IMG/VR virus record: IMGVR_UViG_3300038527_000002
Source: a virus
Direction: 5' to 3' (one strand)
Length of the DNA stretch: 41,345 bases
In this document: positions 1 through 41,345 of the stretch, one piece after another
Numbering within the stretch: the stretch's first letter is position 1
Layout: the number at the start of each line of letters is the position of its first letter
The notes under the pieces: model-generated
The model's input: only the letters and a program-made list of their open reading frames with translations
The model's database searches: none
What the model was told of the DNA's origin: nothing
Made by a program: the position numbers and the translations under genes

Positions 1-107
1 AATGTTTCTGAGATATCAGGGAATACAGGAGTTTTTTCTGATGTTCAGACAAACGACGTTGATTGCCCGATAAAAAATAACACTTCAATAATATTATCAG
101 AATGCAG
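1..107. repeat. Terminal overlap: bases 1-107 are identical to 41239-41345 (closure of a circular or circularly permuted 41,238-bp genome)
   Basis: Read directly: the window begins and ends with the same 107 nt (aatgtttctgagatatcagg...ttatcagaatgcag). An ORF reads through the junction in frame. Confidence 0.9.
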
Positions 108-1809
108 GCTGATCGCTGGTAGTGTTGGGCCGCATCTTGGGATACAGAATTGCGAAGATATTTCAATATCTTCTGCTGAGATATGGGGTGGAATAACAAG
201 TTGTAGATATTGCGACTTTTACAATTTTAAAATTGAGAGCGCAACAGCATATATTACGCTTTGCGATTATCTTGATATTGACAATAGCTATCTTCGTGGC
301 ATATCGTGGATTAGTAAGGTATCAGGAACAGGGTATAATGAATTAGCTTCTTCAATCTCGGGCTGTACTATTGACGGGGAGTTGGAAGAATTAGGAGCTG
401 GTTATGGTTCGGGAACGAAATTCACCCTCACAGATTGCGTTATAGGAAAATCTGGTGACATAAAGCGAAGCAATGGATATGTTAGGGAAACACGCTTAGA
501 CGGAAATATTAAAGATGTTGCTGTGCTTGCTGTGGATAATTCTATTATTGAAACTCAGTCTAATTTTGATGATTATACATCATTAACGATTACTGATTCC
601 TATATTGGTGCTTCCGTTAATGCAAATCAGCAAGAATCAACCCCCGAAGTTGGGAGTATAATAAGAAGTCACATACACGCAAAAACTGTTCTCCCAGACA
701 CGTTCACAATTACTGATTCGGAGATTAGCGGTACATTTGACGGAGCAACAGCACTACGGAGTGTTATACTTTCGTCTTCTGTTGTGCTTGATTCGAATAT
801 AACTGATTCGATAATTCACAATTCTACTGTAAATGGAACAATTAATGGCTGTGTTATACAGGATTCAACGGTTAGTGGTACGATTACCGATTCACGAATA
901 TTTAATAGTACATCAAGAGGTGTGATTACAAATAGTGAGATACATTCCAGCATTTCGGGAACGATAACTAATTCTATCGTTGAAGCTGGGGCAACAATTT
1001 ATGCAATATCCTTAGACTGCTTAATTATATCAAATAGCCGTATAGGCTCAAGGGCGTACATCTTCAAAGACGACTACGGGACATTAACGATCACGGATTG
1101 CGATTTTAATGGCAAATATGAATGTAACGCAACTTCGGAAAATAACGAATCGCTAACACGATGCAAGGTTGAGTATGGAGCAACTATTCTTGATACTTTA
1201 AATCTTACGCTTGAGGATTGCAAATTACTTTACGGGGCAAAACTTTCTTTGACGGAGTTTTACACTTACAAGCTTTATAATACGATAATTGATTACGATG
1301 CCACAAGACCAGTTTTGTATGATCTTTCAGGGGATACCACTTTAGGGAAAGTTGGTGCTTGTGCTTACATTACTGGCTCAATAGAGATCGAAGATGCAGC
1401 TACTGTTGGCGGGGATGGGTATAATATTGTCGCCTGGGGAACATCACTGACAGCAACAACAGTAAAAGAAAACGGTGTATCAATATCAATAAACAGCGAG
1501 GGCAATTGGATTGAGATTATTGTTGATAGCCCGGGGTGGTATAATATTCATTATCTTGCTTCGGCAAAATCTAACACAGCAACCGATGTTGAAACGGCAG
1601 CTTTCTTTTCTTCTACTATGCAGCCGCAAGCAAATAATATTAAGTCTTATATTATTCAGGATGCATCAACTGCGAGATATGTCAATTCAAGCCTTGACGG
1701 AAAGATTTATTTTGAAGATTCAACGCCGCTAAAATTCCTATACAAATCGGCTGTTGATGTGCAACTGACAATATATAAAATAACAATAAACGTAGAAAAA
1801 GAATTATGA
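1..1809 (+). CDS. Tail fibre / receptor-binding protein, C-terminal part (continuation of 39676..41345), beta-helix-like repeats
   Basis: Frame 1 is open from base 1, so the track start at 382 is an internal TTG. Degenerate repeats (TITDSEISGT, NITDSIIHNSTVNGTINGCVIQDSTVSGTITDSRIFNST...) resemble parallel beta-helix tailspikes/fibres. Position is in the tail module. Confidence 0.75.
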   Translation, partial: NVSEISGNTGVFSDVQTNDVDCPIKNNTSIILSECRLIAGSVGPHLGIQNCEDISISSAEIWGGITSCRYCDFYNFKIESATAYITLCDYLDIDNSYLRGISWISKVSGTGYNELASSISGCTIDGELEELGAGYGSGTKFTLTDCVIGKSGDIKRSNGYVRETRLDGNIKDVAVLAVDNSIIETQSNFDDYTSLTITDSYIGASVNANQQESTPEVGSIIRSHIHAKTVLPDTFTITDSEISGTFDGATALRSVILSSSVVLDSNITDSIIHNSTVNGTINGCVIQDSTVSGTITDSRIFNSTSRGVITNSEIHSSISGTITNSIVEAGATIYAISLDCLIISNSRIGSRAYIFKDDYGTLTITDCDFNGKYECNATSENNESLTRCKVEYGATILDTLNLTLEDCKLLYGAKLSLTEFYTYKLYNTIIDYDATRPVLYDLSGDTTLGKVGACAYITGSIEIEDAATVGGDGYNIVAWGTSLTATTVKENGVSISINSEGNWIEIIVDSPGWYNIHYLASAKSNTATDVETAAFFSSTMQPQANNIKSYIIQDASTARYVNSSLDGKIYFEDSTPLKFLYKSAVDVQLTIYKITINVEKEL

Positions 1810-3074
1810 GCGATTACAGTTTACCAAGAATTAAAGAGAGCGAACTGCCCGAAGCTACGAGCATAGACAAAGTACGTGTTCTTGACAATGCAGGAAAGAG
1901 CGTTTGGGTAGAGAAAGAAGACCTACCGATCACAGAAGCACAGGTAACGGGGCTTACCGCTGCTTTGGCTCTCAAGGCAGATGCGAATATACAGATTGCG
2001 GCTGGGGCTGGTCTTACTGGCGGTGGCGACCTTTCAGAGAACAGAACGATAGACGTTGTTTCTGCTGATGATGGTATCACGGTCAACTCCGACAACATTA
2101 AGTTGAATATCGTTAATGACTTAGTTACCAACTCTGCCACACGACCGCTGAGTGCTGCTCAGGGCAAGAAGCTGCAAGACGAAAAAGAGTCTCTCTCGAA
2201 TAAGTCAACAGATATTGTAGCTGATGCAGCAAGCACAACGAAATATCCGTCTGTTAAGTTAATTAAAGATTATGCCGATTCTCTCGTTGTAGGTTTATTA
2301 GACTATCGTGGAGGATACGATGCTTCCGTTAATGCCTATCCTTCCTCTGGTGGCTCAGGGACAGGCGGGGCTATCCTAAAGGGCGATATGTGGGTTGTTT
2401 CCGTAGCGGGTACGATTGACGGTCACGCCATACACGCAGGGGATTCTCTGATCGCCAATGAAGATACACCCGGGCAGACAACGGCTAAATGGAACACCGT
2501 ACAATCAAACCTCAGCTATGTTCCCGAAGACGTGGCTAACAAGAGCACCAACGTAACAAGTGATGCCGCTTCGGACACAAAATATCCTTCCGTTAAAGCC
2601 ACAAAGACCTATGCCGATACAAAGGTAAGCCTGACGGGGGACGAAACGATTACAGGCGTTAAGACCTTTGGCGATAGTCCTGTTGTTCCTACACCTTCGG
2701 GTAATACTGATGCGGCAAATAAAGCGTATGTTGATTCAGCTGTTGTAACCACTGATAACGTCAGTCAGGACATAGAAACCGACACGGGTTCAACGACAAA
2801 AGTACCCTCTGTTGTAGCCACCGAGGCATACGTTACCCCCGTGCGTTACGACAACGAAGCGATAGACTTAGACAACTTGGGCGATGTGCGTTTGCGAAGC
2901 ATTGACGTTGATAATTTACCCAAGATTTGCGGATTTGATATGTTCGTTATAAGCACCACAGCACCCAGTGTTGCACCCGATTTCATCCCGCAGATATGGG
3001 TTGATACAACGGCAAAAAAAGCCTACATTGCTGTTGGCGTTTCGACTTCGGCTGATTTTATTGCATTAAACTAA
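1806..3074 (+). CDS. Tail fibre protein with repeated KYPSVK-type motifs
   Basis: ATGA overlap with the upstream fibre gene. Internal repeats NKSTDIVADAASTTKYPSVKLIKDYAD / NKSTNVTSDAASDTKYPSVKATKTYAD / TGSTTKVPSVVATEAYV are typical of phage fibre shafts. Confidence 0.7.
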   Translation: MSDYSLPRIKESELPEATSIDKVRVLDNAGKSVWVEKEDLPITEAQVTGLTAALALKADANIQIAAGAGLTGGGDLSENRTIDVVSADDGITVNSDNIKLNIVNDLVTNSATRPLSAAQGKKLQDEKESLSNKSTDIVADAASTTKYPSVKLIKDYADSLVVGLLDYRGGYDASVNAYPSSGGSGTGGAILKGDMWVVSVAGTIDGHAIHAGDSLIANEDTPGQTTAKWNTVQSNLSYVPEDVANKSTNVTSDAASDTKYPSVKATKTYADTKVSLTGDETITGVKTFGDSPVVPTPSGNTDAANKAYVDSAVVTTDNVSQDIETDTGSTTKVPSVVATEAYVTPVRYDNEAIDLDNLGDVRLRSIDVDNLPKICGFDMFVISTTAPSVAPDFIPQIWVDTTAKKAYIAVGVSTSADFIALN

Positions 3075-3080
3075 AAAGAT

Positions 3081-4244
3081 ATGAATAATTTAATTAAGCA
3101 ACGCCCCGAAGTAGGGGATATAATGATTATCGTTGACGGCAAGCGTAGGTTTGTCAGAGGAAGCGAATGTACTAAGGAGTTTATTGACACTCAGGATGCC
3201 GTCGGAGTGGTATTCTTCGTTCAGGGCAACAGGTTTTGGATTGTTGGAGGAGTGAATAACCAAACGAAGAAATTTTCTGCTGTTGCCGATTATGAGATAA
3301 CGGCAATCCCTTCGGCAACCGGAGATTATGCTGTTGTTCTTAACGGCGTGGCGCAAGGTGATTTTACCTACACAAAGAGCGATGGCACACTTTCGGAATT
3401 TGTCACCCAGCTTGACGCTTGGTTAAAATCCAGACCAGCTGGCTCGAAAGCCTTGAAGTGGGAAGCGTATATGAACTCAGAGAAAGCCTATCTTCAAATG
3501 TCAACGTACAATGAATATGAAAACACGGTAACAATAGCGGGCACTTCGCTTACTAAGCTAATAGCTACAGAGCTGCCCGCGTTCTCTTCGAACAGGAATC
3601 AGATAAAACAAAGAACAACATACGTTGGGATGTGCCGAAAAAGAGTTGAGGATTTTACGAAAAATGAAACAGGAGGGAATTATAACCCCACAACAGTTAT
3701 GGATGGGGTCACAAAGCTATATGAAACTTATCCTTGTTCAGAGATATATTACAACGGAGAAAATGGAACTGGATTGAGAGCGAATTTTTCTACCTATTCA
3801 GCATACATTGACGCCTGTATGCTGTTGGACAGAGAACTCGATTACGGGGCTGCGCAATATAGAGATGGGCGGTATTATACAAGCCTATTAAATAAACAAG
3901 TATTGATTAACGGAACACCAACGCCCGCCTACTCTGCTGTTGATTATTGTGCAAATTATGACTCAGGAGTATCTGGATACGGCGCAGGAACTTTCTGGAT
4001 GCCTTCAGTATACGAGGGAGCGCAGCTTATGAGAAATATCGGCGGTACTAACGACTTGGTGAATACAGCTCTTGGTAAAAAGACAGGATGGGGCTCGATA
4101 AGTAGCACCTCGAATAGGTGGTTGTGCGGTAGGTACTCTTCCACCCTCGCTTGGAACTACTACAGCCTCGGAGTCCTCATCAGCTACCGCTTTTACTACT
4201 CGAGCTATGTGTCGGCTGTCTCCGCTTTCAATATTAATGATTAA
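3081..4244 (+). CDS. DGR target (variable) protein, C-terminal C-type-lectin/DUF1566-like domain carrying the VR; likely receptor-binding tail protein
   Basis: 387 aa. The C-terminus ...AVDYCANYDSGVSGYGAGTFWMPSVYEGAQLMRN...SNRWLCGRYSSTLAWNYYSLGVLISYRFYYSSYVSAVSAF contains the VR. The gene sits directly after two fibre genes. Confidence 0.85.
   Translation: MNNLIKQRPEVGDIMIIVDGKRRFVRGSECTKEFIDTQDAVGVVFFVQGNRFWIVGGVNNQTKKFSAVADYEITAIPSATGDYAVVLNGVAQGDFTYTKSDGTLSEFVTQLDAWLKSRPAGSKALKWEAYMNSEKAYLQMSTYNEYENTVTIAGTSLTKLIATELPAFSSNRNQIKQRTTYVGMCRKRVEDFTKNETGGNYNPTTVMDGVTKLYETYPCSEIYYNGENGTGLRANFSTYSAYIDACMLLDRELDYGAAQYRDGRYYTSLLNKQVLINGTPTPAYSAVDYCANYDSGVSGYGAGTFWMPSVYEGAQLMRNIGGTNDLVNTALGKKTGWGSISSTSNRWLCGRYSSTLAWNYYSLGVLISYRFYYSSYVSAVSAFNIND
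4108..4230 (+). repeat. DGR variable region (VR)
   Basis: Aligns to 4738-4860 at offset 630. There are 15 mismatches, every one opposite a TR adenine. The first non-A mismatch is at 4227. Confidence 0.9.
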
Positions 4245-4252
4245 CGATTAAA

Positions 4253-4663
4253 ATGGCGAGCGGTTTGATCCGCTCGCAACTCTCTATGGCATCAAAAATA
4301 AATAAAACAAGCATCTATGTTGACGTGCAGGAGTTATTCATAACACTCTATGATGCACAATTTGAAATGCCAAAACGGGATAGGCCTATAATTGTTAATC
4401 GGGCACTTGGTCATTGCGAAATGGTGGCCGCATATTTTGCTTTATCGTATCGCACGGACGATAAAATAAAATACACAAAGCTGCTTTTTGCAGAATTTGA
4501 GGCTTTGAAAATGAACACACGTTCTATCTTACGCCCCGATAGACCAATGATACAAAACGAAAGCACGTGTAATAAAATACGTAATTATATAGCGAGAATT
4601 GATGAAAGTATAGTTAAGTGGTATAAATCGTTAGAGTTGAAACGGCAAGAAGAATGCCCTTGA
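4253..4663 (+). CDS. avd: DGR accessory variability determinant (Avd-like, small helical basic protein)
   Basis: 136 aa, located between the target gene and TR, which is the position Avd occupies in BPP-1-type DGRs. Predicted helical and Lys/Arg-rich. The assignment rests on position and size, not on a motif match. Confidence 0.7.
   Translation: MASGLIRSQLSMASKINKTSIYVDVQELFITLYDAQFEMPKRDRPIIVNRALGHCEMVAAYFALSYRTDDKIKYTKLLFAEFEALKMNTRSILRPDRPMIQNESTCNKIRNYIARIDESIVKWYKSLELKRQEECP
4256..4277 (+). promoter_or_regulatory. GC-rich hairpin ~26 nt downstream of the VR (candidate DGR target-recognition hairpin/cruciform)
   Basis: GCGAGCGG-TTTGAT-CCGCTCGC is a perfect 8-bp stem with a 6-nt loop. 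It starts 3 nt after the avd ATG. Confidence 0.6.
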
Positions 4664-4672
4664 TGGCATTCT
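4651..4672 (+). promoter_or_regulatory. Hairpin at the avd 3' end, upstream of TR
   Basis: AGAATGCC-CTTGAT-GGCATTCT is an 8-bp stem. The avd stop codon TGA (4661-4663) lies in the loop. Confidence 0.5.
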
Positions 4673-4737
4673 CAGTCCAGAGATAATGAAAGGAGCGAAG
4701 GCTCTCATTTAGAGCTATGTTTGCACTTCGCCTCAAG

Positions 4738-4860
4738 CCTCGAATAGGTGGTTGTGCGGTAGGTACTCTTCCAACAACGCTTGGAACTACAACAGCAACG
4801 GAGTCCTCAACAACAACAACTTTTACAACTCGAACTATGTGTCGGCTGTCTCCGAACTCA
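4738..4860 (+). repeat. DGR template repeat (TR), A/AAC-rich
   Basis: Cognate of the VR. It carries 11 in-frame AAC codons (..SSNNAWNYNSNGVLNNNNFYNSNYVSAVSE..). It is non-coding by DGR precedent, although it is in frame with the RT ORF. Confidence 0.9.
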
Positions 4861-4874
4861 TTATAATAAGGAAT

Positions 4875-6056
4875 ATGGTTAAAGAAGAAGATATGTACAC
4901 TGTTTATTTCCTCGCACGCAAAAATAAAAGGCGTAGCGAAGATGCTGTGATATTCGAGCTCGACTATGAGTGTAGAATAAAAAATCTCGTCTCTGCCATA
5001 AACGAAAAAACCTACCGATCTAATGCCAACTATACTTTCATAGCTCGCAGACCAAAGCCAAGAGAAGTTTTTGCCTGCGAACTCGAATCAAGGCTAATAC
5101 AGTGGTATATTATTTGGAGGATAAACCCTATATTAGAAACTATCCTAACCTCTCGAACATTCAACAATAGGGTTGGAATGGGTGTTGACTCAGCTATTGC
5201 TCAGATACAAAAAGACATTAAAGATGTGAGCCAAGATTTCACCATTGATGCATATTACATCCAATGGGATTTGTCAGGATATTTCCCAAATGCCATCTGT
5301 GAGATAGCCAGAGAACAACTGCAAAACGTATGTGAAAAGAACTATACAGGAGATGATAAAGAGGATATAATGTGGATGATATCTATCGCCTGCAACGCCT
5401 TGCCAGCAAGACATTGCTACCGAAAATCACCACCCGAGATGTGGAGCGAAATAGAACAAGGGAAAAGCCTGTTTGAAAAAGATGACGGCACAGGTGGGGC
5501 AATAGGGTTTCTTATATGGCAGGTGGCTATGAACCTTTATCTAAACGATGTGGATAAATGGGCTATCGAAGATATGGGGCTGCATTATGTGCGCTTCGTA
5601 GATGATGCCATCATTGTGGTAAATAATAAAGAGGCAGCCCTTTTATTGTTGCCATTATTTAGGGAGAAATATAGAGATGTAGGAGCACAAATGCATAAAA
5701 AGAAGTTTGTATGCCAACACATATCAAAAGGCGTGCGTGTTCTTGGTTCTATAATAAAATTTAACCGCTTGTATATAAATAACAGAACTATAAGAAACGC
5801 AGAAAAAAGAATAAAACAATTTAATAAGTGTCATAATAAAAAGAATAATATGCTGAATTTCCAGGCCACAATAAATTCATATTTTGGTTTACTAAAAAAC
5901 AGAACTGAATTTAATAACATAGTAAAACTATACAATATGATCGACAAAAGATGGTGGCGTTTTTTTACGATGGACTGGGAAAGGATGTGTATAATAGCAA
6001 ATGATGAGTATAAGTATAATCAAATAATAAAACAAAACTACTATGAAAGAAATTAA
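4875..6056 (+). CDS. DGR reverse transcriptase
   Basis: RT motifs: IQWDLSGYFPNA (motif A Asp), AIGFLIWQVAMNLYLNDVD (the region matching the DGR-type [I/L]GxxxSQ motif) and YVRFVDDAIIV (YxDD-type box). The first ATG after TR is 4875; the track start at 4752 is a TTG inside TR. Confidence 0.9.
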   Translation: MVKEEDMYTVYFLARKNKRRSEDAVIFELDYECRIKNLVSAINEKTYRSNANYTFIARRPKPREVFACELESRLIQWYIIWRINPILETILTSRTFNNRVGMGVDSAIAQIQKDIKDVSQDFTIDAYYIQWDLSGYFPNAICEIAREQLQNVCEKNYTGDDKEDIMWMISIACNALPARHCYRKSPPEMWSEIEQGKSLFEKDDGTGGAIGFLIWQVAMNLYLNDVDKWAIEDMGLHYVRFVDDAIIVVNNKEAALLLLPLFREKYRDVGAQMHKKKFVCQHISKGVRVLGSIIKFNRLYINNRTIRNAEKRIKQFNKCHNKKNNMLNFQATINSYFGLLKNRTEFNNIVKLYNMIDKRWWRFFTMDWERMCIIANDEYKYNQIIKQNYYERN

Positions 6057-6267
6057 CGAACAATGTGTTATCATACACAACGAAAAGGCTTTATTGCGTG
6101 ATACGGATTATGTAGTCATTCGGGCGGCAGAAAGGGGCGAAGCCATAGACGAGGCTACAAAAGAACGCAGGGAAGAAGCAAGACGAAGAATAAATGCTGC
6201 TGAGGCTGTTATTCGAGAGTTGGAAGAAGCTAAAGAATTGCAAGAAGCTAAAGAACTGGAATTATAA
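6043..6267 (+). CDS. Hypothetical protein with a coiled-coil tail; motif faintly resembles tail-fibre-assembly/DUF4376 C-termini
   Basis: 74 aa with ..LLRDTDYVVIRAAERGEAIDEATKERREEARRRIN... An 18-nt tandem repeat gaagctaaagaa(t/c)tg(c/g)aa x2 lies around 6224-6260. Confidence 0.5.
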   Translation: MKEINEQCVIIHNEKALLRDTDYVVIRAAERGEAIDEATKERREEARRRINAAEAVIRELEEAKELQEAKELEL

Positions 6268-6268
6268 A

Positions 6269-6535
6269 ATGGAAAAGAAGCGTGACATACCCGCTTGGGT
6301 AGCAATAACAGTAACCGTGTTCCTGAGTATTACGGCAGCCATAGCCGCATACTCTGCACGTATGTACAAAGTGGAAAGGGATGTTGATGTTCACGAAGTA
6401 CGCATTCAGCGTATGGAGGAAACCCAGATTAAGCAAGAAACGATAAACACGGAGGTAATTAATATGCTTCACGAGATCAGGGAATCAACAATCCGCATTG
6501 AGGGAGAGCTGAAACTAAAGAAAGATAAAGAATGA
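6269..6535 (+). CDS. Membrane protein (N-terminal TM helix plus coiled coil), lysis-cassette associated (holin/antiholin or spanin-like)
   Basis: ATG at 6269 follows the upstream stop. The TM segment is IPAWVAITVTVFLSITAAIAAYSA and the C-terminal half is charged and helical. ATGA overlap with the endolysin gene. Confidence 0.55.
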   Translation: MEKKRDIPAWVAITVTVFLSITAAIAAYSARMYKVERDVDVHEVRIQRMEETQIKQETINTEVINMLHEIRESTIRIEGELKLKKDKE

Positions 6536-6966
6536 GGCTGACGGATAACTTTACCACGCAGGAAGTAACACGCTCTGAAACGGCTCAGCGTCTTGGGATA
6601 GACAACAGTCTATCAATTGAAATGCTCGATAATGCCTATTGCTTCGCTAAGGCTGTTCTTCAACCATTGAGGGAGAAGATAGGACTACCGTTCCTTATTT
6701 CTTCGTGGTACAGGTGCAAGGCTCTTAACGAAGCGGTAGGAGGTACACATAATTCGGCTCATTTAAAGGCTCAGGCCGTTGATTTTGTTATTGGTGGACT
6801 ATCAGCACGTCAGACGTATGAAATCGTCTTAGAAACGCTTAAAACGCTTCATATCCCTTTTGACCAGCTCATATTTGAATCATTTACAAAAGACGGGCAT
6901 ACAACAGAGTGGGTTCATCTGAGCTGGGAGAGAGAGGGGAACAGATTTGAAAATTTCGAGCTATGA
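6532..6966 (+). CDS. Endolysin, peptidase M15 (VanY/L-Ala-D-Glu peptidase-like zinc peptidase)
   Basis: H-x6-D zinc motif (SAHLKAQAVDF) plus a distal His (EWVHLS). 144 aa, flanked by membrane proteins. Confidence 0.85.
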   Translation: MRLTDNFTTQEVTRSETAQRLGIDNSLSIEMLDNAYCFAKAVLQPLREKIGLPFLISSWYRCKALNEAVGGTHNSAHLKAQAVDFVIGGLSARQTYEIVLETLKTLHIPFDQLIFESFTKDGHTTEWVHLSWEREGNRFENFEL

Positions 6967-7220
6967 AAAATAAAGAGATATTCCAATACGTTCTCGGTGG
7001 CTTGATTGTCGCTGGGTTCTTTGCGTTACTAATCCTGCTTGTGCTTTCGGCTGTGCCAACGGAGAATAAAGACCTGCTAAACCTTGTAGTTGGAACTTTG
7101 ATAGGCTCTTTCTCGAGTATAGTTTCTTACTTCTTCGGGTCAAGTCTTGGTTCGAGCAAAAAAGACCAACTACTGAATGAAAAAATTACTAATACTTCTA
7201 ATCCTGCTAACAGGGTGTAA
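6963..7220 (+). CDS. Holin (two predicted TM helices)
   Basis: 85 aa with segments LGGLIVAGFFALLILLVLSAV and LVVGTLIGSFSSIVSYFFG and a charged C-terminus. ATGA overlap with the endolysin gene. Confidence 0.65.
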   Translation: MKNKEIFQYVLGGLIVAGFFALLILLVLSAVPTENKDLLNLVVGTLIGSFSSIVSYFFGSSLGSSKKDQLLNEKITNTSNPANRV

Positions 7221-7608
7221 GACGAAATATGTACCTATTGAAACCATTAAGGTACAAAAAGAGATAATAAGGGACACGGTGGTACAGGTCGAGCTTGTGC
7301 CTTATCGTGACACTGTTTCCATATTGGACACGGTTTCTCACTTAGAGAATAAATACGCTTATTCGGATGCCGAATTTTCTTTGGGTCGGTTGAATCATTC
7401 CCTTGCGATCAAAGAGGTGAAAATACCAACAAAGATTCAATACATCGAGCATACGAGGGTCGATTCCATTCCCTATAAAGTGGAAGTAATAAAAGAGGTA
7501 AACAAGCTAACCCGTTGGCAGACGTTTCGGCTTAATGCTTTCACGTTCCTTGTCATTGGGTTAGCAATTTACCTCTTAATTTTACTCAGAAAGCTGATTA
7601 AATTCTAA
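7177..7608 (+). CDS. Unimolecular spanin candidate (outer-membrane lipoprotein signal plus C-terminal TM anchor)
   Basis: MKKLLILLILLTGC lipobox at the N-terminus and FTFLVIGLAIYLLILL TM at the C-terminus. This is the phage T1 gp11-type u-spanin architecture. It is the last gene of the lysis cassette. Confidence 0.6.
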   Translation: MKKLLILLILLTGCKTKYVPIETIKVQKEIIRDTVVQVELVPYRDTVSILDTVSHLENKYAYSDAEFSLGRLNHSLAIKEVKIPTKIQYIEHTRVDSIPYKVEVIKEVNKLTRWQTFRLNAFTFLVIGLAIYLLILLRKLIKF

Positions 7609-7970
7609 AACGGCATTTCGTCTTTACCCCCGATATGCTCTTTGTGATCGTCTTTGGATTTTAGTATCTCTATATTTTCAGCCACGATCTCGGTTATGTA
7701 GCGGGTTGTGCCGTCTTTCTCATAGGTTCTGTACGTCAGTTTCCCCTCAACAGCCACCGTTGTCCCTTTGTGGATATACTCCGATAGCGAAGCAAGCCCT
7801 CTCCAAGCGACAATGTTATGCCATTCGGTTCGGTCTTCAATCTTCTTTCCGTCTTTCGTGGTGAATCCACGCTCTGTTGTGGCGACAGAGAATTGCGCAA
7901 CCTTTGTTTCTCCTGCTACACGTATTTCAGGCTCTTTGCCCACGTTACCAATTAAAATTACTTTGTTCAT
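7605..7970 (-). CDS. ssb: Single-stranded DNA-binding protein
   Basis: OB-fold signature MNKVILIGNVGKEPEIR...TEWHNIVAWRGLA... and an acidic C-terminal tip ..GGKDEMPF. Confidence 0.9.
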   Translation of the reverse strand: MNKVILIGNVGKEPEIRVAGETKVAQFSVATTERGFTTKDGKKIEDRTEWHNIVAWRGLASLSEYIHKGTTVAVEGKLTYRTYEKDGTTRYITEIVAENIEILKSKDDHKEHIGGKDEMPF

Positions 7971-8101
7971 AGTCCCTTTTGTTTAGATGCGTATATTAAT
8001 AATAATTCATTGTATCGTTCATCCAGCAAGCTTTCGTCTGCTCCCTTTGCTACCCAGAGAAAAAACGGGTATATTTGCGGGTGGTACTCTGTTAATGTCA
8101 T
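7967..8101 (-). CDS. Small hypothetical protein (44 aa), below the ORF-track cutoff
   Basis: Hand translation MTLTEYHPQIYPFFLWVAKGADESLLDERYNELLLIYASKQKGL. ATGA overlaps at both ends fill the apparent gap 7971-8097. Confidence 0.4.
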   Translation of the reverse strand: MTLTEYHPQIYPFFLWVAKGADESLLDERYNELLLIYASKQKGL

Positions 8102-8316
8102 AATCCCAGTATATCCATAAGGTTATCAAGTATATCGCTGCCTTTCTCGTATATTGTGCTTTTTATCACGATATCGGCATTATTCAGCTTCTGTTGCCAC
8201 CATACCTTTAATTTCGCTTCCGCCTCTGCTCCGCTGTAACATCGCTTTACGATAGTTATCTTTTCTTCTCTACGGCCATTGTGCCTCAGGTCGTAGGTTA
8301 TTCTGTAAGCTCCCAT
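8098..8316 (-). CDS. Hypothetical protein
   Basis: 72-aa ORF in the co-directional early gene train. Confidence 0.55.
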   Translation of the reverse strand: MGAYRITYDLRHNGRREEKITIVKRCYSGAEAEAKLKVWWQQKLNNADIVIKSTIYEKGSDILDNLMDILGL

Positions 8317-8582
8317 TTATGTTCAATGCTAAAGTAACTATCCAATATTAGCTGTCCCTGCTTGGCCAGCTCCATAAACAACTGCTCATCCACATCAAAT
8401 GGCCTGTTGCCGACGAAGTGCAAATCGTATCCCTCGCTGTCTTTAGTCCAATAAGCTAAAGTATAACAGCTTGCTTCATCTTCCCATTTTACGATTTCTG
8501 CTTTGGTATGATCTCCCCCTGAAAGCAAATTTTCATTACAGCTCCTGACCTCTAAGCTGTCTATTCTAATATTAAATTTCAT
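8298..8582 (-). CDS. Hypothetical protein
   Basis: 94-aa ORF in the co-directional early gene train. Confidence 0.55.
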   Translation of the reverse strand: MKFNIRIDSLEVRSCNENLLSGGDHTKAEIVKWEDEASCYTLAYWTKDSEGYDLHFVGNRPFDVDEQLFMELAKQGQLILDSYFSIEHKWELTE

Positions 8583-8613
8583 AGCTATATTAATTGTAAT
8601 CTGTTATCGGCAA

Positions 8614-9363
8614 TTAAAGAGAGCCGAACCACTCATTCATAGTTTTACCACTTAGCCACCAATCCATTGCTTTTTGACTATCGCAATTTGAAAGTTGAGT
8701 TAGTTTCCATTGTGGATTGTTATTCATTCCTTTTTGAATTGCTTTTTTGATTGCGTGATAATATTTTGGATATAATTCAAATTCTTTTTCACGGTGTCTT
8801 TTTCTACTCACTAAAGGGCAACCGACACACCCAAGCCGTTTTAATCCTAAATTATAAGCTGGTGCAAGTTGTATGTTATTTTCTTTAATGTAATTCCAAA
8901 TATCTTCATCAGTCCAATCGTATAATGGATAAATGTGTTGGCTTCCTTTTTGCCATTTACGATTATCACATTGTATGTAATCTCGCCCTTGCCTTTTTCT
9001 ACTTTCAGCACTTCTTACTCCTTCAAAAACTATTTTACCAACACTTCCATATTCTTTTAGCCTTTCACAGCAATAACGATTCAACCTTGTTGGTAATCCT
9101 TTTTTTTCAACCAATTCATAAAAAGTCAGTTTCGGTTGCAGTATTTCAGTATGAGGGTAATTTTCCCTTATATGTCTTATAGTTCCTATCGGGTCAATAG
9201 TCGTATTCGTGTAATAGCTTTTGTATTCTATTCCACTTTTTTGCAATAAGCAGTCAAGAACCGCACTATCTTTTCCACCGCTATTTCCAGCATATAATTG
9301 TTGTCCTTTATAGCTTTCAGCTACTTTTCGGATAAATTCGATTGATTTTTCTTCTAAATTCAT
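8614..9363 (-). CDS. PAPS reductase / DndC-like PP-loop ATPase family protein (candidate nucleic-acid modification enzyme)
   Basis: PP-loop SGGKDS (..AGNSGGKDSAVLD..), a CC-x3-K motif (RYCCERLKEYG) and a C-terminal Cys pair (LGCVGCPL), as in the phage PAPS-reductase/DndC/IbrA-like family. Confidence 0.75.
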   Translation of the reverse strand: MNLEEKSIEFIRKVAESYKGQQLYAGNSGGKDSAVLDCLLQKSGIEYKSYYTNTTIDPIGTIRHIRENYPHTEILQPKLTFYELVEKKGLPTRLNRYCCERLKEYGSVGKIVFEGVRSAESRKRQGRDYIQCDNRKWQKGSQHIYPLYDWTDEDIWNYIKENNIQLAPAYNLGLKRLGCVGCPLVSRKRHREKEFELYPKYYHAIKKAIQKGMNNNPQWKLTQLSNCDSQKAMDWWLSGKTMNEWFGSL

Positions 9364-9378
9364 AAATAAAGATTAAAA

Positions 9379-9477
9379 GCCGATAACACGGGCTATATTT
9401 AATTTTTGCCTAATAAAGTTTCGTTCAAATGATGGAGTTTCTGCAAGGCAAAAACTAAAACATAGCCCCATCGTTAT
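9379..9477 (-). repeat. Structured intergenic repeat H1 (long imperfect hairpin with GATAAC/GTTATCGGC-type ends, followed by a U-tract in sense orientation)
   Basis: Arms 9390-9410 and 9447-9468 are complementary. The two transitions give G:U only on the minus (sense) strand. The sense 3' end is GTGTTATCGGCTTTTAATCTTTATTT followed by the ATG of 8614..9363. Confidence 0.65.
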
Positions 9478-9819
9478 TCATAAAACACCATTTTCCGTCA
9501 CTTCCTCCCTTATCTCAAAATAATAGTGCCCTCCGACTCTCCACATATTATAAGACATAAAGCAATTGGTTAGGTATATGTTGCCTATTATTGCCCGTAT
9601 AATATCCTCATTCCCGCTCCACCCTAAGGTATGTAGCTCCAATCTTCTTGTGCCTTTATATTTTCTCGTTAAACGATACCCTATACTCCCGTAATACCAA
9701 GTCTCGCAAATCAACTTAACAAAGTCCATTATCGGCATTGTGTCTCCCTTGTAATCTCGGATAAATTGCAAGTATTCCTCAGTGGGATATCCAGAATTGT
9801 CTAATAGTCTCTCATTCAT
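9478..9819 (-). CDS. Hypothetical protein
   Basis: 113-aa ORF on the early strand. Confidence 0.6.
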   Translation of the reverse strand: MNERLLDNSGYPTEEYLQFIRDYKGDTMPIMDFVKLICETWYYGSIGYRLTRKYKGTRRLELHTLGWSGNEDIIRAIIGNIYLTNCFMSYNMWRVGGHYYFEIREEVTENGVL

Positions 9820-10017
9820 TTCTACTCTTTATCATACATAGCCGACTTGTCAGCTTAATACTGACTTTCCAACTATATCACATAACGTATAATATCGCTT
9901 CCACTACCATGATTATACGCAATAACGTACAATATTACGTGCGAAAAGTGTGTAAAATGTCCATTATTCTGTACGAAAAGTGTGTTTTGTGTGCAAAATA
10001 ACATCAACACTATTCCA
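9820..10017 (-). promoter_or_regulatory. 198-nt non-coding spacer with two pairs of direct repeats and a near-consensus -7 box (candidate internal promoter/operator region)
   Basis: cgaaaagtgtgt at 9943-9954 and 9975-9986. ataacgta(t/c)aatat at 9883-9896 and 9923-9936. The sense-strand TTATTTTG (plus-strand 9995-10002) differs by one base from TAnnTTTG. Confidence 0.4.
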
Positions 10018-10218
10018 TTACATCAACTCGTCAACATCAATGTGATACTCTTCGAGCAGCTTGTTAATCTTTTCCCACGCTGGCCTATAATCATAGTCGG
10101 TGTGCTTGAAATCCCGCCAACCGTTCATAACCAGCTCCCAAATAAAATTAGCCATATCGTCAGCTTTCGACCAACGATTAATCTCTTTCGGGTCTTCGGA
10201 TATAAATACTGCTTTCAT
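10018..10218 (-). CDS. Hypothetical protein
   Basis: 66-aa ORF with an ATGA-type overlap to the downstream gene. Confidence 0.55.
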   Translation of the reverse strand: MKAVFISEDPKEINRWSKADDMANFIWELVMNGWRDFKHTDYDYRPAWEKINKLLEEYHIDVDELM

Positions 10219-11216
10219 GCCGGATAATGTTTCTTGTCGATAAATCTACGGTTTATTACCTCAAATTCCCCTGAGGCATCACGCTCCGCCCGGGCAAAGC
10301 CCAGGTTCCAATTGTTCATCGGGTTATAACGCGGGTGCAAATGGCAAAGGCAGCCTATTGTCCACGAGCCATAAGCCTTGCCGTTAATGTTCTGCCGAAA
10401 GACACTCTGCGAAACGTGAGAGTGTGCCGAAAGGACATTATCAAACGTCTTATTTAGCCTGTTGTAGGCTATGTGAACGCCTCCTCCATAATATTCGTGC
10501 CCGTGAATAATGTTTAGCTTACCAAAATGAATATGCTGCCAATCATGGATAATATCTACCGTTGAGCGGTCAAACATCAGATAATCGGAATAAGTGGCGA
10601 AGTCTAACTCGAAGAATCTGTCTTTGATAAACTTTTCCCTTCTTATGTCGTGATTACCCATTTTTAGGAAAACCTTGCCAAACGTATCTTGCAGGATTTG
10701 GAGAACATCAACGCCCCATTCCTTTTCATCCATTACTTTATCAATAGTTAGCGGGTCTTTCGAGAATTTTGAGAATTGGTAAAAGTCCATAAAATCCCCG
10801 TTAATGATAACCGAATCACATCCGTGTTTTACCCCGTCTTCTATTGCTGCCATTACAGCCCATTTCTCCCAAAAGATGGAATGTAGGTCAGCAATAATCA
10901 AAGGCTTTTTGTACTGTTTTGGTATGATAAACGGCTCCCCTGTGATCTCCTCGTTATACCCATTAGAAACAAGGGCGAAACGGCTGGCTATGTCGCTATA
11001 TTTCTCGTAAAAATCCCCCTTTCCTTTCGATTGAGTGATCACCCGAATATAGGTTCGCACCGCCTCTACGTCCTCGAATAGGTCGGGATGCTCTGCCGAT
11101 ATAACCTTTGCGATAAACTTCTTCGAGTACCCACAATGGTTTTTTATCCCAAGCTCGATATACTTTTCTATATACCCTTTTACAAGGTCAATCTTTGTAC
11201 GGTTCGTTTGTTTCAT
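10215..11216 (-). CDS. Calcineurin-like metallophosphoesterase (Mre11/SbcD- or Ser/Thr-phosphatase-like)
   Basis: Ordered motifs DLH (IIADLHS), GD (NGDFMD), GNHD (MGNHDI), GH (IHGHEY) and HxH-like (SAHSHV). Confidence 0.8.
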   Translation of the reverse strand: MKQTNRTKIDLVKGYIEKYIELGIKNHCGYSKKFIAKVISAEHPDLFEDVEAVRTYIRVITQSKGKGDFYEKYSDIASRFALVSNGYNEEITGEPFIIPKQYKKPLIIADLHSIFWEKWAVMAAIEDGVKHGCDSVIINGDFMDFYQFSKFSKDPLTIDKVMDEKEWGVDVLQILQDTFGKVFLKMGNHDIRREKFIKDRFFELDFATYSDYLMFDRSTVDIIHDWQHIHFGKLNIIHGHEYYGGGVHIAYNRLNKTFDNVLSAHSHVSQSVFRQNINGKAYGSWTIGCLCHLHPRYNPMNNWNLGFARAERDASGEFEVINRRFIDKKHYPA

Positions 11217-11352
11217 AGTATAAGTGTATTGTGTGCCCGTGTTTATCTTCGAGCATTTTGCGCACCTTCTCTATGTCATCGGTCTTTATATCAACCCTTA
11301 TGTTCTGAATTGTGCCGTTCTTAACAGCATAGCGGTAGATTCTATATTTCAT
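11188..11352 (-). CDS. Small hypothetical protein (54 aa), below the ORF-track cutoff
   Basis: Hand translation MKYRIYRYAVKNGTIQNIRVDIKTDDIEKVRKMLEDKHGHTIHLYYETNEPYKD. It fills the 125-nt gap between flanking genes. Confidence 0.4.
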   Translation of the reverse strand: MKYRIYRYAVKNGTIQNIRVDIKTDDIEKVRKMLEDKHGHTIHLYYETNEPYKD

Positions 11353-11641
11353 TTTTCAGGAATTTAAGAAACATCCCCTCTTTAAGAACAGCGCAAAGTG
11401 CCATTCCCGTGCCCATAAAATTCGCGTCTGGAATATTTGTTCCCTCTCCGTTCCTTAAACATTGCTTCAAGATATAAAGATGCTTGAAAAATACCAATAC
11501 CTTGTACCCGTTGATCGTTTCGGCCATTCCCTCCGTTCCGTTACGAAAGAGGATATAAATCCCCTGCTTTCGTGGCTCAAGGCTCTTTATTGCGCTTGGG
11601 CGGACATTCTCATAATCGCCCGTGATGTACTTAATTGTCAT
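11342..11641 (-). CDS. Hypothetical protein
   Basis: 99-aa ORF in the early gene train. Confidence 0.55.
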   Translation of the reverse strand: MTIKYITGDYENVRPSAIKSLEPRKQGIYILFRNGTEGMAETINGYKVLVFFKHLYILKQCLRNGEGTNIPDANFMGTGMALCAVLKEGMFLKFLKNEI

Positions 11642-11921
11642 AGACCTTTTTTATTAAATTGATAGTTTCTGTTGTCATCATCTGGTCGGGGGTGAATCTT
11701 AAAACCCTCCAACCCATTGACACGGCAAGGTTATATTTTTCCATATCCGATATATACCCCTTTGGTCGTGTGTGCCTTCCGTTTGTCCATGCTCCGCCCT
11801 CCTGCTCTATGGCTATTTTTTTGGAGGGAATAGCGTAATCGAATCGGAATCTTCGTATCGGGTGGAATCGGTACTCTCGTTCACACTCGCCGAACATTTG
11901 CTTTAAGAGTGTTGCAAACAT
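11631..11921 (-). CDS. DUF559/Vsr-like PD-(D/E)XK endonuclease-fold protein
   Basis: ..RFRFDYAIPSKKIAIEQEGGAW...GWRVLRFTPDQ.. matches the D..(E/D)xE/K core of DUF559/Vsr-like nucleases. The start was moved to Met 11921 to limit overlap with the upstream gene. Confidence 0.5.
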   Translation of the reverse strand: MFATLLKQMFGECEREYRFHPIRRFRFDYAIPSKKIAIEQEGGAWTNGRHTRPKGYISDMEKYNLAVSMGWRVLRFTPDQMMTTETINLIKKVYDN

Positions 11922-12127
11922 AGCTCTGTAAATATATCCGTTCGGTAGTGTTCGTTCAGTAGGTCGGCAATAAACCGCGCCATTCCATTCTCTCCGCATT
12001 CAACGTAAGAGTGTGCAAGGTCAATCGTTTCCTGCACATTTTTATCGTTCAATATGTTTATTAATTCCTCTGATTTGTCTATCCAGGGTTGGAATAATTC
12101 GTGAATGTATTGTTCAATCGTTTTCAT
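11903..12127 (-). CDS. Hypothetical protein
   Basis: ORF 11903..12178. The ATG at 12127 (MKTIEQYIHELF..) avoids a 41-nt overlap with the upstream gene. Confidence 0.5.
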   Translation of the reverse strand: MKTIEQYIHELFQPWIDKSEELINILNDKNVQETIDLAHSYVECGENGMARFIADLLNEHYRTDIFTELCLQHS

Positions 12128-12137
12128 AGTTTTAGAT

Positions 12138-12437
12138 TTAAACTCCGAAATATCTGAATATTTCCTCAGACTTCGCAAATTCCTTAACTTTAATTATAAT
12201 ATTTAACATTCCAGACCTGAAATCCTTGTCGTTGTCGTAGCGATTATGACATGCTCTACACATACGAACAATGTTTTTCGGCTCGGTATAATACTGTGGG
12301 AAGATGCTTTTTGGCAGCAGGTGAGCCGCATCTCCCGTGCAAGGTTGTCCGCAAATGAAGCAGACTTTGGGTAAATTGCGCTTTATCTCGGCAATCGCTC
12401 TGTTCTTTTCCGCCTGTGATTTTGATACCCGTTTCAT
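12138..12437 (-). CDS. HNH / NinG(Rap)-like endonuclease
   Basis: CFICGQPCTGDAAHLLPKS...N..RMCRACHNRYD shows Cys pairs and a His-Asn-His arrangement typical of HNH/NinG proteins. Confidence 0.5.
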   Translation of the reverse strand: MKRVSKSQAEKNRAIAEIKRNLPKVCFICGQPCTGDAAHLLPKSIFPQYYTEPKNIVRMCRACHNRYDNDKDFRSGMLNIIIKVKEFAKSEEIFRYFGV

Positions 12438-12499
12438 AAGCTAAAAAGTAGGGCAAGCAAAAGAATGATGATGATGATGATAATGTACAGCCGTTTCAT
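12434..12499 (-). CDS. Micro-ORF, 21-aa hydrophobic peptide (MKRLYIIIIIIILLLALLFSL)
   Basis: ATGA overlaps at both ends. The poly-Ile run is encoded by the (ATG)5 microsatellite at 12465-12479 read on the minus strand. Confidence 0.3.
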   Translation of the reverse strand: MKRLYIIIIIIILLLALLFSL

Positions 12500-12615
12500 A
12501 TCAAAGATATTAGCGTGATTAATATTGCCGCCATAACAGTACCGAAGACCACTATTACAAAGCAGCCCAAAAGAAATCGGCGGTTGTTTTCTTCGTTTTT
12601 ATACCATTCTTTCAT
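12496..12615 (-). CDS. Micro-ORF, 39-aa single-TM peptide
   Basis: MKEWYKNEENNRRFLLGCFVIVVFGTVMAAILITLISLI, with ATGA overlaps at both ends. Confidence 0.35.
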   Translation of the reverse strand: MKEWYKNEENNRRFLLGCFVIVVFGTVMAAILITLISLI

Positions 12616-12824
12616 AGCGATATGTCTAAGTTTACATCGAAGATTAAGTCCACAAGCTCACCGTTTTCGTGAACCTCTGTTGTGTCAACATTTACATAAA
12701 TCATCTGAATCTCTTTGTTGTTCTTGTAAAAACCCGAAAGGATTTCACCGATTTTTCTTTCTACCTCTTTTTTTTCTTTTAGCAGGCCTTGCACTGTCTT
12801 CGTAGATTCCTTCTCTGTGTCCAT
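12612..12824 (-). CDS. Hypothetical protein
   Basis: 70-aa ORF preceded by the repeated leader 12825-12907. Confidence 0.55.
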   Translation of the reverse strand: MDTEKESTKTVQGLLKEKKEVERKIGEILSGFYKNNKEIQMIYVNVDTTEVHENGELVDLIFDVNLDISL

Positions 12825-12907
12825 AGTTGCGTTTATTTAATTAACATTGGTTTAATATTGTTTTGCCCTGTTAGTGGGCTTTGAGCCTTATTGCTATTAT
12901 TTGGGTG
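12825..12907 (-). repeat. Repeated intergenic leader, family B copy 1
   Basis: ~80% identical over ~85 nt to 16783-16874 (ttgcgtttatttaattaa..gtttaatatt..tttgccctg..hairpin..ttattg.tattatttgggtgtt). It fills the whole spacer upstream of an ATG. Confidence 0.7.
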
Positions 12908-13264
12908 TTATGCCCCATTGTAAGAAAACAGCGCACAATAAAAATCTGCCTCAGTTTCTATATCATTGACATAACCACCATCCCATCCGAGATGTAAATT
13001 TATACTTACTTTATCTGTTTTATTAAGTTTATCACAATCCCCTTCATTCACTGAATGCTCATAAAATGTTGTTTGTTTCCAAAATTTGCATAATGAACAA
13101 CGGGGCATAACACCATGTATAGCCAATAAAGGCTGTTGCGGTGTTTCAAGTGTATTGCTTTCTATTTTCTTTGTCATATCTTGATAAGTTTTCGTTATTA
13201 ATCCTTTACTGGCCATACATTTAACGTTAGCGGTAATGCTGCCAAAATCGTTCAATAGCAACAC
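12908..13264 (-). CDS. Hypothetical Cys-rich protein
   Basis: 118-aa ORF. The alternative start at 13216 (MASKGL..) would remove the overlap with the upstream gene. Confidence 0.55.
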   Translation of the reverse strand: MLLLNDFGSITANVKCMASKGLITKTYQDMTKKIESNTLETPQQPLLAIHGVMPRCSLCKFWKQTTFYEHSVNEGDCDKLNKTDKVSINLHLGWDGGYVNDIETEADFYCALFSYNGA

Positions 13265-13526
13265 ACTCTATACTAAATTCATATTTGTTGTTCATTTTTA
13301 TCCACGCCCACCCTTTTTGTATTTTTAATATTTCTAATGTGTCTATTTGTGGCTCAAAGGGGTTTAATGTGTCGTATTTAATCCATATTTGCCCAACCTC
13401 GCATTTAGGCGAAAAAACATAGCTTCTATTACTTGAAGGTAATTCGCAAGAATAAAAAGCACATACCGCTAACAAGCAATATAAAAAATGCCTGTTTCGG
13501 TGCAAATTTGAAAGTAAGTGTTTCAT
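13227..13526 (-). CDS. Putative lipoprotein / secreted small protein
   Basis: N-terminus MKHLLSNLHRNRHFLYCLLAVCAFYSC is hydrophobic and followed by Cys. Its 5' end lies inside repeat H2'. Confidence 0.5.
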   Translation of the reverse strand: MKHLLSNLHRNRHFLYCLLAVCAFYSCELPSSNRSYVFSPKCEVGQIWIKYDTLNPFEPQIDTLEILKIQKGWAWIKMNNKYEFSIECVAIERFWQHYR

Positions 13527-13598
13527 ATTAAATTATTTAAAATTTGATAAATTTGTTCTTTGAATACGGCACTTTTCATATTGCCAACCGTTATCGGC
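13466..13598 (-). repeat. Structured intergenic repeat H2' (expanded copy downstream of the ASCH-like gene)
   Basis: Arms gcaatataaaaaatgcc (13476-13492) and ggcacttttcatattgc (13568-13584), with terminal gttatcggc at 13590-13598 abutting the stop at 13602. Homologous to H2. Confidence 0.6.
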
Positions 13599-13601
13599 AA
13601 C

Positions 13602-14036
13602 CTAAAAGACAGTGCTACCATCATCATTTGCAGTTAACTCAAAGTTTTTCCAAAATATTATTTTCCCGAAATATTGTTTATCTGGATTGTCAAACCATAA
13701 TTTCATTTGCGACCAATTATCAAATCCATCGTTTTCAGCTAAAGCATTCAGTTCGTTTTCTGACTTTAAAATAATATCATCGCCAATATATACAATGTCA
13801 TTTTGCCAATCTTCAGGCACGGCAAAATCCATTCTAATAGTTTCAACCCGTGAGCATTCTCCGATTCCAAATTGATAAGGTTTTGTTTTTCCTCTCGTAT
13901 TTCGTGGATTACCTAACCAAAAGTGAATTTTATTTCCAACTTTCCATCGGTTAGTTTTATCATCTCGAATAGTGTGTACTTTTATTCCACTTCGTATTCG
14001 GTTTCTAAATTCTGTTTTTGAAAATGTTAAAAGCAT
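13602..14036 (-). CDS. ASCH-domain-like protein
   Basis: N-terminal ..GIKVHTIRDDKTNRWKVGNKIHFW.. resembles the ASCH beta-barrel signature. This is a weak call made by eye. Confidence 0.45.
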   Translation of the reverse strand: MLLTFSKTEFRNRIRSGIKVHTIRDDKTNRWKVGNKIHFWLGNPRNTRGKTKPYQFGIGECSRVETIRMDFAVPEDWQNDIVYIGDDIILKSENELNALAENDGFDNWSQMKLWFDNPDKQYFGKIIFWKNFELTANDDGSTVF

Positions 14037-14079
14037 TATTTAAGTTTTTAAGTGAATAATTAAATTAAGAATAAAGGCA

Positions 14080-14176
14080 GCCGATAACACGCAATATAAA
14101 AAATTGGCTATCAAACTGCGGTGGTAAATTGAAAGTGACTACAAAGCCAACTTTTCATATTGCCAGCCGTTATTGC
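14080..14176 (-). repeat. Structured intergenic repeat H2 (upstream of the ASCH-like gene)
   Basis: gccgataac at 14080-14088. Arms 14091-14109 and 14145-14163 are complementary with two G:U pairs on the sense strand only. gttattgc at 14169-14176. Confidence 0.65.
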
Positions 14177-14247
14177 ATATAATTCGCTCAATAAATGATA
14201 CATCATACGCAAAAGCATATAAAAAACCACACACAAATATCAAAATT

Positions 14248-14469
14248 CTAGCATTTCCTGTAAATCGAAGCCTCACTATTTGAGCAGGTATAGTTTACAA
14301 GCCCTTTGGCTCGCAATTCCCTCAGTTTCCTTAGTATCGTTCCATCCATACACATCGGACGGCCTAAGATTTGTTTCACTTTGCTACAAAACAGCGGGGC
14401 ATAAATCACATTCTCCGATTCTTCAAAAGCCTTTAGCGTGGCTTTGCTGACGCTCATTGTTCCTTTCAT
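14248..14469 (-). CDS. Hypothetical protein (possible winged-helix)
   Basis: 73-aa ORF with ..ILRKLRELRAKGLV.. Confidence 0.5.
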   Translation of the reverse strand: MKGTMSVSKATLKAFEESENVIYAPLFCSKVKQILGRPMCMDGTILRKLRELRAKGLVNYTCSNSEASIYRKC

Positions 14470-14692
14470 AGTTGAGTTGTTTTGGTGGTTGTGTTGAGTT
14501 AAATATTCTTCTTACTAAATATCCCCTAAGAATTGATGCTATCGTAAATACAAATGTAATTATTATATTTTGATGAAAATTTACAGGTATTCCCATTATT
14601 GGATAAATTAATAGCTGTATTAAAAGGCTTATAACAAAACCAGATATTGTATTTGTAATGCTTTCAATTAGGCTGTTTTTCTTTGTCTGCAT
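14423..14692 (-). CDS. Small membrane protein (two TM helices)
   Basis: ISGFVISLLIQLLIYPIMGI and IIITFVFTIASILRGYL. One-nt overlap with the methyltransferase stop. Confidence 0.55.
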   Translation of the reverse strand: MQTKKNSLIESITNTISGFVISLLIQLLIYPIMGIPVNFHQNIIITFVFTIASILRGYLVRRIFNSTQPPKQLNYERNNERQQSHAKGF

Positions 14693-15489
14693 TAGAATAA
14701 TGTAATATAATCTTTTTCTAATTCCGTTTTAGCATAGCCAATTTCTTTAATCTCCCGTTTAATGAGCCTATTCTTTTCTATCCATTTTGTTGCTAATTGA
14801 TAGAACTCTTTTTTAATTTCAAATCCATAAGCTTTTCGCCCTAAATTTTCGGCAGCTATTAAGGTTGAACCACTACCAGCCACAGGGTCAATTACAACAT
14901 CGCCGGGGTCTGTAAATATTTCAATTATTCGCTCCAATAGTTTTACGGGTTTTTGGGTTGGGTGTATTTTTTCGCTTTCATTATCTCGTGGCCAGTCTAT
15001 ACAATTAAATATCATTTTGCCATCATTCCTAAACTTCGGCAGTTTGTCTCTATAGAGTATTAGGCCATATTCGCAATTACCGACTATTTTCATATTTGCC
15101 TTTAAAACCTGCGCTGAAAAGTTTTTGCGAAAGACTAAATTTATATAATTATTCAGCCCATATCTTTTTGCCAACTCAATAAAATAGAATTGCTGTTCAA
15201 ATTCACAAAACAAAATCATGCAAGGTGCTTCTTTTTTGCGCTTTGGTTCTGGCATTAACATTGTGCTGCAAAAGTGCATAAATTCGGCAGGTCTAAAATC
15301 AATGTCGGTATCAAAAAATGATTTCCCCGCCTTATCGCTTTCCCCATTCTTATTATCCCCGTCTTTATACCAAGCAGGATTAGAGGCATACGCATTATTA
15401 CCAAGATTGTATGGCACGTCAGCTATTATTAATTGCGCTTTTGGTAAATTATATCTCTTAAAATTTTGGAAATGGTCACGTATAATCAT
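14692..15489 (-). CDS. Orphan DNA methyltransferase (beta-class N6A/N4C, PF01555-like)
   Basis: Catalytic motif IV DVPY (IIADVPYNLG) precedes the AdoMet motif I (VIDPVAGSGSTLIAAENLGRKAYGFE). No adjacent restriction gene was recognised. Confidence 0.85.
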   Translation of the reverse strand: MIIRDHFQNFKRYNLPKAQLIIADVPYNLGNNAYASNPAWYKDGDNKNGESDKAGKSFFDTDIDFRPAEFMHFCSTMLMPEPKRKKEAPCMILFCEFEQQFYFIELAKRYGLNNYINLVFRKNFSAQVLKANMKIVGNCEYGLILYRDKLPKFRNDGKMIFNCIDWPRDNESEKIHPTQKPVKLLERIIEIFTDPGDVVIDPVAGSGSTLIAAENLGRKAYGFEIKKEFYQLATKWIEKNRLIKREIKEIGYAKTELEKDYITLF

Positions 15490-15516
15490 TTTAAAAGGTC
15501 TAAACCAAAGAGTTCA

Positions 15517-16782
15517 TTAAAATGGTACATTTTCTGGTAGTTCATCTAAGTTATAAAATAATGTCTGTTCGGGCTTAAAGCCAAGAATGAATTTTGTTAT
15601 CCCCACGTTTCGCCCCTTTGCAAAGTTGATTAACGCTGTCCCCTGAGTTGAGGTAGAAGCGAATGGAGCGGGATAAGAACGCCCATAAACCTCTGGCCTA
15701 TAAAGAAGCATAACATTATCTGCCGCCTCGGCAATCTGACCGCTTTCTCGCAAATCCGACAAAGCTGGAGGATTATCACCGTTTTGTCTATTCAACTGAC
15801 TTAAAGCAGTAATTCCAATATTTAATTCCTCGGCAAGGTTTTTTAATCTATGAGCCATAGACCCAATAAACTGTTCCTTACTACTTACTTTGCTTGTCAT
15901 CGGTATTGTCTGTAAGTAATCAATAAAAACAATACTTATCCCATACTTAAACACCATTTTTCGAATTGACTGAACGATAGTATCAATGCTCGAAGTGGAG
16001 CGGTCATCAAAATATATTTCTAAGTCTTGAATTTTACCGACTCCTTTGTCAAATTCCTTAATCATCTCATTGCTCATTGAGCGGTAAAGCATCTCTTTCG
16101 AGGATAGTCCGGAAACGGAGCTTATAATTCTGCTTGTCAATTGTACATCGTTCATCTCTAAAGAATAAAAAGCTACCTTTGCACCGTGTGAGGCCACGTT
16201 TTTTGCTATATTAAGAGCAAAAGAGGTCTTACCCATACTTTCCCTTGCGGCAATAATTGTAAAATCCCCAGGGTGCAAACCGCCAGTATGACGGTCAAGT
16301 TCCGTGAATCCCGTCTTAACGCCACGTGTCTTGCCTTTTATGTTGTCGTTTATGATTCCTATCACGTCTTCTGTTGCATCTTTCAGGGTACGGATTTTTT
16401 CTTCCCTGTTCGTCAGTATCTGCTCAATCGAACAGTTTACCTTTGCGATCATCTCCTCAATCGAATCATCGGGTTTCAAGCTTTCAAGCGTGCTAATGAG
16501 TTTATTTTTCTGCGCTGCCTCGTGAATGACCCTTGCGTGTGGATAAACATCCAGCGTCATCGGTAGGTCAACGATTGCAGACACGGGAATATCGGTTTCA
16601 TAGCGAATAAGAATAATATCGGGTTTTTCGCCCCTGTCGATAATCTTTTTTATCCCTCTGAATATCTCCCTGTTTACCGCTGTGGAAAAGCAATCTTCGG
16701 TTAAGAAGCTCACTTCTTCCCAGCAATCAGATTTTAAGAGAGAGCCTAAAACAAGTTCTTCGCTGTCGGGGTATGTTATCAT
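15517..16782 (-). CDS. dnaB: Replicative DNA helicase (DnaB family)
   Basis: ..GFTELDRHTGGLHPGDFTIIAARESMGKTSFALNIA.. (Walker A), ..IVFIDYLQ.. (Walker B-like), ..ALSQLNR...LSDLRESGQIEQ-like.. Confidence 0.85.
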   Translation of the reverse strand: MITYPDSEELVLGSLLKSDCWEEVSFLTEDCFSTAVNREIFRGIKKIIDRGEKPDIILIRYETDIPVSAIVDLPMTLDVYPHARVIHEAAQKNKLISTLESLKPDDSIEEMIAKVNCSIEQILTNREEKIRTLKDATEDVIGIINDNIKGKTRGVKTGFTELDRHTGGLHPGDFTIIAARESMGKTSFALNIAKNVASHGAKVAFYSLEMNDVQLTSRIISSVSGLSSKEMLYRSMSNEMIKEFDKGVGKIQDLEIYFDDRSTSSIDTIVQSIRKMVFKYGISIVFIDYLQTIPMTSKVSSKEQFIGSMAHRLKNLAEELNIGITALSQLNRQNGDNPPALSDLRESGQIAEAADNVMLLYRPEVYGRSYPAPFASTSTQGTALINFAKGRNVGITKFILGFKPEQTLFYNLDELPENVPF

Positions 16783-16874
16783 TGCGTTTATTTAATTAAT
16801 GTTTGTTTAATATTACTTTGCCCTGCTTGTGCAGGTTTATGGATATTGTTATTATTTTGGTGTTGTACGCAATT
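16783..16874 (-). repeat. Repeated intergenic leader, family B copy 2 (upstream of the dnaB-like gene)
   Basis: Homologous to 12825-12907. The internal hairpin differs by compensatory changes (cctgc-ttgt-gcagg versus gccc-tgttagt-gggc). Confidence 0.7.
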
Positions 16875-17123
16875 TTATTGCACTTCCTTTTGGCAGGATA
16901 TGCAATATGGTGTGCCATCTTCGTCATAGTCAAGTCCTTTAGCTCTCGAACAAGTGCAATAAAACTGTTCGCTTCGCCCCACAACATCAGGTTGGCAAAA
17001 TAATTTTACTGCCTCATCTACTATTGTTTCAGCATATCCTTCAGGAGATGCCTCTCTCCAATAATCAAAATCTTTTAGTTGTTCTATTACAAACTTTTTA
17101 AACGCTTCTTTCTTTGTTTCCAT
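16875..17123 (-). CDS. Hypothetical protein with C-terminal Cys cluster (zinc-ribbon-like)
   Basis: 82 aa with ..FYCTCSRAKGLDYDEDGTPYCISCQKE. Confidence 0.55.
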   Translation of the reverse strand: METKKEAFKKFVIEQLKDFDYWREASPEGYAETIVDEAVKLFCQPDVVGRSEQFYCTCSRAKGLDYDEDGTPYCISCQKEVQ

Positions 17124-17190
17124 TGTATTATTTTTTAGTGTTTCAAATCCGTAAAATTACATTCGCCAACCTGCGGTACGTTATCGGCAA

Positions 17191-17844
17191 TTAAGACCAT
17201 AGCTTTACGGCAGTTTCATGTTTCGATTTTAAGTCCTTTACTTTTTTGCTCGCATAAGATAATGCCATTCCGTGAGGTCGCTCTTTTGGGTTGTCTTTTA
17301 AAAATTGATGATATTCTTTTGCCTCTTCGAGTTGTATCTCAAAAAATTCTAAACTTTCAGGCATTGAAAGGTCGATTTTATTTGCCATACTTTCCCAATA
17401 TGCAGCTCTCTCAAGGTAGGCATCAGCTTTTTTATATGATTCCATTGCATTACTCATTCTTTTCCAGTTTCGTTCAATTAATGCACGGTGTCTTTTTTCG
17501 CTGTGGTGTCCTACTTTTATGGGTTCTGCAAGTGCCAAAAAGTCTTTACCTTCATTGCTTTTTTCTTGCCAATCATTACCTTTTTTATTCGCATTGTCAG
17601 CCCAATTTTTTAGCTTTTCAAATTTTCTTTTTGCTCTTTCTTGGTTATTATAACCATCAGCACGAGTAATCGAATAGCAATACATAGGTTTTTCTTTTGT
17701 TCCTGTATAGCCTACAAAATTGTGAACTATACATTCGTTTTCTTTTCCGTACTTGGTTTTAACTATAATAGTATCACCTTTTTCGTGTTTTTCTTCGCAT
17801 TGTGCCACAAATACATTCGGGCAATATTTTTTGTAAGTATTCAT
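17191..17844 (-). CDS. Hypothetical protein, DUF3560-like (by memory of the ..VGHHSEKRHR.. motif)
   Basis: 217 aa with ..PIKVGHHSEKRHRALIERNWKRM.. The gene is flanked by GTTATCGGC/GCCGATAAC repeat ends. Confidence 0.4.
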   Translation of the reverse strand: MNTYKKYCPNVFVAQCEEKHEKGDTIIVKTKYGKENECIVHNFVGYTGTKEKPMYCYSITRADGYNNQERAKRKFEKLKNWADNANKKGNDWQEKSNEGKDFLALAEPIKVGHHSEKRHRALIERNWKRMSNAMESYKKADAYLERAAYWESMANKIDLSMPESLEFFEIQLEEAKEYHQFLKDNPKERPHGMALSYASKKVKDLKSKHETAVKLWS

Positions 17845-17878
17845 ATTATTTTGATATTTATTTGATTAAAAAATAAAA

Positions 17879-17958
17879 GCCGATAACACAGTATATATGT
17901 CATGTATTGCCGCAGGCGCAACACAAGCCACGCCACATATACCCATTCGTTATAGGGC
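17879..17958 (-). repeat. Structured intergenic repeat H3
   Basis: gccgataac at 17879-17887 and gttatagggc at 17949-17958. Inner stems are gtatatatgt/acatatac and tgtattgc/gcaacaca (an A:C on plus equals G:U on sense). The sense 3' end is GTGTTATCGGCTTTTATTTTTT. Confidence 0.6.
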
Positions 17959-17960
17959 AT

Positions 17961-18206
17961 TTAAAAACTCCCATACAATGCTTCACCGATATAACCTCCG
18001 CCGTAATAATGACTATCTTTTGTCTTATCTGCAATTTTCTTTTCAGCTTTTTTAATACCTTTAAGTAAATCTTCGTAACCTACAACTGTCCACGACTTTT
18101 CACCGTCAACCTGTACCCACACTTCATCAATTTTGCCATCTTTACAATGAAATTGAAGCTTAACATCATTGTCTTTGCATTTGTAATTTGATTTCATTTC
18201 TGTCAA
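17961..18206 (-). CDS. Hypothetical protein
   Basis: 81-aa ORF. Its stop abuts the H3 end. Confidence 0.55.
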   Translation of the reverse strand: MTEMKSNYKCKDNDVKLQFHCKDGKIDEVWVQVDGEKSWTVVGYEDLLKGIKKAEKKIADKTKDSHYYGGGYIGEALYGSF

Positions 18207-18227
18207 AAAAACGCCCTATAACAATGT

Positions 18228-18264
18228 ATAACAGACAATTGCGGGCGTGTTGCAATGCTGTTAT
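18228..18264 (-). repeat. Short hairpin H4 with ATAACAG/CTGTTAT ends (degenerate member of the H family)
   Basis: ataacagacaattgc-gggcgtgtt-gcaatgctgttat. An X-like gccctataac lies at 18213-18222. Confidence 0.45.
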
Positions 18265-18337
18265 TCGCTTTCTATTTTAGTTTATTGCAGTTCGACAGGA
18301 AAGCGTTTCAAAGTCCGCAACTGCTGTTATACTAACG

Positions 18338-18649
18338 TTATCTTACTAACCTCCCCCTTACAGTAAACCCTAAAAACCCGTCAAATTCCATTGCGGATTT
18401 TTCCATTTCTGCAAGCTCTTCTGCTGTTACGATTTTCAGCTCCTCATCGCTCAGCTCGATAACGTATTCTTGGCTTTCGGTAATTCTTTCAATATGCCGC
18501 TCAATAAGCAGCACTATTCTTTTTATCCCGAAGAGAAGTCCAATTTCGTATTCAAAATCTTCGGAGCGCTCGATTGGGGTCAGTTTTGCCTTTTGTTCCG
18601 CTTCCATTTGTTTTGCTTGCAAAAGCAAGCCTTGTAGTTCTTCTTTCAT
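18338..18649 (-). CDS. Hypothetical acidic protein
   Basis: 103-aa ORF. Confidence 0.55.
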   Translation of the reverse strand: MKEELQGLLLQAKQMEAEQKAKLTPIERSEDFEYEIGLLFGIKRIVLLIERHIERITESQEYVIELSDEELKIVTAEELAEMEKSAMEFDGFLGFTVRGRLVR

Positions 18650-18709
18650 AGGTGGTATGTTATAAGTTGTTTTATATGTATTATTTACCGTTGTTTCTTG
18701 TCTTGTTTT

Positions 18710-18865
18710 TTAGTTCAAAAACTGGACAAATACGCCAAACCAAAGCCACTCAATAGCAAAACCGTTGAGTGTGTCCTTTCCGTAGATAATTGTAAATCTC
18801 GGAAGCAGTTCAAATTGTGTTCTAAAGGTGTTGTAAAATTCCATAATCTTTCTATTTGCCATCAT
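18710..18865 (-). CDS. Small hypothetical protein (51 aa), below the ORF-track cutoff
   Basis: Hand translation MMANRKIMEFYNTFRTQFELLPRFTIIYGKDTLNGFAIEWLWFGVFVQFLN. It fills most of the 242-nt gap. Confidence 0.4.
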   Translation of the reverse strand: MMANRKIMEFYNTFRTQFELLPRFTIIYGKDTLNGFAIEWLWFGVFVQFLN

Positions 18866-18891
18866 TTTGATTTTGACTTAAAAACGTTATC

Positions 18892-19101
18892 TTACCAATT
18901 AGTTTGTTCTTTTAAAGGATAAACAGGATCTTTATTAGACTTAATGTAACAGTTTTTACTACCAAAAGCATTTTTTTTAATATTTTCCGCACCTTCTTTG
19001 GTAATAGCTTTACCAATTATTTTCCCTGAAGCACTTCTTACTGTATATTTAAACATAATTAATAATTTAAAAGTTAGTCGAATTAAGTTAAGTGTTAGCA
19101 A
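18892..19101 (-). CDS. Hypothetical small protein
   Basis: 69-aa ORF. An alternative start at 19056 (MFKYTVRSASGK..) is possible. Confidence 0.5.
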   Translation of the reverse strand: MLTLNLIRLTFKLLIMFKYTVRSASGKIIGKAITKEGAENIKKNAFGSKNCYIKSNKDPVYPLKEQTNW

Positions 19102-19104
19102 TCA

Positions 19105-19854
19105 TTACAGTAGTTTTCTTACTTGGTTACACTGTAAACTAAGTGCATTATTGAACGTACTGCGCCAATCAATCGTCTTAGATTTGGATTTTTTCTTTTT
19201 CGCCCAACCCTCCTCGGTGGCCCAGTAATCAACGCAGGCTTTCTCTAAAGACTTTGGGATATCAAGGTTGTTGTGATAACTCTGGCGTTGCTTAATGTAT
19301 TCAACGTCATTTATCAGGCTTATGTACGCTTGTTTTAATTCTGCTTTGTAAACGTCAAAAGAATTGCGCCAATTGGTCATATCATAGGTCGTATGACCAA
19401 AATTTTTTTCTTTATATATTTCTTTCTTTATATTCTTATCTTTCTTATCTTTCTTGTTTGTGTTCAACGGCTGTTCAACGGCTGTCCAACGGCTGTTCAA
19501 CGGCTGTTCACTTTCCGAATTTGATTCTTGGTAAGTTTCCCAATTACAGATGGTTATAATAGAATAATGGCTGTTGCTAACTATATTTATCATCCCCAAA
19601 TCTTCAAATCTTTTCATCCACCTGTAAATCATAGAACCGCTCAAATCAAGCTCCTGTTCAGCTTTAAACCTACCAAACAAGAAAGACCCAACATCGAGTT
19701 TTACACTACTTTCTCCCCTGCCTATCTGAATTGTCATATATTTTTCTTTATAGCTTGCTTTACATAAGCACCAAATCCATATTTTTAATCCGTTTGGGCT
19801 TGCGAATATTTCGCTATCAATAATCTGCCTATATAGTTTTAAGTAACCTTCCAT
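19105..19854 (-). CDS. Replication initiator / replisome organiser-like protein (N-terminal winged-helix-like domain)
   Basis: ..LKLYRQIIDSEIF...WIWCLCKA...GSFLFGRFKAEQELDLSGSMIYRWMKRFEDLGMI.. resembles phage replication proteins. It contains tandem iterons in a linker and lies upstream of the helicase gene. Confidence 0.55.
   Translation of the reverse strand: MEGYLKLYRQIIDSEIFASPNGLKIWIWCLCKASYKEKYMTIQIGRGESSVKLDVGSFLFGRFKAEQELDLSGSMIYRWMKRFEDLGMINIVSNSHYSIITICNWETYQESNSESEQPLNSRWTAVEQPLNTNKKDKKDKNIKKEIYKEKNFGHTTYDMTNWRNSFDVYKAELKQAYISLINDVEYIKQRQSYHNNLDIPKSLEKACVDYWATEEGWAKKKKSKSKTIDWRSTFNNALSLQCNQVRKLL
19462..19510. repeat. Candidate replication-origin iterons: 11-bp unit GTTCAACGGCT x4.5 next to an AT-rich tract
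   Basis: Read directly: gttcaacggct gttcaacggct gtccaacggct gttcaacggct gttca. The adjacent 19399-19461 is ~85% A+T. Confidence 0.6.
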
Positions 19855-19895
19855 ATTTTATTTTTTATATTTTACCAATGAAAGCAAAAAAAATA

Positions 19896-20069
19896 TTACA
19901 TCTTCTGAATAAGAGCTTTTTCTCCCTTCTTCCAATTATGCAGCGATAGCCTTGTAAAGAGGGTTGGTTTGCTTATCCCTATGTCTTCAGCCATTTTTTC
20001 ATACGTCTTTTTGGTCAACAGTCTTTTGACTTTTGTTGTTGCCTCAAGATTTGTGAGTTCATAAAACAT
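19896..20069 (-). CDS. Small helix-turn-helix DNA-binding protein
   Basis: Start taken at ATG 20069 (MFYELTNLEATTKVKRLLTKKTYEKMAEDIGISKPTLFTRLSLHNWKKGE..). The ..MAEDIGISKPTLFTRL.. segment is an HTH. Confidence 0.55.
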   Translation of the reverse strand: MFYELTNLEATTKVKRLLTKKTYEKMAEDIGISKPTLFTRLSLHNWKKGEKALIQKM

Positions 20070-20099
20070 AATTTTATTTTTTACCAAATTACTGAAATT

Positions 20100-20118
20100 A
20101 AAACCGCTATCAAAGCGG
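20100..20118 (-). terminator. Weak intrinsic terminator candidate downstream of the tRNA
   Basis: Sense strand reads CCGCT-TTGAT-AGCGG followed by TTTTAATTT. The stem is only 5 bp. Confidence 0.3.
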
Positions 20119-20195
20119 ACAAACAAAGTAAAGTACAATATTCCAAACAAACAAGCGTTTTGTGCTCAAGTTAGTACGCTATTGTGTTAAATTAG

Positions 20196-20266
20196 TTGCG
20201 GGGACAGGATTCGAACCTGTGCTGTGAGTTTATGAGGCTCACGTGATGCCACTTCACTACCCCGCC
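20196..20266 (-). tRNA. tRNA with CAU anticodon (Met, or Ile2 if lysidine-modified)
   Basis: Hand fold of the reverse complement: GGCGGGG TA GTGA AGTGGCA TCAC G TGAGC CTCATAA ACTCA CAGC ACAGG TTCGAAT CCTGT CCCCGCA A. The D and T arms are canonical. Mismatches at 1:72 (G:A) and 31:39 (C:A). No encoded CCA. Confidence 0.7.
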
Positions 20267-20347
20267 GTTTGAGGGCTTTCCCGTTTCGCAACGCCTGCCC
20301 TCTTAACCTTTAAACCTCCATTATGAAAAAACCTCTAAATATAAGCA

Positions 20348-20518
20348 TTATTTTTTACTTCCAAGCGTTTCGGGGGAAATTTTTATATAATCTACCCCGC
20401 AAATCGTTTCAGTCGGTAATTCTCCGTCCCGAATCATCCTATCAATGGTTGGTCTGGAAATTCCGTACCTACGGGAATATTCCATTTTGGTGACCAAATC
20501 AGTACGTATTTTTCTCAT
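20348..20518 (-). CDS. Small HTH protein (excisionase/AlpA/MerR-type HTH_17-like), 56 aa, below the ORF-track cutoff
   Basis: Hand translation MRKIRTDLVTKMEYSRRYGISRPTIDRMIRDGELPTETICGVDYIKISPETLGSKK. Confidence 0.55.
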   Translation of the reverse strand: MRKIRTDLVTKMEYSRRYGISRPTIDRMIRDGELPTETICGVDYIKISPETLGSKK

Positions 20519-20592
20519 AGCACCCGTTTTTTGTATCGAATGTAAACAATCGTAACCGCTACGGCTACAACTGCTGCAATTAGTAGTATCAT
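20515..20592 (-). CDS. Micro-ORF, 25-aa hydrophobic peptide
   Basis: MILLIAAVVAVAVTIVYIRYKKRVL. ATGA overlaps with both the NinB-like gene and the HTH gene. Confidence 0.3.
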   Translation of the reverse strand: MILLIAAVVAVAVTIVYIRYKKRVL

Positions 20593-20996
20593 AGATAGTA
20601 ATTCATTAGTTCCTCAAATCCGGCATCTTTAAAGTAGGGCAGATAGCAGCCGAGTTCTTCCTGCGCCCACGCTTTTAGTTTCGTCATCAGGTCGGACATT
20701 TCGCCCTGCTCCATTTCGGAGGTTCTGAAGTCCGTCTGTTCAATTTTTCCATTCAGGGGGTTTCGGTAGTTTCGCTGCCCAAAAATCTCCCTTATCACAT
20801 CCCGCTTGCAGTCCTCAAATGAGGTATATCCTAAGTGGTCTTGCAACACCCGTATCCAAGCGTGCAAGAGCGCATTTTGGTCATTGTTGCGCTTCCTTGT
20901 AACTCTCAACTCAAAGACCTCAGTACCGTTAATTAGTCGGTTGAAATAGACCTCCGCCTGTCGTTTGTCAAGCGGGTTTTTAGGATTATATTTCAT
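20589..20996 (-). CDS. NinB/Orf-like recombination mediator (tentative)
   Basis: 135 aa. ..RKRNNDQNALLHAWIRVL.. resembles the NinB R-x-x-x-QN..LH/W motif. It lies adjacent to the exonuclease/ERF pair. Confidence 0.4.
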   Translation of the reverse strand: MKYNPKNPLDKRQAEVYFNRLINGTEVFELRVTRKRNNDQNALLHAWIRVLQDHLGYTSFEDCKRDVIREIFGQRNYRNPLNGKIEQTDFRTSEMEQGEMSDLMTKLKAWAQEELGCYLPYFKDAGFEELMNYYL

Positions 20997-21844
20997 CGTA
21001 TTGTCATTTTTAGATATCCTTTCCTTGTGCCCGTTTTCTCAAACCGTGAATAGATTTCGGGCATTTCTTCCTTAAGACGCTTCGAGTCTAAAGTCGTGGT
21101 TGTAGATTCAGGTACTAAGGTCAGCGTAAGGTTGTCGGTTTTGAGCGTTTTTAAGCCCATTTGCGCCATTTTCTCACCCAAGCCTGTAAGAAGTACCTTT
21201 TTGCGCTCTTCGTACATCTCAGCCTCTTGTTTGATCTGTATGATCGTTCTTTCAAGGTCGAGTAATCGCTGCATCGAGCGTTCCTCACTCAGGTAGCTTT
21301 CGCCCAAGAGTTCAGCCTGAATTAAAGCCTCCACCTGTTCGTCAGATTTTCGTTCAACCCCCACAAAGGTACATTCTTTTCCCCGTAGGTGTACCCCCAT
21401 CAAGCCCTTTACTTTCTGTCCCGTTTGTCGCTCGAACAGATAAGCACAAATTGATAGTTGCCACGATACCCGTTCTTTGTCCAGAGTAGTAGAAGTCTTA
21501 AAATCGTACAGAAAGCCATCTTCGCCAACAAAGTCGATAGCCGTAGCAACACGTTCATCACCAACGATAAATTCGCACACGGTACATTGTATTCCCTTGC
21601 TTACGAAAGCCATAGCCTCGTCAGTAGTTGGGAAATCGCCATTTTCGTAGTAGTCTTGAATTTCTTTATGAACCAGAGAGCCAAATTCGGCATACTTCTT
21701 GAGAACAGATTCCGGCACATTCTGCATCTTGCTGCCAAAGATTTGGCGGTCGATCATTCGCGTTATCCCCTGAATAGGGAGTAATTCCCCGTTCAGAGTA
21801 TAGGTATGTTTCTCTTTGTCAAAGACGATTTTAGATTGTATCAT
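20993..21844 (-). CDS. PD-(D/E)XK exonuclease (RecB/Cas4-like fold) with coiled-coil C-terminus
   Basis: ..FGSLVHKEIQ.., ..AIDFVGEDGFLYDFKTS.. (D...D-x-K) and ..WQLSICAYL.. (QxxxY). ATGA-coupled to the ERF gene. Confidence 0.65.
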   Translation of the reverse strand: MIQSKIVFDKEKHTYTLNGELLPIQGITRMIDRQIFGSKMQNVPESVLKKYAEFGSLVHKEIQDYYENGDFPTTDEAMAFVSKGIQCTVCEFIVGDERVATAIDFVGEDGFLYDFKTSTTLDKERVSWQLSICAYLFERQTGQKVKGLMGVHLRGKECTFVGVERKSDEQVEALIQAELLGESYLSEERSMQRLLDLERTIIQIKQEAEMYEERKKVLLTGLGEKMAQMGLKTLKTDNLTLTLVPESTTTTLDSKRLKEEMPEIYSRFEKTGTRKGYLKMTIR

Positions 21845-22386
21845 AATTCTTCCTTTCTTTTGGAAAACAATTCCTTAAACTCTACTCTTTCGGTAGAATT
21901 TAGGGTTTTCCAAATGTCGATCAGTTCCTGTTCAGATTTGGCCAAATTTATAGCTAATTCTATTGTTTCAGCCGCCTTGCTCGGTGCTTTCTTTTCCGCT
22001 CTGGGGTTGCCGTGATCATTCGTTGCATCAGGGTCTTTCGTATCATCTATAAGGAACAGCCCATTAAGGGCATACTTCCTTGCGTACGAAGATGCTGATC
22101 CTGTGATTTGCGCAGCATCCATTCCCTTCTTTGTTTCTTCTTCCCGGGCAAAGGCGCAAACCTCTGTCGTATTGTCCCCGTCTAAGAATGTAGCTGTTGC
22201 TTTCACGTACACACGTCCACCTACTTCAACGATCGTGTCGGATATGGTCATCGTGCATTCGTGCTTTTTAAGAAGCGGTTTGACGGCTTCGAGAATATCC
22301 TCTGCGCTTCGGTAGTTGTAATTACCGAACGTGTTTCTTTGGTTTTTCGGTGCTTTAAGCTCCGACTGAATTAAATTAAGTTTCAT
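21841..22386 (-). CDS. erf: ERF-family single-strand annealing protein
   Basis: ..NTFGNYNYRSAEDILEAVKPLL... and ..GSASSYARKYALNGLFLIDD.. are typical ERF motifs. Confidence 0.7.
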   Translation of the reverse strand: MKLNLIQSELKAPKNQRNTFGNYNYRSAEDILEAVKPLLKKHECTMTISDTIVEVGGRVYVKATATFLDGDNTTEVCAFAREEETKKGMDAAQITGSASSYARKYALNGLFLIDDTKDPDATNDHGNPRAEKKAPSKAAETIELAINLAKSEQELIDIWKTLNSTERVEFKELFSKRKEEL

Positions 22387-22586
22387 AGTGTTCTAAATTT
22401 AAAAGATTCAATAATATTTTTTAGATTTTCATTTTCTTTCTCCAGAGCCTTTACTCTGTCCTCTGCCACCTTAATTCTTTCAATCAGGTAGGCTTTTTCT
22501 GCCGTAGGTGGTATGCTATCCGTTACCAGCTTGCAACAACGAAGATACCAATATTCGGCCAGATACTTATCTTGTAATTCTTTCAT
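22383..22586 (-). CDS. Hypothetical coiled-coil protein
   Basis: 67-aa ORF. Confidence 0.5.
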   Translation of the reverse strand: MKELQDKYLAEYWYLRCCKLVTDSIPPTAEKAYLIERIKVAEDRVKALEKENENLKNIIESFKFRTL

Positions 22587-22932
22587 CGCAGTACCAGTTT
22601 TTAAGTTCTAAAATATGTTCTTCTTTTTCTGTGTCCCAGACGCAGATATAATCCGATTCGCCGCAGTCAATACTTGCGGATGTCAGCGTGTACTCGTCGG
22701 GGTCATCTGGAGTAAGGTAGTCACCCCGCATACCCGTCTTTATATCGTAGCTACAGTGTGCGGTGGCTGATATTTGTAAAACCAGCTTCCCGTATTCTTT
22801 CTCTATCTCGACATCGACAGCTTCCTGTCCCCAGTTGCCAAATTCCTGAATTTCTTCAAGAATCAGCTCTGTGATTGTGTCCCACCATTGCTCAGAAATT
22901 TTTCCGCTGGTGGGGGTTACTTTCTTTTCCAT
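22567..22932 (-). CDS. Hypothetical acidic protein
   Basis: 121-aa ORF. Confidence 0.55.
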   Translation of the reverse strand: MEKKVTPTSGKISEQWWDTITELILEEIQEFGNWGQEAVDVEIEKEYGKLVLQISATAHCSYDIKTGMRGDYLTPDDPDEYTLTSASIDCGESDYICVWDTEKEEHILELKNWYCDERITR

Positions 22933-23066
22933 AATTTGAAGATTAAGATTAAAGTAAAAATATAGATTAGCCCGATCAGGTTAATGTACACCGTTTCGGG
23001 GTTTCCGTTCAGCACAAGGAGGGCGGGGGCAATAAGCCCGCACCTCCATAAAAATTTAGGTTTCAT
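22917..23066 (-). CDS. Small membrane protein (49 aa), below the ORF-track cutoff
   Basis: Hand translation MKPKFLWRCGLIAPALLVLNGNPETVYINLIGLIYIFTLILIFKLWKRK. Confidence 0.35.
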   Translation of the reverse strand: MKPKFLWRCGLIAPALLVLNGNPETVYINLIGLIYIFTLILIFKLWKRK

Positions 23067-23126
23067 GAGTATAAAAAGTTTTAAGCATTCATTTTACCTC
23101 CTCTTCGTAGTAAGTTTTAGTTAAAA

Positions 23127-23855
23127 TTAATATTTTACAGCCATTTCTCTGTTAATAAAAAAATGTATACCCGACGAACACTCGTTAAACCGATTTTCGT
23201 CAAAGTCAGAGACTTCTACAATTTCCCCCACTTTGTAGATGAAACTATCGTTGTCGCTCTGAACCTGTGTTATATCACTTCTTGAGCCGTCTGTTTCCTG
23301 AATTTCTAAAACCTTAGCTTTTGAACAGCGACATTTAAGTGTTGTCGCGCTCGATCTTTTAGCGTCTTCGCATACTTGCAATTTTACAATTTTTCCGCTT
23401 GCTTTTTTCCAAGCAATGAAACTTCCCTCAGACGGGCATTGTGTTAATAAAAAGGCAGTTGATTCATTAAAATCCACACGGTGCAAATACGCACCGCGCA
23501 AATTAGCACCGTGCAGATCCGCACCGCTTAAATTCGCCCCCTGCAGATCCGCACCCTGCAGATCCGCATAGCGCAAATTCGCACCCTGCAAATCCGCACC
23601 GCTTAAATTCGCTCCCTGCAAATACGCATAGCGCAAATTCGCACCGCGCAAATTAGCACCCTGCAGATCCGCACCGTGCAGATCCGCACCGTGCAGATCC
23701 GCACCCTGCAGATACGCATAGCGCAAATCCGCACCGTGCAGATTTGCGCCGCTCTTAATTGCCTCCAAAACAGAAGACCTTAACGTGTTGTTTTCTTTTT
23801 CAAAAGAAAACAAAACATCACCGTAGGCGTTTTTAATTTCAATGTTTGTTTTCAT
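23127..23855 (-). CDS. Pentapeptide-repeat protein with a C-terminal globular domain (candidate DNA mimic)
   Basis: About 20 consecutive A(D/N)LxG-type pentapeptides (GADLHGADLHGADLQGANLRGANLRYAYLQGANLSGADLQ...). The C-terminal ~110 aa end in ..CSSGIHFFINREMAVKY. Confidence 0.9.
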   Translation of the reverse strand: MKTNIEIKNAYGDVLFSFEKENNTLRSSVLEAIKSGANLHGADLRYAYLQGADLHGADLHGADLQGANLRGANLRYAYLQGANLSGADLQGANLRYADLQGADLQGANLSGADLHGANLRGAYLHRVDFNESTAFLLTQCPSEGSFIAWKKASGKIVKLQVCEDAKRSSATTLKCRCSKAKVLEIQETDGSRSDITQVQSDNDSFIYKVGEIVEVSDFDENRFNECSSGIHFFINREMAVKY

Positions 23856-23918
23856 AATTGTAAATTTTATAGGTTAAAAAATATATACCGAGTTCTTTTT
23901 TTAATTGTTCAATTGTCA

Positions 23919-24341
23919 TTAGTCCTCTATTTCAAATATATGAATATCATCATTCGAATAAACCAATTTTGCTTCTTGTGCATCGAAACAAACGCCTTCT
24001 CCAAAATAATCAGTTCTATTGTTTGCTTCCTCAATTGCCTGTTCAATGTTTTCTGCATCAAGTGCAATTCCGCTTATTCCATTAGCTGCATTAACATTGT
24101 CAACCAAAACCCAATAACCTTCGTACAATTCTCTTATGTCAGCATTTGCAATATCATCACCCCACAACTCAAAGCCTGAAATGCAAAATGGTTGGTCGTT
24201 CTCAATTGCTTCCTCTTTCCAAGTATCAATTTGCTCTTCGGTTGCGCTTAAACCTTCTTGTCCAAAATTCCAGCTTGACCACCCCCTTTTGATGTCTGAC
24301 TGAATGTTGTCAGACTTTCTTGCTACGTATTTTGTTTTCAT
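23919..24341 (-). CDS. Highly acidic early protein (first gene of the leftward arm); candidate anti-restriction/DNA-mimic
   Basis: 140 aa. By my count there are 31 D/E versus 10 K/R. It lies immediately downstream of the candidate leftward promoter. Confidence 0.6.
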   Translation of the reverse strand: MKTKYVARKSDNIQSDIKRGWSSWNFGQEGLSATEEQIDTWKEEAIENDQPFCISGFELWGDDIANADIRELYEGYWVLVDNVNAANGISGIALDAENIEQAIEEANNRTDYFGEGVCFDAQEAKLVYSNDDIHIFEIED

Positions 24342-24638
24342 AATTTTGGTTTTTAGTCGGTTCTTAACTGACTACAAATATACTACACATTTACATATTG
24401 TCAATAGTTTTATAGTTAAACAAGGTTAAATAAATCACGCTAAAACTATGCCACACAACATATTATCCGAACTTTTTACACAAGCAAACAAAGAAATCCA
24501 GCAAAACACTTGCAAAACACAACAACTGTGTATTAATTTAGCACGTTAAACCGATTTGGAAAGCTCAGGAATCGAAGATAACAGAACAAAGAGGGATAAA
24601 TACCAATTTTTGGCAATTTGCGCAAATAAACTACCACC
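24342..24638. promoter_or_regulatory. Divergent control region between the early (leftward) and late (rightward) arms
   Basis: 297 nt non-coding and AT-rich. The minus strand has a perfect Bacteroides-type -7 box TATATTTG (plus-strand 24375-24382) with TTGA 18 nt upstream. The plus strand has TAATTTAG at 24534-24541. Confidence 0.5.
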
Positions 24639-25112
24639 ATGCCAGCACCAAAAGGAAATAAGTTTGCAGTAGGGAACAAAGGAACTGAAAAAAAGTTCAC
24701 ACCTCAGCAATGGTCAGACATAATCGAAGAATATTTTAATTATTGCGACAATAATCCACTTTTCAAAAATGAAGCACTAAAGTCAGGGGACAGAGCAGGA
24801 GAAATTATAAGAATACCAACCGCAAGACCTTACCTGATTGAGGGGCTTTGTAATTACGCTAATATTCATCCACAAACTTTTTATAATTATTTGGAGAAAG
24901 AAGGTTACGAAGATTATTTCGAAATTACAGCACGCGCAAGGAATCGTATCTATCAGCAAAACATTGAGTTCGGCTATGTTGGTTCGTATGATTCTAACTT
25001 AGTAGCCCGCAAACTTGGTTTAGCGGATAAGAAAGAATTACGAGCTGAGCTGAAGGAACAGAAGATCAACCTTGAATATAACGGCACTCTGGTGAATTTG
25101 CGGGGTATTTAA
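24639..25112 (+). CDS. terS: Terminase small subunit
   Basis: N-terminus MPAPKGNKFAVGNKG.. and ..PYLIEGLCNYANIHPQTFYNY.. (HTH) are typical of small terminases. It lies directly upstream of the large terminase gene. Confidence 0.8.
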   Translation: MPAPKGNKFAVGNKGTEKKFTPQQWSDIIEEYFNYCDNNPLFKNEALKSGDRAGEIIRIPTARPYLIEGLCNYANIHPQTFYNYLEKEGYEDYFEITARARNRIYQQNIEFGYVGSYDSNLVARKLGLADKKELRAELKEQKINLEYNGTLVNLRGI

Positions 25113-25211
25113 CATTTCGTCGCTTCGGTAAAAGTGTTTCCCCGTGAAAATGGCTATTAAAGTTAAAAGAATTAAGAGTATTAACAGTTTCGGACAGTCT
25201 AAAATTAACAT

Positions 25212-26495
25212 ATGAACTTTGATCCGTCTCCGCTCTTTTGGACAATGTGCAAGCTTTACGAGCAGCATTTTGTTTTAGTTCCGAAATCGGAGCGGCAGCG
25301 GCTGACGATATGTAATGAGGGATCGACAAGGTCGGGGAAGACATGGGACTTCTTCCATTTCTTAGTTGCTATCTGCGATCAGAACAGGCAGAAGAATCTT
25401 GAGATATATATTTACCGAGACACGCTAACGAATTGTAGGGACTATACACTAAAGGAATTTCAGAAGTGCCTAAAGATGATCGGGGTTTATGATGATGATC
25501 TTTTAGTTGGTTACGGACAGAAACCAAATTATGATTTGTTTGGCAATCAGGTTTACTTTAGAGGGTTAGACTCGGGTATTGAAGCTCAGCCCTCAGACAT
25601 TTGTTTTTTTAACGAAAGTCTGGAGATGGATGAAGAACCGGTATCCAACGTCTTGATGCGCTGCCGGCAGATGGCTGTTTTTGACTGGAACCCTAAATAT
25701 ACCGCCCATTGGTGCTTTGATCTTGAGGGCAGGCCCAACACATTCTTCACCTTAACGACATATAAGAACAACAAGCACTTAGAGCAGACTATAATTAACG
25801 ACATTGAAAGCTGGTGCCCCTGGGAATTTGAAGACTTAGAAAAACCAGAGCCGGAACGCCGACCGAATCTGAAGAACATCCAATCAGGGACAGTAAACCG
25901 CTTCCGGTGGTTGGTATATGGTCAGGGTGTACGCTGCGCAATGGAGGGGCTTGTATTTCCGGATGTTACTTATATTCCGGAGCTTCCAAAAGACGTGGAA
26001 AAATACTGGTACGGGCTTGACTACGCCAACACGGTAGGAACATATGCCTTTTCTGAATGCTGCAACAAAGGTAGGAACCTTTATTTCGACTGCCCGATTT
26101 ATGTTAAGAACCTGAACAGCCTGGAGGACTTTTACACTATCTTCAAGAAGCATTACGAAACAAAGAAGAATGAGCGGCCCGGGCAATGGATAGTCATTTG
26201 CGATTCAGCAAAGCCTCAGAACAAAGTTGACCTCAATGGCTGGGCTTCGAGGGATGGGCTTAACGTCGTGTTCTTAGACTGTAAGAAGTTCGCAGGGTGC
26301 GTGACGTGGCGCATAGATTTAATAAAACGCTACTCTATACACTTAGTTAATCGTGAGCACATACGCAAAGAGCAGGAGAATTACTTCTATCAGAAAGTAA
26401 ACGGCATAGAATTGAACGAGCCGCTTAAAAATGGTTTTGATCACTTTTGGGATGCGGCAGGTATGAGTATTCAATATGAACAGGAATTAAGATGA
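25212..26495 (+). CDS. terL: Terminase large subunit
   Basis: Walker A (NEGSTRSGKTWD), Walker B-like (ICFFNESLEMDE) and a C-terminal nuclease region; 427 aa. Synteny agrees. Confidence 0.85.
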   Translation: MNFDPSPLFWTMCKLYEQHFVLVPKSERQRLTICNEGSTRSGKTWDFFHFLVAICDQNRQKNLEIYIYRDTLTNCRDYTLKEFQKCLKMIGVYDDDLLVGYGQKPNYDLFGNQVYFRGLDSGIEAQPSDICFFNESLEMDEEPVSNVLMRCRQMAVFDWNPKYTAHWCFDLEGRPNTFFTLTTYKNNKHLEQTIINDIESWCPWEFEDLEKPEPERRPNLKNIQSGTVNRFRWLVYGQGVRCAMEGLVFPDVTYIPELPKDVEKYWYGLDYANTVGTYAFSECCNKGRNLYFDCPIYVKNLNSLEDFYTIFKKHYETKKNERPGQWIVICDSAKPQNKVDLNGWASRDGLNVVFLDCKKFAGCVTWRIDLIKRYSIHLVNREHIRKEQENYFYQKVNGIELNEPLKNGFDHFWDAAGMSIQYEQELR

Positions 26496-27721
26496 GCATT
26501 ATAAGTAAGTTATTCAAGAAGAGCAGGATTATAGATGCTCAGACATACACAAGTCCCGTTTATGCGCTGTATTCAAACACAGCGAGATACATAACTGGAG
26601 ACGGTGTAAACTTTCAAACTAACTCGTACCGATACTGTCCGCCACTCCAGGGCGTGATACAGAAGCGAGCAAATGCTCTGACAAGGGGGGTGATACTCCC
26701 CGTTGATGAAAAAGATCAGGTTATCACGTCTTCGGCTTTTAACAAGGATATGAAGATACTCAGCCGTCCAAATCAGTTTCAGAACCTGACGCAATTTTTA
26801 GGGATGATCGAAACGATGATCTGCATCTATGGGGTAGCATACATCTATAAGATTAAACCTTTAGGATTCAAAGAGGCAAGCGGGTTTGTGGTTATTCCGA
26901 ATATGTGCATTACACCCTCTTACAAGACTTCTGTTAATATCTTAGATAATCAGAGCGGCATTGTGGATAGTTACACGTTGAACCTATACGGGATGTCTTT
27001 TGTTCTCAAGGATGAGGATGTAAACCTTATTACCGAGGTTAGGGATTCGACTGTAAATACAATGAATGCCTACCAACCAAAATCGAGGCTGGACGCTTTA
27101 GAATACCCGATCAAGAATATTGTTGCCTCACTTGAATCCCGTAACACAATCATTGTGCGCAGGGGGGCTGACGTGATAATAAGCCCGAAGAACGGGGACA
27201 CGGCCGCTATTATGTCCGTTATGACCCCCGCAGAGAAAAAGGCTTTGCAAGATGAGTATGCCCGCTATGGAACGTTAGGGGAGCAGTGGCACACGATGAT
27301 TGCCCGTGTTCCGATGGATGCGGTAAACATAGGTCGGTCTGTTCAGCAGTTGGGATTGTTCGATGGTGAGAATGCAGACCATAGAGCTATTGCTTCGGCT
27401 TTTGGCGTTCCTGTGCCTTTGCTCTCGATGCCCGACACGGCTAAGTACTCGACCTATGGAGAGGCAAAAAAAGAGCTATACGAAGACACGATCATACCTG
27501 AATCGCAAGTTATAAGCGAGATGTTAGACGGGCTTTTTAATACCTCAACGAAAGGGTATAAGTTTTACTTCGATTACTCGATGTTGGAATGTATGCAGAA
27601 GTCTGAGAAAGACAAAGCCGATGCCTTAGGGGCGATGGTTAAGGCGTTGAATGAGGCAGTAAGTGCTAACCTTATGGGCCTTGATGAGGCGAAGAAGTTA
27701 TTAACCGATTACACAAATTAA
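26492..27721 (+). CDS. Portal protein
   Basis: 409 aa, ATGA-coupled to terL, in the HK97-type order terL-portal-protease-capsid. Confidence 0.75.
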   Translation: MSIISKLFKKSRIIDAQTYTSPVYALYSNTARYITGDGVNFQTNSYRYCPPLQGVIQKRANALTRGVILPVDEKDQVITSSAFNKDMKILSRPNQFQNLTQFLGMIETMICIYGVAYIYKIKPLGFKEASGFVVIPNMCITPSYKTSVNILDNQSGIVDSYTLNLYGMSFVLKDEDVNLITEVRDSTVNTMNAYQPKSRLDALEYPIKNIVASLESRNTIIVRRGADVIISPKNGDTAAIMSVMTPAEKKALQDEYARYGTLGEQWHTMIARVPMDAVNIGRSVQQLGLFDGENADHRAIASAFGVPVPLLSMPDTAKYSTYGEAKKELYEDTIIPESQVISEMLDGLFNTSTKGYKFYFDYSMLECMQKSEKDKADALGAMVKALNEAVSANLMGLDEAKKLLTDYTN

Positions 27722-27790
27722 AATGGATAAGGAAAAATTGGCCGAGGCCATAAAGATAAAAGAATCCCTCAAGGGTAAAATGGTAAAGAA

Positions 27791-28588
27791 ATGAATATAC
27801 TCGAACTCAGCAGAGAAGACAGGTTTGAATACCTAAAGAAGAACTCTAAGGCGTTGATAACGCTAAAGAAAGCATCCATAAAGACAGCCGATTGTGTTGT
27901 TTCTAACCCGATGCTAATAAAGAGCGAGGGGGCAGACAAAGCCGCAGGCGAAGAGGGGGCGTATGAGATAGCCGCCAATACTTGTATGTATATCGACGAT
28001 CAGATGGATGCCCTTGCACCCGGGGCTGCCACGAAGTCTATCAATGAAAACCTGAAACGTGGAACGATCTATTTCCTAAAGAACCACGCACGAACAACGG
28101 ACAGCATCATAGGTAGGTTAAAGGATGCATACTATAAGCAGTTTCCATTGTCTTCGTTGGGGTATGACGCAGAGGGTATGGCTGACGTGCTGACTATTGT
28201 AGGAGAGCCTGACGAGGAACTGGACGCGAAGACTTACGGCCTGTACAAAAAGGGTTTTGTCAAGCAACATTCGATCGGGCTTCAGTATGTGAAGATAGAC
28301 CTTGCCGTTGATGATCCGACGAATGCACAAGGTTATAAGACGTGGCAAGCGCACTATGACGAGATAATAAATAAAGATGTTGCCGACAGGTATGGGTTTT
28401 TCTTTTACGTTTCGGAGTTCAAGCTCTACGAGCTATCTGCCGTACTTTGGGGAAGCAATGATCTTACAGGAATAATCGAGCCGGGTAAAACCACTCATGA
28501 GGATAGCCGCAAAAGCACTATCGACAAAAGCGAATTTCAAACAATTTTTAGTAATCAATTAAAACAACTATGGACAAAGACGAATTAA
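27791..28588 (+). CDS. Prohead maturation protease (HK97/S78-like)
   Basis: ..KQHSIGLQY.. and ..LYELSAVLWGSND.. resemble S78 catalytic-region motifs. It lies between the portal and capsid genes. Confidence 0.65.
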   Translation: MNILELSREDRFEYLKKNSKALITLKKASIKTADCVVSNPMLIKSEGADKAAGEEGAYEIAANTCMYIDDQMDALAPGAATKSINENLKRGTIYFLKNHARTTDSIIGRLKDAYYKQFPLSSLGYDAEGMADVLTIVGEPDEELDAKTYGLYKKGFVKQHSIGLQYVKIDLAVDDPTNAQGYKTWQAHYDEIINKDVADRYGFFFYVSEFKLYELSAVLWGSNDLTGIIEPGKTTHEDSRKSTIDKSEFQTIFSNQLKQLWTKTN

Positions 28589-29811
28589 AAAACGTTATCA
28601 GTGAGCAGTTGGATAGCTTTAAAAAGAGCCTTCCGAACTTCATTGATGAAAAGTCCCTTGATACTGCATTCGGTAATTTCCGCTGCGAGATTGAGGGCAA
28701 ATTTGGCGATGCAGTAGAGAAAGGAATCAAAGACCTTTCCGAGGCTGTGAAGAAACAGGGCGAGGTACTCAGCTCGATGAAAAACCAGAGCACAGGAAAG
28801 AGTAAATCTTTCGACGACTTGCTGAAAGATAAATCCAGTGAGTTTGAGGCTATGGTTAAAGCCGAGGGTGAGGGAAAGATAAGAATCAACACTTCGTTGA
28901 AGACCGTTCAATCCTCTAATGTGGGTAGTGATACTAACGCTTTCCGTGATCAGAATGTTGGTCAGATTCAAAGGGGTATGCCCTATATGCGGGATTTGTT
29001 TCCTAAAGTCTTCTTATCGGGTGGAACTCACGGTGATGTCAAATGGTACGAACAATTGGCCGTAACGAACAACGCTGGTAATGTTGCCGAGGTAAGAAAA
29101 GCACCCACCGAATCCAACCTGACCTGGGTAGAGAAAACGCTGAACAGCCGTAGGATTATGGACTGGTGCAAAATTTCTGTTGATTCATTGAAAGATATCG
29201 CCTTTGTAAGGGGTGAGATCACCGCTTTGATTAACAAGAATATGAAGATCAAAGAAAACTCACAGCTGCTTTCAGGTCTTGGCACAGGTAATGAAATCGC
29301 AGGTATCAATACCTACGCTACTGATTTTGTTACCACAGGAGTAAGCGTAAAGGATGCTCAGTTGGTTGACCTCATCAATCAGGCAGGAGTTCAGATAGCC
29401 GTTGATATGTTGGGTGGTGCGCTGCCGAATTACTGGGTGGCCAATCCTGCCGACGTACAGAAGTATATCCGCTCCAGAAAAGATGCTAATAACAGGTATC
29501 TGTTTGAATCTTGGGCTTTGGGTGCTAATCCTACTATTGGAAATATGCAGGCCGTAGAAAATGCCCTTGCACCTTCCGATACTCTCTTGGTTGGTGACTT
29601 CAACCGTGCCACTCTCTACATTTGGGATGACCTTGTAATAGAGATTGCTCAGATTGAAGACGACAAAAAAACTGGTCTTACGACCATCATCGCCTACTTG
29701 AGAGAAAACCTTAGAGTAAATGATGTGGACAAGAAAGCCTTTGTTAAGGTTGCTTCTATCGCCACCGCTCTTGCTGCCATTACTGAATCTGTTTTAGCCG
29801 GAGGTGAATAA
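28570..29811 (+). CDS. Major capsid protein (HK97 fold) with N-terminal delta/scaffold-like coiled coil
   Basis: 413 aa with a charged helical N-terminal ~100 aa, then a capsid-like body. Synteny agrees. Confidence 0.8.
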   Translation: MDKDELKNVISEQLDSFKKSLPNFIDEKSLDTAFGNFRCEIEGKFGDAVEKGIKDLSEAVKKQGEVLSSMKNQSTGKSKSFDDLLKDKSSEFEAMVKAEGEGKIRINTSLKTVQSSNVGSDTNAFRDQNVGQIQRGMPYMRDLFPKVFLSGGTHGDVKWYEQLAVTNNAGNVAEVRKAPTESNLTWVEKTLNSRRIMDWCKISVDSLKDIAFVRGEITALINKNMKIKENSQLLSGLGTGNEIAGINTYATDFVTTGVSVKDAQLVDLINQAGVQIAVDMLGGALPNYWVANPADVQKYIRSRKDANNRYLFESWALGANPTIGNMQAVENALAPSDTLLVGDFNRATLYIWDDLVIEIAQIEDDKKTGLTTIIAYLRENLRVNDVDKKAFVKVASIATALAAITESVLAGGE

Positions 29812-30215
29812 TGAAAAAGTTAATAGTATTCTTAGTAATTTGCGCTGTTAGCTTAGCTATGAGTGCGCAGAAGAGTTTGGGCAATGCCTATGGAGCTTCT
29901 TTAAGTGCTTCTTTGGATAGTGCCGATGTTGAGAACTTTGAAATATTTGTCAACAAAGCCGAGATGTTGTATTACAATATCGCAGTTATTGGTGACAGTG
30001 TTTCCTCTCCAAGGGTTACGTTCCTGTTACAAGGTAAGGACTTCGATCATCAGAGTTATACTAATATCGACACCGTTACTTGGGCTGGAACTGCCGATAC
30101 AAGTTTTGTTTTTTCACAGGAAGTCACAAAGCAGGCGTATAGGTACTATAATGTAAAAGCTACCGTTGCCGATGGTGAATGTGGTGTGACCACAAAATTC
30201 CAATTCTTAAAATGA
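29811..30215 (+). CDS. Small protein with N-terminal signal-peptide-like segment, embedded in the head module
   Basis: MKKLIVFLVICAVSLAMSAQ.. (hydrophobic core plus AxA-like site); 134 aa. Confidence 0.55.
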   Translation: MKKLIVFLVICAVSLAMSAQKSLGNAYGASLSASLDSADVENFEIFVNKAEMLYYNIAVIGDSVSSPRVTFLLQGKDFDHQSYTNIDTVTWAGTADTSFVFSQEVTKQAYRYYNVKATVADGECGVTTKFQFLK

Positions 30216-30721
30216 TCGACAATACATACTTCGTTGGGATATTAGATGTTCCTAACCAGACGACAGAGGTTGGGGGTGTTACTGACACGTCGAACCTCAC
30301 CGCTCTGAACAGGGCGATAGCAATCTATCAGGCTGAGTTTATGCGCTTATTGGTTGGTGATCTTTATGCCGATTTCTTAAAGAATGAAGACGGCAAATGG
30401 GATGACCTTATCGTGAGGCTTGTAGATTCTGATTTGAAGATATCCCCGATAGCGAATTATGTGTTTTTCAAATATTATCCGCAGCTCACCACTCCCAACA
30501 CGGGCGTGGGGGTTGCGTATAATAAAGTCGAGAATCAAGGTATCGACAATCGGAGGAGATTGACAGAGGTATGGAACGATATGATTCTTTTTTTAGAGCG
30601 TTACGATGGTGTATTGGATTATCTTTATGATCACCGTAGCGACTTAGAAACCGATCTATTGCTTCCTGATTATTTGTTCTTCCCTTATAAGGATTCACCT
30701 TTTGCGATGATAGGATTATGA
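30212..30721 (+). CDS. Head-tail connector/adaptor (by position)
   Basis: ATG at 30212 (MIDNTYFVG..) overlaps the upstream stop (ATGA). Assigned by synteny only. Confidence 0.45.
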   Translation: MIDNTYFVGILDVPNQTTEVGGVTDTSNLTALNRAIAIYQAEFMRLLVGDLYADFLKNEDGKWDDLIVRLVDSDLKISPIANYVFFKYYPQLTTPNTGVGVAYNKVENQGIDNRRRLTEVWNDMILFLERYDGVLDYLYDHRSDLETDLLLPDYLFFPYKDSPFAMIGL

Positions 30722-31284
30722 TACAAGACCGCGTTAAAGAACCTGTTCAATATGCAGAGAGAAAGTATAAGCAGCTTTTCTGCCTTGCTTCGGATGAGTA
30801 TAAACTCTTATCCACCGATGACGATAAGAACCTTAGCCTTCCTTTCGAACAGAACACTTTCACGCTGAAGTATAAATATTCCACCCCTCAGGAATGGATA
30901 GACGAGCTATGTTCCGTCTCTCAGAGTCAGGCGCAGAAACGTTATCCATTCCTTTATGTCAACTCTATGCGGATAGATAGAAAGGATGATATTGTTGAAT
31001 TTGGGGAGATCGTTATTGCCACACTCTCTAAGCCGAACTGGAAGACAACGCAAAGAGATGAGTACAGCTTCCGCCCTGTTCTTAACTTACTGTATGACCT
31101 TTTTATTGACGGGTGTAAGGTGAGCAGGGAGTTTTCGCTGATTAGTCAAGGTTCGAGGAAAGACCATTATTTTTATGGTCGGCAAGGGTTGTACGGTGGT
31201 GAGGCGAATAAGTTCTCCGATTATGTGGATGCGATAGAAATAAACAATTTAAAAATCAGATTATACAAAAAATGCTATGATTAG
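30718..31284 (+). CDS. Head-tail joining / tail completion protein (by position)
   Basis: 188 aa, ATGA overlap. Assigned by synteny only. Confidence 0.4.
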   Translation: MIQDRVKEPVQYAERKYKQLFCLASDEYKLLSTDDDKNLSLPFEQNTFTLKYKYSTPQEWIDELCSVSQSQAQKRYPFLYVNSMRIDRKDDIVEFGEIVIATLSKPNWKTTQRDEYSFRPVLNLLYDLFIDGCKVSREFSLISQGSRKDHYFYGRQGLYGGEANKFSDYVDAIEINNLKIRLYKKCYD

Positions 31285-32236
31285 TAATGCAGATTTATGT
31301 TCCGTTAAAAGCGGAAACACAGGCTGGGAGAATTGCGGCATAGATATAGAAAGGATAAAATCCATTCTTATTATGCCCCGCTCGCTGGCTTTTGACGCAG
31401 ACGATATTGCTTCGGATGCTGCTTTGATTGCCGCCCTTCAGGCTGCCACTGTTGCCGCTAAGTCGGCACGGGTGTACCCTCTTATGGATAGGGTGGTGAT
31501 GTTGACCAATAACACCGCAGAACCCACTCAGGACACGGCGGGTTATGGTAACCTTATGGGTGTGATCTTCGGGAAGCACAACTTCCAGATGAGGATTGAC
31601 AACAATGGGCTGCACTTGTTCCAACAGCTCTTTAAATTCAATAACAACAAAGGACTGTCGTTTGCCTTCATTGATGGCAATGGTAAGTTGTTTGCTCGTA
31701 AATATTCAACAGGCTTCAAGGGAATGCCCGGGCAGATTATCGTAAACCAGACTATGCCTGCCGTTGATGCTACCGTGATGACGCAGAACCTTAGTATCAT
31801 CCTTGACGAGGAAGACGCTATAATGAACGATGCCAAGTTGTTCGTTTACCCGTTCTCTTCGGATTACGTTTTGGGTGATTACCTGCACGGCATTCACGAT
31901 GTTGTTCTTTCGGGTACAGCTACTTCTTCTAAGATTGAGGTAAGGGGTATTCTTCCCGCTAACTTCGTTGACTTCGTGGCTCTTTATGCTACCGAGTTGG
32001 CCAATGTTGGTGCTTGGGTTGTCACTGCTCAGGCTACGGGTGCTGCTATAACCCCTTCGGGTGTAACGGTATCTGGAAGCACCGTCTCTATTGCTGCCAC
32101 TCTGTCTGCCGGTTCTACTTATCTTGTCAGCCTTGCCGCCCCTGCTGATTTGATAGAACTCACCAATCCGATTGGTTCGAAGACAACGGGAGGTTACGAA
32201 AGTAACGTCTTGAAAGTTACTGTACCAGGTGCATAG
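31277..32236 (+). CDS. Major tail protein with C-terminal Ig-like domain
   Basis: 319 aa, positioned before the chaperone pair and tape measure. The C-terminus is Ala/Thr/Ser/Val-rich beta-type sequence (..VTVSGSTVSIAATLSAGSTYLVSLAAP..). A strong hairpin follows. Confidence 0.65.
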   Translation: MISNADLCSVKSGNTGWENCGIDIERIKSILIMPRSLAFDADDIASDAALIAALQAATVAAKSARVYPLMDRVVMLTNNTAEPTQDTAGYGNLMGVIFGKHNFQMRIDNNGLHLFQQLFKFNNNKGLSFAFIDGNGKLFARKYSTGFKGMPGQIIVNQTMPAVDATVMTQNLSIILDEEDAIMNDAKLFVYPFSSDYVLGDYLHGIHDVVLSGTATSSKIEVRGILPANFVDFVALYATELANVGAWVVTAQATGAAITPSGVTVSGSTVSIAATLSAGSTYLVSLAAPADLIELTNPIGSKTTGGYESNVLKVTVPGA

Positions 32237-32245
32237 TTTAAAAGT

Positions 32246-32278
32246 AGGTAAGTGGGGGAGCTTTTCTCTCACTTACCT
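32246..32278 (+). terminator. Stem-loop after the major tail gene (attenuator/terminator or RNA-stabilising hairpin)
   Basis: aggtaagtg (32246-32254) pairs with cacttacct (32270-32278), a perfect 9-bp stem with a 15-nt loop. No clear U-tract follows. Confidence 0.4.
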
Positions 32279-32361
32279 TAAACGTGTTACAAAGACGAAG
32301 TTTTGGCGGGACTTCGCACACCTTACAGAGGAGCAGAGGGAAGAAGTATGGGAGGCACGTA

Positions 32362-32787
32362 ATGAATATAAGCGAATACCTAAGCAAGTTGAAGACGTTC
32401 AACCTACTGACGGAGGTTGAGGAGATAATCAATGAGAACGAAAAACAAGTCGTTGAGCTTATAGAGCGACAACTGGCCGAGGGCAGGCGAGGTGATGGAA
32501 CACTACTGCCTCTTTATAAGGAAACGACAAAGATTATAAAGCGAGAAAAAGGAACAATTCTCTTAGGTGATCGCATATCGTTGATTGACACGGGGGATTT
32601 TTGGGAATCTATCTTTGCAACAGCCTACAAGGGTTCTGTTGAGATTGACGCAAAAGACTGGAAGCGGGATGAGTTAATAGCAAGATATGGCGATGAGGTT
32701 CTTCTGCTTGCCGAGGACTCGTTAGAGGAATTATCAAAATTAGTTTTTACTAAACTAAAGCAACGCTTCAATGAGCATTTTTCTTAA
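32362..32787 (+). CDS. Tail assembly chaperone (by position)
   Basis: The first ATG of ORF 32284..32787 is at 32362 (MNISEYLSKLKTF..). It is one of two ORFs between the major tail protein and the tape measure. Confidence 0.5.
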   Translation: MNISEYLSKLKTFNLLTEVEEIINENEKQVVELIERQLAEGRRGDGTLLPLYKETTKIIKREKGTILLGDRISLIDTGDFWESIFATAYKGSVEIDAKDWKRDELIARYGDEVLLLAEDSLEELSKLVFTKLKQRFNEHFS

Positions 32788-33343
32788 AGACGTATATACG
32801 ATCACGCTTGCCGACTATATTACGCTGGTTTGCGATAAGAAGTTACACGTACTAAAGAAATGGAGCGTTCCTGTGCCGAGGCGCAAACTTGTAGAGGCTT
32901 ACGCCCACCTTATAGACCAGTACACGGAGTTGACGACAAACCCCGATGTCAAGGTATCGAAGAACAAGCGGGAGCGGTTGAACAGGTTAATCGAGCGGCA
33001 TACTATAATTTTTTCCTGTTACACGATTCTAAGATATAAGGAGAGCGAAGTAGCACGGGTGTTGCTTAAAAAGCATCTGTTTATCCCGAAAGACGATAGT
33101 AGGAAAAAGGCAATAGCCAAATGCGTATCCGTTCTCAAGGGAATGGAACAGGAGATTAACGAGCTAAAGAAGAAAAAGACAGAGGATAGCATAACCCGGG
33201 CTGACTTCGAGCGTTCTATCGTTGTTCTTCGCAAAAACGGGTATGTTGTTGACAGGTCAATGATGCTCTCAGAGTACATACAGGTAGAGAATTTAGCACG
33301 AGAAGAATATGAATCAAGGAATAATAGACAACGTAGTAAGTAA
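32771..33343 (+). CDS. Second tail assembly chaperone-position ORF
   Basis: 190 aa. It overlaps the previous ORF by 17 nt in the +1 frame and overlaps the tape measure start. Confidence 0.5.
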   Translation: MSIFLKDVYTITLADYITLVCDKKLHVLKKWSVPVPRRKLVEAYAHLIDQYTELTTNPDVKVSKNKRERLNRLIERHTIIFSCYTILRYKESEVARVLLKKHLFIPKDDSRKKAIAKCVSVLKGMEQEINELKKKKTEDSITRADFERSIVVLRKNGYVVDRSMMLSEYIQVENLAREEYESRNNRQRSK

Positions 33344-36300
33344 AGAGGCTTTTGATCAGGTTCAGAAGTTAGAATCTATGCTTGAAAGTGTAGGTGCGAA
33401 GATGTCGTCTATTGGTGTAAGGTTGCCCAGGAGCAAAGAATCCGATCAGCTAATTAGTGCATTAAAGAAAATCGAAGAGCTTGAGAATAAGATTGCCGCC
33501 ATAACCGATCAACGGATTCAAAAGGAGCTAAATTTAGATAGACAGATAAAAGAAAGAAAGGTCAGTTTGGATGCTCTTACCCGGGCTGAACGTGAACAGA
33601 TAAAAGCCACGAATGAAGTGGTTGGCTCGTATCAAAATCTTGTATCGTCTTATAACATTGCTAAAAAGGAGATGTTGGATATGGCCGCGGCTGGTGATAC
33701 CACTTCTGCTAAATACCAAGAAGCAAAGCTAAGGGTTCAGGAACTTGATGCACAGATTAAAAGTTTAAATGCAAGCACACGTGGCACGGTACAGGCCAAG
33801 CAAAATGAAGTAGGTGCTTATACTCAATTAGTGCAGGCTTATAACTTAGCCCGCAAGGAGATGCTGGATATGGCTGCCGCTGGTGATCTTACGTCAAAGA
33901 AATTCCTTGACGCCAAAGCTAACGCCACGAAATTAGGCACAGACCTGTTTAGGCTTAACGCATTAACGATGCAGGTGGGCTCAGGAATGAATAATGCCTA
34001 TAATTCCACGTTCCAGATGACACAGGTTATGCGGGAGCTTCCCAACTTTGCAATGGGGGCACGCATAGGCTTTATGTCGCTGTCGAATAACCTACCGATG
34101 CTCTATGATGGCTTTGCTCAGTTAGCGAAGCAGATAGATAACGTTACGGGGAAAGAAAAAGGCTGGGGCTATGCCTTTAAGACTATGGGTAAGTCCTTGC
34201 TTTCTATGAATACTGTTCTTATCCTTGCCACCACGTTACTTGTTCTTTTTGGCGATGACCTTGTTAAGCTTATAGGTAAATTAAGTGCTGCCGAGCAGGC
34301 GAATAATGAGTTTATCAAGTCGTTGAAAGAGGGCAACGAGGAATATATGACGGCCGTTGAGAATATCGCTAAAGTTGAATCGGCTTTCGATGGTTATGAA
34401 AAAGGAGTACTCACCGCTTCTCAGGCTTTGGAGATATATAATAAAGAATTGGGTGATACTTTCGGCTCACAGGAAGATTTAAACGCTGCTATCGAGGATG
34501 TAACGAATAAGAAAGAGGGTTATCTTGATGCTATGCTTTCTATGGCTTTAGCGAACAAGTATCTTGAGATTGCCTCAAAGAACGCTTCTAAGTCTGTGGG
34601 ACTTCGGGCGCAAGATGAGGTTAAGTGGTATCAAAAGATTAGTAATTCAGTTATATTGTTCGGTAAATTAATGGTAAGCCTCGGAAAGGGAAATTTGGCA
34701 GAGGCTATGAAATATTCTTTAGAAATTACATCTATCGAGGATTCAATAATATCAAATAGAGAGGCAAGAGCCAAGAAAGCCGAAATAGAAGCCCGTGAGC
34801 AGTTAGAGGAATACGAAAAGACGATGAACGAGTATTATAGAATACTCAAAGAAAATGGGCTTAAGATTGGGGATGAGTACAAGAACAGGGAACGCATAGC
34901 CCGTGAGATCATCACACGTGAACAGGCTTATTCGGAGATACGGGGGAGAATAGTTGAAGAACTTACCGAGTTGGAGTTGAAAAAGAGCAGGGAAATGGCC
35001 GATGGTCAGGTGAACTCTTATCTTACAAGGATGCGGGCAGCCGAAGAGTTTTATACTAATTCTATTGCTTTAGCTAAAGCAGATTATGAGGTTGCGAAGA
35101 GAAATGCCGATGAGAAACTTCGTGTTGATAGGAAACGGATAGATAAGACCTTAGAAGGAAACAAAAAACTATACGAACAGGGGAAACTATCTTTAGAGGA
35201 ATACGAAAAAGCGCAGAGAAACCACGATGAGAATATTGAGATACTCGAAAACAATCACAAAGGGGCTTTAGTAAAGGCACAAGATGAGTATAATAAAACC
35301 ATCAAAGAATTAGAGATAGAGCGCATATCTGACATACGGAGCATCACCTTAGACGGCTATAAAGATACAATTCGGGATATGGATATCCAATTAGAGGAAC
35401 AGCAAGCCTTAATGGACAAACATTATAAAGAGCTTGAGAATAAATACTCAGAGAAGAATATGCTGGATATTTTCTTCGGTGATGATAACGCTATGCGGGT
35501 TCTTCTTCTTCAACAGGAATATGAACGTGAATCACTGAATCTGCAAAAGGCTTTCGTTGAACACAAGCTGAGTATGTACAAAGAGGGCACACAGGAATAT
35601 ATCGACACACAGGCTGAGTTGAACAGTATTATAATTGAGGAAGAACGCTTATCTGCCGAACAGCGTATCGAGTTGGAAAACGAAGTACAGAACAGAAAGA
35701 AAGACTTACAAAAGGGGATAGCGGAAAACACGAAGGATGCCCTAAAGGAGGTTTGGGAATCATATTTCGAGTGGTACGACAAACAATTGGATAAGGAATT
35801 GGAGAAACAAGAGAGGGTGAAAGATAAAAGGCTGGAGGTTATACAAAGCCAGTACGATTCATCTTTAATGACGCAAGAGGAATACGAAGCACAAAAGGAA
35901 GCTATTGAACTCGAATCAGAAAAGAGGGAACAGGAGATTGAGAAACGAAGAGAGGAAGCCGAGCGTCGGAAGTTCTTTCTTGAGCAGGCAATGGCATTGG
36001 CTAAGGTATGGATTAATGCGGCTTTGAAAATATCCTCGCCAGCTAACGTTATGGGTGTTCTTACTCCGCTTTATCTTGCTGAGGCTGTAACGGCAACAGC
36101 TCTTATCGCTGCTCAGTCGATTCCTTACTTCGAGGAGGGGGGCGAAATGAAAGAAACAGGGTTAGCCGTTGTTGGTGAGAAGCGCAAAGAGGTTGTTTTA
36201 ACGCCACGTGGCGAGGTTTACATTACGCCCGATACTCCAACGCTCGTACACCTCGAGCGTGGCTCTACGGTCTTCCCTGATGCCTCAAACCTGAACAATG

Positions 36301-36461
36301 AAGCGATAGCCAAGATGGTGATGGTGAATGCTGGGTTGAACTTTTCCACTAAAACTCTGGAAAAGAAACTCGATAAACTGATAGCAATCGAGGAGGGCAA
36401 GACCTTTCAACTACCTAAGGAACGATTAATGGACAAACTTATATTTGCACGCAAACTATGA
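33309..36461 (+). CDS. Tape measure protein
   Basis: 1050 aa, mostly coiled coil, with central hydrophobic segments (..LLSMNTVLILATTLLVLFG..). It carries an internal 64-aa tandem duplication. Synteny agrees. Confidence 0.85.
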   Translation: MNQGIIDNVVSKEAFDQVQKLESMLESVGAKMSSIGVRLPRSKESDQLISALKKIEELENKIAAITDQRIQKELNLDRQIKERKVSLDALTRAEREQIKATNEVVGSYQNLVSSYNIAKKEMLDMAAAGDTTSAKYQEAKLRVQELDAQIKSLNASTRGTVQAKQNEVGAYTQLVQAYNLARKEMLDMAAAGDLTSKKFLDAKANATKLGTDLFRLNALTMQVGSGMNNAYNSTFQMTQVMRELPNFAMGARIGFMSLSNNLPMLYDGFAQLAKQIDNVTGKEKGWGYAFKTMGKSLLSMNTVLILATTLLVLFGDDLVKLIGKLSAAEQANNEFIKSLKEGNEEYMTAVENIAKVESAFDGYEKGVLTASQALEIYNKELGDTFGSQEDLNAAIEDVTNKKEGYLDAMLSMALANKYLEIASKNASKSVGLRAQDEVKWYQKISNSVILFGKLMVSLGKGNLAEAMKYSLEITSIEDSIISNREARAKKAEIEAREQLEEYEKTMNEYYRILKENGLKIGDEYKNRERIAREIITREQAYSEIRGRIVEELTELELKKSREMADGQVNSYLTRMRAAEEFYTNSIALAKADYEVAKRNADEKLRVDRKRIDKTLEGNKKLYEQGKLSLEEYEKAQRNHDENIEILENNHKGALVKAQDEYNKTIKELEIERISDIRSITLDGYKDTIRDMDIQLEEQQALMDKHYKELENKYSEKNMLDIFFGDDNAMRVLLLQQEYERESLNLQKAFVEHKLSMYKEGTQEYIDTQAELNSIIIEEERLSAEQRIELENEVQNRKKDLQKGIAENTKDALKEVWESYFEWYDKQLDKELEKQERVKDKRLEVIQSQYDSSLMTQEEYEAQKEAIELESEKREQEIEKRREEAERRKFFLEQAMALAKVWINAALKISSPANVMGVLTPLYLAEAVTATALIAAQSIPYFEEGGEMKETGLAVVGEKRKEVVLTPRGEVYITPDTPTLVHLERGSTVFPDASNLNNEAIAKMVMVNAGLNFSTKTLEKKLDKLIAIEEGKTFQLPKERLMDKLIFARKL

Positions 36462-36667
36462 AATATTTACTTTCTTTTCTTCCTTACTCAATCTTCGGCT
36501 TAGCCGTAGGTGTTGTACTTGCTCTTATTCTTTCGATACCTATATGGAAAGCTGTTGTTCTTATCCTTGTAGTGATCGCATCTATGATATTTCTTAATTT
36601 TATTGTCTTACGTTATACATTAGCGGCTTATGATGCCAAAAGAAAACAAGTTCACGCTGAGGTATAA
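36458..36667 (+). CDS. Small membrane protein (two TM helices)
   Basis: 69 aa, ATGA overlap with the tape measure stop. Confidence 0.5.
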   Translation: MKYLLSFLPYSIFGLAVGVVLALILSIPIWKAVVLILVVIASMIFLNFIVLRYTLAAYDAKRKQVHAEV

Positions 36668-38705
36668 AACCCTTTCTTGGGTTGATACTTCTGGGGTTAC
36701 TCATCAAGGGTATAAGACTGCCGACGTTGAGCCGTATAATTGGCCCGACTTCGAGATAGCTATTACCCGTCAGGACTTAGTTGCCGACCGTGAGATAACC
36801 TCTGAACTTGAATTTGCGCATCTTGAAATCATTTCCGACGCACGAAGCGATGGCAAAGACCTTGAGCTGATATTCTCAAAGCGAAATAACGATTGGACAT
36901 ACTCAGAGATTGCCACGTTTACGGCAGATATGACGACTTATCGAGAGGAACGGGAAAGAATACGACTTTCATTTATTGAGAACAGTATAAGAAAGAAATT
37001 AGTTGATAATGCGTCTGTGAAATACGATATTGATGTACCTATTCAGGCAACACGCACACCAAACCCCGATGCTTATACGCTTCTTTACACGGGACTATCG
37101 AGGGATATTGAGAATGTCTTTGCTCCCGCTTTGGTTTCGTTTGACTCACCGAATACTGCTATCCCGGGTGTTCTCGTTAAGCGCACAGCAACCGATCGTT
37201 TATTATTTACTGATAAGATGGGAGCACTCTCACTTTATTCCGGCAATTATACAATAAAGTATAAACTTGGAAAGATAGTGATATTAGACCACCTAGTAAG
37301 GGATGCATCTACTTATAAGATGAGGCTGAATAAATACACAGCAAGAACACTTGTTAGTACGATAAAAGAATGGCCTTATACGAATAAGGCTGATTATCTT
37401 GGTGATTACCTTTACACCTTTGAGGACAGCGCAGAATATAGTCAAATTATTAACCTGAATGTTAATGAATCCTTAGTTCTTGAGGTAACTCATGAACATT
37501 TAAGTGAGGTGCATTCCTATGAGGGAACACGGCTTTCATTTTCTTACATCACAGAATCTCTTTATTCTAATTACATGGTCTATGGTATGACGCAAAAGCA
37601 AGCTCTTACGGCTCTATTGGCAAAGATTACGCCTTGCACGCTTGTTTATAATATTCCCGATACTCTGTTTTTGGCCTCAGAATCCTGTTTGGCTCAGTCC
37701 TTAGAGGCAAAGCTCTCCCTGACGTTAGACGATATTAAGAAGTCTTTGCGCTGTTCTGGAGCTGCGATGTCTGTTTCTGGAACTACTGTAACGGTGGATT
37801 ACGTGGATAATCTTTTCTCCGGCACTTTAGGCGGTACGCTTGTCCCGATTAATAACCCCGTTTTTGAGTACTCGAATGAGCACGTTTACGGATCTGTTCG
37901 TGTTGGGTATAAGGTAAATAACGATGCCGAAAAGTCTATATTTTGCGAGAATGTTTTCAAGCTCTCCGATGATGAGAAAGAGCTGGACTTAGTAAGTCCC
38001 TTTAAAGCCTCTCCTTACGATATCGAGGAAACACTGGATAAACTCCGTACCTCGTCAAACGAAAAGAAGAACTATTCAACAGATATATTCATCTTTGACA
38101 TTAACGCTTTCAATACCTATAATGAAGCGACACTAAACAAAGACTACTATTTAAGAAACAGTATCGGTGGGGAATATAACCTACGCCTAAGTCCCGTGAA
38201 TATTCTGCTCTCTAATGAGCGGTATATTCTTGTTTCGGGAAGTCCTGTTTTCGCCTCTTCAGATGGTGAGGACGGGGCGACAATAAAAGGCTTCGTTCGT
38301 CACTCGTCTTATACAAATTTATTAGATGCTATAACAAATCTAAGTGGCAGGGCATTGAATGTTACTGTTCGCTTTTTGGATATATCTATTGGCCAGATAA
38401 AATACTACAATTATACAGGGGCAACCATTCTTGATGCCGATTGGTTAGATACGGACAACTGGACAGAGGTTTCGTACTTAGAGGAAAGAGAGGTAACGTT
38501 CACCAAAGACCCTCTATTTTACCCGTATTCTATTGTTTTTGATACCTCACAACGCTTAACGACTTTAGACACAACGAAATACTACGCTGTTGTAGATAAT
38601 TTCAGTGATAAGACATATAATTTTTTCATTAATGATATATCTTTGCAATTGACGAAGGTAGAATCACAAAGCTGGAACGGAATATGCTATACACTTCCCG
38701 AATAA
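36630..38705 (+). CDS. Distal tail / baseplate protein (by position)
   Basis: 691 aa, immediately after the tape measure module. Confidence 0.45.
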   Translation: MMPKENKFTLRYKTLSWVDTSGVTHQGYKTADVEPYNWPDFEIAITRQDLVADREITSELEFAHLEIISDARSDGKDLELIFSKRNNDWTYSEIATFTADMTTYREERERIRLSFIENSIRKKLVDNASVKYDIDVPIQATRTPNPDAYTLLYTGLSRDIENVFAPALVSFDSPNTAIPGVLVKRTATDRLLFTDKMGALSLYSGNYTIKYKLGKIVILDHLVRDASTYKMRLNKYTARTLVSTIKEWPYTNKADYLGDYLYTFEDSAEYSQIINLNVNESLVLEVTHEHLSEVHSYEGTRLSFSYITESLYSNYMVYGMTQKQALTALLAKITPCTLVYNIPDTLFLASESCLAQSLEAKLSLTLDDIKKSLRCSGAAMSVSGTTVTVDYVDNLFSGTLGGTLVPINNPVFEYSNEHVYGSVRVGYKVNNDAEKSIFCENVFKLSDDEKELDLVSPFKASPYDIEETLDKLRTSSNEKKNYSTDIFIFDINAFNTYNEATLNKDYYLRNSIGGEYNLRLSPVNILLSNERYILVSGSPVFASSDGEDGATIKGFVRHSSYTNLLDAITNLSGRALNVTVRFLDISIGQIKYYNYTGATILDADWLDTDNWTEVSYLEEREVTFTKDPLFYPYSIVFDTSQRLTTLDTTKYYAVVDNFSDKTYNFFINDISLQLTKVESQSWNGICYTLPE

Positions 38706-39679
38706 CAATACCTAAACTCTGCCCGTTGGTTTTTCAAGATCCCACGATGGCAACAGAGGGCACGTTCTACCCGATGTGCTACACTCAGAAATGGGTGCCT
38801 AATGATAGCACAAAGGTTCAGGTATGGTTTGCCGATGCCACACCCTCGGAGGTCTTCGCCCTTGAGGTCTTTGATGAGTATGGCACTTGTCGGGGTATAT
38901 TCCCGTTCTATTGGGCTACGCTCTCAGCAGGGTACGACTATGCTACGGCTCAGTTAAGGTTTTCTGGACTTAGCGGGATATACGAGGTACGAATAACAAG
39001 CGAAGAATCCCTTTATCCTTTGCTTTCGGAATCTACGCCAGTTGTGGGAGAATATTACGTTCACGGCCATAACATTTGGAAATATACCGGAGGGCCGTAT
39101 AACACAAATGACCCCTGGATTCCCACCGGTGGCGTTGAGATAGCAACAGAAAGCCTTTTAGATACGTTGGCTGATTCATGGCCAATAGAAGTTGGGAACC
39201 ACACGGACACTTTCCTTATAGCTTACGGGAATACCCGCAATGACTTTGAAACCGTGTTCGGGGACTTCGATTACGATACATTTACGTTCCGTATTGAGGG
39301 GGGCTTTATGCCTGACGGCTACCAGGCTGGGGCGGACTTTTCACTATTCACGAACCAGCATCAGGAAGATACTCTAACCTATGCGATGCCCTTTGATACC
39401 CACGTATTGACGATTGGCGATTCGCTGGGTGTGCCGTGGTATTTTTTGGAAAAGATAAACCACATATTTTGTTGCGATATTACCCTTGTCGAGTGGGTTC
39501 AGTACACCCGTACGGGGGATTTAGAGATTGAATGGACAAGCAAAAAAACAGGTATCGGGTCTATCTCTTTAAAGACTGTTACGAACAGGATGACTCAGAA
39601 TATCGATGGCGAGATAATCATTACAGACGAAAGCTCTGTTCCATTGTCTAATGAAGATGAAAAAATATTGATACTATGA
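38684..39679 (+). CDS. Baseplate / fibre-attachment protein (by position)
   Basis: 331 aa. An alternative start at 38747 (MATEGTF..) is possible. Confidence 0.4.
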   Translation: MLYTSRITIPKLCPLVFQDPTMATEGTFYPMCYTQKWVPNDSTKVQVWFADATPSEVFALEVFDEYGTCRGIFPFYWATLSAGYDYATAQLRFSGLSGIYEVRITSEESLYPLLSESTPVVGEYYVHGHNIWKYTGGPYNTNDPWIPTGGVEIATESLLDTLADSWPIEVGNHTDTFLIAYGNTRNDFETVFGDFDYDTFTFRIEGGFMPDGYQAGADFSLFTNQHQEDTLTYAMPFDTHVLTIGDSLGVPWYFLEKINHIFCCDITLVEWVQYTRTGDLEIEWTSKKTGIGSISLKTVTNRMTQNIDGEIIITDESSVPLSNEDEKILIL

Positions 39680-41345
39680 TAAAAGAAAACGAATTACCTA
39701 CACAGACCACGTTACCTTCGAGTTGGTTTCTTCGTATGGTCAGCGACACAGGGGCGTCGAAGCGCATAGCCTCGTCGCTGGTTAAGTGGAGCATTGAAGA
39801 TGTTATAGACCTTGAAACGTCGCTCTCTGGGAAACAGGACTTATCTACTTTAAAGAGTATGGTTGCTTATCTTGATGCCACAGGTCAAAGTGTTGGTTCT
39901 GGTTTCGATATGGGGACAATCGCTGATACTACGGAATTAGATGCTGCTTTTTGCGGGCTTTATACCGCCCCTGTTCCTTTCGCGATAACTAATATCGGCG
40001 ATGTTTATGGTGTGTTAGCGATAAATCGTAACGTTCTTGGTGACGGGGCTACGGAGGATAACACGGCAGCCTCTCAGCTTCTCTTTACGTCTAATGGGCT
40101 ATACTTGCGCTCTTACTCCACTTCTTGGGGATTATATCGTTATGTTGGTGGCGGTGTGCAGCCTCAACCCGTTACCCGGGCGCAGTTGATAGACCTTATG
40201 GATGAGCACGAGTTAGTACAGGGAACGAAGTACATAATCACCGACCACCCGAATGATATGGGAATCATTGTTGAGGCGGCCTCGTCTTCTCAAATTTCTC
40301 AATATGCCTTACGTCTGGCCTGTCAGCCGAAATATTATGTGGCTGGGCCATATATGACGGGTTCTGGTGGAACGGTTGAGGAATATTGGAATGGTGTTTA
40401 TGAGCACGGCTCAACACCGGCCGAGGGTGAGATATACATTTATGCCGGTATGGTATATAAAAACCTTACAGGCGATGACACAACACCCCCGGGTGAATAT
40501 ATCCTCAATTCCACCGACTGGGAATTAAAGACCGTTGAATGGGGCGACTACTATTCACCAAATATCTGCGAAGTAATTTACAAGATAGGGTTAACCACCT
40601 CTCCCGGTGTTGAGCCGTGCGGTGTTGTTCAAAGACAGACGGATATTAATAATAATACTTTCGGGCAAGCCTTAACGGGTGATCCAACTTTGGCACAGAG
40701 AACGCGGATAGATTATAACGACTGGGGGCATCCGGGAATAAAGAAATGCGAGCTGACAAATTGCTGGGCTAATAAAGAGGATTGCGAGTTTATTGGTGTA
40801 CGTGGTTATGGACAGGTGTACAGGAATAAGACCACAAATTTAGCCTTTGTTCGCCTTTCACAAATAATACGGGTACTTTTGCCGGCTGACGATGTTTTGA
40901 TATATGACAATGCTTCGCTTACTGTTTTTGACTGCGATATTAGAGGTGACATTTATTCAAATTCCACTGTTATAGTAAGATACAGCGATATAAATGCTTA
41001 TGTGGCCTCTAATTTTTCGCTTACAATCACCGATTGCGAATCAAACAGTCCTATTACGGGTAATGAGTCCAGCAGTATTACATCGTCTTATATCTTTGGT
41101 ACTTTTAGAGAAAATGAGATTTGTGTTGTAACAAATTCAACTCTTAATGCTGATTTCACAAATAATACGGGTACTTTTGATTTTATTGAAAACAAGGGGT
41201 TGATAGATAACAACACATTAACTGCATCAAGGTTGAATAATGTTTCTGAGATATCAGGGAATACAGGAGTTTTTTCTGATGTTCAGACAAACGACGTTGA
41301 TTGCCCGATAAAAAATAACACTTCAATAATATTATCAGAATGCAG
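39676..41345 (+). CDS. Tail fibre / receptor-binding protein, N-terminal part. The ORF runs off the window end and continues at position 108; full length is 1123 aa on the closed genome.
   Basis: ATG at 39676 overlaps the upstream stop (ATGA). No stop occurs before the window end. Position 41239 (= position 1) is codon position 1, the same frame as the ORF ending at 1809. Confidence 0.75.
   Translation, partial: MIKENELPTQTTLPSSWFLRMVSDTGASKRIASSLVKWSIEDVIDLETSLSGKQDLSTLKSMVAYLDATGQSVGSGFDMGTIADTTELDAAFCGLYTAPVPFAITNIGDVYGVLAINRNVLGDGATEDNTAASQLLFTSNGLYLRSYSTSWGLYRYVGGGVQPQPVTRAQLIDLMDEHELVQGTKYIITDHPNDMGIIVEAASSSQISQYALRLACQPKYYVAGPYMTGSGGTVEEYWNGVYEHGSTPAEGEIYIYAGMVYKNLTGDDTTPPGEYILNSTDWELKTVEWGDYYSPNICEVIYKIGLTTSPGVEPCGVVQRQTDINNNTFGQALTGDPTLAQRTRIDYNDWGHPGIKKCELTNCWANKEDCEFIGVRGYGQVYRNKTTNLAFVRLSQIIRVLLPADDVLIYDNASLTVFDCDIRGDIYSNSTVIVRYSDINAYVASNFSLTITDCESNSPITGNESSSITSSYIFGTFRENEICVVTNSTLNADFTNNTGTFDFIENKGLIDNNTLTASRLNNVSEISGNTGVFSDVQTNDVDCPIKNNTSIILSEC
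41239..41345. repeat. Second copy of the 107-nt terminal overlap
   Basis: Identical to 1-107 by direct comparison. Confidence 0.9.

Follow-up and report, generated by a model that had tools for sequence, protein, structure and literature searches.

Does the interval 3081-6056 of IMG/VR virus record IMGVR_UViG_3300038527_000002 (41,345 nt; this whole stretch is called the window here) hold a complete diversity-generating retroelement (DGR), and if so, which protein does it vary and is it still at work? An earlier note, made from the letters alone, had proposed a target gene, an avd-like gene, a template region (TR), and a reverse transcriptase (RT) in this order, and the order is borne out; it corresponds to Architecture B of Wu et al. 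(PMC5758913). The window has a terminal overlap of 107 nt and carries terminase, portal, capsid, tape-measure, fibre, and M15 endolysin genes. We consider it very likely that the interval is a complete Architecture-B DGR, working by the mechanism proposed below; the tailed-phage genome around it is ~41.2 kb long, complete, and assembled as a circle. As DGRs in Bacteroidota phages are already documented and form a known class, the present one adds an instance and not a principle. The locus comprises the following features:

1806..3074, + strand: tail fibre gene immediately ahead of the target (Pfam Phage_fiber_rpt, 3e-08)
3081..4244, + strand: DGR target gene, 387 aa; N-terminal part beta-rich, C-terminal domain Lcl_C/DUF1566-like (C-type-lectin class)
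4108..4224, + strand: variable region (VR), diversified zone; 13 differences from TR, each facing a TR adenine; codes for residues 343-381 of 387
4209..4234, + strand: IMH-like VR 3' end; GC-rich block GTGTCGGCTGTCTCCG common to TR, then CTTTCAATAT
4256..4278, no strand assigned: GC-rich inverted repeat; 8-bp stem GCGAGCGG/CCGCTCGC, 6-nt loop (centroid structure)
4286..4663, + strand: avd-type accessory gene, 125 aa, pI 9.0; start as in homologues, bAvd family, four-helix-bundle model
4738..4854, + strand: TR; 32 adenines, 11 AAC codons in the target frame, no stop reachable by adenine substitution
4839..4864, + strand: IMH*-like TR 3' end; same GC-rich block, then AACTCATTAT
4875..6056, + strand: DGR reverse transcriptase, 393 aa; FVDD, PKPR, IGFLIWQ; phrog_1423, 1.8e-44

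The repeat pair and its flanking signals

An ungapped comparison at an offset of 630 aligns VR 4108-4224 with TR 4738-4854 with 0 gaps, and the same repeat pair was recovered by an independent repeat search (4108-4234 / 4738-4864, 87%). The comparison exactly reproduced the mismatches that had been listed by hand (4144, 4146, 4147, 4161, 4167, 4168, 4180, 4183, 4185, 4188, 4189, 4197, 4204, 4225, and 4226), each of them opposite a TR adenine, as well as the first non-adenine mismatch at 4227 (TR C, VR T); the identical 5' stretch, given before as 33 nt, is in fact 36 nt long (4108-4143). All 13 mismatches within 4108-4224 thus face adenines, and so do all 15 when the edge of the IMH is included, for which the probability by chance is 4.5e-10 (hypergeometric; TR 4738-4856, 34 A in 119 nt). 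Both strands of the window were scanned at non-adenine positions for a further TR-like copy or a second VR, with hits for the TR and the known VR alone.

The number of mutagenised adenines, previously set at 15, comes down to 13. At 4225-4226, every VR of every relative reads GCTTTCAATAT and every TR reads GAACTCATTAT, and since the VR letters and the TR letters are each the same in all relatives, these two positions are not products of mutagenesis. The diversified zone is therefore 4108-4224, and the IMH/IMH* divergence begins at 4225. In the target frame, the TR holds 11 AAC codons as had been counted, 10 of which are recoded in the VR (to T, L, Y, L, I, S, Y, R, Y, and S), and the absence of reachable stop codons holds over all adenine-containing codons. 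The theoretical repertoire that had been estimated stands for the AAC codons alone (8.7e12), whereas all adenine-containing codons would allow ~1.2e18 protein variants.

In the published definition of a DGR (PMC5758913), the VR lies at the 3' end of a protein-coding target, ends in an IMH, and is followed by a GC-rich inverted repeat; the TR ends in an IMH* and has no such repeat behind it. In all loci, fixed differences between VR and TR run from 4225 onward after the common GC-rich block, and the CTTTCAATAT that follows this block is unchanged across all VRs, unlike in the TR. The inverted repeat begins 31 nt past the GC-rich VR end, and none was found after the TR. Hairpins of unrelated sequence occupy the equivalent place in the relatives L001 (10 bp/4 nt) and L005 (11 bp/4 nt); no T run follows the hairpins, and no hairpin was found at the equivalent place in L002, which has no cassette nearby. 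We therefore regard 4256-4278 as a candidate DGR target-recognition hairpin or cruciform.

The arrangement resembles BPP-1 (mtd-avd-TR-brt) in gene order, in the location of the VR at the 3' terminus of a gene associated with the tail fibre, in the adenine-only differences, in the GC-rich IMH block followed by a diverged stretch, and in the inverted repeat after the VR only. It differs from BPP-1 in the 6-nt hairpin loop and in the short distance (~10-20 nt) between the TR end and the start codon of the RT, which leaves no room for a spacer RNA that does not extend into the RT coding sequence. No unusual RNA fold was detected around the TR (4640-5010, z = -0.8), and a BPP-1-type priming structure was not identified there.

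Accessory protein and reverse transcriptase

The accessory protein alone gave no direct match in Pfam, NCBIfam, PHROG, or PDB sequence searches. Its identity as an avd-like protein, which had been suggested before, is upheld by its family and its fold: Pfam bAvd (PF22296) is matched by 19 of 36 homologues, and the model is a four-helix bundle (pLDDT 92) that Foldseek places on the Avd chains of 4dwl and 8ub7 (TM 0.68-0.80), a fold shared with BPP-1. Since homologues align from query residue 12-17, the start is most likely the ATG at 4286 instead of the previously assumed 4253, which probably made the reading frame 11 codons too long. With this start, the hairpin at 4256-4278 falls between the genes.

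The RT, whose stop lies beyond the start of the following gene (6043), matches Pfam RVT_1 (7e-11), and its best relative of solved structure is 8ub7 chain A, the RT of the Bordetella phage DGR ribonucleoprotein, as expected if the gene is of DGR type as the earlier note held. The alignment to this BPP-1 protein is weak (E 2.7e-11) and falls into two fragments; a group II maturase comes next (7.7e-3). The catalytic DD is invariant across 121 relatives, and the Arg of the PKPR motif aligns with bRT R74. The canonical DGR RT signature is [I/V/L]GxxxSQ, and roles have been described for its Ile and Gln and for bRT R74 (PMC7826257). At this position the present enzyme reads IGFLIWQ, compared with IGSLTSQ in BPP-1: Ile, Gly, and Gln are kept and Trp replaces Ser. 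As the Trp is found in 113 of the 121 relatives and Phe in the other 8, IGxLIWQ is a clade-wide variant and not a lesion. Judged by these alignments, an RT clade with IGxLIWQ in place of the canonical IGxxxSQ is a new point, and the conserved Trp adjoins residues known to tune adenine mutagenesis.

It could be argued that the RT comes from some other retroelement or from a system of defence (a group II intron, a retron, or a DRT), with the 119-nt repeat as an unrelated duplication. Some distant RT relatives are indeed labelled 'retron-type' in GenBank, PADLOC returned weak generic RT/DRT matches, and there is a group II maturase match in NCBIfam, which is sub-threshold only (48 bits against a cut-off of 300). 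However, no PADLOC family exceeded 65 bits, intron or retron RNA was not found by Rfam, a DGR RT is the best structural relative, the gene adjoins an Avd-fold gene and a TR, and the chance probability of the adenine-only mismatches given above speaks against a mere duplication. This alternative is refuted for practical purposes.

Among GenBank phages, the nearest RTs belong to the DGR-bearing Bacuni phages F1, F2, and F4 of Bacteroides uniformis (PMC8143477), which are also the nearest cultured phages and have siphovirus-like genomes of ~40 kb with target, Avd, TR, and RT adjacent. They differ in that RT identity is 31-33% only, in that they have two targets as opposed to one here, and in their origin from the human gut, as the samples here look like biogas or digester material. 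The Hankyphage DGR (PMC6199706) likewise diversifies a tail-associated protein in a widespread Bacteroides phage; Hankyphage is, however, a transposable temperate phage of another genome type and was not found among the RT matches at E <= 1e-5. The proposed assignment to a Bacteroidota siphovirus is plausible, given these nearest cultured RT relatives and relatives of the target in Bacteroides and Parabacteroides MAGs.

The target protein and the proposed mechanism

The target protein itself has no Pfam, NCBIfam, PHROG, or PDB sequence match, and neither a homologue (tblastn, 50,697 records) nor DNA near-identical to the window was found in GenBank phages. In the AlphaFold model (pLDDT 96), the VR encodes the last strands of the C-terminal domain. 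Foldseek relates the model to the Lcl C-terminal domain 8q4e (prob 0.99, TM 0.50, over 102 columns only) and to DUF1566 proteins in BFVD (prob 1.00), and Pfam Lcl_C is matched weakly by 4 of 69 family members (best E 7.9e-4). The DUF1566/Lcl_C class of VR is CLec2 of Wu et al. (PMC5758913). The Bacuni targets are lectin proteins of the DUF1566/Fib_succ_major type whose VR occupies the final ~35-40 residues (PMC8143477). The Legionella pneumophila DGR (LdtA) shares architecture B and probably the VR class, and among PDB folds the VR domain here is closest to the Legionella Lcl C-terminal domain; that DGR is chromosomal and bacterial with a lipoprotein target, as opposed to a phage tail-module protein. 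Unlike in BPP-1, the target is not Mtd, a family that joins an Mtd_N beta-prism to an Mtd-type lectin domain: neither Mtd nor Mtd_N was detected in it, even at E up to 10 for the N-terminus. The target is not Mtd-like and represents a family that had not been annotated before, in which the Lcl_C/DUF1566-type signal is weak; in this respect, the earlier reading is supported only in part. The family has more than 130 members, some on ~98-kb phage contigs without a nearby RT. The tentaclin family (PMC10743442) was considered for the target and rejected, as its topology is unlike (N-terminal lectin and Ig domains).

The target is always preceded by a fibre gene. A fibre C-terminal module (~77-110 aa) stands before the target gene in every related locus, and fibre residues 310-422 are conserved upstream of the target homologues in L001-L010. 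In L024, the fibre C-terminus has a 99% identical counterpart at the C-terminus of a 141-aa Mtd_N-domain protein; Mtd_N thus sits on this neighbouring fibre-module protein (L024-26) and not on the target. The fibre gene was also considered as a second hypermutation target and rejected: its SNP clusters are mostly synonymous and lie in mosaic patches, which points to recombination.

The anatomy, the adenine specificity, the RT and Avd homologies, the constancy of the TR beside varying VRs in nature, and the confinement of natural variation to adenine-containing codons are seen in the data themselves. By analogy with BPP-1, the following mechanism is proposed, in which the priming of cDNA, the complex of Avd and RT, what hairpin and IMH do, and the binding of a receptor are taken from that model. 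The avd-TR-RT region would be transcribed, and the RT, bound to the basic four-helix-bundle Avd, would copy the TR RNA into cDNA with misincorporation opposite template adenines only. The cDNA would then take the place of the homologous VR, located at the target gene's 3' end, with the GC-rich IMH block as the presumed 3' limit of information transfer and the GC-rich hairpin ~30 nt downstream marking the VR, and not the TR, as recipient. The expected result would be variation at ~19 codons in the Lcl_C/DUF1566-type lectin surface of a tail-associated protein, on a fixed scaffold, and such variation probably changes the host surface ligand bound by the phage.

The tropism switching put forward in the earlier note is inferred from gene position and fold only. 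The DGR may be real and the target may bind some other ligand, for example environmental glycans or a matrix, so that tropism is not switched; the target is not homologous to any known receptor-binding protein, no further gene separates it from the lysis genes, and lectin-type DGR targets act as adhesins in bacteria (PMC5758913). We hold this to be unlikely, because the target always lies behind a fibre gene with a co-conserved C-terminal module, because this module is joined in some relatives to Mtd_N, the domain by which the tropism determinant of BPP-1 attaches to the fibre, and because host range tracks VR differences in the related Bacuni phages (PMC8143477).

Variation and cassette loss among relatives

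Read mapping had been suggested as a check on polymorphism, and at the level of assemblies, public data supply this population test. The TR is identical to that of the window over 127 nt in L011 and L030 and one base off in L017 and L023. The VRs of L011, L030, and L023 differ from the TR at 10, 12, and 10 adenines and at 0, 1, and 2 other positions, respectively, and also differ from one another, so that four phages with identical or near-identical TRs have four different VRs. L011 and L030 share one TR, and their VRs differ mainly at adenines; the VR has therefore changed faster than any neutral TR site. The same adenine bias is seen in the more distant cassettes of L001 and L005. Across 19 distinct 387-aa target variants, adenine-changeable VR codons show 6.5 residues per site, compared with 1.26 for other VR codons and 1.34 for the rest of the protein (Fisher P = 2.9e-5). 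For mutagenic retrohoming itself, the constant TR beside varying VRs and the limits of variation across assemblies are indirect evidence. With these natural 'replicates' of one TR, a clean and fully delimited locus in a complete genome is a good test case for DGR-calling software and repertoire modelling, and it defines an unannotated target family along with the RT clade with its signature Trp.

These comparisons bear on whether the DGR might be a fossil, with recognisable parts, historical VR differences, and diversification at an end. The exact VR of the window recurs in several samples, on 16 contigs with 99.1-100% identity over this region, which means that turnover is not fast at the consensus level or that the variant is favoured; in addition, the RT motif is off canon and avd-TR-RT is lost, hence dispensable, in many close relatives. 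However, the 16 contigs represent essentially one strain, the RT and avd reading frames are intact, and the catalytic DD and the determinants of adenine mutagenesis are conserved in the RT. Moreover, L011 and L030 combine a TR identical to that of the window with VRs that differ at 10-13 adenines and 0-1 other positions, and the 2-kb cassette of L030 differs from that of the window by 2 SNPs only, compared with 18 differences in the VR. A fossil is therefore quite unlikely, and we continue to read the locus as a DGR that probably still works.

Many relatives that are 90-95% identical to the window lack the following segment and keep the VR, the IMH, and the hairpin:

4311..6036, no strand assigned: avd-TR-RT segment missing from many close relatives; end points left 4250-4320, right 6029-6045

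There are at least two independent deletion junctions. Judging from these sequences, the avd-TR-RT module is dispensable and has been deleted at least two times independently by short-homology deletions in A-rich sequence. The A-rich stretch 4291-4320 resembles 6019-6045 and was considered as an att-like repeat around the cassette; equal matches to the left sequence occur elsewhere, for example at 5761-5801, and the likeness is treated as low-complexity microhomology. Neither intact nor deleted junctions had matches in IMG/VR, where an RT scan returned one partial locus.

The cassette-less relatives carry many different VRs that differ from the common TR almost only at adenines, and identical deletion junctions occur with different VRs (J2 in L013 and L022, J4 in L024 and L010). 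It is conceivable, and in our view unlikely, that on co-infection DGR-positive relatives still diversify, in trans, phages that lack the cassette, which would make the enzyme module a shared, losable 'public good'; more mundane alternatives are that deletions recur at identical microhomologies or that VRs are exchanged by recombination. A faster decay of the VR without the cassette was also considered and dropped, because the non-adenine differences (0, 0, 1, and 2 in intact loci; 0, 0, 1, 3, and 4 in deleted ones) do not separate the two groups; clear decay is seen in L010 only, with VR indels and a damaged hairpin. The coexistence of DGR-positive and cleanly deleted DGR-negative genomes at 90-95% identity offers a natural experiment on the cost, the benefit, and the possible trans-action of targeted hypermutation.

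Adenine-specific differences and the boundary of the variable region

The target gene carries a variable region (VR) at its 3' end, and the corresponding template region (TR) lies between the accessory gene and the reverse transcriptase (RT) gene. A repeat search identified the VR/TR pair as the sole long direct repeat in 2500-7000, and a scan of both strands found no second VR in the window. The elements are as follows:

3081-4244, target gene
4108-4234, VR
4256-4278, GC-rich 8-bp hairpin
4286-4663, avd-type accessory gene
4738-4864, TR
4875-6056, RT gene (RVT_1, 7e-11; phrog_1423, 1.8e-44)

After direct reading of the region, VR and TR were compared ungapped at an offset of 630. All 15 mismatches listed in the earlier note were recovered, each opposite a TR adenine, and the first non-adenine mismatch was indeed 4227; the identical 5' stretch, previously given as 33 nt, measures 36 nt. 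With 34 adenines among 119 TR bases, the chance that all 15 mismatches fall on adenine is 4.5e-10 (hypergeometric P). The TR contains 11 AAC codons, 10 of which are recoded in the VR (to T, L, Y, L, I, S, Y, R, Y, and S), as had been read by eye. No adenine substitution in the TR can create a stop codon, and the theoretical repertoire of the target amounts to ~1.2e18 proteins.

For the 3' boundary, related loci were taken from public assemblies. In the window and all these loci, the GC-rich block GTGTCGGCTGTCTCCG is followed by GCTTTCAATAT in every VR and by GAACTCATTAT in every TR, and the end of the target protein (...VSAVSAFNIND) is invariant among relatives. The differences at 4225-4226 are therefore fixed distinctions between the 3' ends of VR (IMH) and TR (IMH*). 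Of the mismatches first attributed to mutagenesis, 13 substitutions thus stand, all within the diversified zone 4108-4224, and these two do not. This boundary agrees with the published definition, by which A-to-N mutagenesis extends 3' no further than the IMH (PMC5758913).

Related loci also document natural diversification. Two loci from other samples, L011 and L030, have TRs identical to that of the window over 127 nt, and the TRs of two more (L017 and L023) are one base off. The four available VRs are all distinct, with A/non-A differences from the TR of 13/0, 10/0, 12/1, and 10/2. L030 differs from the window by 2 SNPs in the entire 2-kb cassette (avd-TR-RT) versus 18 differences in the VR. 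Across 19 distinct full-length protein variants, adenine-changeable codons show 6.5 residues per site versus 1.26 for other VR codons and 1.34 for the rest of the protein (Fisher P = 2.9e-5). L001 and L005, whose cassettes are more distant, have this adenine bias too. The window VR itself recurs unchanged on 16 contigs. These come from several samples and represent essentially one strain, within which consensus sequences therefore do not reveal turnover.

Two further patterns of variation were observed near the VR. L030 and the window differ at 36 sites in the target body (3161-3940) versus 2 in the next 2 kb (avd-TR-RT; 4205-6200), which suggests, from sequence comparison, that cassette and target body have separate histories, that is, modular exchange. 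Among strains with 100% identity elsewhere in a 6-kb stretch, every SNP lies in one of three tight patches of the fibre gene (1856-1898, 2018-2088, and 2193-2234). Hypermutation of this gene was considered and rejected, as the patches form mosaic combinations, are mostly synonymous, and look like recombination with diverged relatives.

Reverse transcriptase, accessory protein, and target

Among solved structures, the RT is most closely related to 8ub7 chain A (E 2.7e-11), from the Bordetella DGR ribonucleoprotein, with a group II maturase next (7.7e-3); matches in PADLOC were all weak and to generic RTs. The RT has 200+ relatives, and in 121 that were aligned the catalytic DD does not vary. 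The published DGR RT signature is [I/V/L]GxxxSQ, and adenine mutagenesis by the RT of Bordetella phage BPP-1 (bRT) is promoted by I181, the first residue of this signature, together with R74 (PMC7826257). In the 121 relatives the motif is IGxLIWQ, the W being present in 113 and replaced by F in 8, and in the window RT it is IGFLIWQ. The window RT keeps the signature Ile, and the Arg of its PKPR lies opposite bRT R74 (residue numbers counted along the RT/8ub7 alignment). Because W/F is conserved throughout the relatives and both Ile and Arg are present, the Ser-to-Trp exchange is a conserved clade variant.

The TR and the RT gene share a reading frame that is open from TTG 4752 (4752-6056), as a result of which some gene callers predict a 434-aa "RT" starting with the translated TR (L011 and L030). 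Clustering of proteins at 90% identity merged target and RT in one cluster. A translated TR fused to an RT call is thus an annotation hazard for DGR loci.

Family and sequence searches with the single accessory protein gave no direct family match. An exhaustive HMMER search retrieved 49 relatives, which align from query residue 12-17, and the gene therefore most likely starts at ATG 4286 and encodes 125 aa. Pfam bAvd is matched by 19 of 36 aligned relatives. The protein (pI 9.0) is modeled as a four-helix bundle (pLDDT 92) that matches the Avd structures 4dwl and 8ub7 as well as the 23S-IVS proteins 2gsc and 2rld (TM 0.65-0.83).

Given this start, the hairpin at 4256-4278 is intergenic and lies 31 nt past the GC-rich VR end. 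The L001 and L005 cassettes, whose RTs are 66% and 53% identical to that of the window, each also have a hairpin in the equivalent place, its sequence being unrelated. In none of the three is the hairpin followed by a T run. There is no hairpin 3' of the TR, and BPP-1 is described as likewise having its hairpin after the VR but not after the TR (PMC5758913). Another 8-bp hairpin (AGAATGCC / GGCATTCT) spans the avd stop codon at 4651-4672, 66 nt upstream of the TR, and may represent either the end of an RNA or a DGR RNA element.

The 387-aa target has no match in Pfam, PHROG, or PDB sequences and no tblastn match in GenBank phages; more than 130 relatives were found in metagenomes. Its predicted model (pLDDT 96) yields partial fold matches to the C-terminal domain of Legionella Lcl (8q4e, prob 0.99) and to DUF1566 proteins, and Pfam Lcl_C is weakly matched by 4 of 69 family members. 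DUF1566/CLec2 is a class of DGR targets (PMC5758913), and these weak family matches and partial fold matches would place the VR domain in that class, not in the Mtd class. Some relatives, L024 (2069-2491), L025, and L026, encode a distinct protein of 141 aa that matches Pfam Mtd_N (E 9e-13). The C-terminal 77 aa of this protein are 99% identical to those of the 422-aa fibre protein of the window (2841-3071), which implies that the module preceding the target has been shuffled between different N-terminal parts.

The element has the testable DGR-defining features, with Trp in the RT signature motif as the single deviation, and by analogy would work like the BPP-1 DGR. Its nearest counterparts in target class and presumed host group are the Bacuni phages of Bacteroides uniformis (PMC8143477) and the Legionella CLec2 class. 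The element is of an already known kind, and only the RT motif variant and the recurrent loss of the enzyme module are mildly unexpected.

Loss of the enzyme module in related genomes

In contigs 90-95% identical to the window, the target gene and hairpin are followed directly by the gene that lies after the RT, and ~1.7 kb of avd-TR-RT is missing. The absent segment corresponds to window ~4311-6036 (L007-L010, L012-L016, L021, L022, and L024-L029), and five junction forms were distinguished:

Junction forms in cassette-less relatives
J1, ...ATAAAACA / AAACTACTATG, L007-L009
J2, ...AAGCATCTATG / AAAGAAATT, L013-L016 and L022
J3, TAACGAT / ACTACTATG, L012, hairpin lost too
J4, ...AAATAAATA / CTATGAAAG, L010, L021, and L024-L026
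J5, ...ATAAAAC / TACTATG, L028-L029

All forms except J3 keep the first avd codons, which are conserved coding sequence, and the junctions are thus deletions rather than empty insertion sites. J1 and J2 each hold bases absent from the other, which implies two or more independent deletions; J3-J5 may have arisen secondarily from J1. The end points fall within A-rich microhomologies, and these are statistically unremarkable. The cassette-less genomes keep VR and IMH and, except for L012, the hairpin. Their VRs differ from each other and from the shared TR almost exclusively at adenines. J2 and J4 each occur with different VRs, for which recurrent deletion, recombination, and diversification in trans are all possible explanations.

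More distant homologues, 47-58% identical to the target, lie on phage-sized contigs of about 75-98 kb (L002:8001-9167, L003, and others, such as the ~98-kb ERZ28573736 scaffold_146 family), where no RT, avd, TR, or hairpin is present within 8 kb. Variation in their C-termini falls at the same positions as in the target, and two of them, P0105 and P0116, share an identical VR.

Phage genome and host

An exact 107-nt direct repeat at both ends (1-107 and 41239-41345) indicates a circularly closed assembly of ~41,238 bp. A long ORF from near 39675 crosses this junction to 1809 and encodes a large repeat-rich tail protein, equivalent to 1,100-aa genes in L007 and L012. The window encodes small and large terminase, portal, protease, major capsid protein, a 1,050-aa tape measure, and fibre proteins, after which the DGR and then an M15 endolysin follow. 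The opposite strand encodes an SSB, an Erf-like annealing protein, an exonuclease, a DnaD-like loader, a DnaB helicase, a methyltransferase, and a PAPS-reductase-like protein. The stretch between the capsid and tape-measure genes lacks any sheath-sized gene, and a siphovirus-like tail can therefore reasonably be inferred.

The nearest cultured RT relatives are those of Bacteroides phages (31-33% identity), another RT relative is labelled "uncultured Bacteroides sp.", and Bacteroides and Parabacteroides MAGs hold target relatives; a Bacteroidota-type host is thereby suggested. Record names indicate biogas or stirred-tank reactor samples. DGR-positive contigs come from samples that include ENA ERZ724071-76, JGI 3300030360, 3300001760/61, 3300061265, and ERZ27239170, and DGR-negative populations are represented by, among others, ERZ27247770-73, ERZ778607, and ERZ27280794/97. 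The Erf-like single-strand annealing protein and the exonuclease (20993-22386, - strand) might, speculatively, contribute to integrating the cDNA or to the deletions at microhomologies. A single tRNA-Met (CAT) gene, on which ARAGORN and Rfam agree, lies in the replication module at 20195-20266 (- strand).

What the first reader, a model, noticed from the sequence alone, without database searches (positions are those of the whole stretch)
8603..18346. Family of long structured intergenic repeats with conserved GATAAC...GTGTTATCGGC ends that bracket accessory genes in the early arm
Four full copies lie between minus-strand genes: H1 9379-9477, H2 14080-14176, H2' 13466-13598 and H3 17879-17958. 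There is also a short copy, H4 18228-18264. In sense (minus) orientation each reads (GCC)GATAACG.. / 15-20-nt arm / loop / complementary arm / GTGTTATCGGC. A T-rich tract follows (for example GTGTTATCGGCTTTTAATCTTTATTT-ATG), then the next gene's ATG within 15-45 nt. The inner arms differ completely in sequence between copies but stay complementary. Examples are GGGCTAT..TTTTTGCC in H1, GCAATAT..TTGGCT in H2 and GTATATATGT plus TGTATTGC in H3. Every transition mismatch I found is A:C on the plus strand, which is G:U on the sense strand. This points to a strand-specific RNA or ssDNA structure. Half-sites GTTATCGGCAA(plus) abut the stop codons of three genes with identical spacing: 8603-8613 then TTA, 13590-13601 then CTA, 17180-17190 then TTA. 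As a result the PAPS-reductase-like gene, the ASCH-like gene and the DUF3560-like gene are each enclosed by inverted GTTATCGGC / GCCGATAAC ends. Degenerate (G)ATAACG motifs also follow or overlap the stops at 9478, 17961, 18338 and 18892. The 12-mer acgttatcttac recurs at 18335-18346 and 18884-18895. Possible readings are outsized intrinsic terminators delimiting moron-like cassettes, recombination or mosaic boundary sequences, or MITE/attC-like mobile cassette ends. I know of no described equivalent.
Basis: seen in the sequence. Interest (0 to 1): 0.7.

Follow-up and report, generated by a model that had tools for sequence, protein, structure and literature searches.

The report
Hairpin-bounded mobile gene cassettes in phages
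The repeats are real: they are strand-specific DNA/RNA hairpins that join single-gene cassettes in the early operon of a Bacteroidota-type phage, and the same cassettes turn up in unrelated phages cut exactly at a four-base TAAC core, much as integron cassettes behave, although no recombinase is encoded nearby.

Summary
The window holds six minus-strand hairpins of one family, at 18214-18345, 17879-17957, 14080-14177, 13465-13598, 13103-13234 and 9379-9481. Across 35 copies, TAACG and TGTTA are invariant at the hairpin base. The inner stem covaries strongly, with G·U wobbles at three fixed positions, so only the gene-sense strand folds well.

The "degenerate" 5' halves are not decayed copies. 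The 5 nt after GTTA of one hairpin pair with the 5 nt before TAAC of the next hairpin. Each gene is therefore bracketed by its own 9-bp inverted box, and a hairpin's own flanks do not pair.

Comparative data show mobility. Hairpin+gene units (PAPS-reductase-like, DUF3560, ASCH-like) occur in otherwise unrelated phage contigs, with homology ending at TAAC on both sides. The ASCH-like gene is 433-435 of 435 nt identical in six further contigs (five of them in at least three unrelated phage backbones) and 430/435 in a seventh. Near-isogenic strains lack two cassettes, with the junction GCCGATAAC|ACCC.

Best reading: attC-like or IS200-like recombination sites of a phage cassette array. A circularised unit would rebuild a perfect hairpin base. 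No integrase or transposase is encoded in the genome, so the enzyme is unknown. The main rival is a PeSL-like regulatory hairpin that acts as a recombination hotspot. Rfam and the literature searches gave no equivalent.

The parts
18214..18345 (-). Hairpin H4. The 5' TAACG core is in sense GTAAGATAACG and the 3' TGTTA core in sense TGTTATAGGGC. It carries nested second R boxes.
   Evidence: CM R1 scores 40.5 bits, E 1.4e-7, and this copy was not in the training set.
18213..18222 (-). 5' box of the 81-aa cassette (sense GTTATAGGGC).
   Evidence: Exact reverse complement of 17949-17958. Bracket statistic.
17961..18206 (-). Cargo ORF of 81 aa, function unknown.
17879..17957 (-). Hairpin H3. The bases just 5' of its TAAC (sense GCCCTATAAC, + strand 17949-17958) are the 3' box of the 81-aa cassette.
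   Evidence: CM 51.9 bits. Folds at -29.6 kcal/mol as the sense strand against -17.0 as the plus strand.
17191..17844 (-). Cargo gene with a DUF3560 domain. It moves together with H3.
   Evidence: Pfam E 3e-35. The unit 17954-17177 is 94% identical to L041 and 88.6% to L038, with unrelated flanks.
17180..17188 (-). 3' box of the DUF3560 cassette (sense GCCGATAAC, 2 nt after the stop codon).
16977..17188 (-). Possible decayed hairpin that starts at the 17188 box.
   Evidence: Weak CM hit only, 19.2 bits, E 0.019.
16782..16872 (-). Second copy of the roughly 90-nt 'array-end' element, just upstream of dnaB. It is preceded by the sense sequence GCGTACAAC.
14080..14177 (-). Hairpin H2 (short class). 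Its 3' box is GTGTTATCGGCTGCC.
   Evidence: CM 81.8 bits on the minus strand against 18.8 bits on the plus strand.
13602..14036 (-).
   Evidence: The identical protein is indexed in 187 blocks of the collection. The gene is 433-435/435 nt identical in six further contigs and 430/435 in a seventh.
13590..13598 (-). 3' box of the ASCH-like cassette (sense GCCGATAAC). It also forms the 5' base of H2'.
   Evidence: The right-hand homology boundary falls here in L025, L165, L166, L168-L172 and L291.
13465..13598 (-). Hairpin H2' (long class) with the 3' box GTTAGCGGT. An ATG lies in its loop at 13526.
   Evidence: CM 73.5 bits. Sequence shown.
13227..13526 (-). Cargo ORF of 99 aa with a lipoprotein-like N-terminus encoded by the 3' arm of the hairpin.
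   Evidence: Absent from L172 and L291.
13226..13234 (-). 3' box ACCGCTAAC (sense), complementary to the 5' box at 13465-13473.
13103..13234 (-). Its 3' box is GTTATGCCCC.
   Evidence: CM 61.6 bits. Folds at -33.3 kcal/mol.
12908..13264 (-). Cargo ORF of the third cassette of this array. Its real start is probably the ATG at 13117.
12907..12916 (-). 3' box GGGGCATAAC (sense). Its TAA is the stop codon, and it is complementary to 13102-13111.
12820..12906 (-). 'Array-end' element ACCCAAATAAT...TTAATTAAATAAACGCAA, directly after the last TAAC.
   Evidence: The same element follows different last cassettes in L025, L166, L172, L290 and L291.
9379..9481 (-). Hairpin H1. Its 3' box is GTGTTATCGGCTTTTAA.
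   Evidence: CM 66.9 bits. Fold z-score -4.5.
8614..9363 (-). Cargo gene, PAPS-reductase-like. It moves together with H1.
   Evidence: Pfam E 9e-19. The unit 9477-8603 is 88% identical to L101 501-1376, with unrelated flanks.
8603..8611 (-). 3' box of the PAPS-reductase-like cassette (sense GCCGATAAC).
   Evidence: The Logan contig L139 starts exactly here.
18884..18895 (-). Lone GTAAGATAACGT (sense) after a stop codon. It is a direct repeat of 18335-18346.
   Evidence: No hairpin is attached and the repeat is unexplained.

Best explanation
The elements are the junction and recombination sites of single-gene mobile cassettes stacked head to tail in the early (minus-strand) operon of a Bacteroidota-type phage.

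Anatomy of one unit, read on the gene-sense strand: TAAC | G, a 3-4 nt bulge, a 15-25 bp stem with a variable loop, T-GTTA-xNNNN, a leader, one ORF, then N'N'N'N'x'-TAAC. The 9-nt box after the ORF is the reverse complement of the box after the hairpin. If the unit is circularised, the two boxes meet and extend the hairpin into a perfect basal helix. When the unit is integrated, the helix is split, so each hairpin in an array carries the 3' box of the previous cassette on its 5' side.

Shown:
- the conserved, strand-specific structure;
- the bracket rule;
- units that recur in unrelated phage backbones with homology ending inside TAAC on both sides;
- near-isogenic strains that differ by whole units;
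- a common 'array-end' sequence after the last TAAC.

Inferred: units move by strand exchange within the TAAC core on a folded single strand. This would resemble integron attC recombination, or IS200/IS605 'insert 3' of a tetranucleotide' transposition. Each inserted unit would supply a new TAAC for the next, which would build arrays. The enzyme is not identified and is not encoded next to the arrays. It would have to act in trans (from the host, a co-infecting element or an unrecognised phage protein). A second function of the hairpin in the mRNA is not excluded.
For: 1. Structure.
- TAACG and TGTTA are invariant in 35 of 35 copies.
- 13 of 15 inner pairs change on both sides, and 87% of cells in the inner helix are paired (83.2% over all 25 pairs). 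The covariation score is 0.443, against 0.143 shuffled (0/500) and at most 0.134 slid. RNAalifold gives the same helix.
- G·U wobbles sit at three fixed columns: 35/35, 26/35 and 26/35.
- Only the sense strand scores with the covariance model: 41-82 bits against 11-20 bits on the plus strand for four of the six hairpins, and none up to E=10 for H3 and H5.

2. Bracket rule.
- Flanks of consecutive hairpins match 4.39 of 7 positions on average. 33 of 46 pairs match at least 5, and 14 of 46 at least 6.
- A hairpin's own flanks match 2.24 of 7, with 0 of 63 reaching 6.
- Random pairs match 2.22 of 7, with 0.2% reaching 6.

3. Mobility.
- H1+PAPS: window 9477-8603 = L101 501-1376 at 88% identity.
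- H3+DUF3560: window 17954-17177 = L041 at 94% and L038 at 88.6%. Flanks are unrelated right up to |ATAACG and right after GCCGATAAC|.
- H2+ASCH: 433-435 of 435 nt identical in L165, L166, L168, L169 and L171, and 430/435 in L170.
- H2+ASCH has four different left flanks, all ending just before TAAC (TGCAA|, GCCGC|, TCAGC|, GGTGC|), and at least eight different right flanks, all starting just after GCCGATAAC.

4. Presence/absence.
- L172 matches the window at 100% on the left flank and 99.3% on the right, and it lacks 13589-12911 (both cassettes). L291 has the identical left flank and about 70 nt of identical array-end element after the junction, and it lacks both cassettes too.
- In both, the junction reads GCCGATAAC|ACCCAAATAAT.
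- At the same slot, L025 carries one methylase cassette with its own box pair, GTTATACGC/GCGTATAAC. L165 carries a different single hairpin plus a 73-aa ORF.

5. Spread.
- The model finds more than 90 hairpins in about 30 phage contigs, always on one strand per contig. One contig has 16 hits in 12 kb.
- It finds none at E<=0.001 in about 110 contigs that are not family members: about 98 chance-match contigs from the same scan, 8 contigs fetched for a relative of the 113-aa window protein, and 2 bacterial contigs.

6. Cargo is typical accessory material: N6/N4, Dam and C5 methylases, MazG-like, an exoribonuclease-like protein and many unknowns.

7. Published attC logic is the same. AAC/GTT is the only conserved sequence, recombination takes place in AAC on a folded single strand, and the start of a cassette is complementary to its own R box (PMC5027507).
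Against: - No tyrosine or serine recombinase, HUH/Y1 transposase or DDE enzyme was found in the window. This rests on Pfam and PHROG scans plus precomputed Pfam for the whole early arm. None appeared in the 6-10 kb contexts of other arrays either.
- No protein other than cargo is shared by the array-bearing contigs.
- No circular junction was seen. An exact search for the predicted H2-ASCH circle junction in JGI metagenome contigs gave 0 hits.
- One left boundary lies at TGTTA instead of TAAC (L169/L171) and one lies near the ATG (L170). Not every exchange is therefore at the same core.
- Several backbones encode SSAP, exonuclease and NinB modules. These could drive homologous exchange at the widely shared H2-type hairpin and leader.
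- G·U wobbles fit an RNA structure at least as well as a DNA structure.
- TAAC/GTTA invariance is partly built into the way copies were collected. Distant copies in OP947161.1 show TATC and TAAT variants.
- Metagenome contigs can be chimeric at shared repeats.
Confidence: 0.55

Rival explanations
1. PeSL-like regulatory cassette. The hairpin would be primarily an RNA element of the polycistronic early transcript, acting as a processing site, stabiliser, insulator or terminator and/or as the translation-initiation context of the downstream gene. Because it is conserved between co-infecting phages, it would serve as a landing pad for homologous or microhomology-mediated exchange by the phages' own SSAP/exonuclease/NinB systems. 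On this reading mobility is a by-product, not a dedicated site-specific reaction.
For: - The structure is specific to the sense strand and has conserved G·U pairs.
- The hairpins always lie 5' of an ORF in the direction of transcription.
- Long-class hairpins carry the start codon in the loop.
- H2-type hairpins plus leader are 74-92% identical across phages while the ORF behind them differs, so they could act as homology arms.
- The L169/L171 boundary lies in the shared GTGTTATCGGCTGCC+leader.
- ERF or a RecE-like exonuclease or NinB is present in the window, L165, L039, L057 and OP947161.1.
- There is precedent in T4-like phages (PMC2839356, PMC4122927).
Against: - At most junctions the two partners share only TAAC(G), that is 4-5 nt. 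This is far below what annealing proteins are generally understood to need (my own knowledge, not tested here).
- The inner arms differ between copies, so there is no long repeat within a genome. This is unlike PeSLs.
- The rule that a gene's two boxes are complementary while a hairpin's own flanks are not is not predicted by this model, unless long-range mRNA pairing across 300-800 nt is under selection.
- No sigma-70-type promoter or U-tract terminator was flagged at the hairpins.
- Core genes of the same operon lack the hairpins.
Confidence: 0.3
2. Plain oversized intrinsic terminators, or generic intergenic palindromes of the REP type, that merely coincide with gene boundaries and play no part in gene movement.
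For: Hairpins lie between genes. Subtype B is followed by TTTT (H1 and H3).
Against: - The terminator scan finds none of them, and such sites are not enriched (11 against 13.1 expected).
- Subtype A has no T-tract.
- Up to 16 consecutive copies lie inside one operon. If each terminated transcription, the genes downstream would be silenced.
- Homology breakpoints and presence/absence junctions map to the core.
- The bracket rule holds.
Confidence: 0.05
3. Remnants or non-autonomous derivatives of a classical transposon (MITE-like, with terminal inverted repeats GTTAxNNNN/NNNNxTAAC), mobilised by a DDE transposase encoded elsewhere.
For: Each ORF is flanked by a perfect 9-13 bp inverted repeat. 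The L169/L171 unit corresponds to box-to-box only.
Against: - The inverted repeats differ between units apart from GTTA/TAAC, whereas transposase-bound ends are normally conserved.
- There are no target-site duplications beyond the shared TAAC.
- In 6 of 8 independent contexts the upstream hairpin travels with the gene, outside the 'TIRs'.
- No transposase was found.
Confidence: 0.07

Closest known systems
Integron gene cassettes and their attC sites, including integrase-less attC clusters (CALINs)
   Same: - Imperfect hairpins of 75-137 nt (attC sites are of similar size, from my own knowledge) in which only AAC...GTT at the base is conserved and the rest is kept by structure.
- A variable terminal loop and unpaired bases next to the basal box.
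- One strand folds better than the other.
- Arrays of co-oriented single-ORF units, and occasional ORF-less units (L039 8285-8297).
- The first bases of a unit are complementary to its own distal box, so a circle would rebuild the site.
- Exchange points map inside the AAC-containing core.
- A common sequence sits at one end of the array, like attI (PMC5027507).
   Different: - There is no IntI gene in the genome or next to any array seen.
- The box is NNNNxTAAC with an invariant G·T next to it, not RYYYAAC.
- There are no obvious extrahelical bases in the attC pattern. The bulge lies on the same arm as AAC.
- The hairpin lies 5' of its ORF, and the folding strand is the coding strand, the opposite of the usual integron orientation.
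- The host is a phage early operon.
- The strict-pattern scan of 185,579 bacterial and archaeal genomes gave 23 hits, none resembling the family.
PeSLs (promoter-early stem-loops) of T4-like phages (Arbiol 2010, PMC2839356; Comeau 2014, PMC4122927)
   Same: Small intergenic stem-loop motifs in regions rich in non-essential phage genes. Insertions, deletions and replacements between related phages are bounded by them. Mini-circles have been proposed or shown as vehicles.
   Different: PeSLs combine a strong sigma-70 promoter with a terminator, and the authors attribute the exchanges to recombination between PeSL copies. Here only 5+5 nt are invariant, the arms covary, no promoter or terminator signature was found, and each gene has its own complementary box pair.
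IS200/IS605-family single-strand transposons and their hairpin ends (PATE/REP relatives)
   Same: The elements are strand-specific and guided by hairpins. They insert immediately 3' of a fixed tetranucleotide without target duplication. Excision is precise and restores the donor, as in GCCGATAAC|ACCC in L172 and L291. The intermediate is a circular single strand.
   Different: No TnpA (Y1 HUH) gene was found. There is one hairpin per unit rather than one at each end. The unit itself ends in the same tetranucleotide it targets. The cargo is an ordinary accessory gene.
Phage morons
   Same: Single accessory genes inserted between core genes, with their own flanking signals. The cargo is of the same type, for example methylases.
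   Different: Morons are usually described (my own knowledge) as a gene with its own promoter and terminator, with no conserved structured boundary and no defined junction core.

Membership tests
Integron cassette / attC | An integron integrase (IntI, a tyrosine recombinase) lies next to the array or in the same replicon. | tested here: not met
   No recombinase domain was found by Pfam or PHROGs in the window ORFs scanned, nor in the precomputed Pfam of the whole early arm. None was found in the contexts of other arrays.
Integron cassette / attC | An imperfect hairpin whose only conserved sequence is 5'-AAC-3' / 5'-GTT-3' at the base (the R box). | tested here: met
   TAAC and GTTA are invariant in 35 of 35 copies while the rest covaries. 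The caveat is that collection was biased towards these motifs.
Integron cassette / attC | R-box consensus RYYYAAC / GTTRRRY. | tested here: not met
   The box reads NNNNxTAAC, with x = A in 29 of 35 copies where Y would be expected.
Integron cassette / attC | Extrahelical bases on the arm opposite AAC, plus an unpaired central spacer, which together set strand choice. | tested here: inconclusive
   There is a 3-4 nt bulge directly after TAACG, on the same arm as AAC, and three fixed G·T positions. This is not the attC pattern described in PMC5027507.
Integron cassette / attC | Crossover inside AAC, with the start of a cassette complementary to its own distal R box. | tested here: met
   Boundaries map within TAAC at 4-nt resolution: five of seven distinct left junctions and all twelve right-junction comparisons. 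Bracket complementarity is 4.39/7 against 2.2/7.
Integron cassette / attC | The ORF lies upstream of its own attC on the non-folding (top) strand. | tested here: not met
   The hairpin that travels with a gene is the one 5' of it, in 6 of 8 independent contexts; the downstream hairpin travels with it in 0 of 8. The folding strand is the coding strand.
PeSL (T4-like phages) | A strong sigma-70-type early promoter forms part of the motif. | tested here: not met
   The consensus scan finds no promoter at the hairpins and no enrichment (56 against 49 expected). Bacteroidota-type promoters are not covered by the tool.
PeSL (T4-like phages) | Copies similar enough in sequence to recombine homologously. 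| tested here: not met
   Mean column identity is 45%, and only 10 columns are invariant. Exception: H2 and H2' share about 27 nt in the 5' arm and about 14 nt in the 3' arm.
PeSL (T4-like phages) | Indels and replacements between close relatives are bounded by the motif. | tested here: met
   Window compared with L025, L165, L172 and L291.
IS200/IS605 single-strand transposon | The element encodes a Y1 HUH transposase (TnpA), or a family member does. | tested here: not met
   No such domain was found in the window or in the contexts examined.
IS200/IS605 single-strand transposon | Subterminal hairpins at both ends. | tested here: not met
   There is one hairpin per unit. The other end is a 9-nt box.
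IS200/IS605 single-strand transposon | Insertion 3' of a fixed tetranucleotide, with no target duplication and with precise excision. | tested here: met
   All units follow TAAC. The empty site in L172 and L291 reads GCCGATAAC|ACCC.
Intrinsic terminator | A GC-rich stem directly followed by a U-tract. | tested here: not met
   None of the six hairpins is flagged. Subtype A is followed by GGCTGCC.
Any Rfam family | A score at or above the family's gathering threshold. | tested here: not met
   Only tRNA-Met is found at the gathering threshold. At E<=1, only two chance miRNA hits far below threshold appear.

The most novel reading that the evidence does not exclude
A phage-borne cassette system that is independent of integron integrases. 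Single genes, each with an attC-like hairpin, would excise as single-strand circles and insert after any TAAC. Each unit ends in TAAC, so arrays would build themselves. The units would be mobilised by a recombinase that has not yet been recognised, encoded by a phage, a host or a satellite, and would be shared across a whole community of Bacteroidota phages as a common pool of accessory and anti-defence genes.
Probability: 0.35. Interest if true: 0.9.

Novelty: new variant of a known kind. Interest (0 to 1): 0.8.

Why it matters
Phage genomes are mosaics, yet there are few cases where the seams are defined to the base and tied to a specific structure. Here the seams are visible. A 4-nt core at the foot of a covarying hairpin delimits units. 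One such unit is found nearly unchanged (430-435 of 435 gene nucleotides) in several unrelated phages.

If the units move by a dedicated reaction, this would be an integron-like gene-sharing system inside virulent-type phage genomes. It would explain how methylases and other counter-defence genes spread so quickly between phages. It would also point to an unknown recombinase that acts on folded single strands, which could be useful as a sequence-independent recombination tool.

Even under the more modest reading, a regulatory hairpin used as a recombination hotspot, the result extends the PeSL idea from T4-like coliphages to an unrelated phage group. It also provides a covariance model with which such cassettes can be annotated.

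Tried and rejected
- Megablast of 8000-19200 and blastn of H2 against 50,697 GenBank phages gave no match. The family is essentially metagenomic. The exception is diverged copies found with the covariance model in OP947161.1.
- The first IMG/VR pattern scan returned mostly chance hits. These were separated by folding and GC content, and later by the covariance model.
- My first automatic hairpin caller was too noisy for the bracket test. It was replaced by the covariance-model coordinates.
- The relative of the 113-aa flank protein (L118/L119) turned out not to be syntenic, so it was no use for empty sites.
- Exact-protein look-ups for the 82-aa and 94-aa flank proteins gave only near-identical genomes, all with the cassettes present.
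- The genome-contig scan with the perfect double-ended pattern gave 23 hits, all GC-rich coding coincidences. There was no bacterial array and no link to an integrase.
- The search for the predicted H2-ASCH circle junction in metagenome contigs gave 0 hits.
- The 15-mer scan for the array-end element was mostly chance; one new true case emerged, L290.
- The search for a protein shared by all array-bearing contigs found only cargo families: methylases, the ASCH-like protein and DUF3560. DnaB was the only other protein in several of them (6 of 26). The DUF559/Vsr-like and HNH proteins of the window are limited to close relatives. Between the two complete genomes, only ERF, TerL and one structural protein are shared.
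- I considered and dropped several other ideas:
  - group I intron or BHB-type RNA splicing, because there is no catalytic core and no second bulge;
  - involvement of the window's DGR reverse transcriptase, because no reverse transcriptase is annotated in OP947161.1;
  - Xer/dif modules, because there is no 28-bp dif-like site;
  - promoters in the loops, because no TAnnTTTG is conserved when judged by eye.
- Literature searches for attC-like or integron-like cassettes in phages found nothing equivalent.

Full report
**What is in the window**

The window is a complete phage genome of about 41 kb. The same genome appears as JGI contig Ga0245815_100042 and in several bioreactor metagenomes. Its large terminase is related to those of Bacteroides, Flavobacterium, Phocaeicola and Cellulophaga phages.

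Genes from about 7.6 to 24.3 kb lie on the minus strand and form an early, replication and recombination arm. This arm encodes ERF, a RecE-like exonuclease, NinB, SSB, a DnaD-like loader, DnaB, a methylase, an HNH-like protein, a DUF559-like protein and a phosphoesterase. It is probably read from a TTGACA-16-TATATT promoter at 24404-24377. No integrase, transposase or HUH protein was found anywhere in the genome.

Exact GTTATCGGC occurs six times, against 0.29 expected. There are three copies on each strand, and together they enclose three minus-strand genes. The hairpins fold significantly better than shuffled sequence, and better as the minus strand than as the plus strand.

A pattern scan of IMG/VR gave mostly chance hits. 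It also gave about 19 AT-rich contigs with obviously related hairpins. A relaxed search showed many more copies inside those contigs.

I aligned 35 copies. On that alignment:
- TAACG at the 5' foot and TGTTA at the 3' foot never vary. This includes an invariant G·U next to the core.
- The inner helix has 15 pairs, and 13 of them change on both sides. 87% of its cells are paired.
- The covariation score is 0.443, against 0.143 for shuffles (0 of 500 reach it) and at most 0.134 for slid controls.
- Two further columns are G·U in 26 of 35 copies.
- RNAalifold predicts the same helix on its own.

A covariance model built from the alignment finds six copies in the window, all on the minus strand. 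They are 14080-14177, 13465-13598, 9379-9481, 13103-13234, 17879-17957 and 18214-18345. The last was not in the training set. Scores are 41-82 bits on the minus strand. On the plus strand, four of the six loci score 11-20 bits and the other two give no hit. Rfam has nothing at these sites.

**The bracket rule**

The arrays in other contigs explain this. The 5 nt that follow GTTA of hairpin n are complementary to the 5 nt that precede TAAC of hairpin n+1.

| Comparison of 7-nt flanks | Mean matches | Pairs with at least 6 matches |
|---|---|---|
| Consecutive hairpins (n and n+1) | 4.39 of 7 | 14 of 46 (33 of 46 have at least 5) |
| A hairpin's own two flanks | 2.24 of 7 | 0 of 63 |
| Random pairs | 2.22 of 7 | 0.2% |

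Each ORF therefore sits between its own 9-bp inverted boxes. The box pairs in the window and in one close relative, read on the sense strand, are:
- GTTATAGGGC/GCCCTATAAC around ORF 17961-18206
- GTTATCGGC/GCCGATAAC around the DUF3560, ASCH-like and PAPS genes
- GTTAGCGGT/ACCGCTAAC around ORF 13227-13526
- GTTATGCCCC/GGGGCATAAC around the next ORF
- GTTATACGC/GCGTATAAC around a methylase in the relative L025

If a unit from TAAC|G to the next TAAC is closed into a circle, the two boxes come together and extend the hairpin by a perfect 9-bp helix.

**Units move**

- The H1+PAPS unit (window 9477-8603) is 88% identical to L101 501-1376.
- The H3+DUF3560 unit (17954-17177) is 94% identical to L041 and 88.6% identical to L038. 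A fourth copy in L112 has a different apical loop.
- In each case the flanks are unrelated right up to |ATAACG and right after GCCGATAAC|.

The ASCH-like protein is the most telling case. The identical 144-aa sequence is indexed in 187 blocks of the collection. It was read in the window lineage, in two close relatives of it (L165, L168) and in at least three unrelated phage backbones.

- The gene is 433-435 of 435 nt identical in L165, L166, L168, L169 and L171, and 430/435 in L170.
- The H2+ASCH unit has four different left flanks, all ending just before TAAC: TGCAA|, GCCGC|, TCAGC| and GGTGC|.
- It has at least eight different right flanks, all starting just after GCCGATAAC.
- There are two exceptions. 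In L169/L171 a different hairpin precedes the same GTGTTATCGGC+leader+gene. In L170 the identity starts near the ATG.

The hairpin that travels with a gene is the upstream one in 6 of 8 independent contexts. The downstream hairpin never travels with it.

**Presence/absence at one slot**

Four states exist downstream of the ASCH-like cassette in close relatives:

| Genome | Content between the ASCH 3' box and the array-end element |
|---|---|
| Window | Two cassettes, 13589-12911 |
| L025 | One methylase cassette |
| L165 | A different hairpin (model hit 6439-6574) and a 73-aa ORF |
| L172, L291 | Nothing |

In L172 and L291 the sequence reads GCCGATAAC|ACCCAAATAAT. L172 flanks are 100% and 99.3% identical to the window. 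In L291 the left flank and the first roughly 70 nt of the array-end element are identical to the window.

The roughly 90-nt element that starts with ACCCAAATAAT follows the last TAAC in all of these genomes, and also in L166 and L290, each time behind a different last cassette. A second copy precedes dnaB in the window, at 16782-16872. It behaves like a fixed array end. Whether it is an attI-like site or simply the leader of the next core gene is open.

**Spread and cargo**

The model finds more than 90 hairpins in about 30 phage contigs, always on one strand per contig. One contig has 16 hits in 12 kb. It finds none at E<=0.001 in about 110 contigs that are not family members. Diverged copies with the same bracket logic occur in the GenBank record OP947161.1. 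A strict-pattern scan of 185,579 bacterial and archaeal genomes gave 23 hits, none of which looks like the family.

Cargo genes include:
- N6/N4, Dam and C5 DNA methylases
- a MazG-like protein
- an exoribonuclease-like protein
- the PAPS-reductase-like, DUF3560 and ASCH-like proteins
- many small ORFs of unknown function

In the window, only accessory genes carry hairpins. Core replication genes abut each other without them.

**How it most likely works**

Three things are shown:
- a conserved, strand-specific hairpin;
- a 4-nt core at which homology between genomes begins and ends;
- a split-palindrome relation between the two ends of each unit.

The simplest account of the third point is that a unit passes through a circular, probably single-stranded, form. 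In that form the hairpin has a perfect base, and the unit recombines within TAAC with another TAAC site. This is the logic of integron attC sites. In those sites AAC is the only conserved sequence, exchange occurs inside it on a folded single strand, and the first bases of a cassette pair with its own distal box (PMC5027507). It is also compatible with IS200/IS605-type insertion 3' of a tetranucleotide. Because every unit ends in TAAC, each insertion creates the next target, which would explain the tandem arrays.

The enzyme is inferred, not shown, and it is not encoded in cis. Searches for a protein shared by array-bearing contigs found only cargo genes, DnaB in six of them and, in several backbones, SSAP/exonuclease/NinB modules. 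A search for the predicted circle junction in assembled metagenome contigs found nothing. That result is weak evidence, because sub-kilobase circles are rarely assembled.

**Rivals**

The main rival is a PeSL-like reading (PMC2839356, PMC4122927). On this view the hairpin is a regulatory RNA element of the early transcript, and being shared among co-infecting phages it acts as a hotspot for homologous or microhomology exchange.

In its favour:
- the G·U signature;
- the constant position 5' of an ORF;
- start codons inside the loops of the long class;
- the widely shared H2-type hairpin plus leader;
- the L169/L171 boundary.

Against it:
- junctions share only 4-5 nt;
- the arms differ within a genome;
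- no promoter or terminator signature was found;
- it does not predict the bracket rule.

The two readings are not exclusive. Plain terminators and DDE-type MITEs fit poorly (see the rival entries).

**Comparison with known systems, and novelty**

The elements work like attC sites but fail membership. There is no IntI, the box consensus is different, the unpaired features are different, and the orientation relative to the ORF is opposite. They resemble PeSLs in their role but not in their anatomy. They resemble IS200/IS605 ends in target logic, but they lack TnpA and a second hairpin.

Five full-text literature searches found no described equivalent. I rate the finding a new variant of a known kind, namely structured-site gene cassettes. 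It could prove categorically new if a dedicated, unknown recombinase is found.

**Caveats**

- The copies were collected with patterns containing TAAC/GTTA, so the invariance of the core is partly circular. Distant copies show variants.
- Metagenome contigs can be chimeric at shared repeats. This could mis-pair left and right contexts, but it would not create the boundaries themselves.
- The E-values of the covariance model are rough.
- The 12-mer direct repeat at 18335-18346 and 18884-18895, and the nested boxes of H4, are not explained.

Noticed in passing
window 3081-6056: A canonical diversity-generating retroelement. The variable repeat is at 4108-4224, at the 3' end of ORF 3081-4244. The template repeat is at 4738-4854. 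The reverse transcriptase (RVT_1) is at 4752-6056, and a small ORF lies between at 4253-4663. All 13 differences between template and variable repeats fall at template adenines.
   Followed up: partly
window 12820-12906 and 16782-16872: A repeated element of about 90 nt (ACC[CA]AAATAAT...small hairpin...AATATTAAAC..TTAATTAAATAAACGCAA) lies directly upstream of the start codons of a 70-aa gene and of dnaB. It always follows the last TAAC of a cassette array. A third copy occurs in the relative L165. It could be an attI-like site or a shared promoter/leader.
   Followed up: partly
window 13526; L025 3820; L057 7200; L039 6166 (oriented coordinates): In the long class of hairpins (about 130 nt) an ATG sits in the loop. 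The ORF reads through the 3' arm and the GTG-TTA of the core (Val-Leu). Several of the resulting N-termini look like lipoprotein signal peptides.
   Followed up: no
window 18335-18346 and 18884-18895: The 12-mer ACGTTATCTTAC (sense GTAAGATAACGT) forms a direct repeat flanking two small ORFs, with no hairpin or 3' box between. It does not fit the unit model.
   Followed up: partly
window 9820-10017: An intergenic region with two copies of ACACTTTTCG[T/C]AC (sense), spaced about 34 nt apart, upstream of gene 9478-9819. It may be an operator or an internal promoter. Homology with the relative L165 ends here, at 9824.
   Followed up: no
window 24377-24404 (-): This is the best sigma-70-like promoter match in the early arm (TTGACA-16-TATATT, 11 of 12). 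It lies in the divergent region between the early and late arms.
   Followed up: no
window 40404-40426 / 40598-40620: A GC-rich 23-nt inverted repeat (91% complementary, 171 nt apart) in the apparently non-coding 39.7-41.3 kb end of the window.
   Followed up: no
window 20195-20266 (-): A tRNA-Met (CAT) gene lies inside the early arm.
   Followed up: no
L139 (Logan SRR2960322 contig), = window 8611-7631: A 981-nt assembly contig begins exactly at GCCGATAAC. This hints that the assembly graph branches at this box in that sample, which would mean cassette polymorphism.
   Followed up: no
L021/L116, L057, L025, L166, L171: DNA methyltransferase genes are the most frequent cargo, with up to four per contig, each in its own hairpin-bounded unit. 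This suggests the arrays stockpile anti-restriction functions.
   Followed up: partly
L150 (Rheinheimera oceanensis NZ_JAGPNM010000004.1) 5839-5932: A very stable 94-nt hairpin with GCCGATAAC...GTGTTATCGGC ends in a gammaproteobacterial chromosome. The covariance model does not hit it. It could be a genuine attC or REP element.
   Followed up: no
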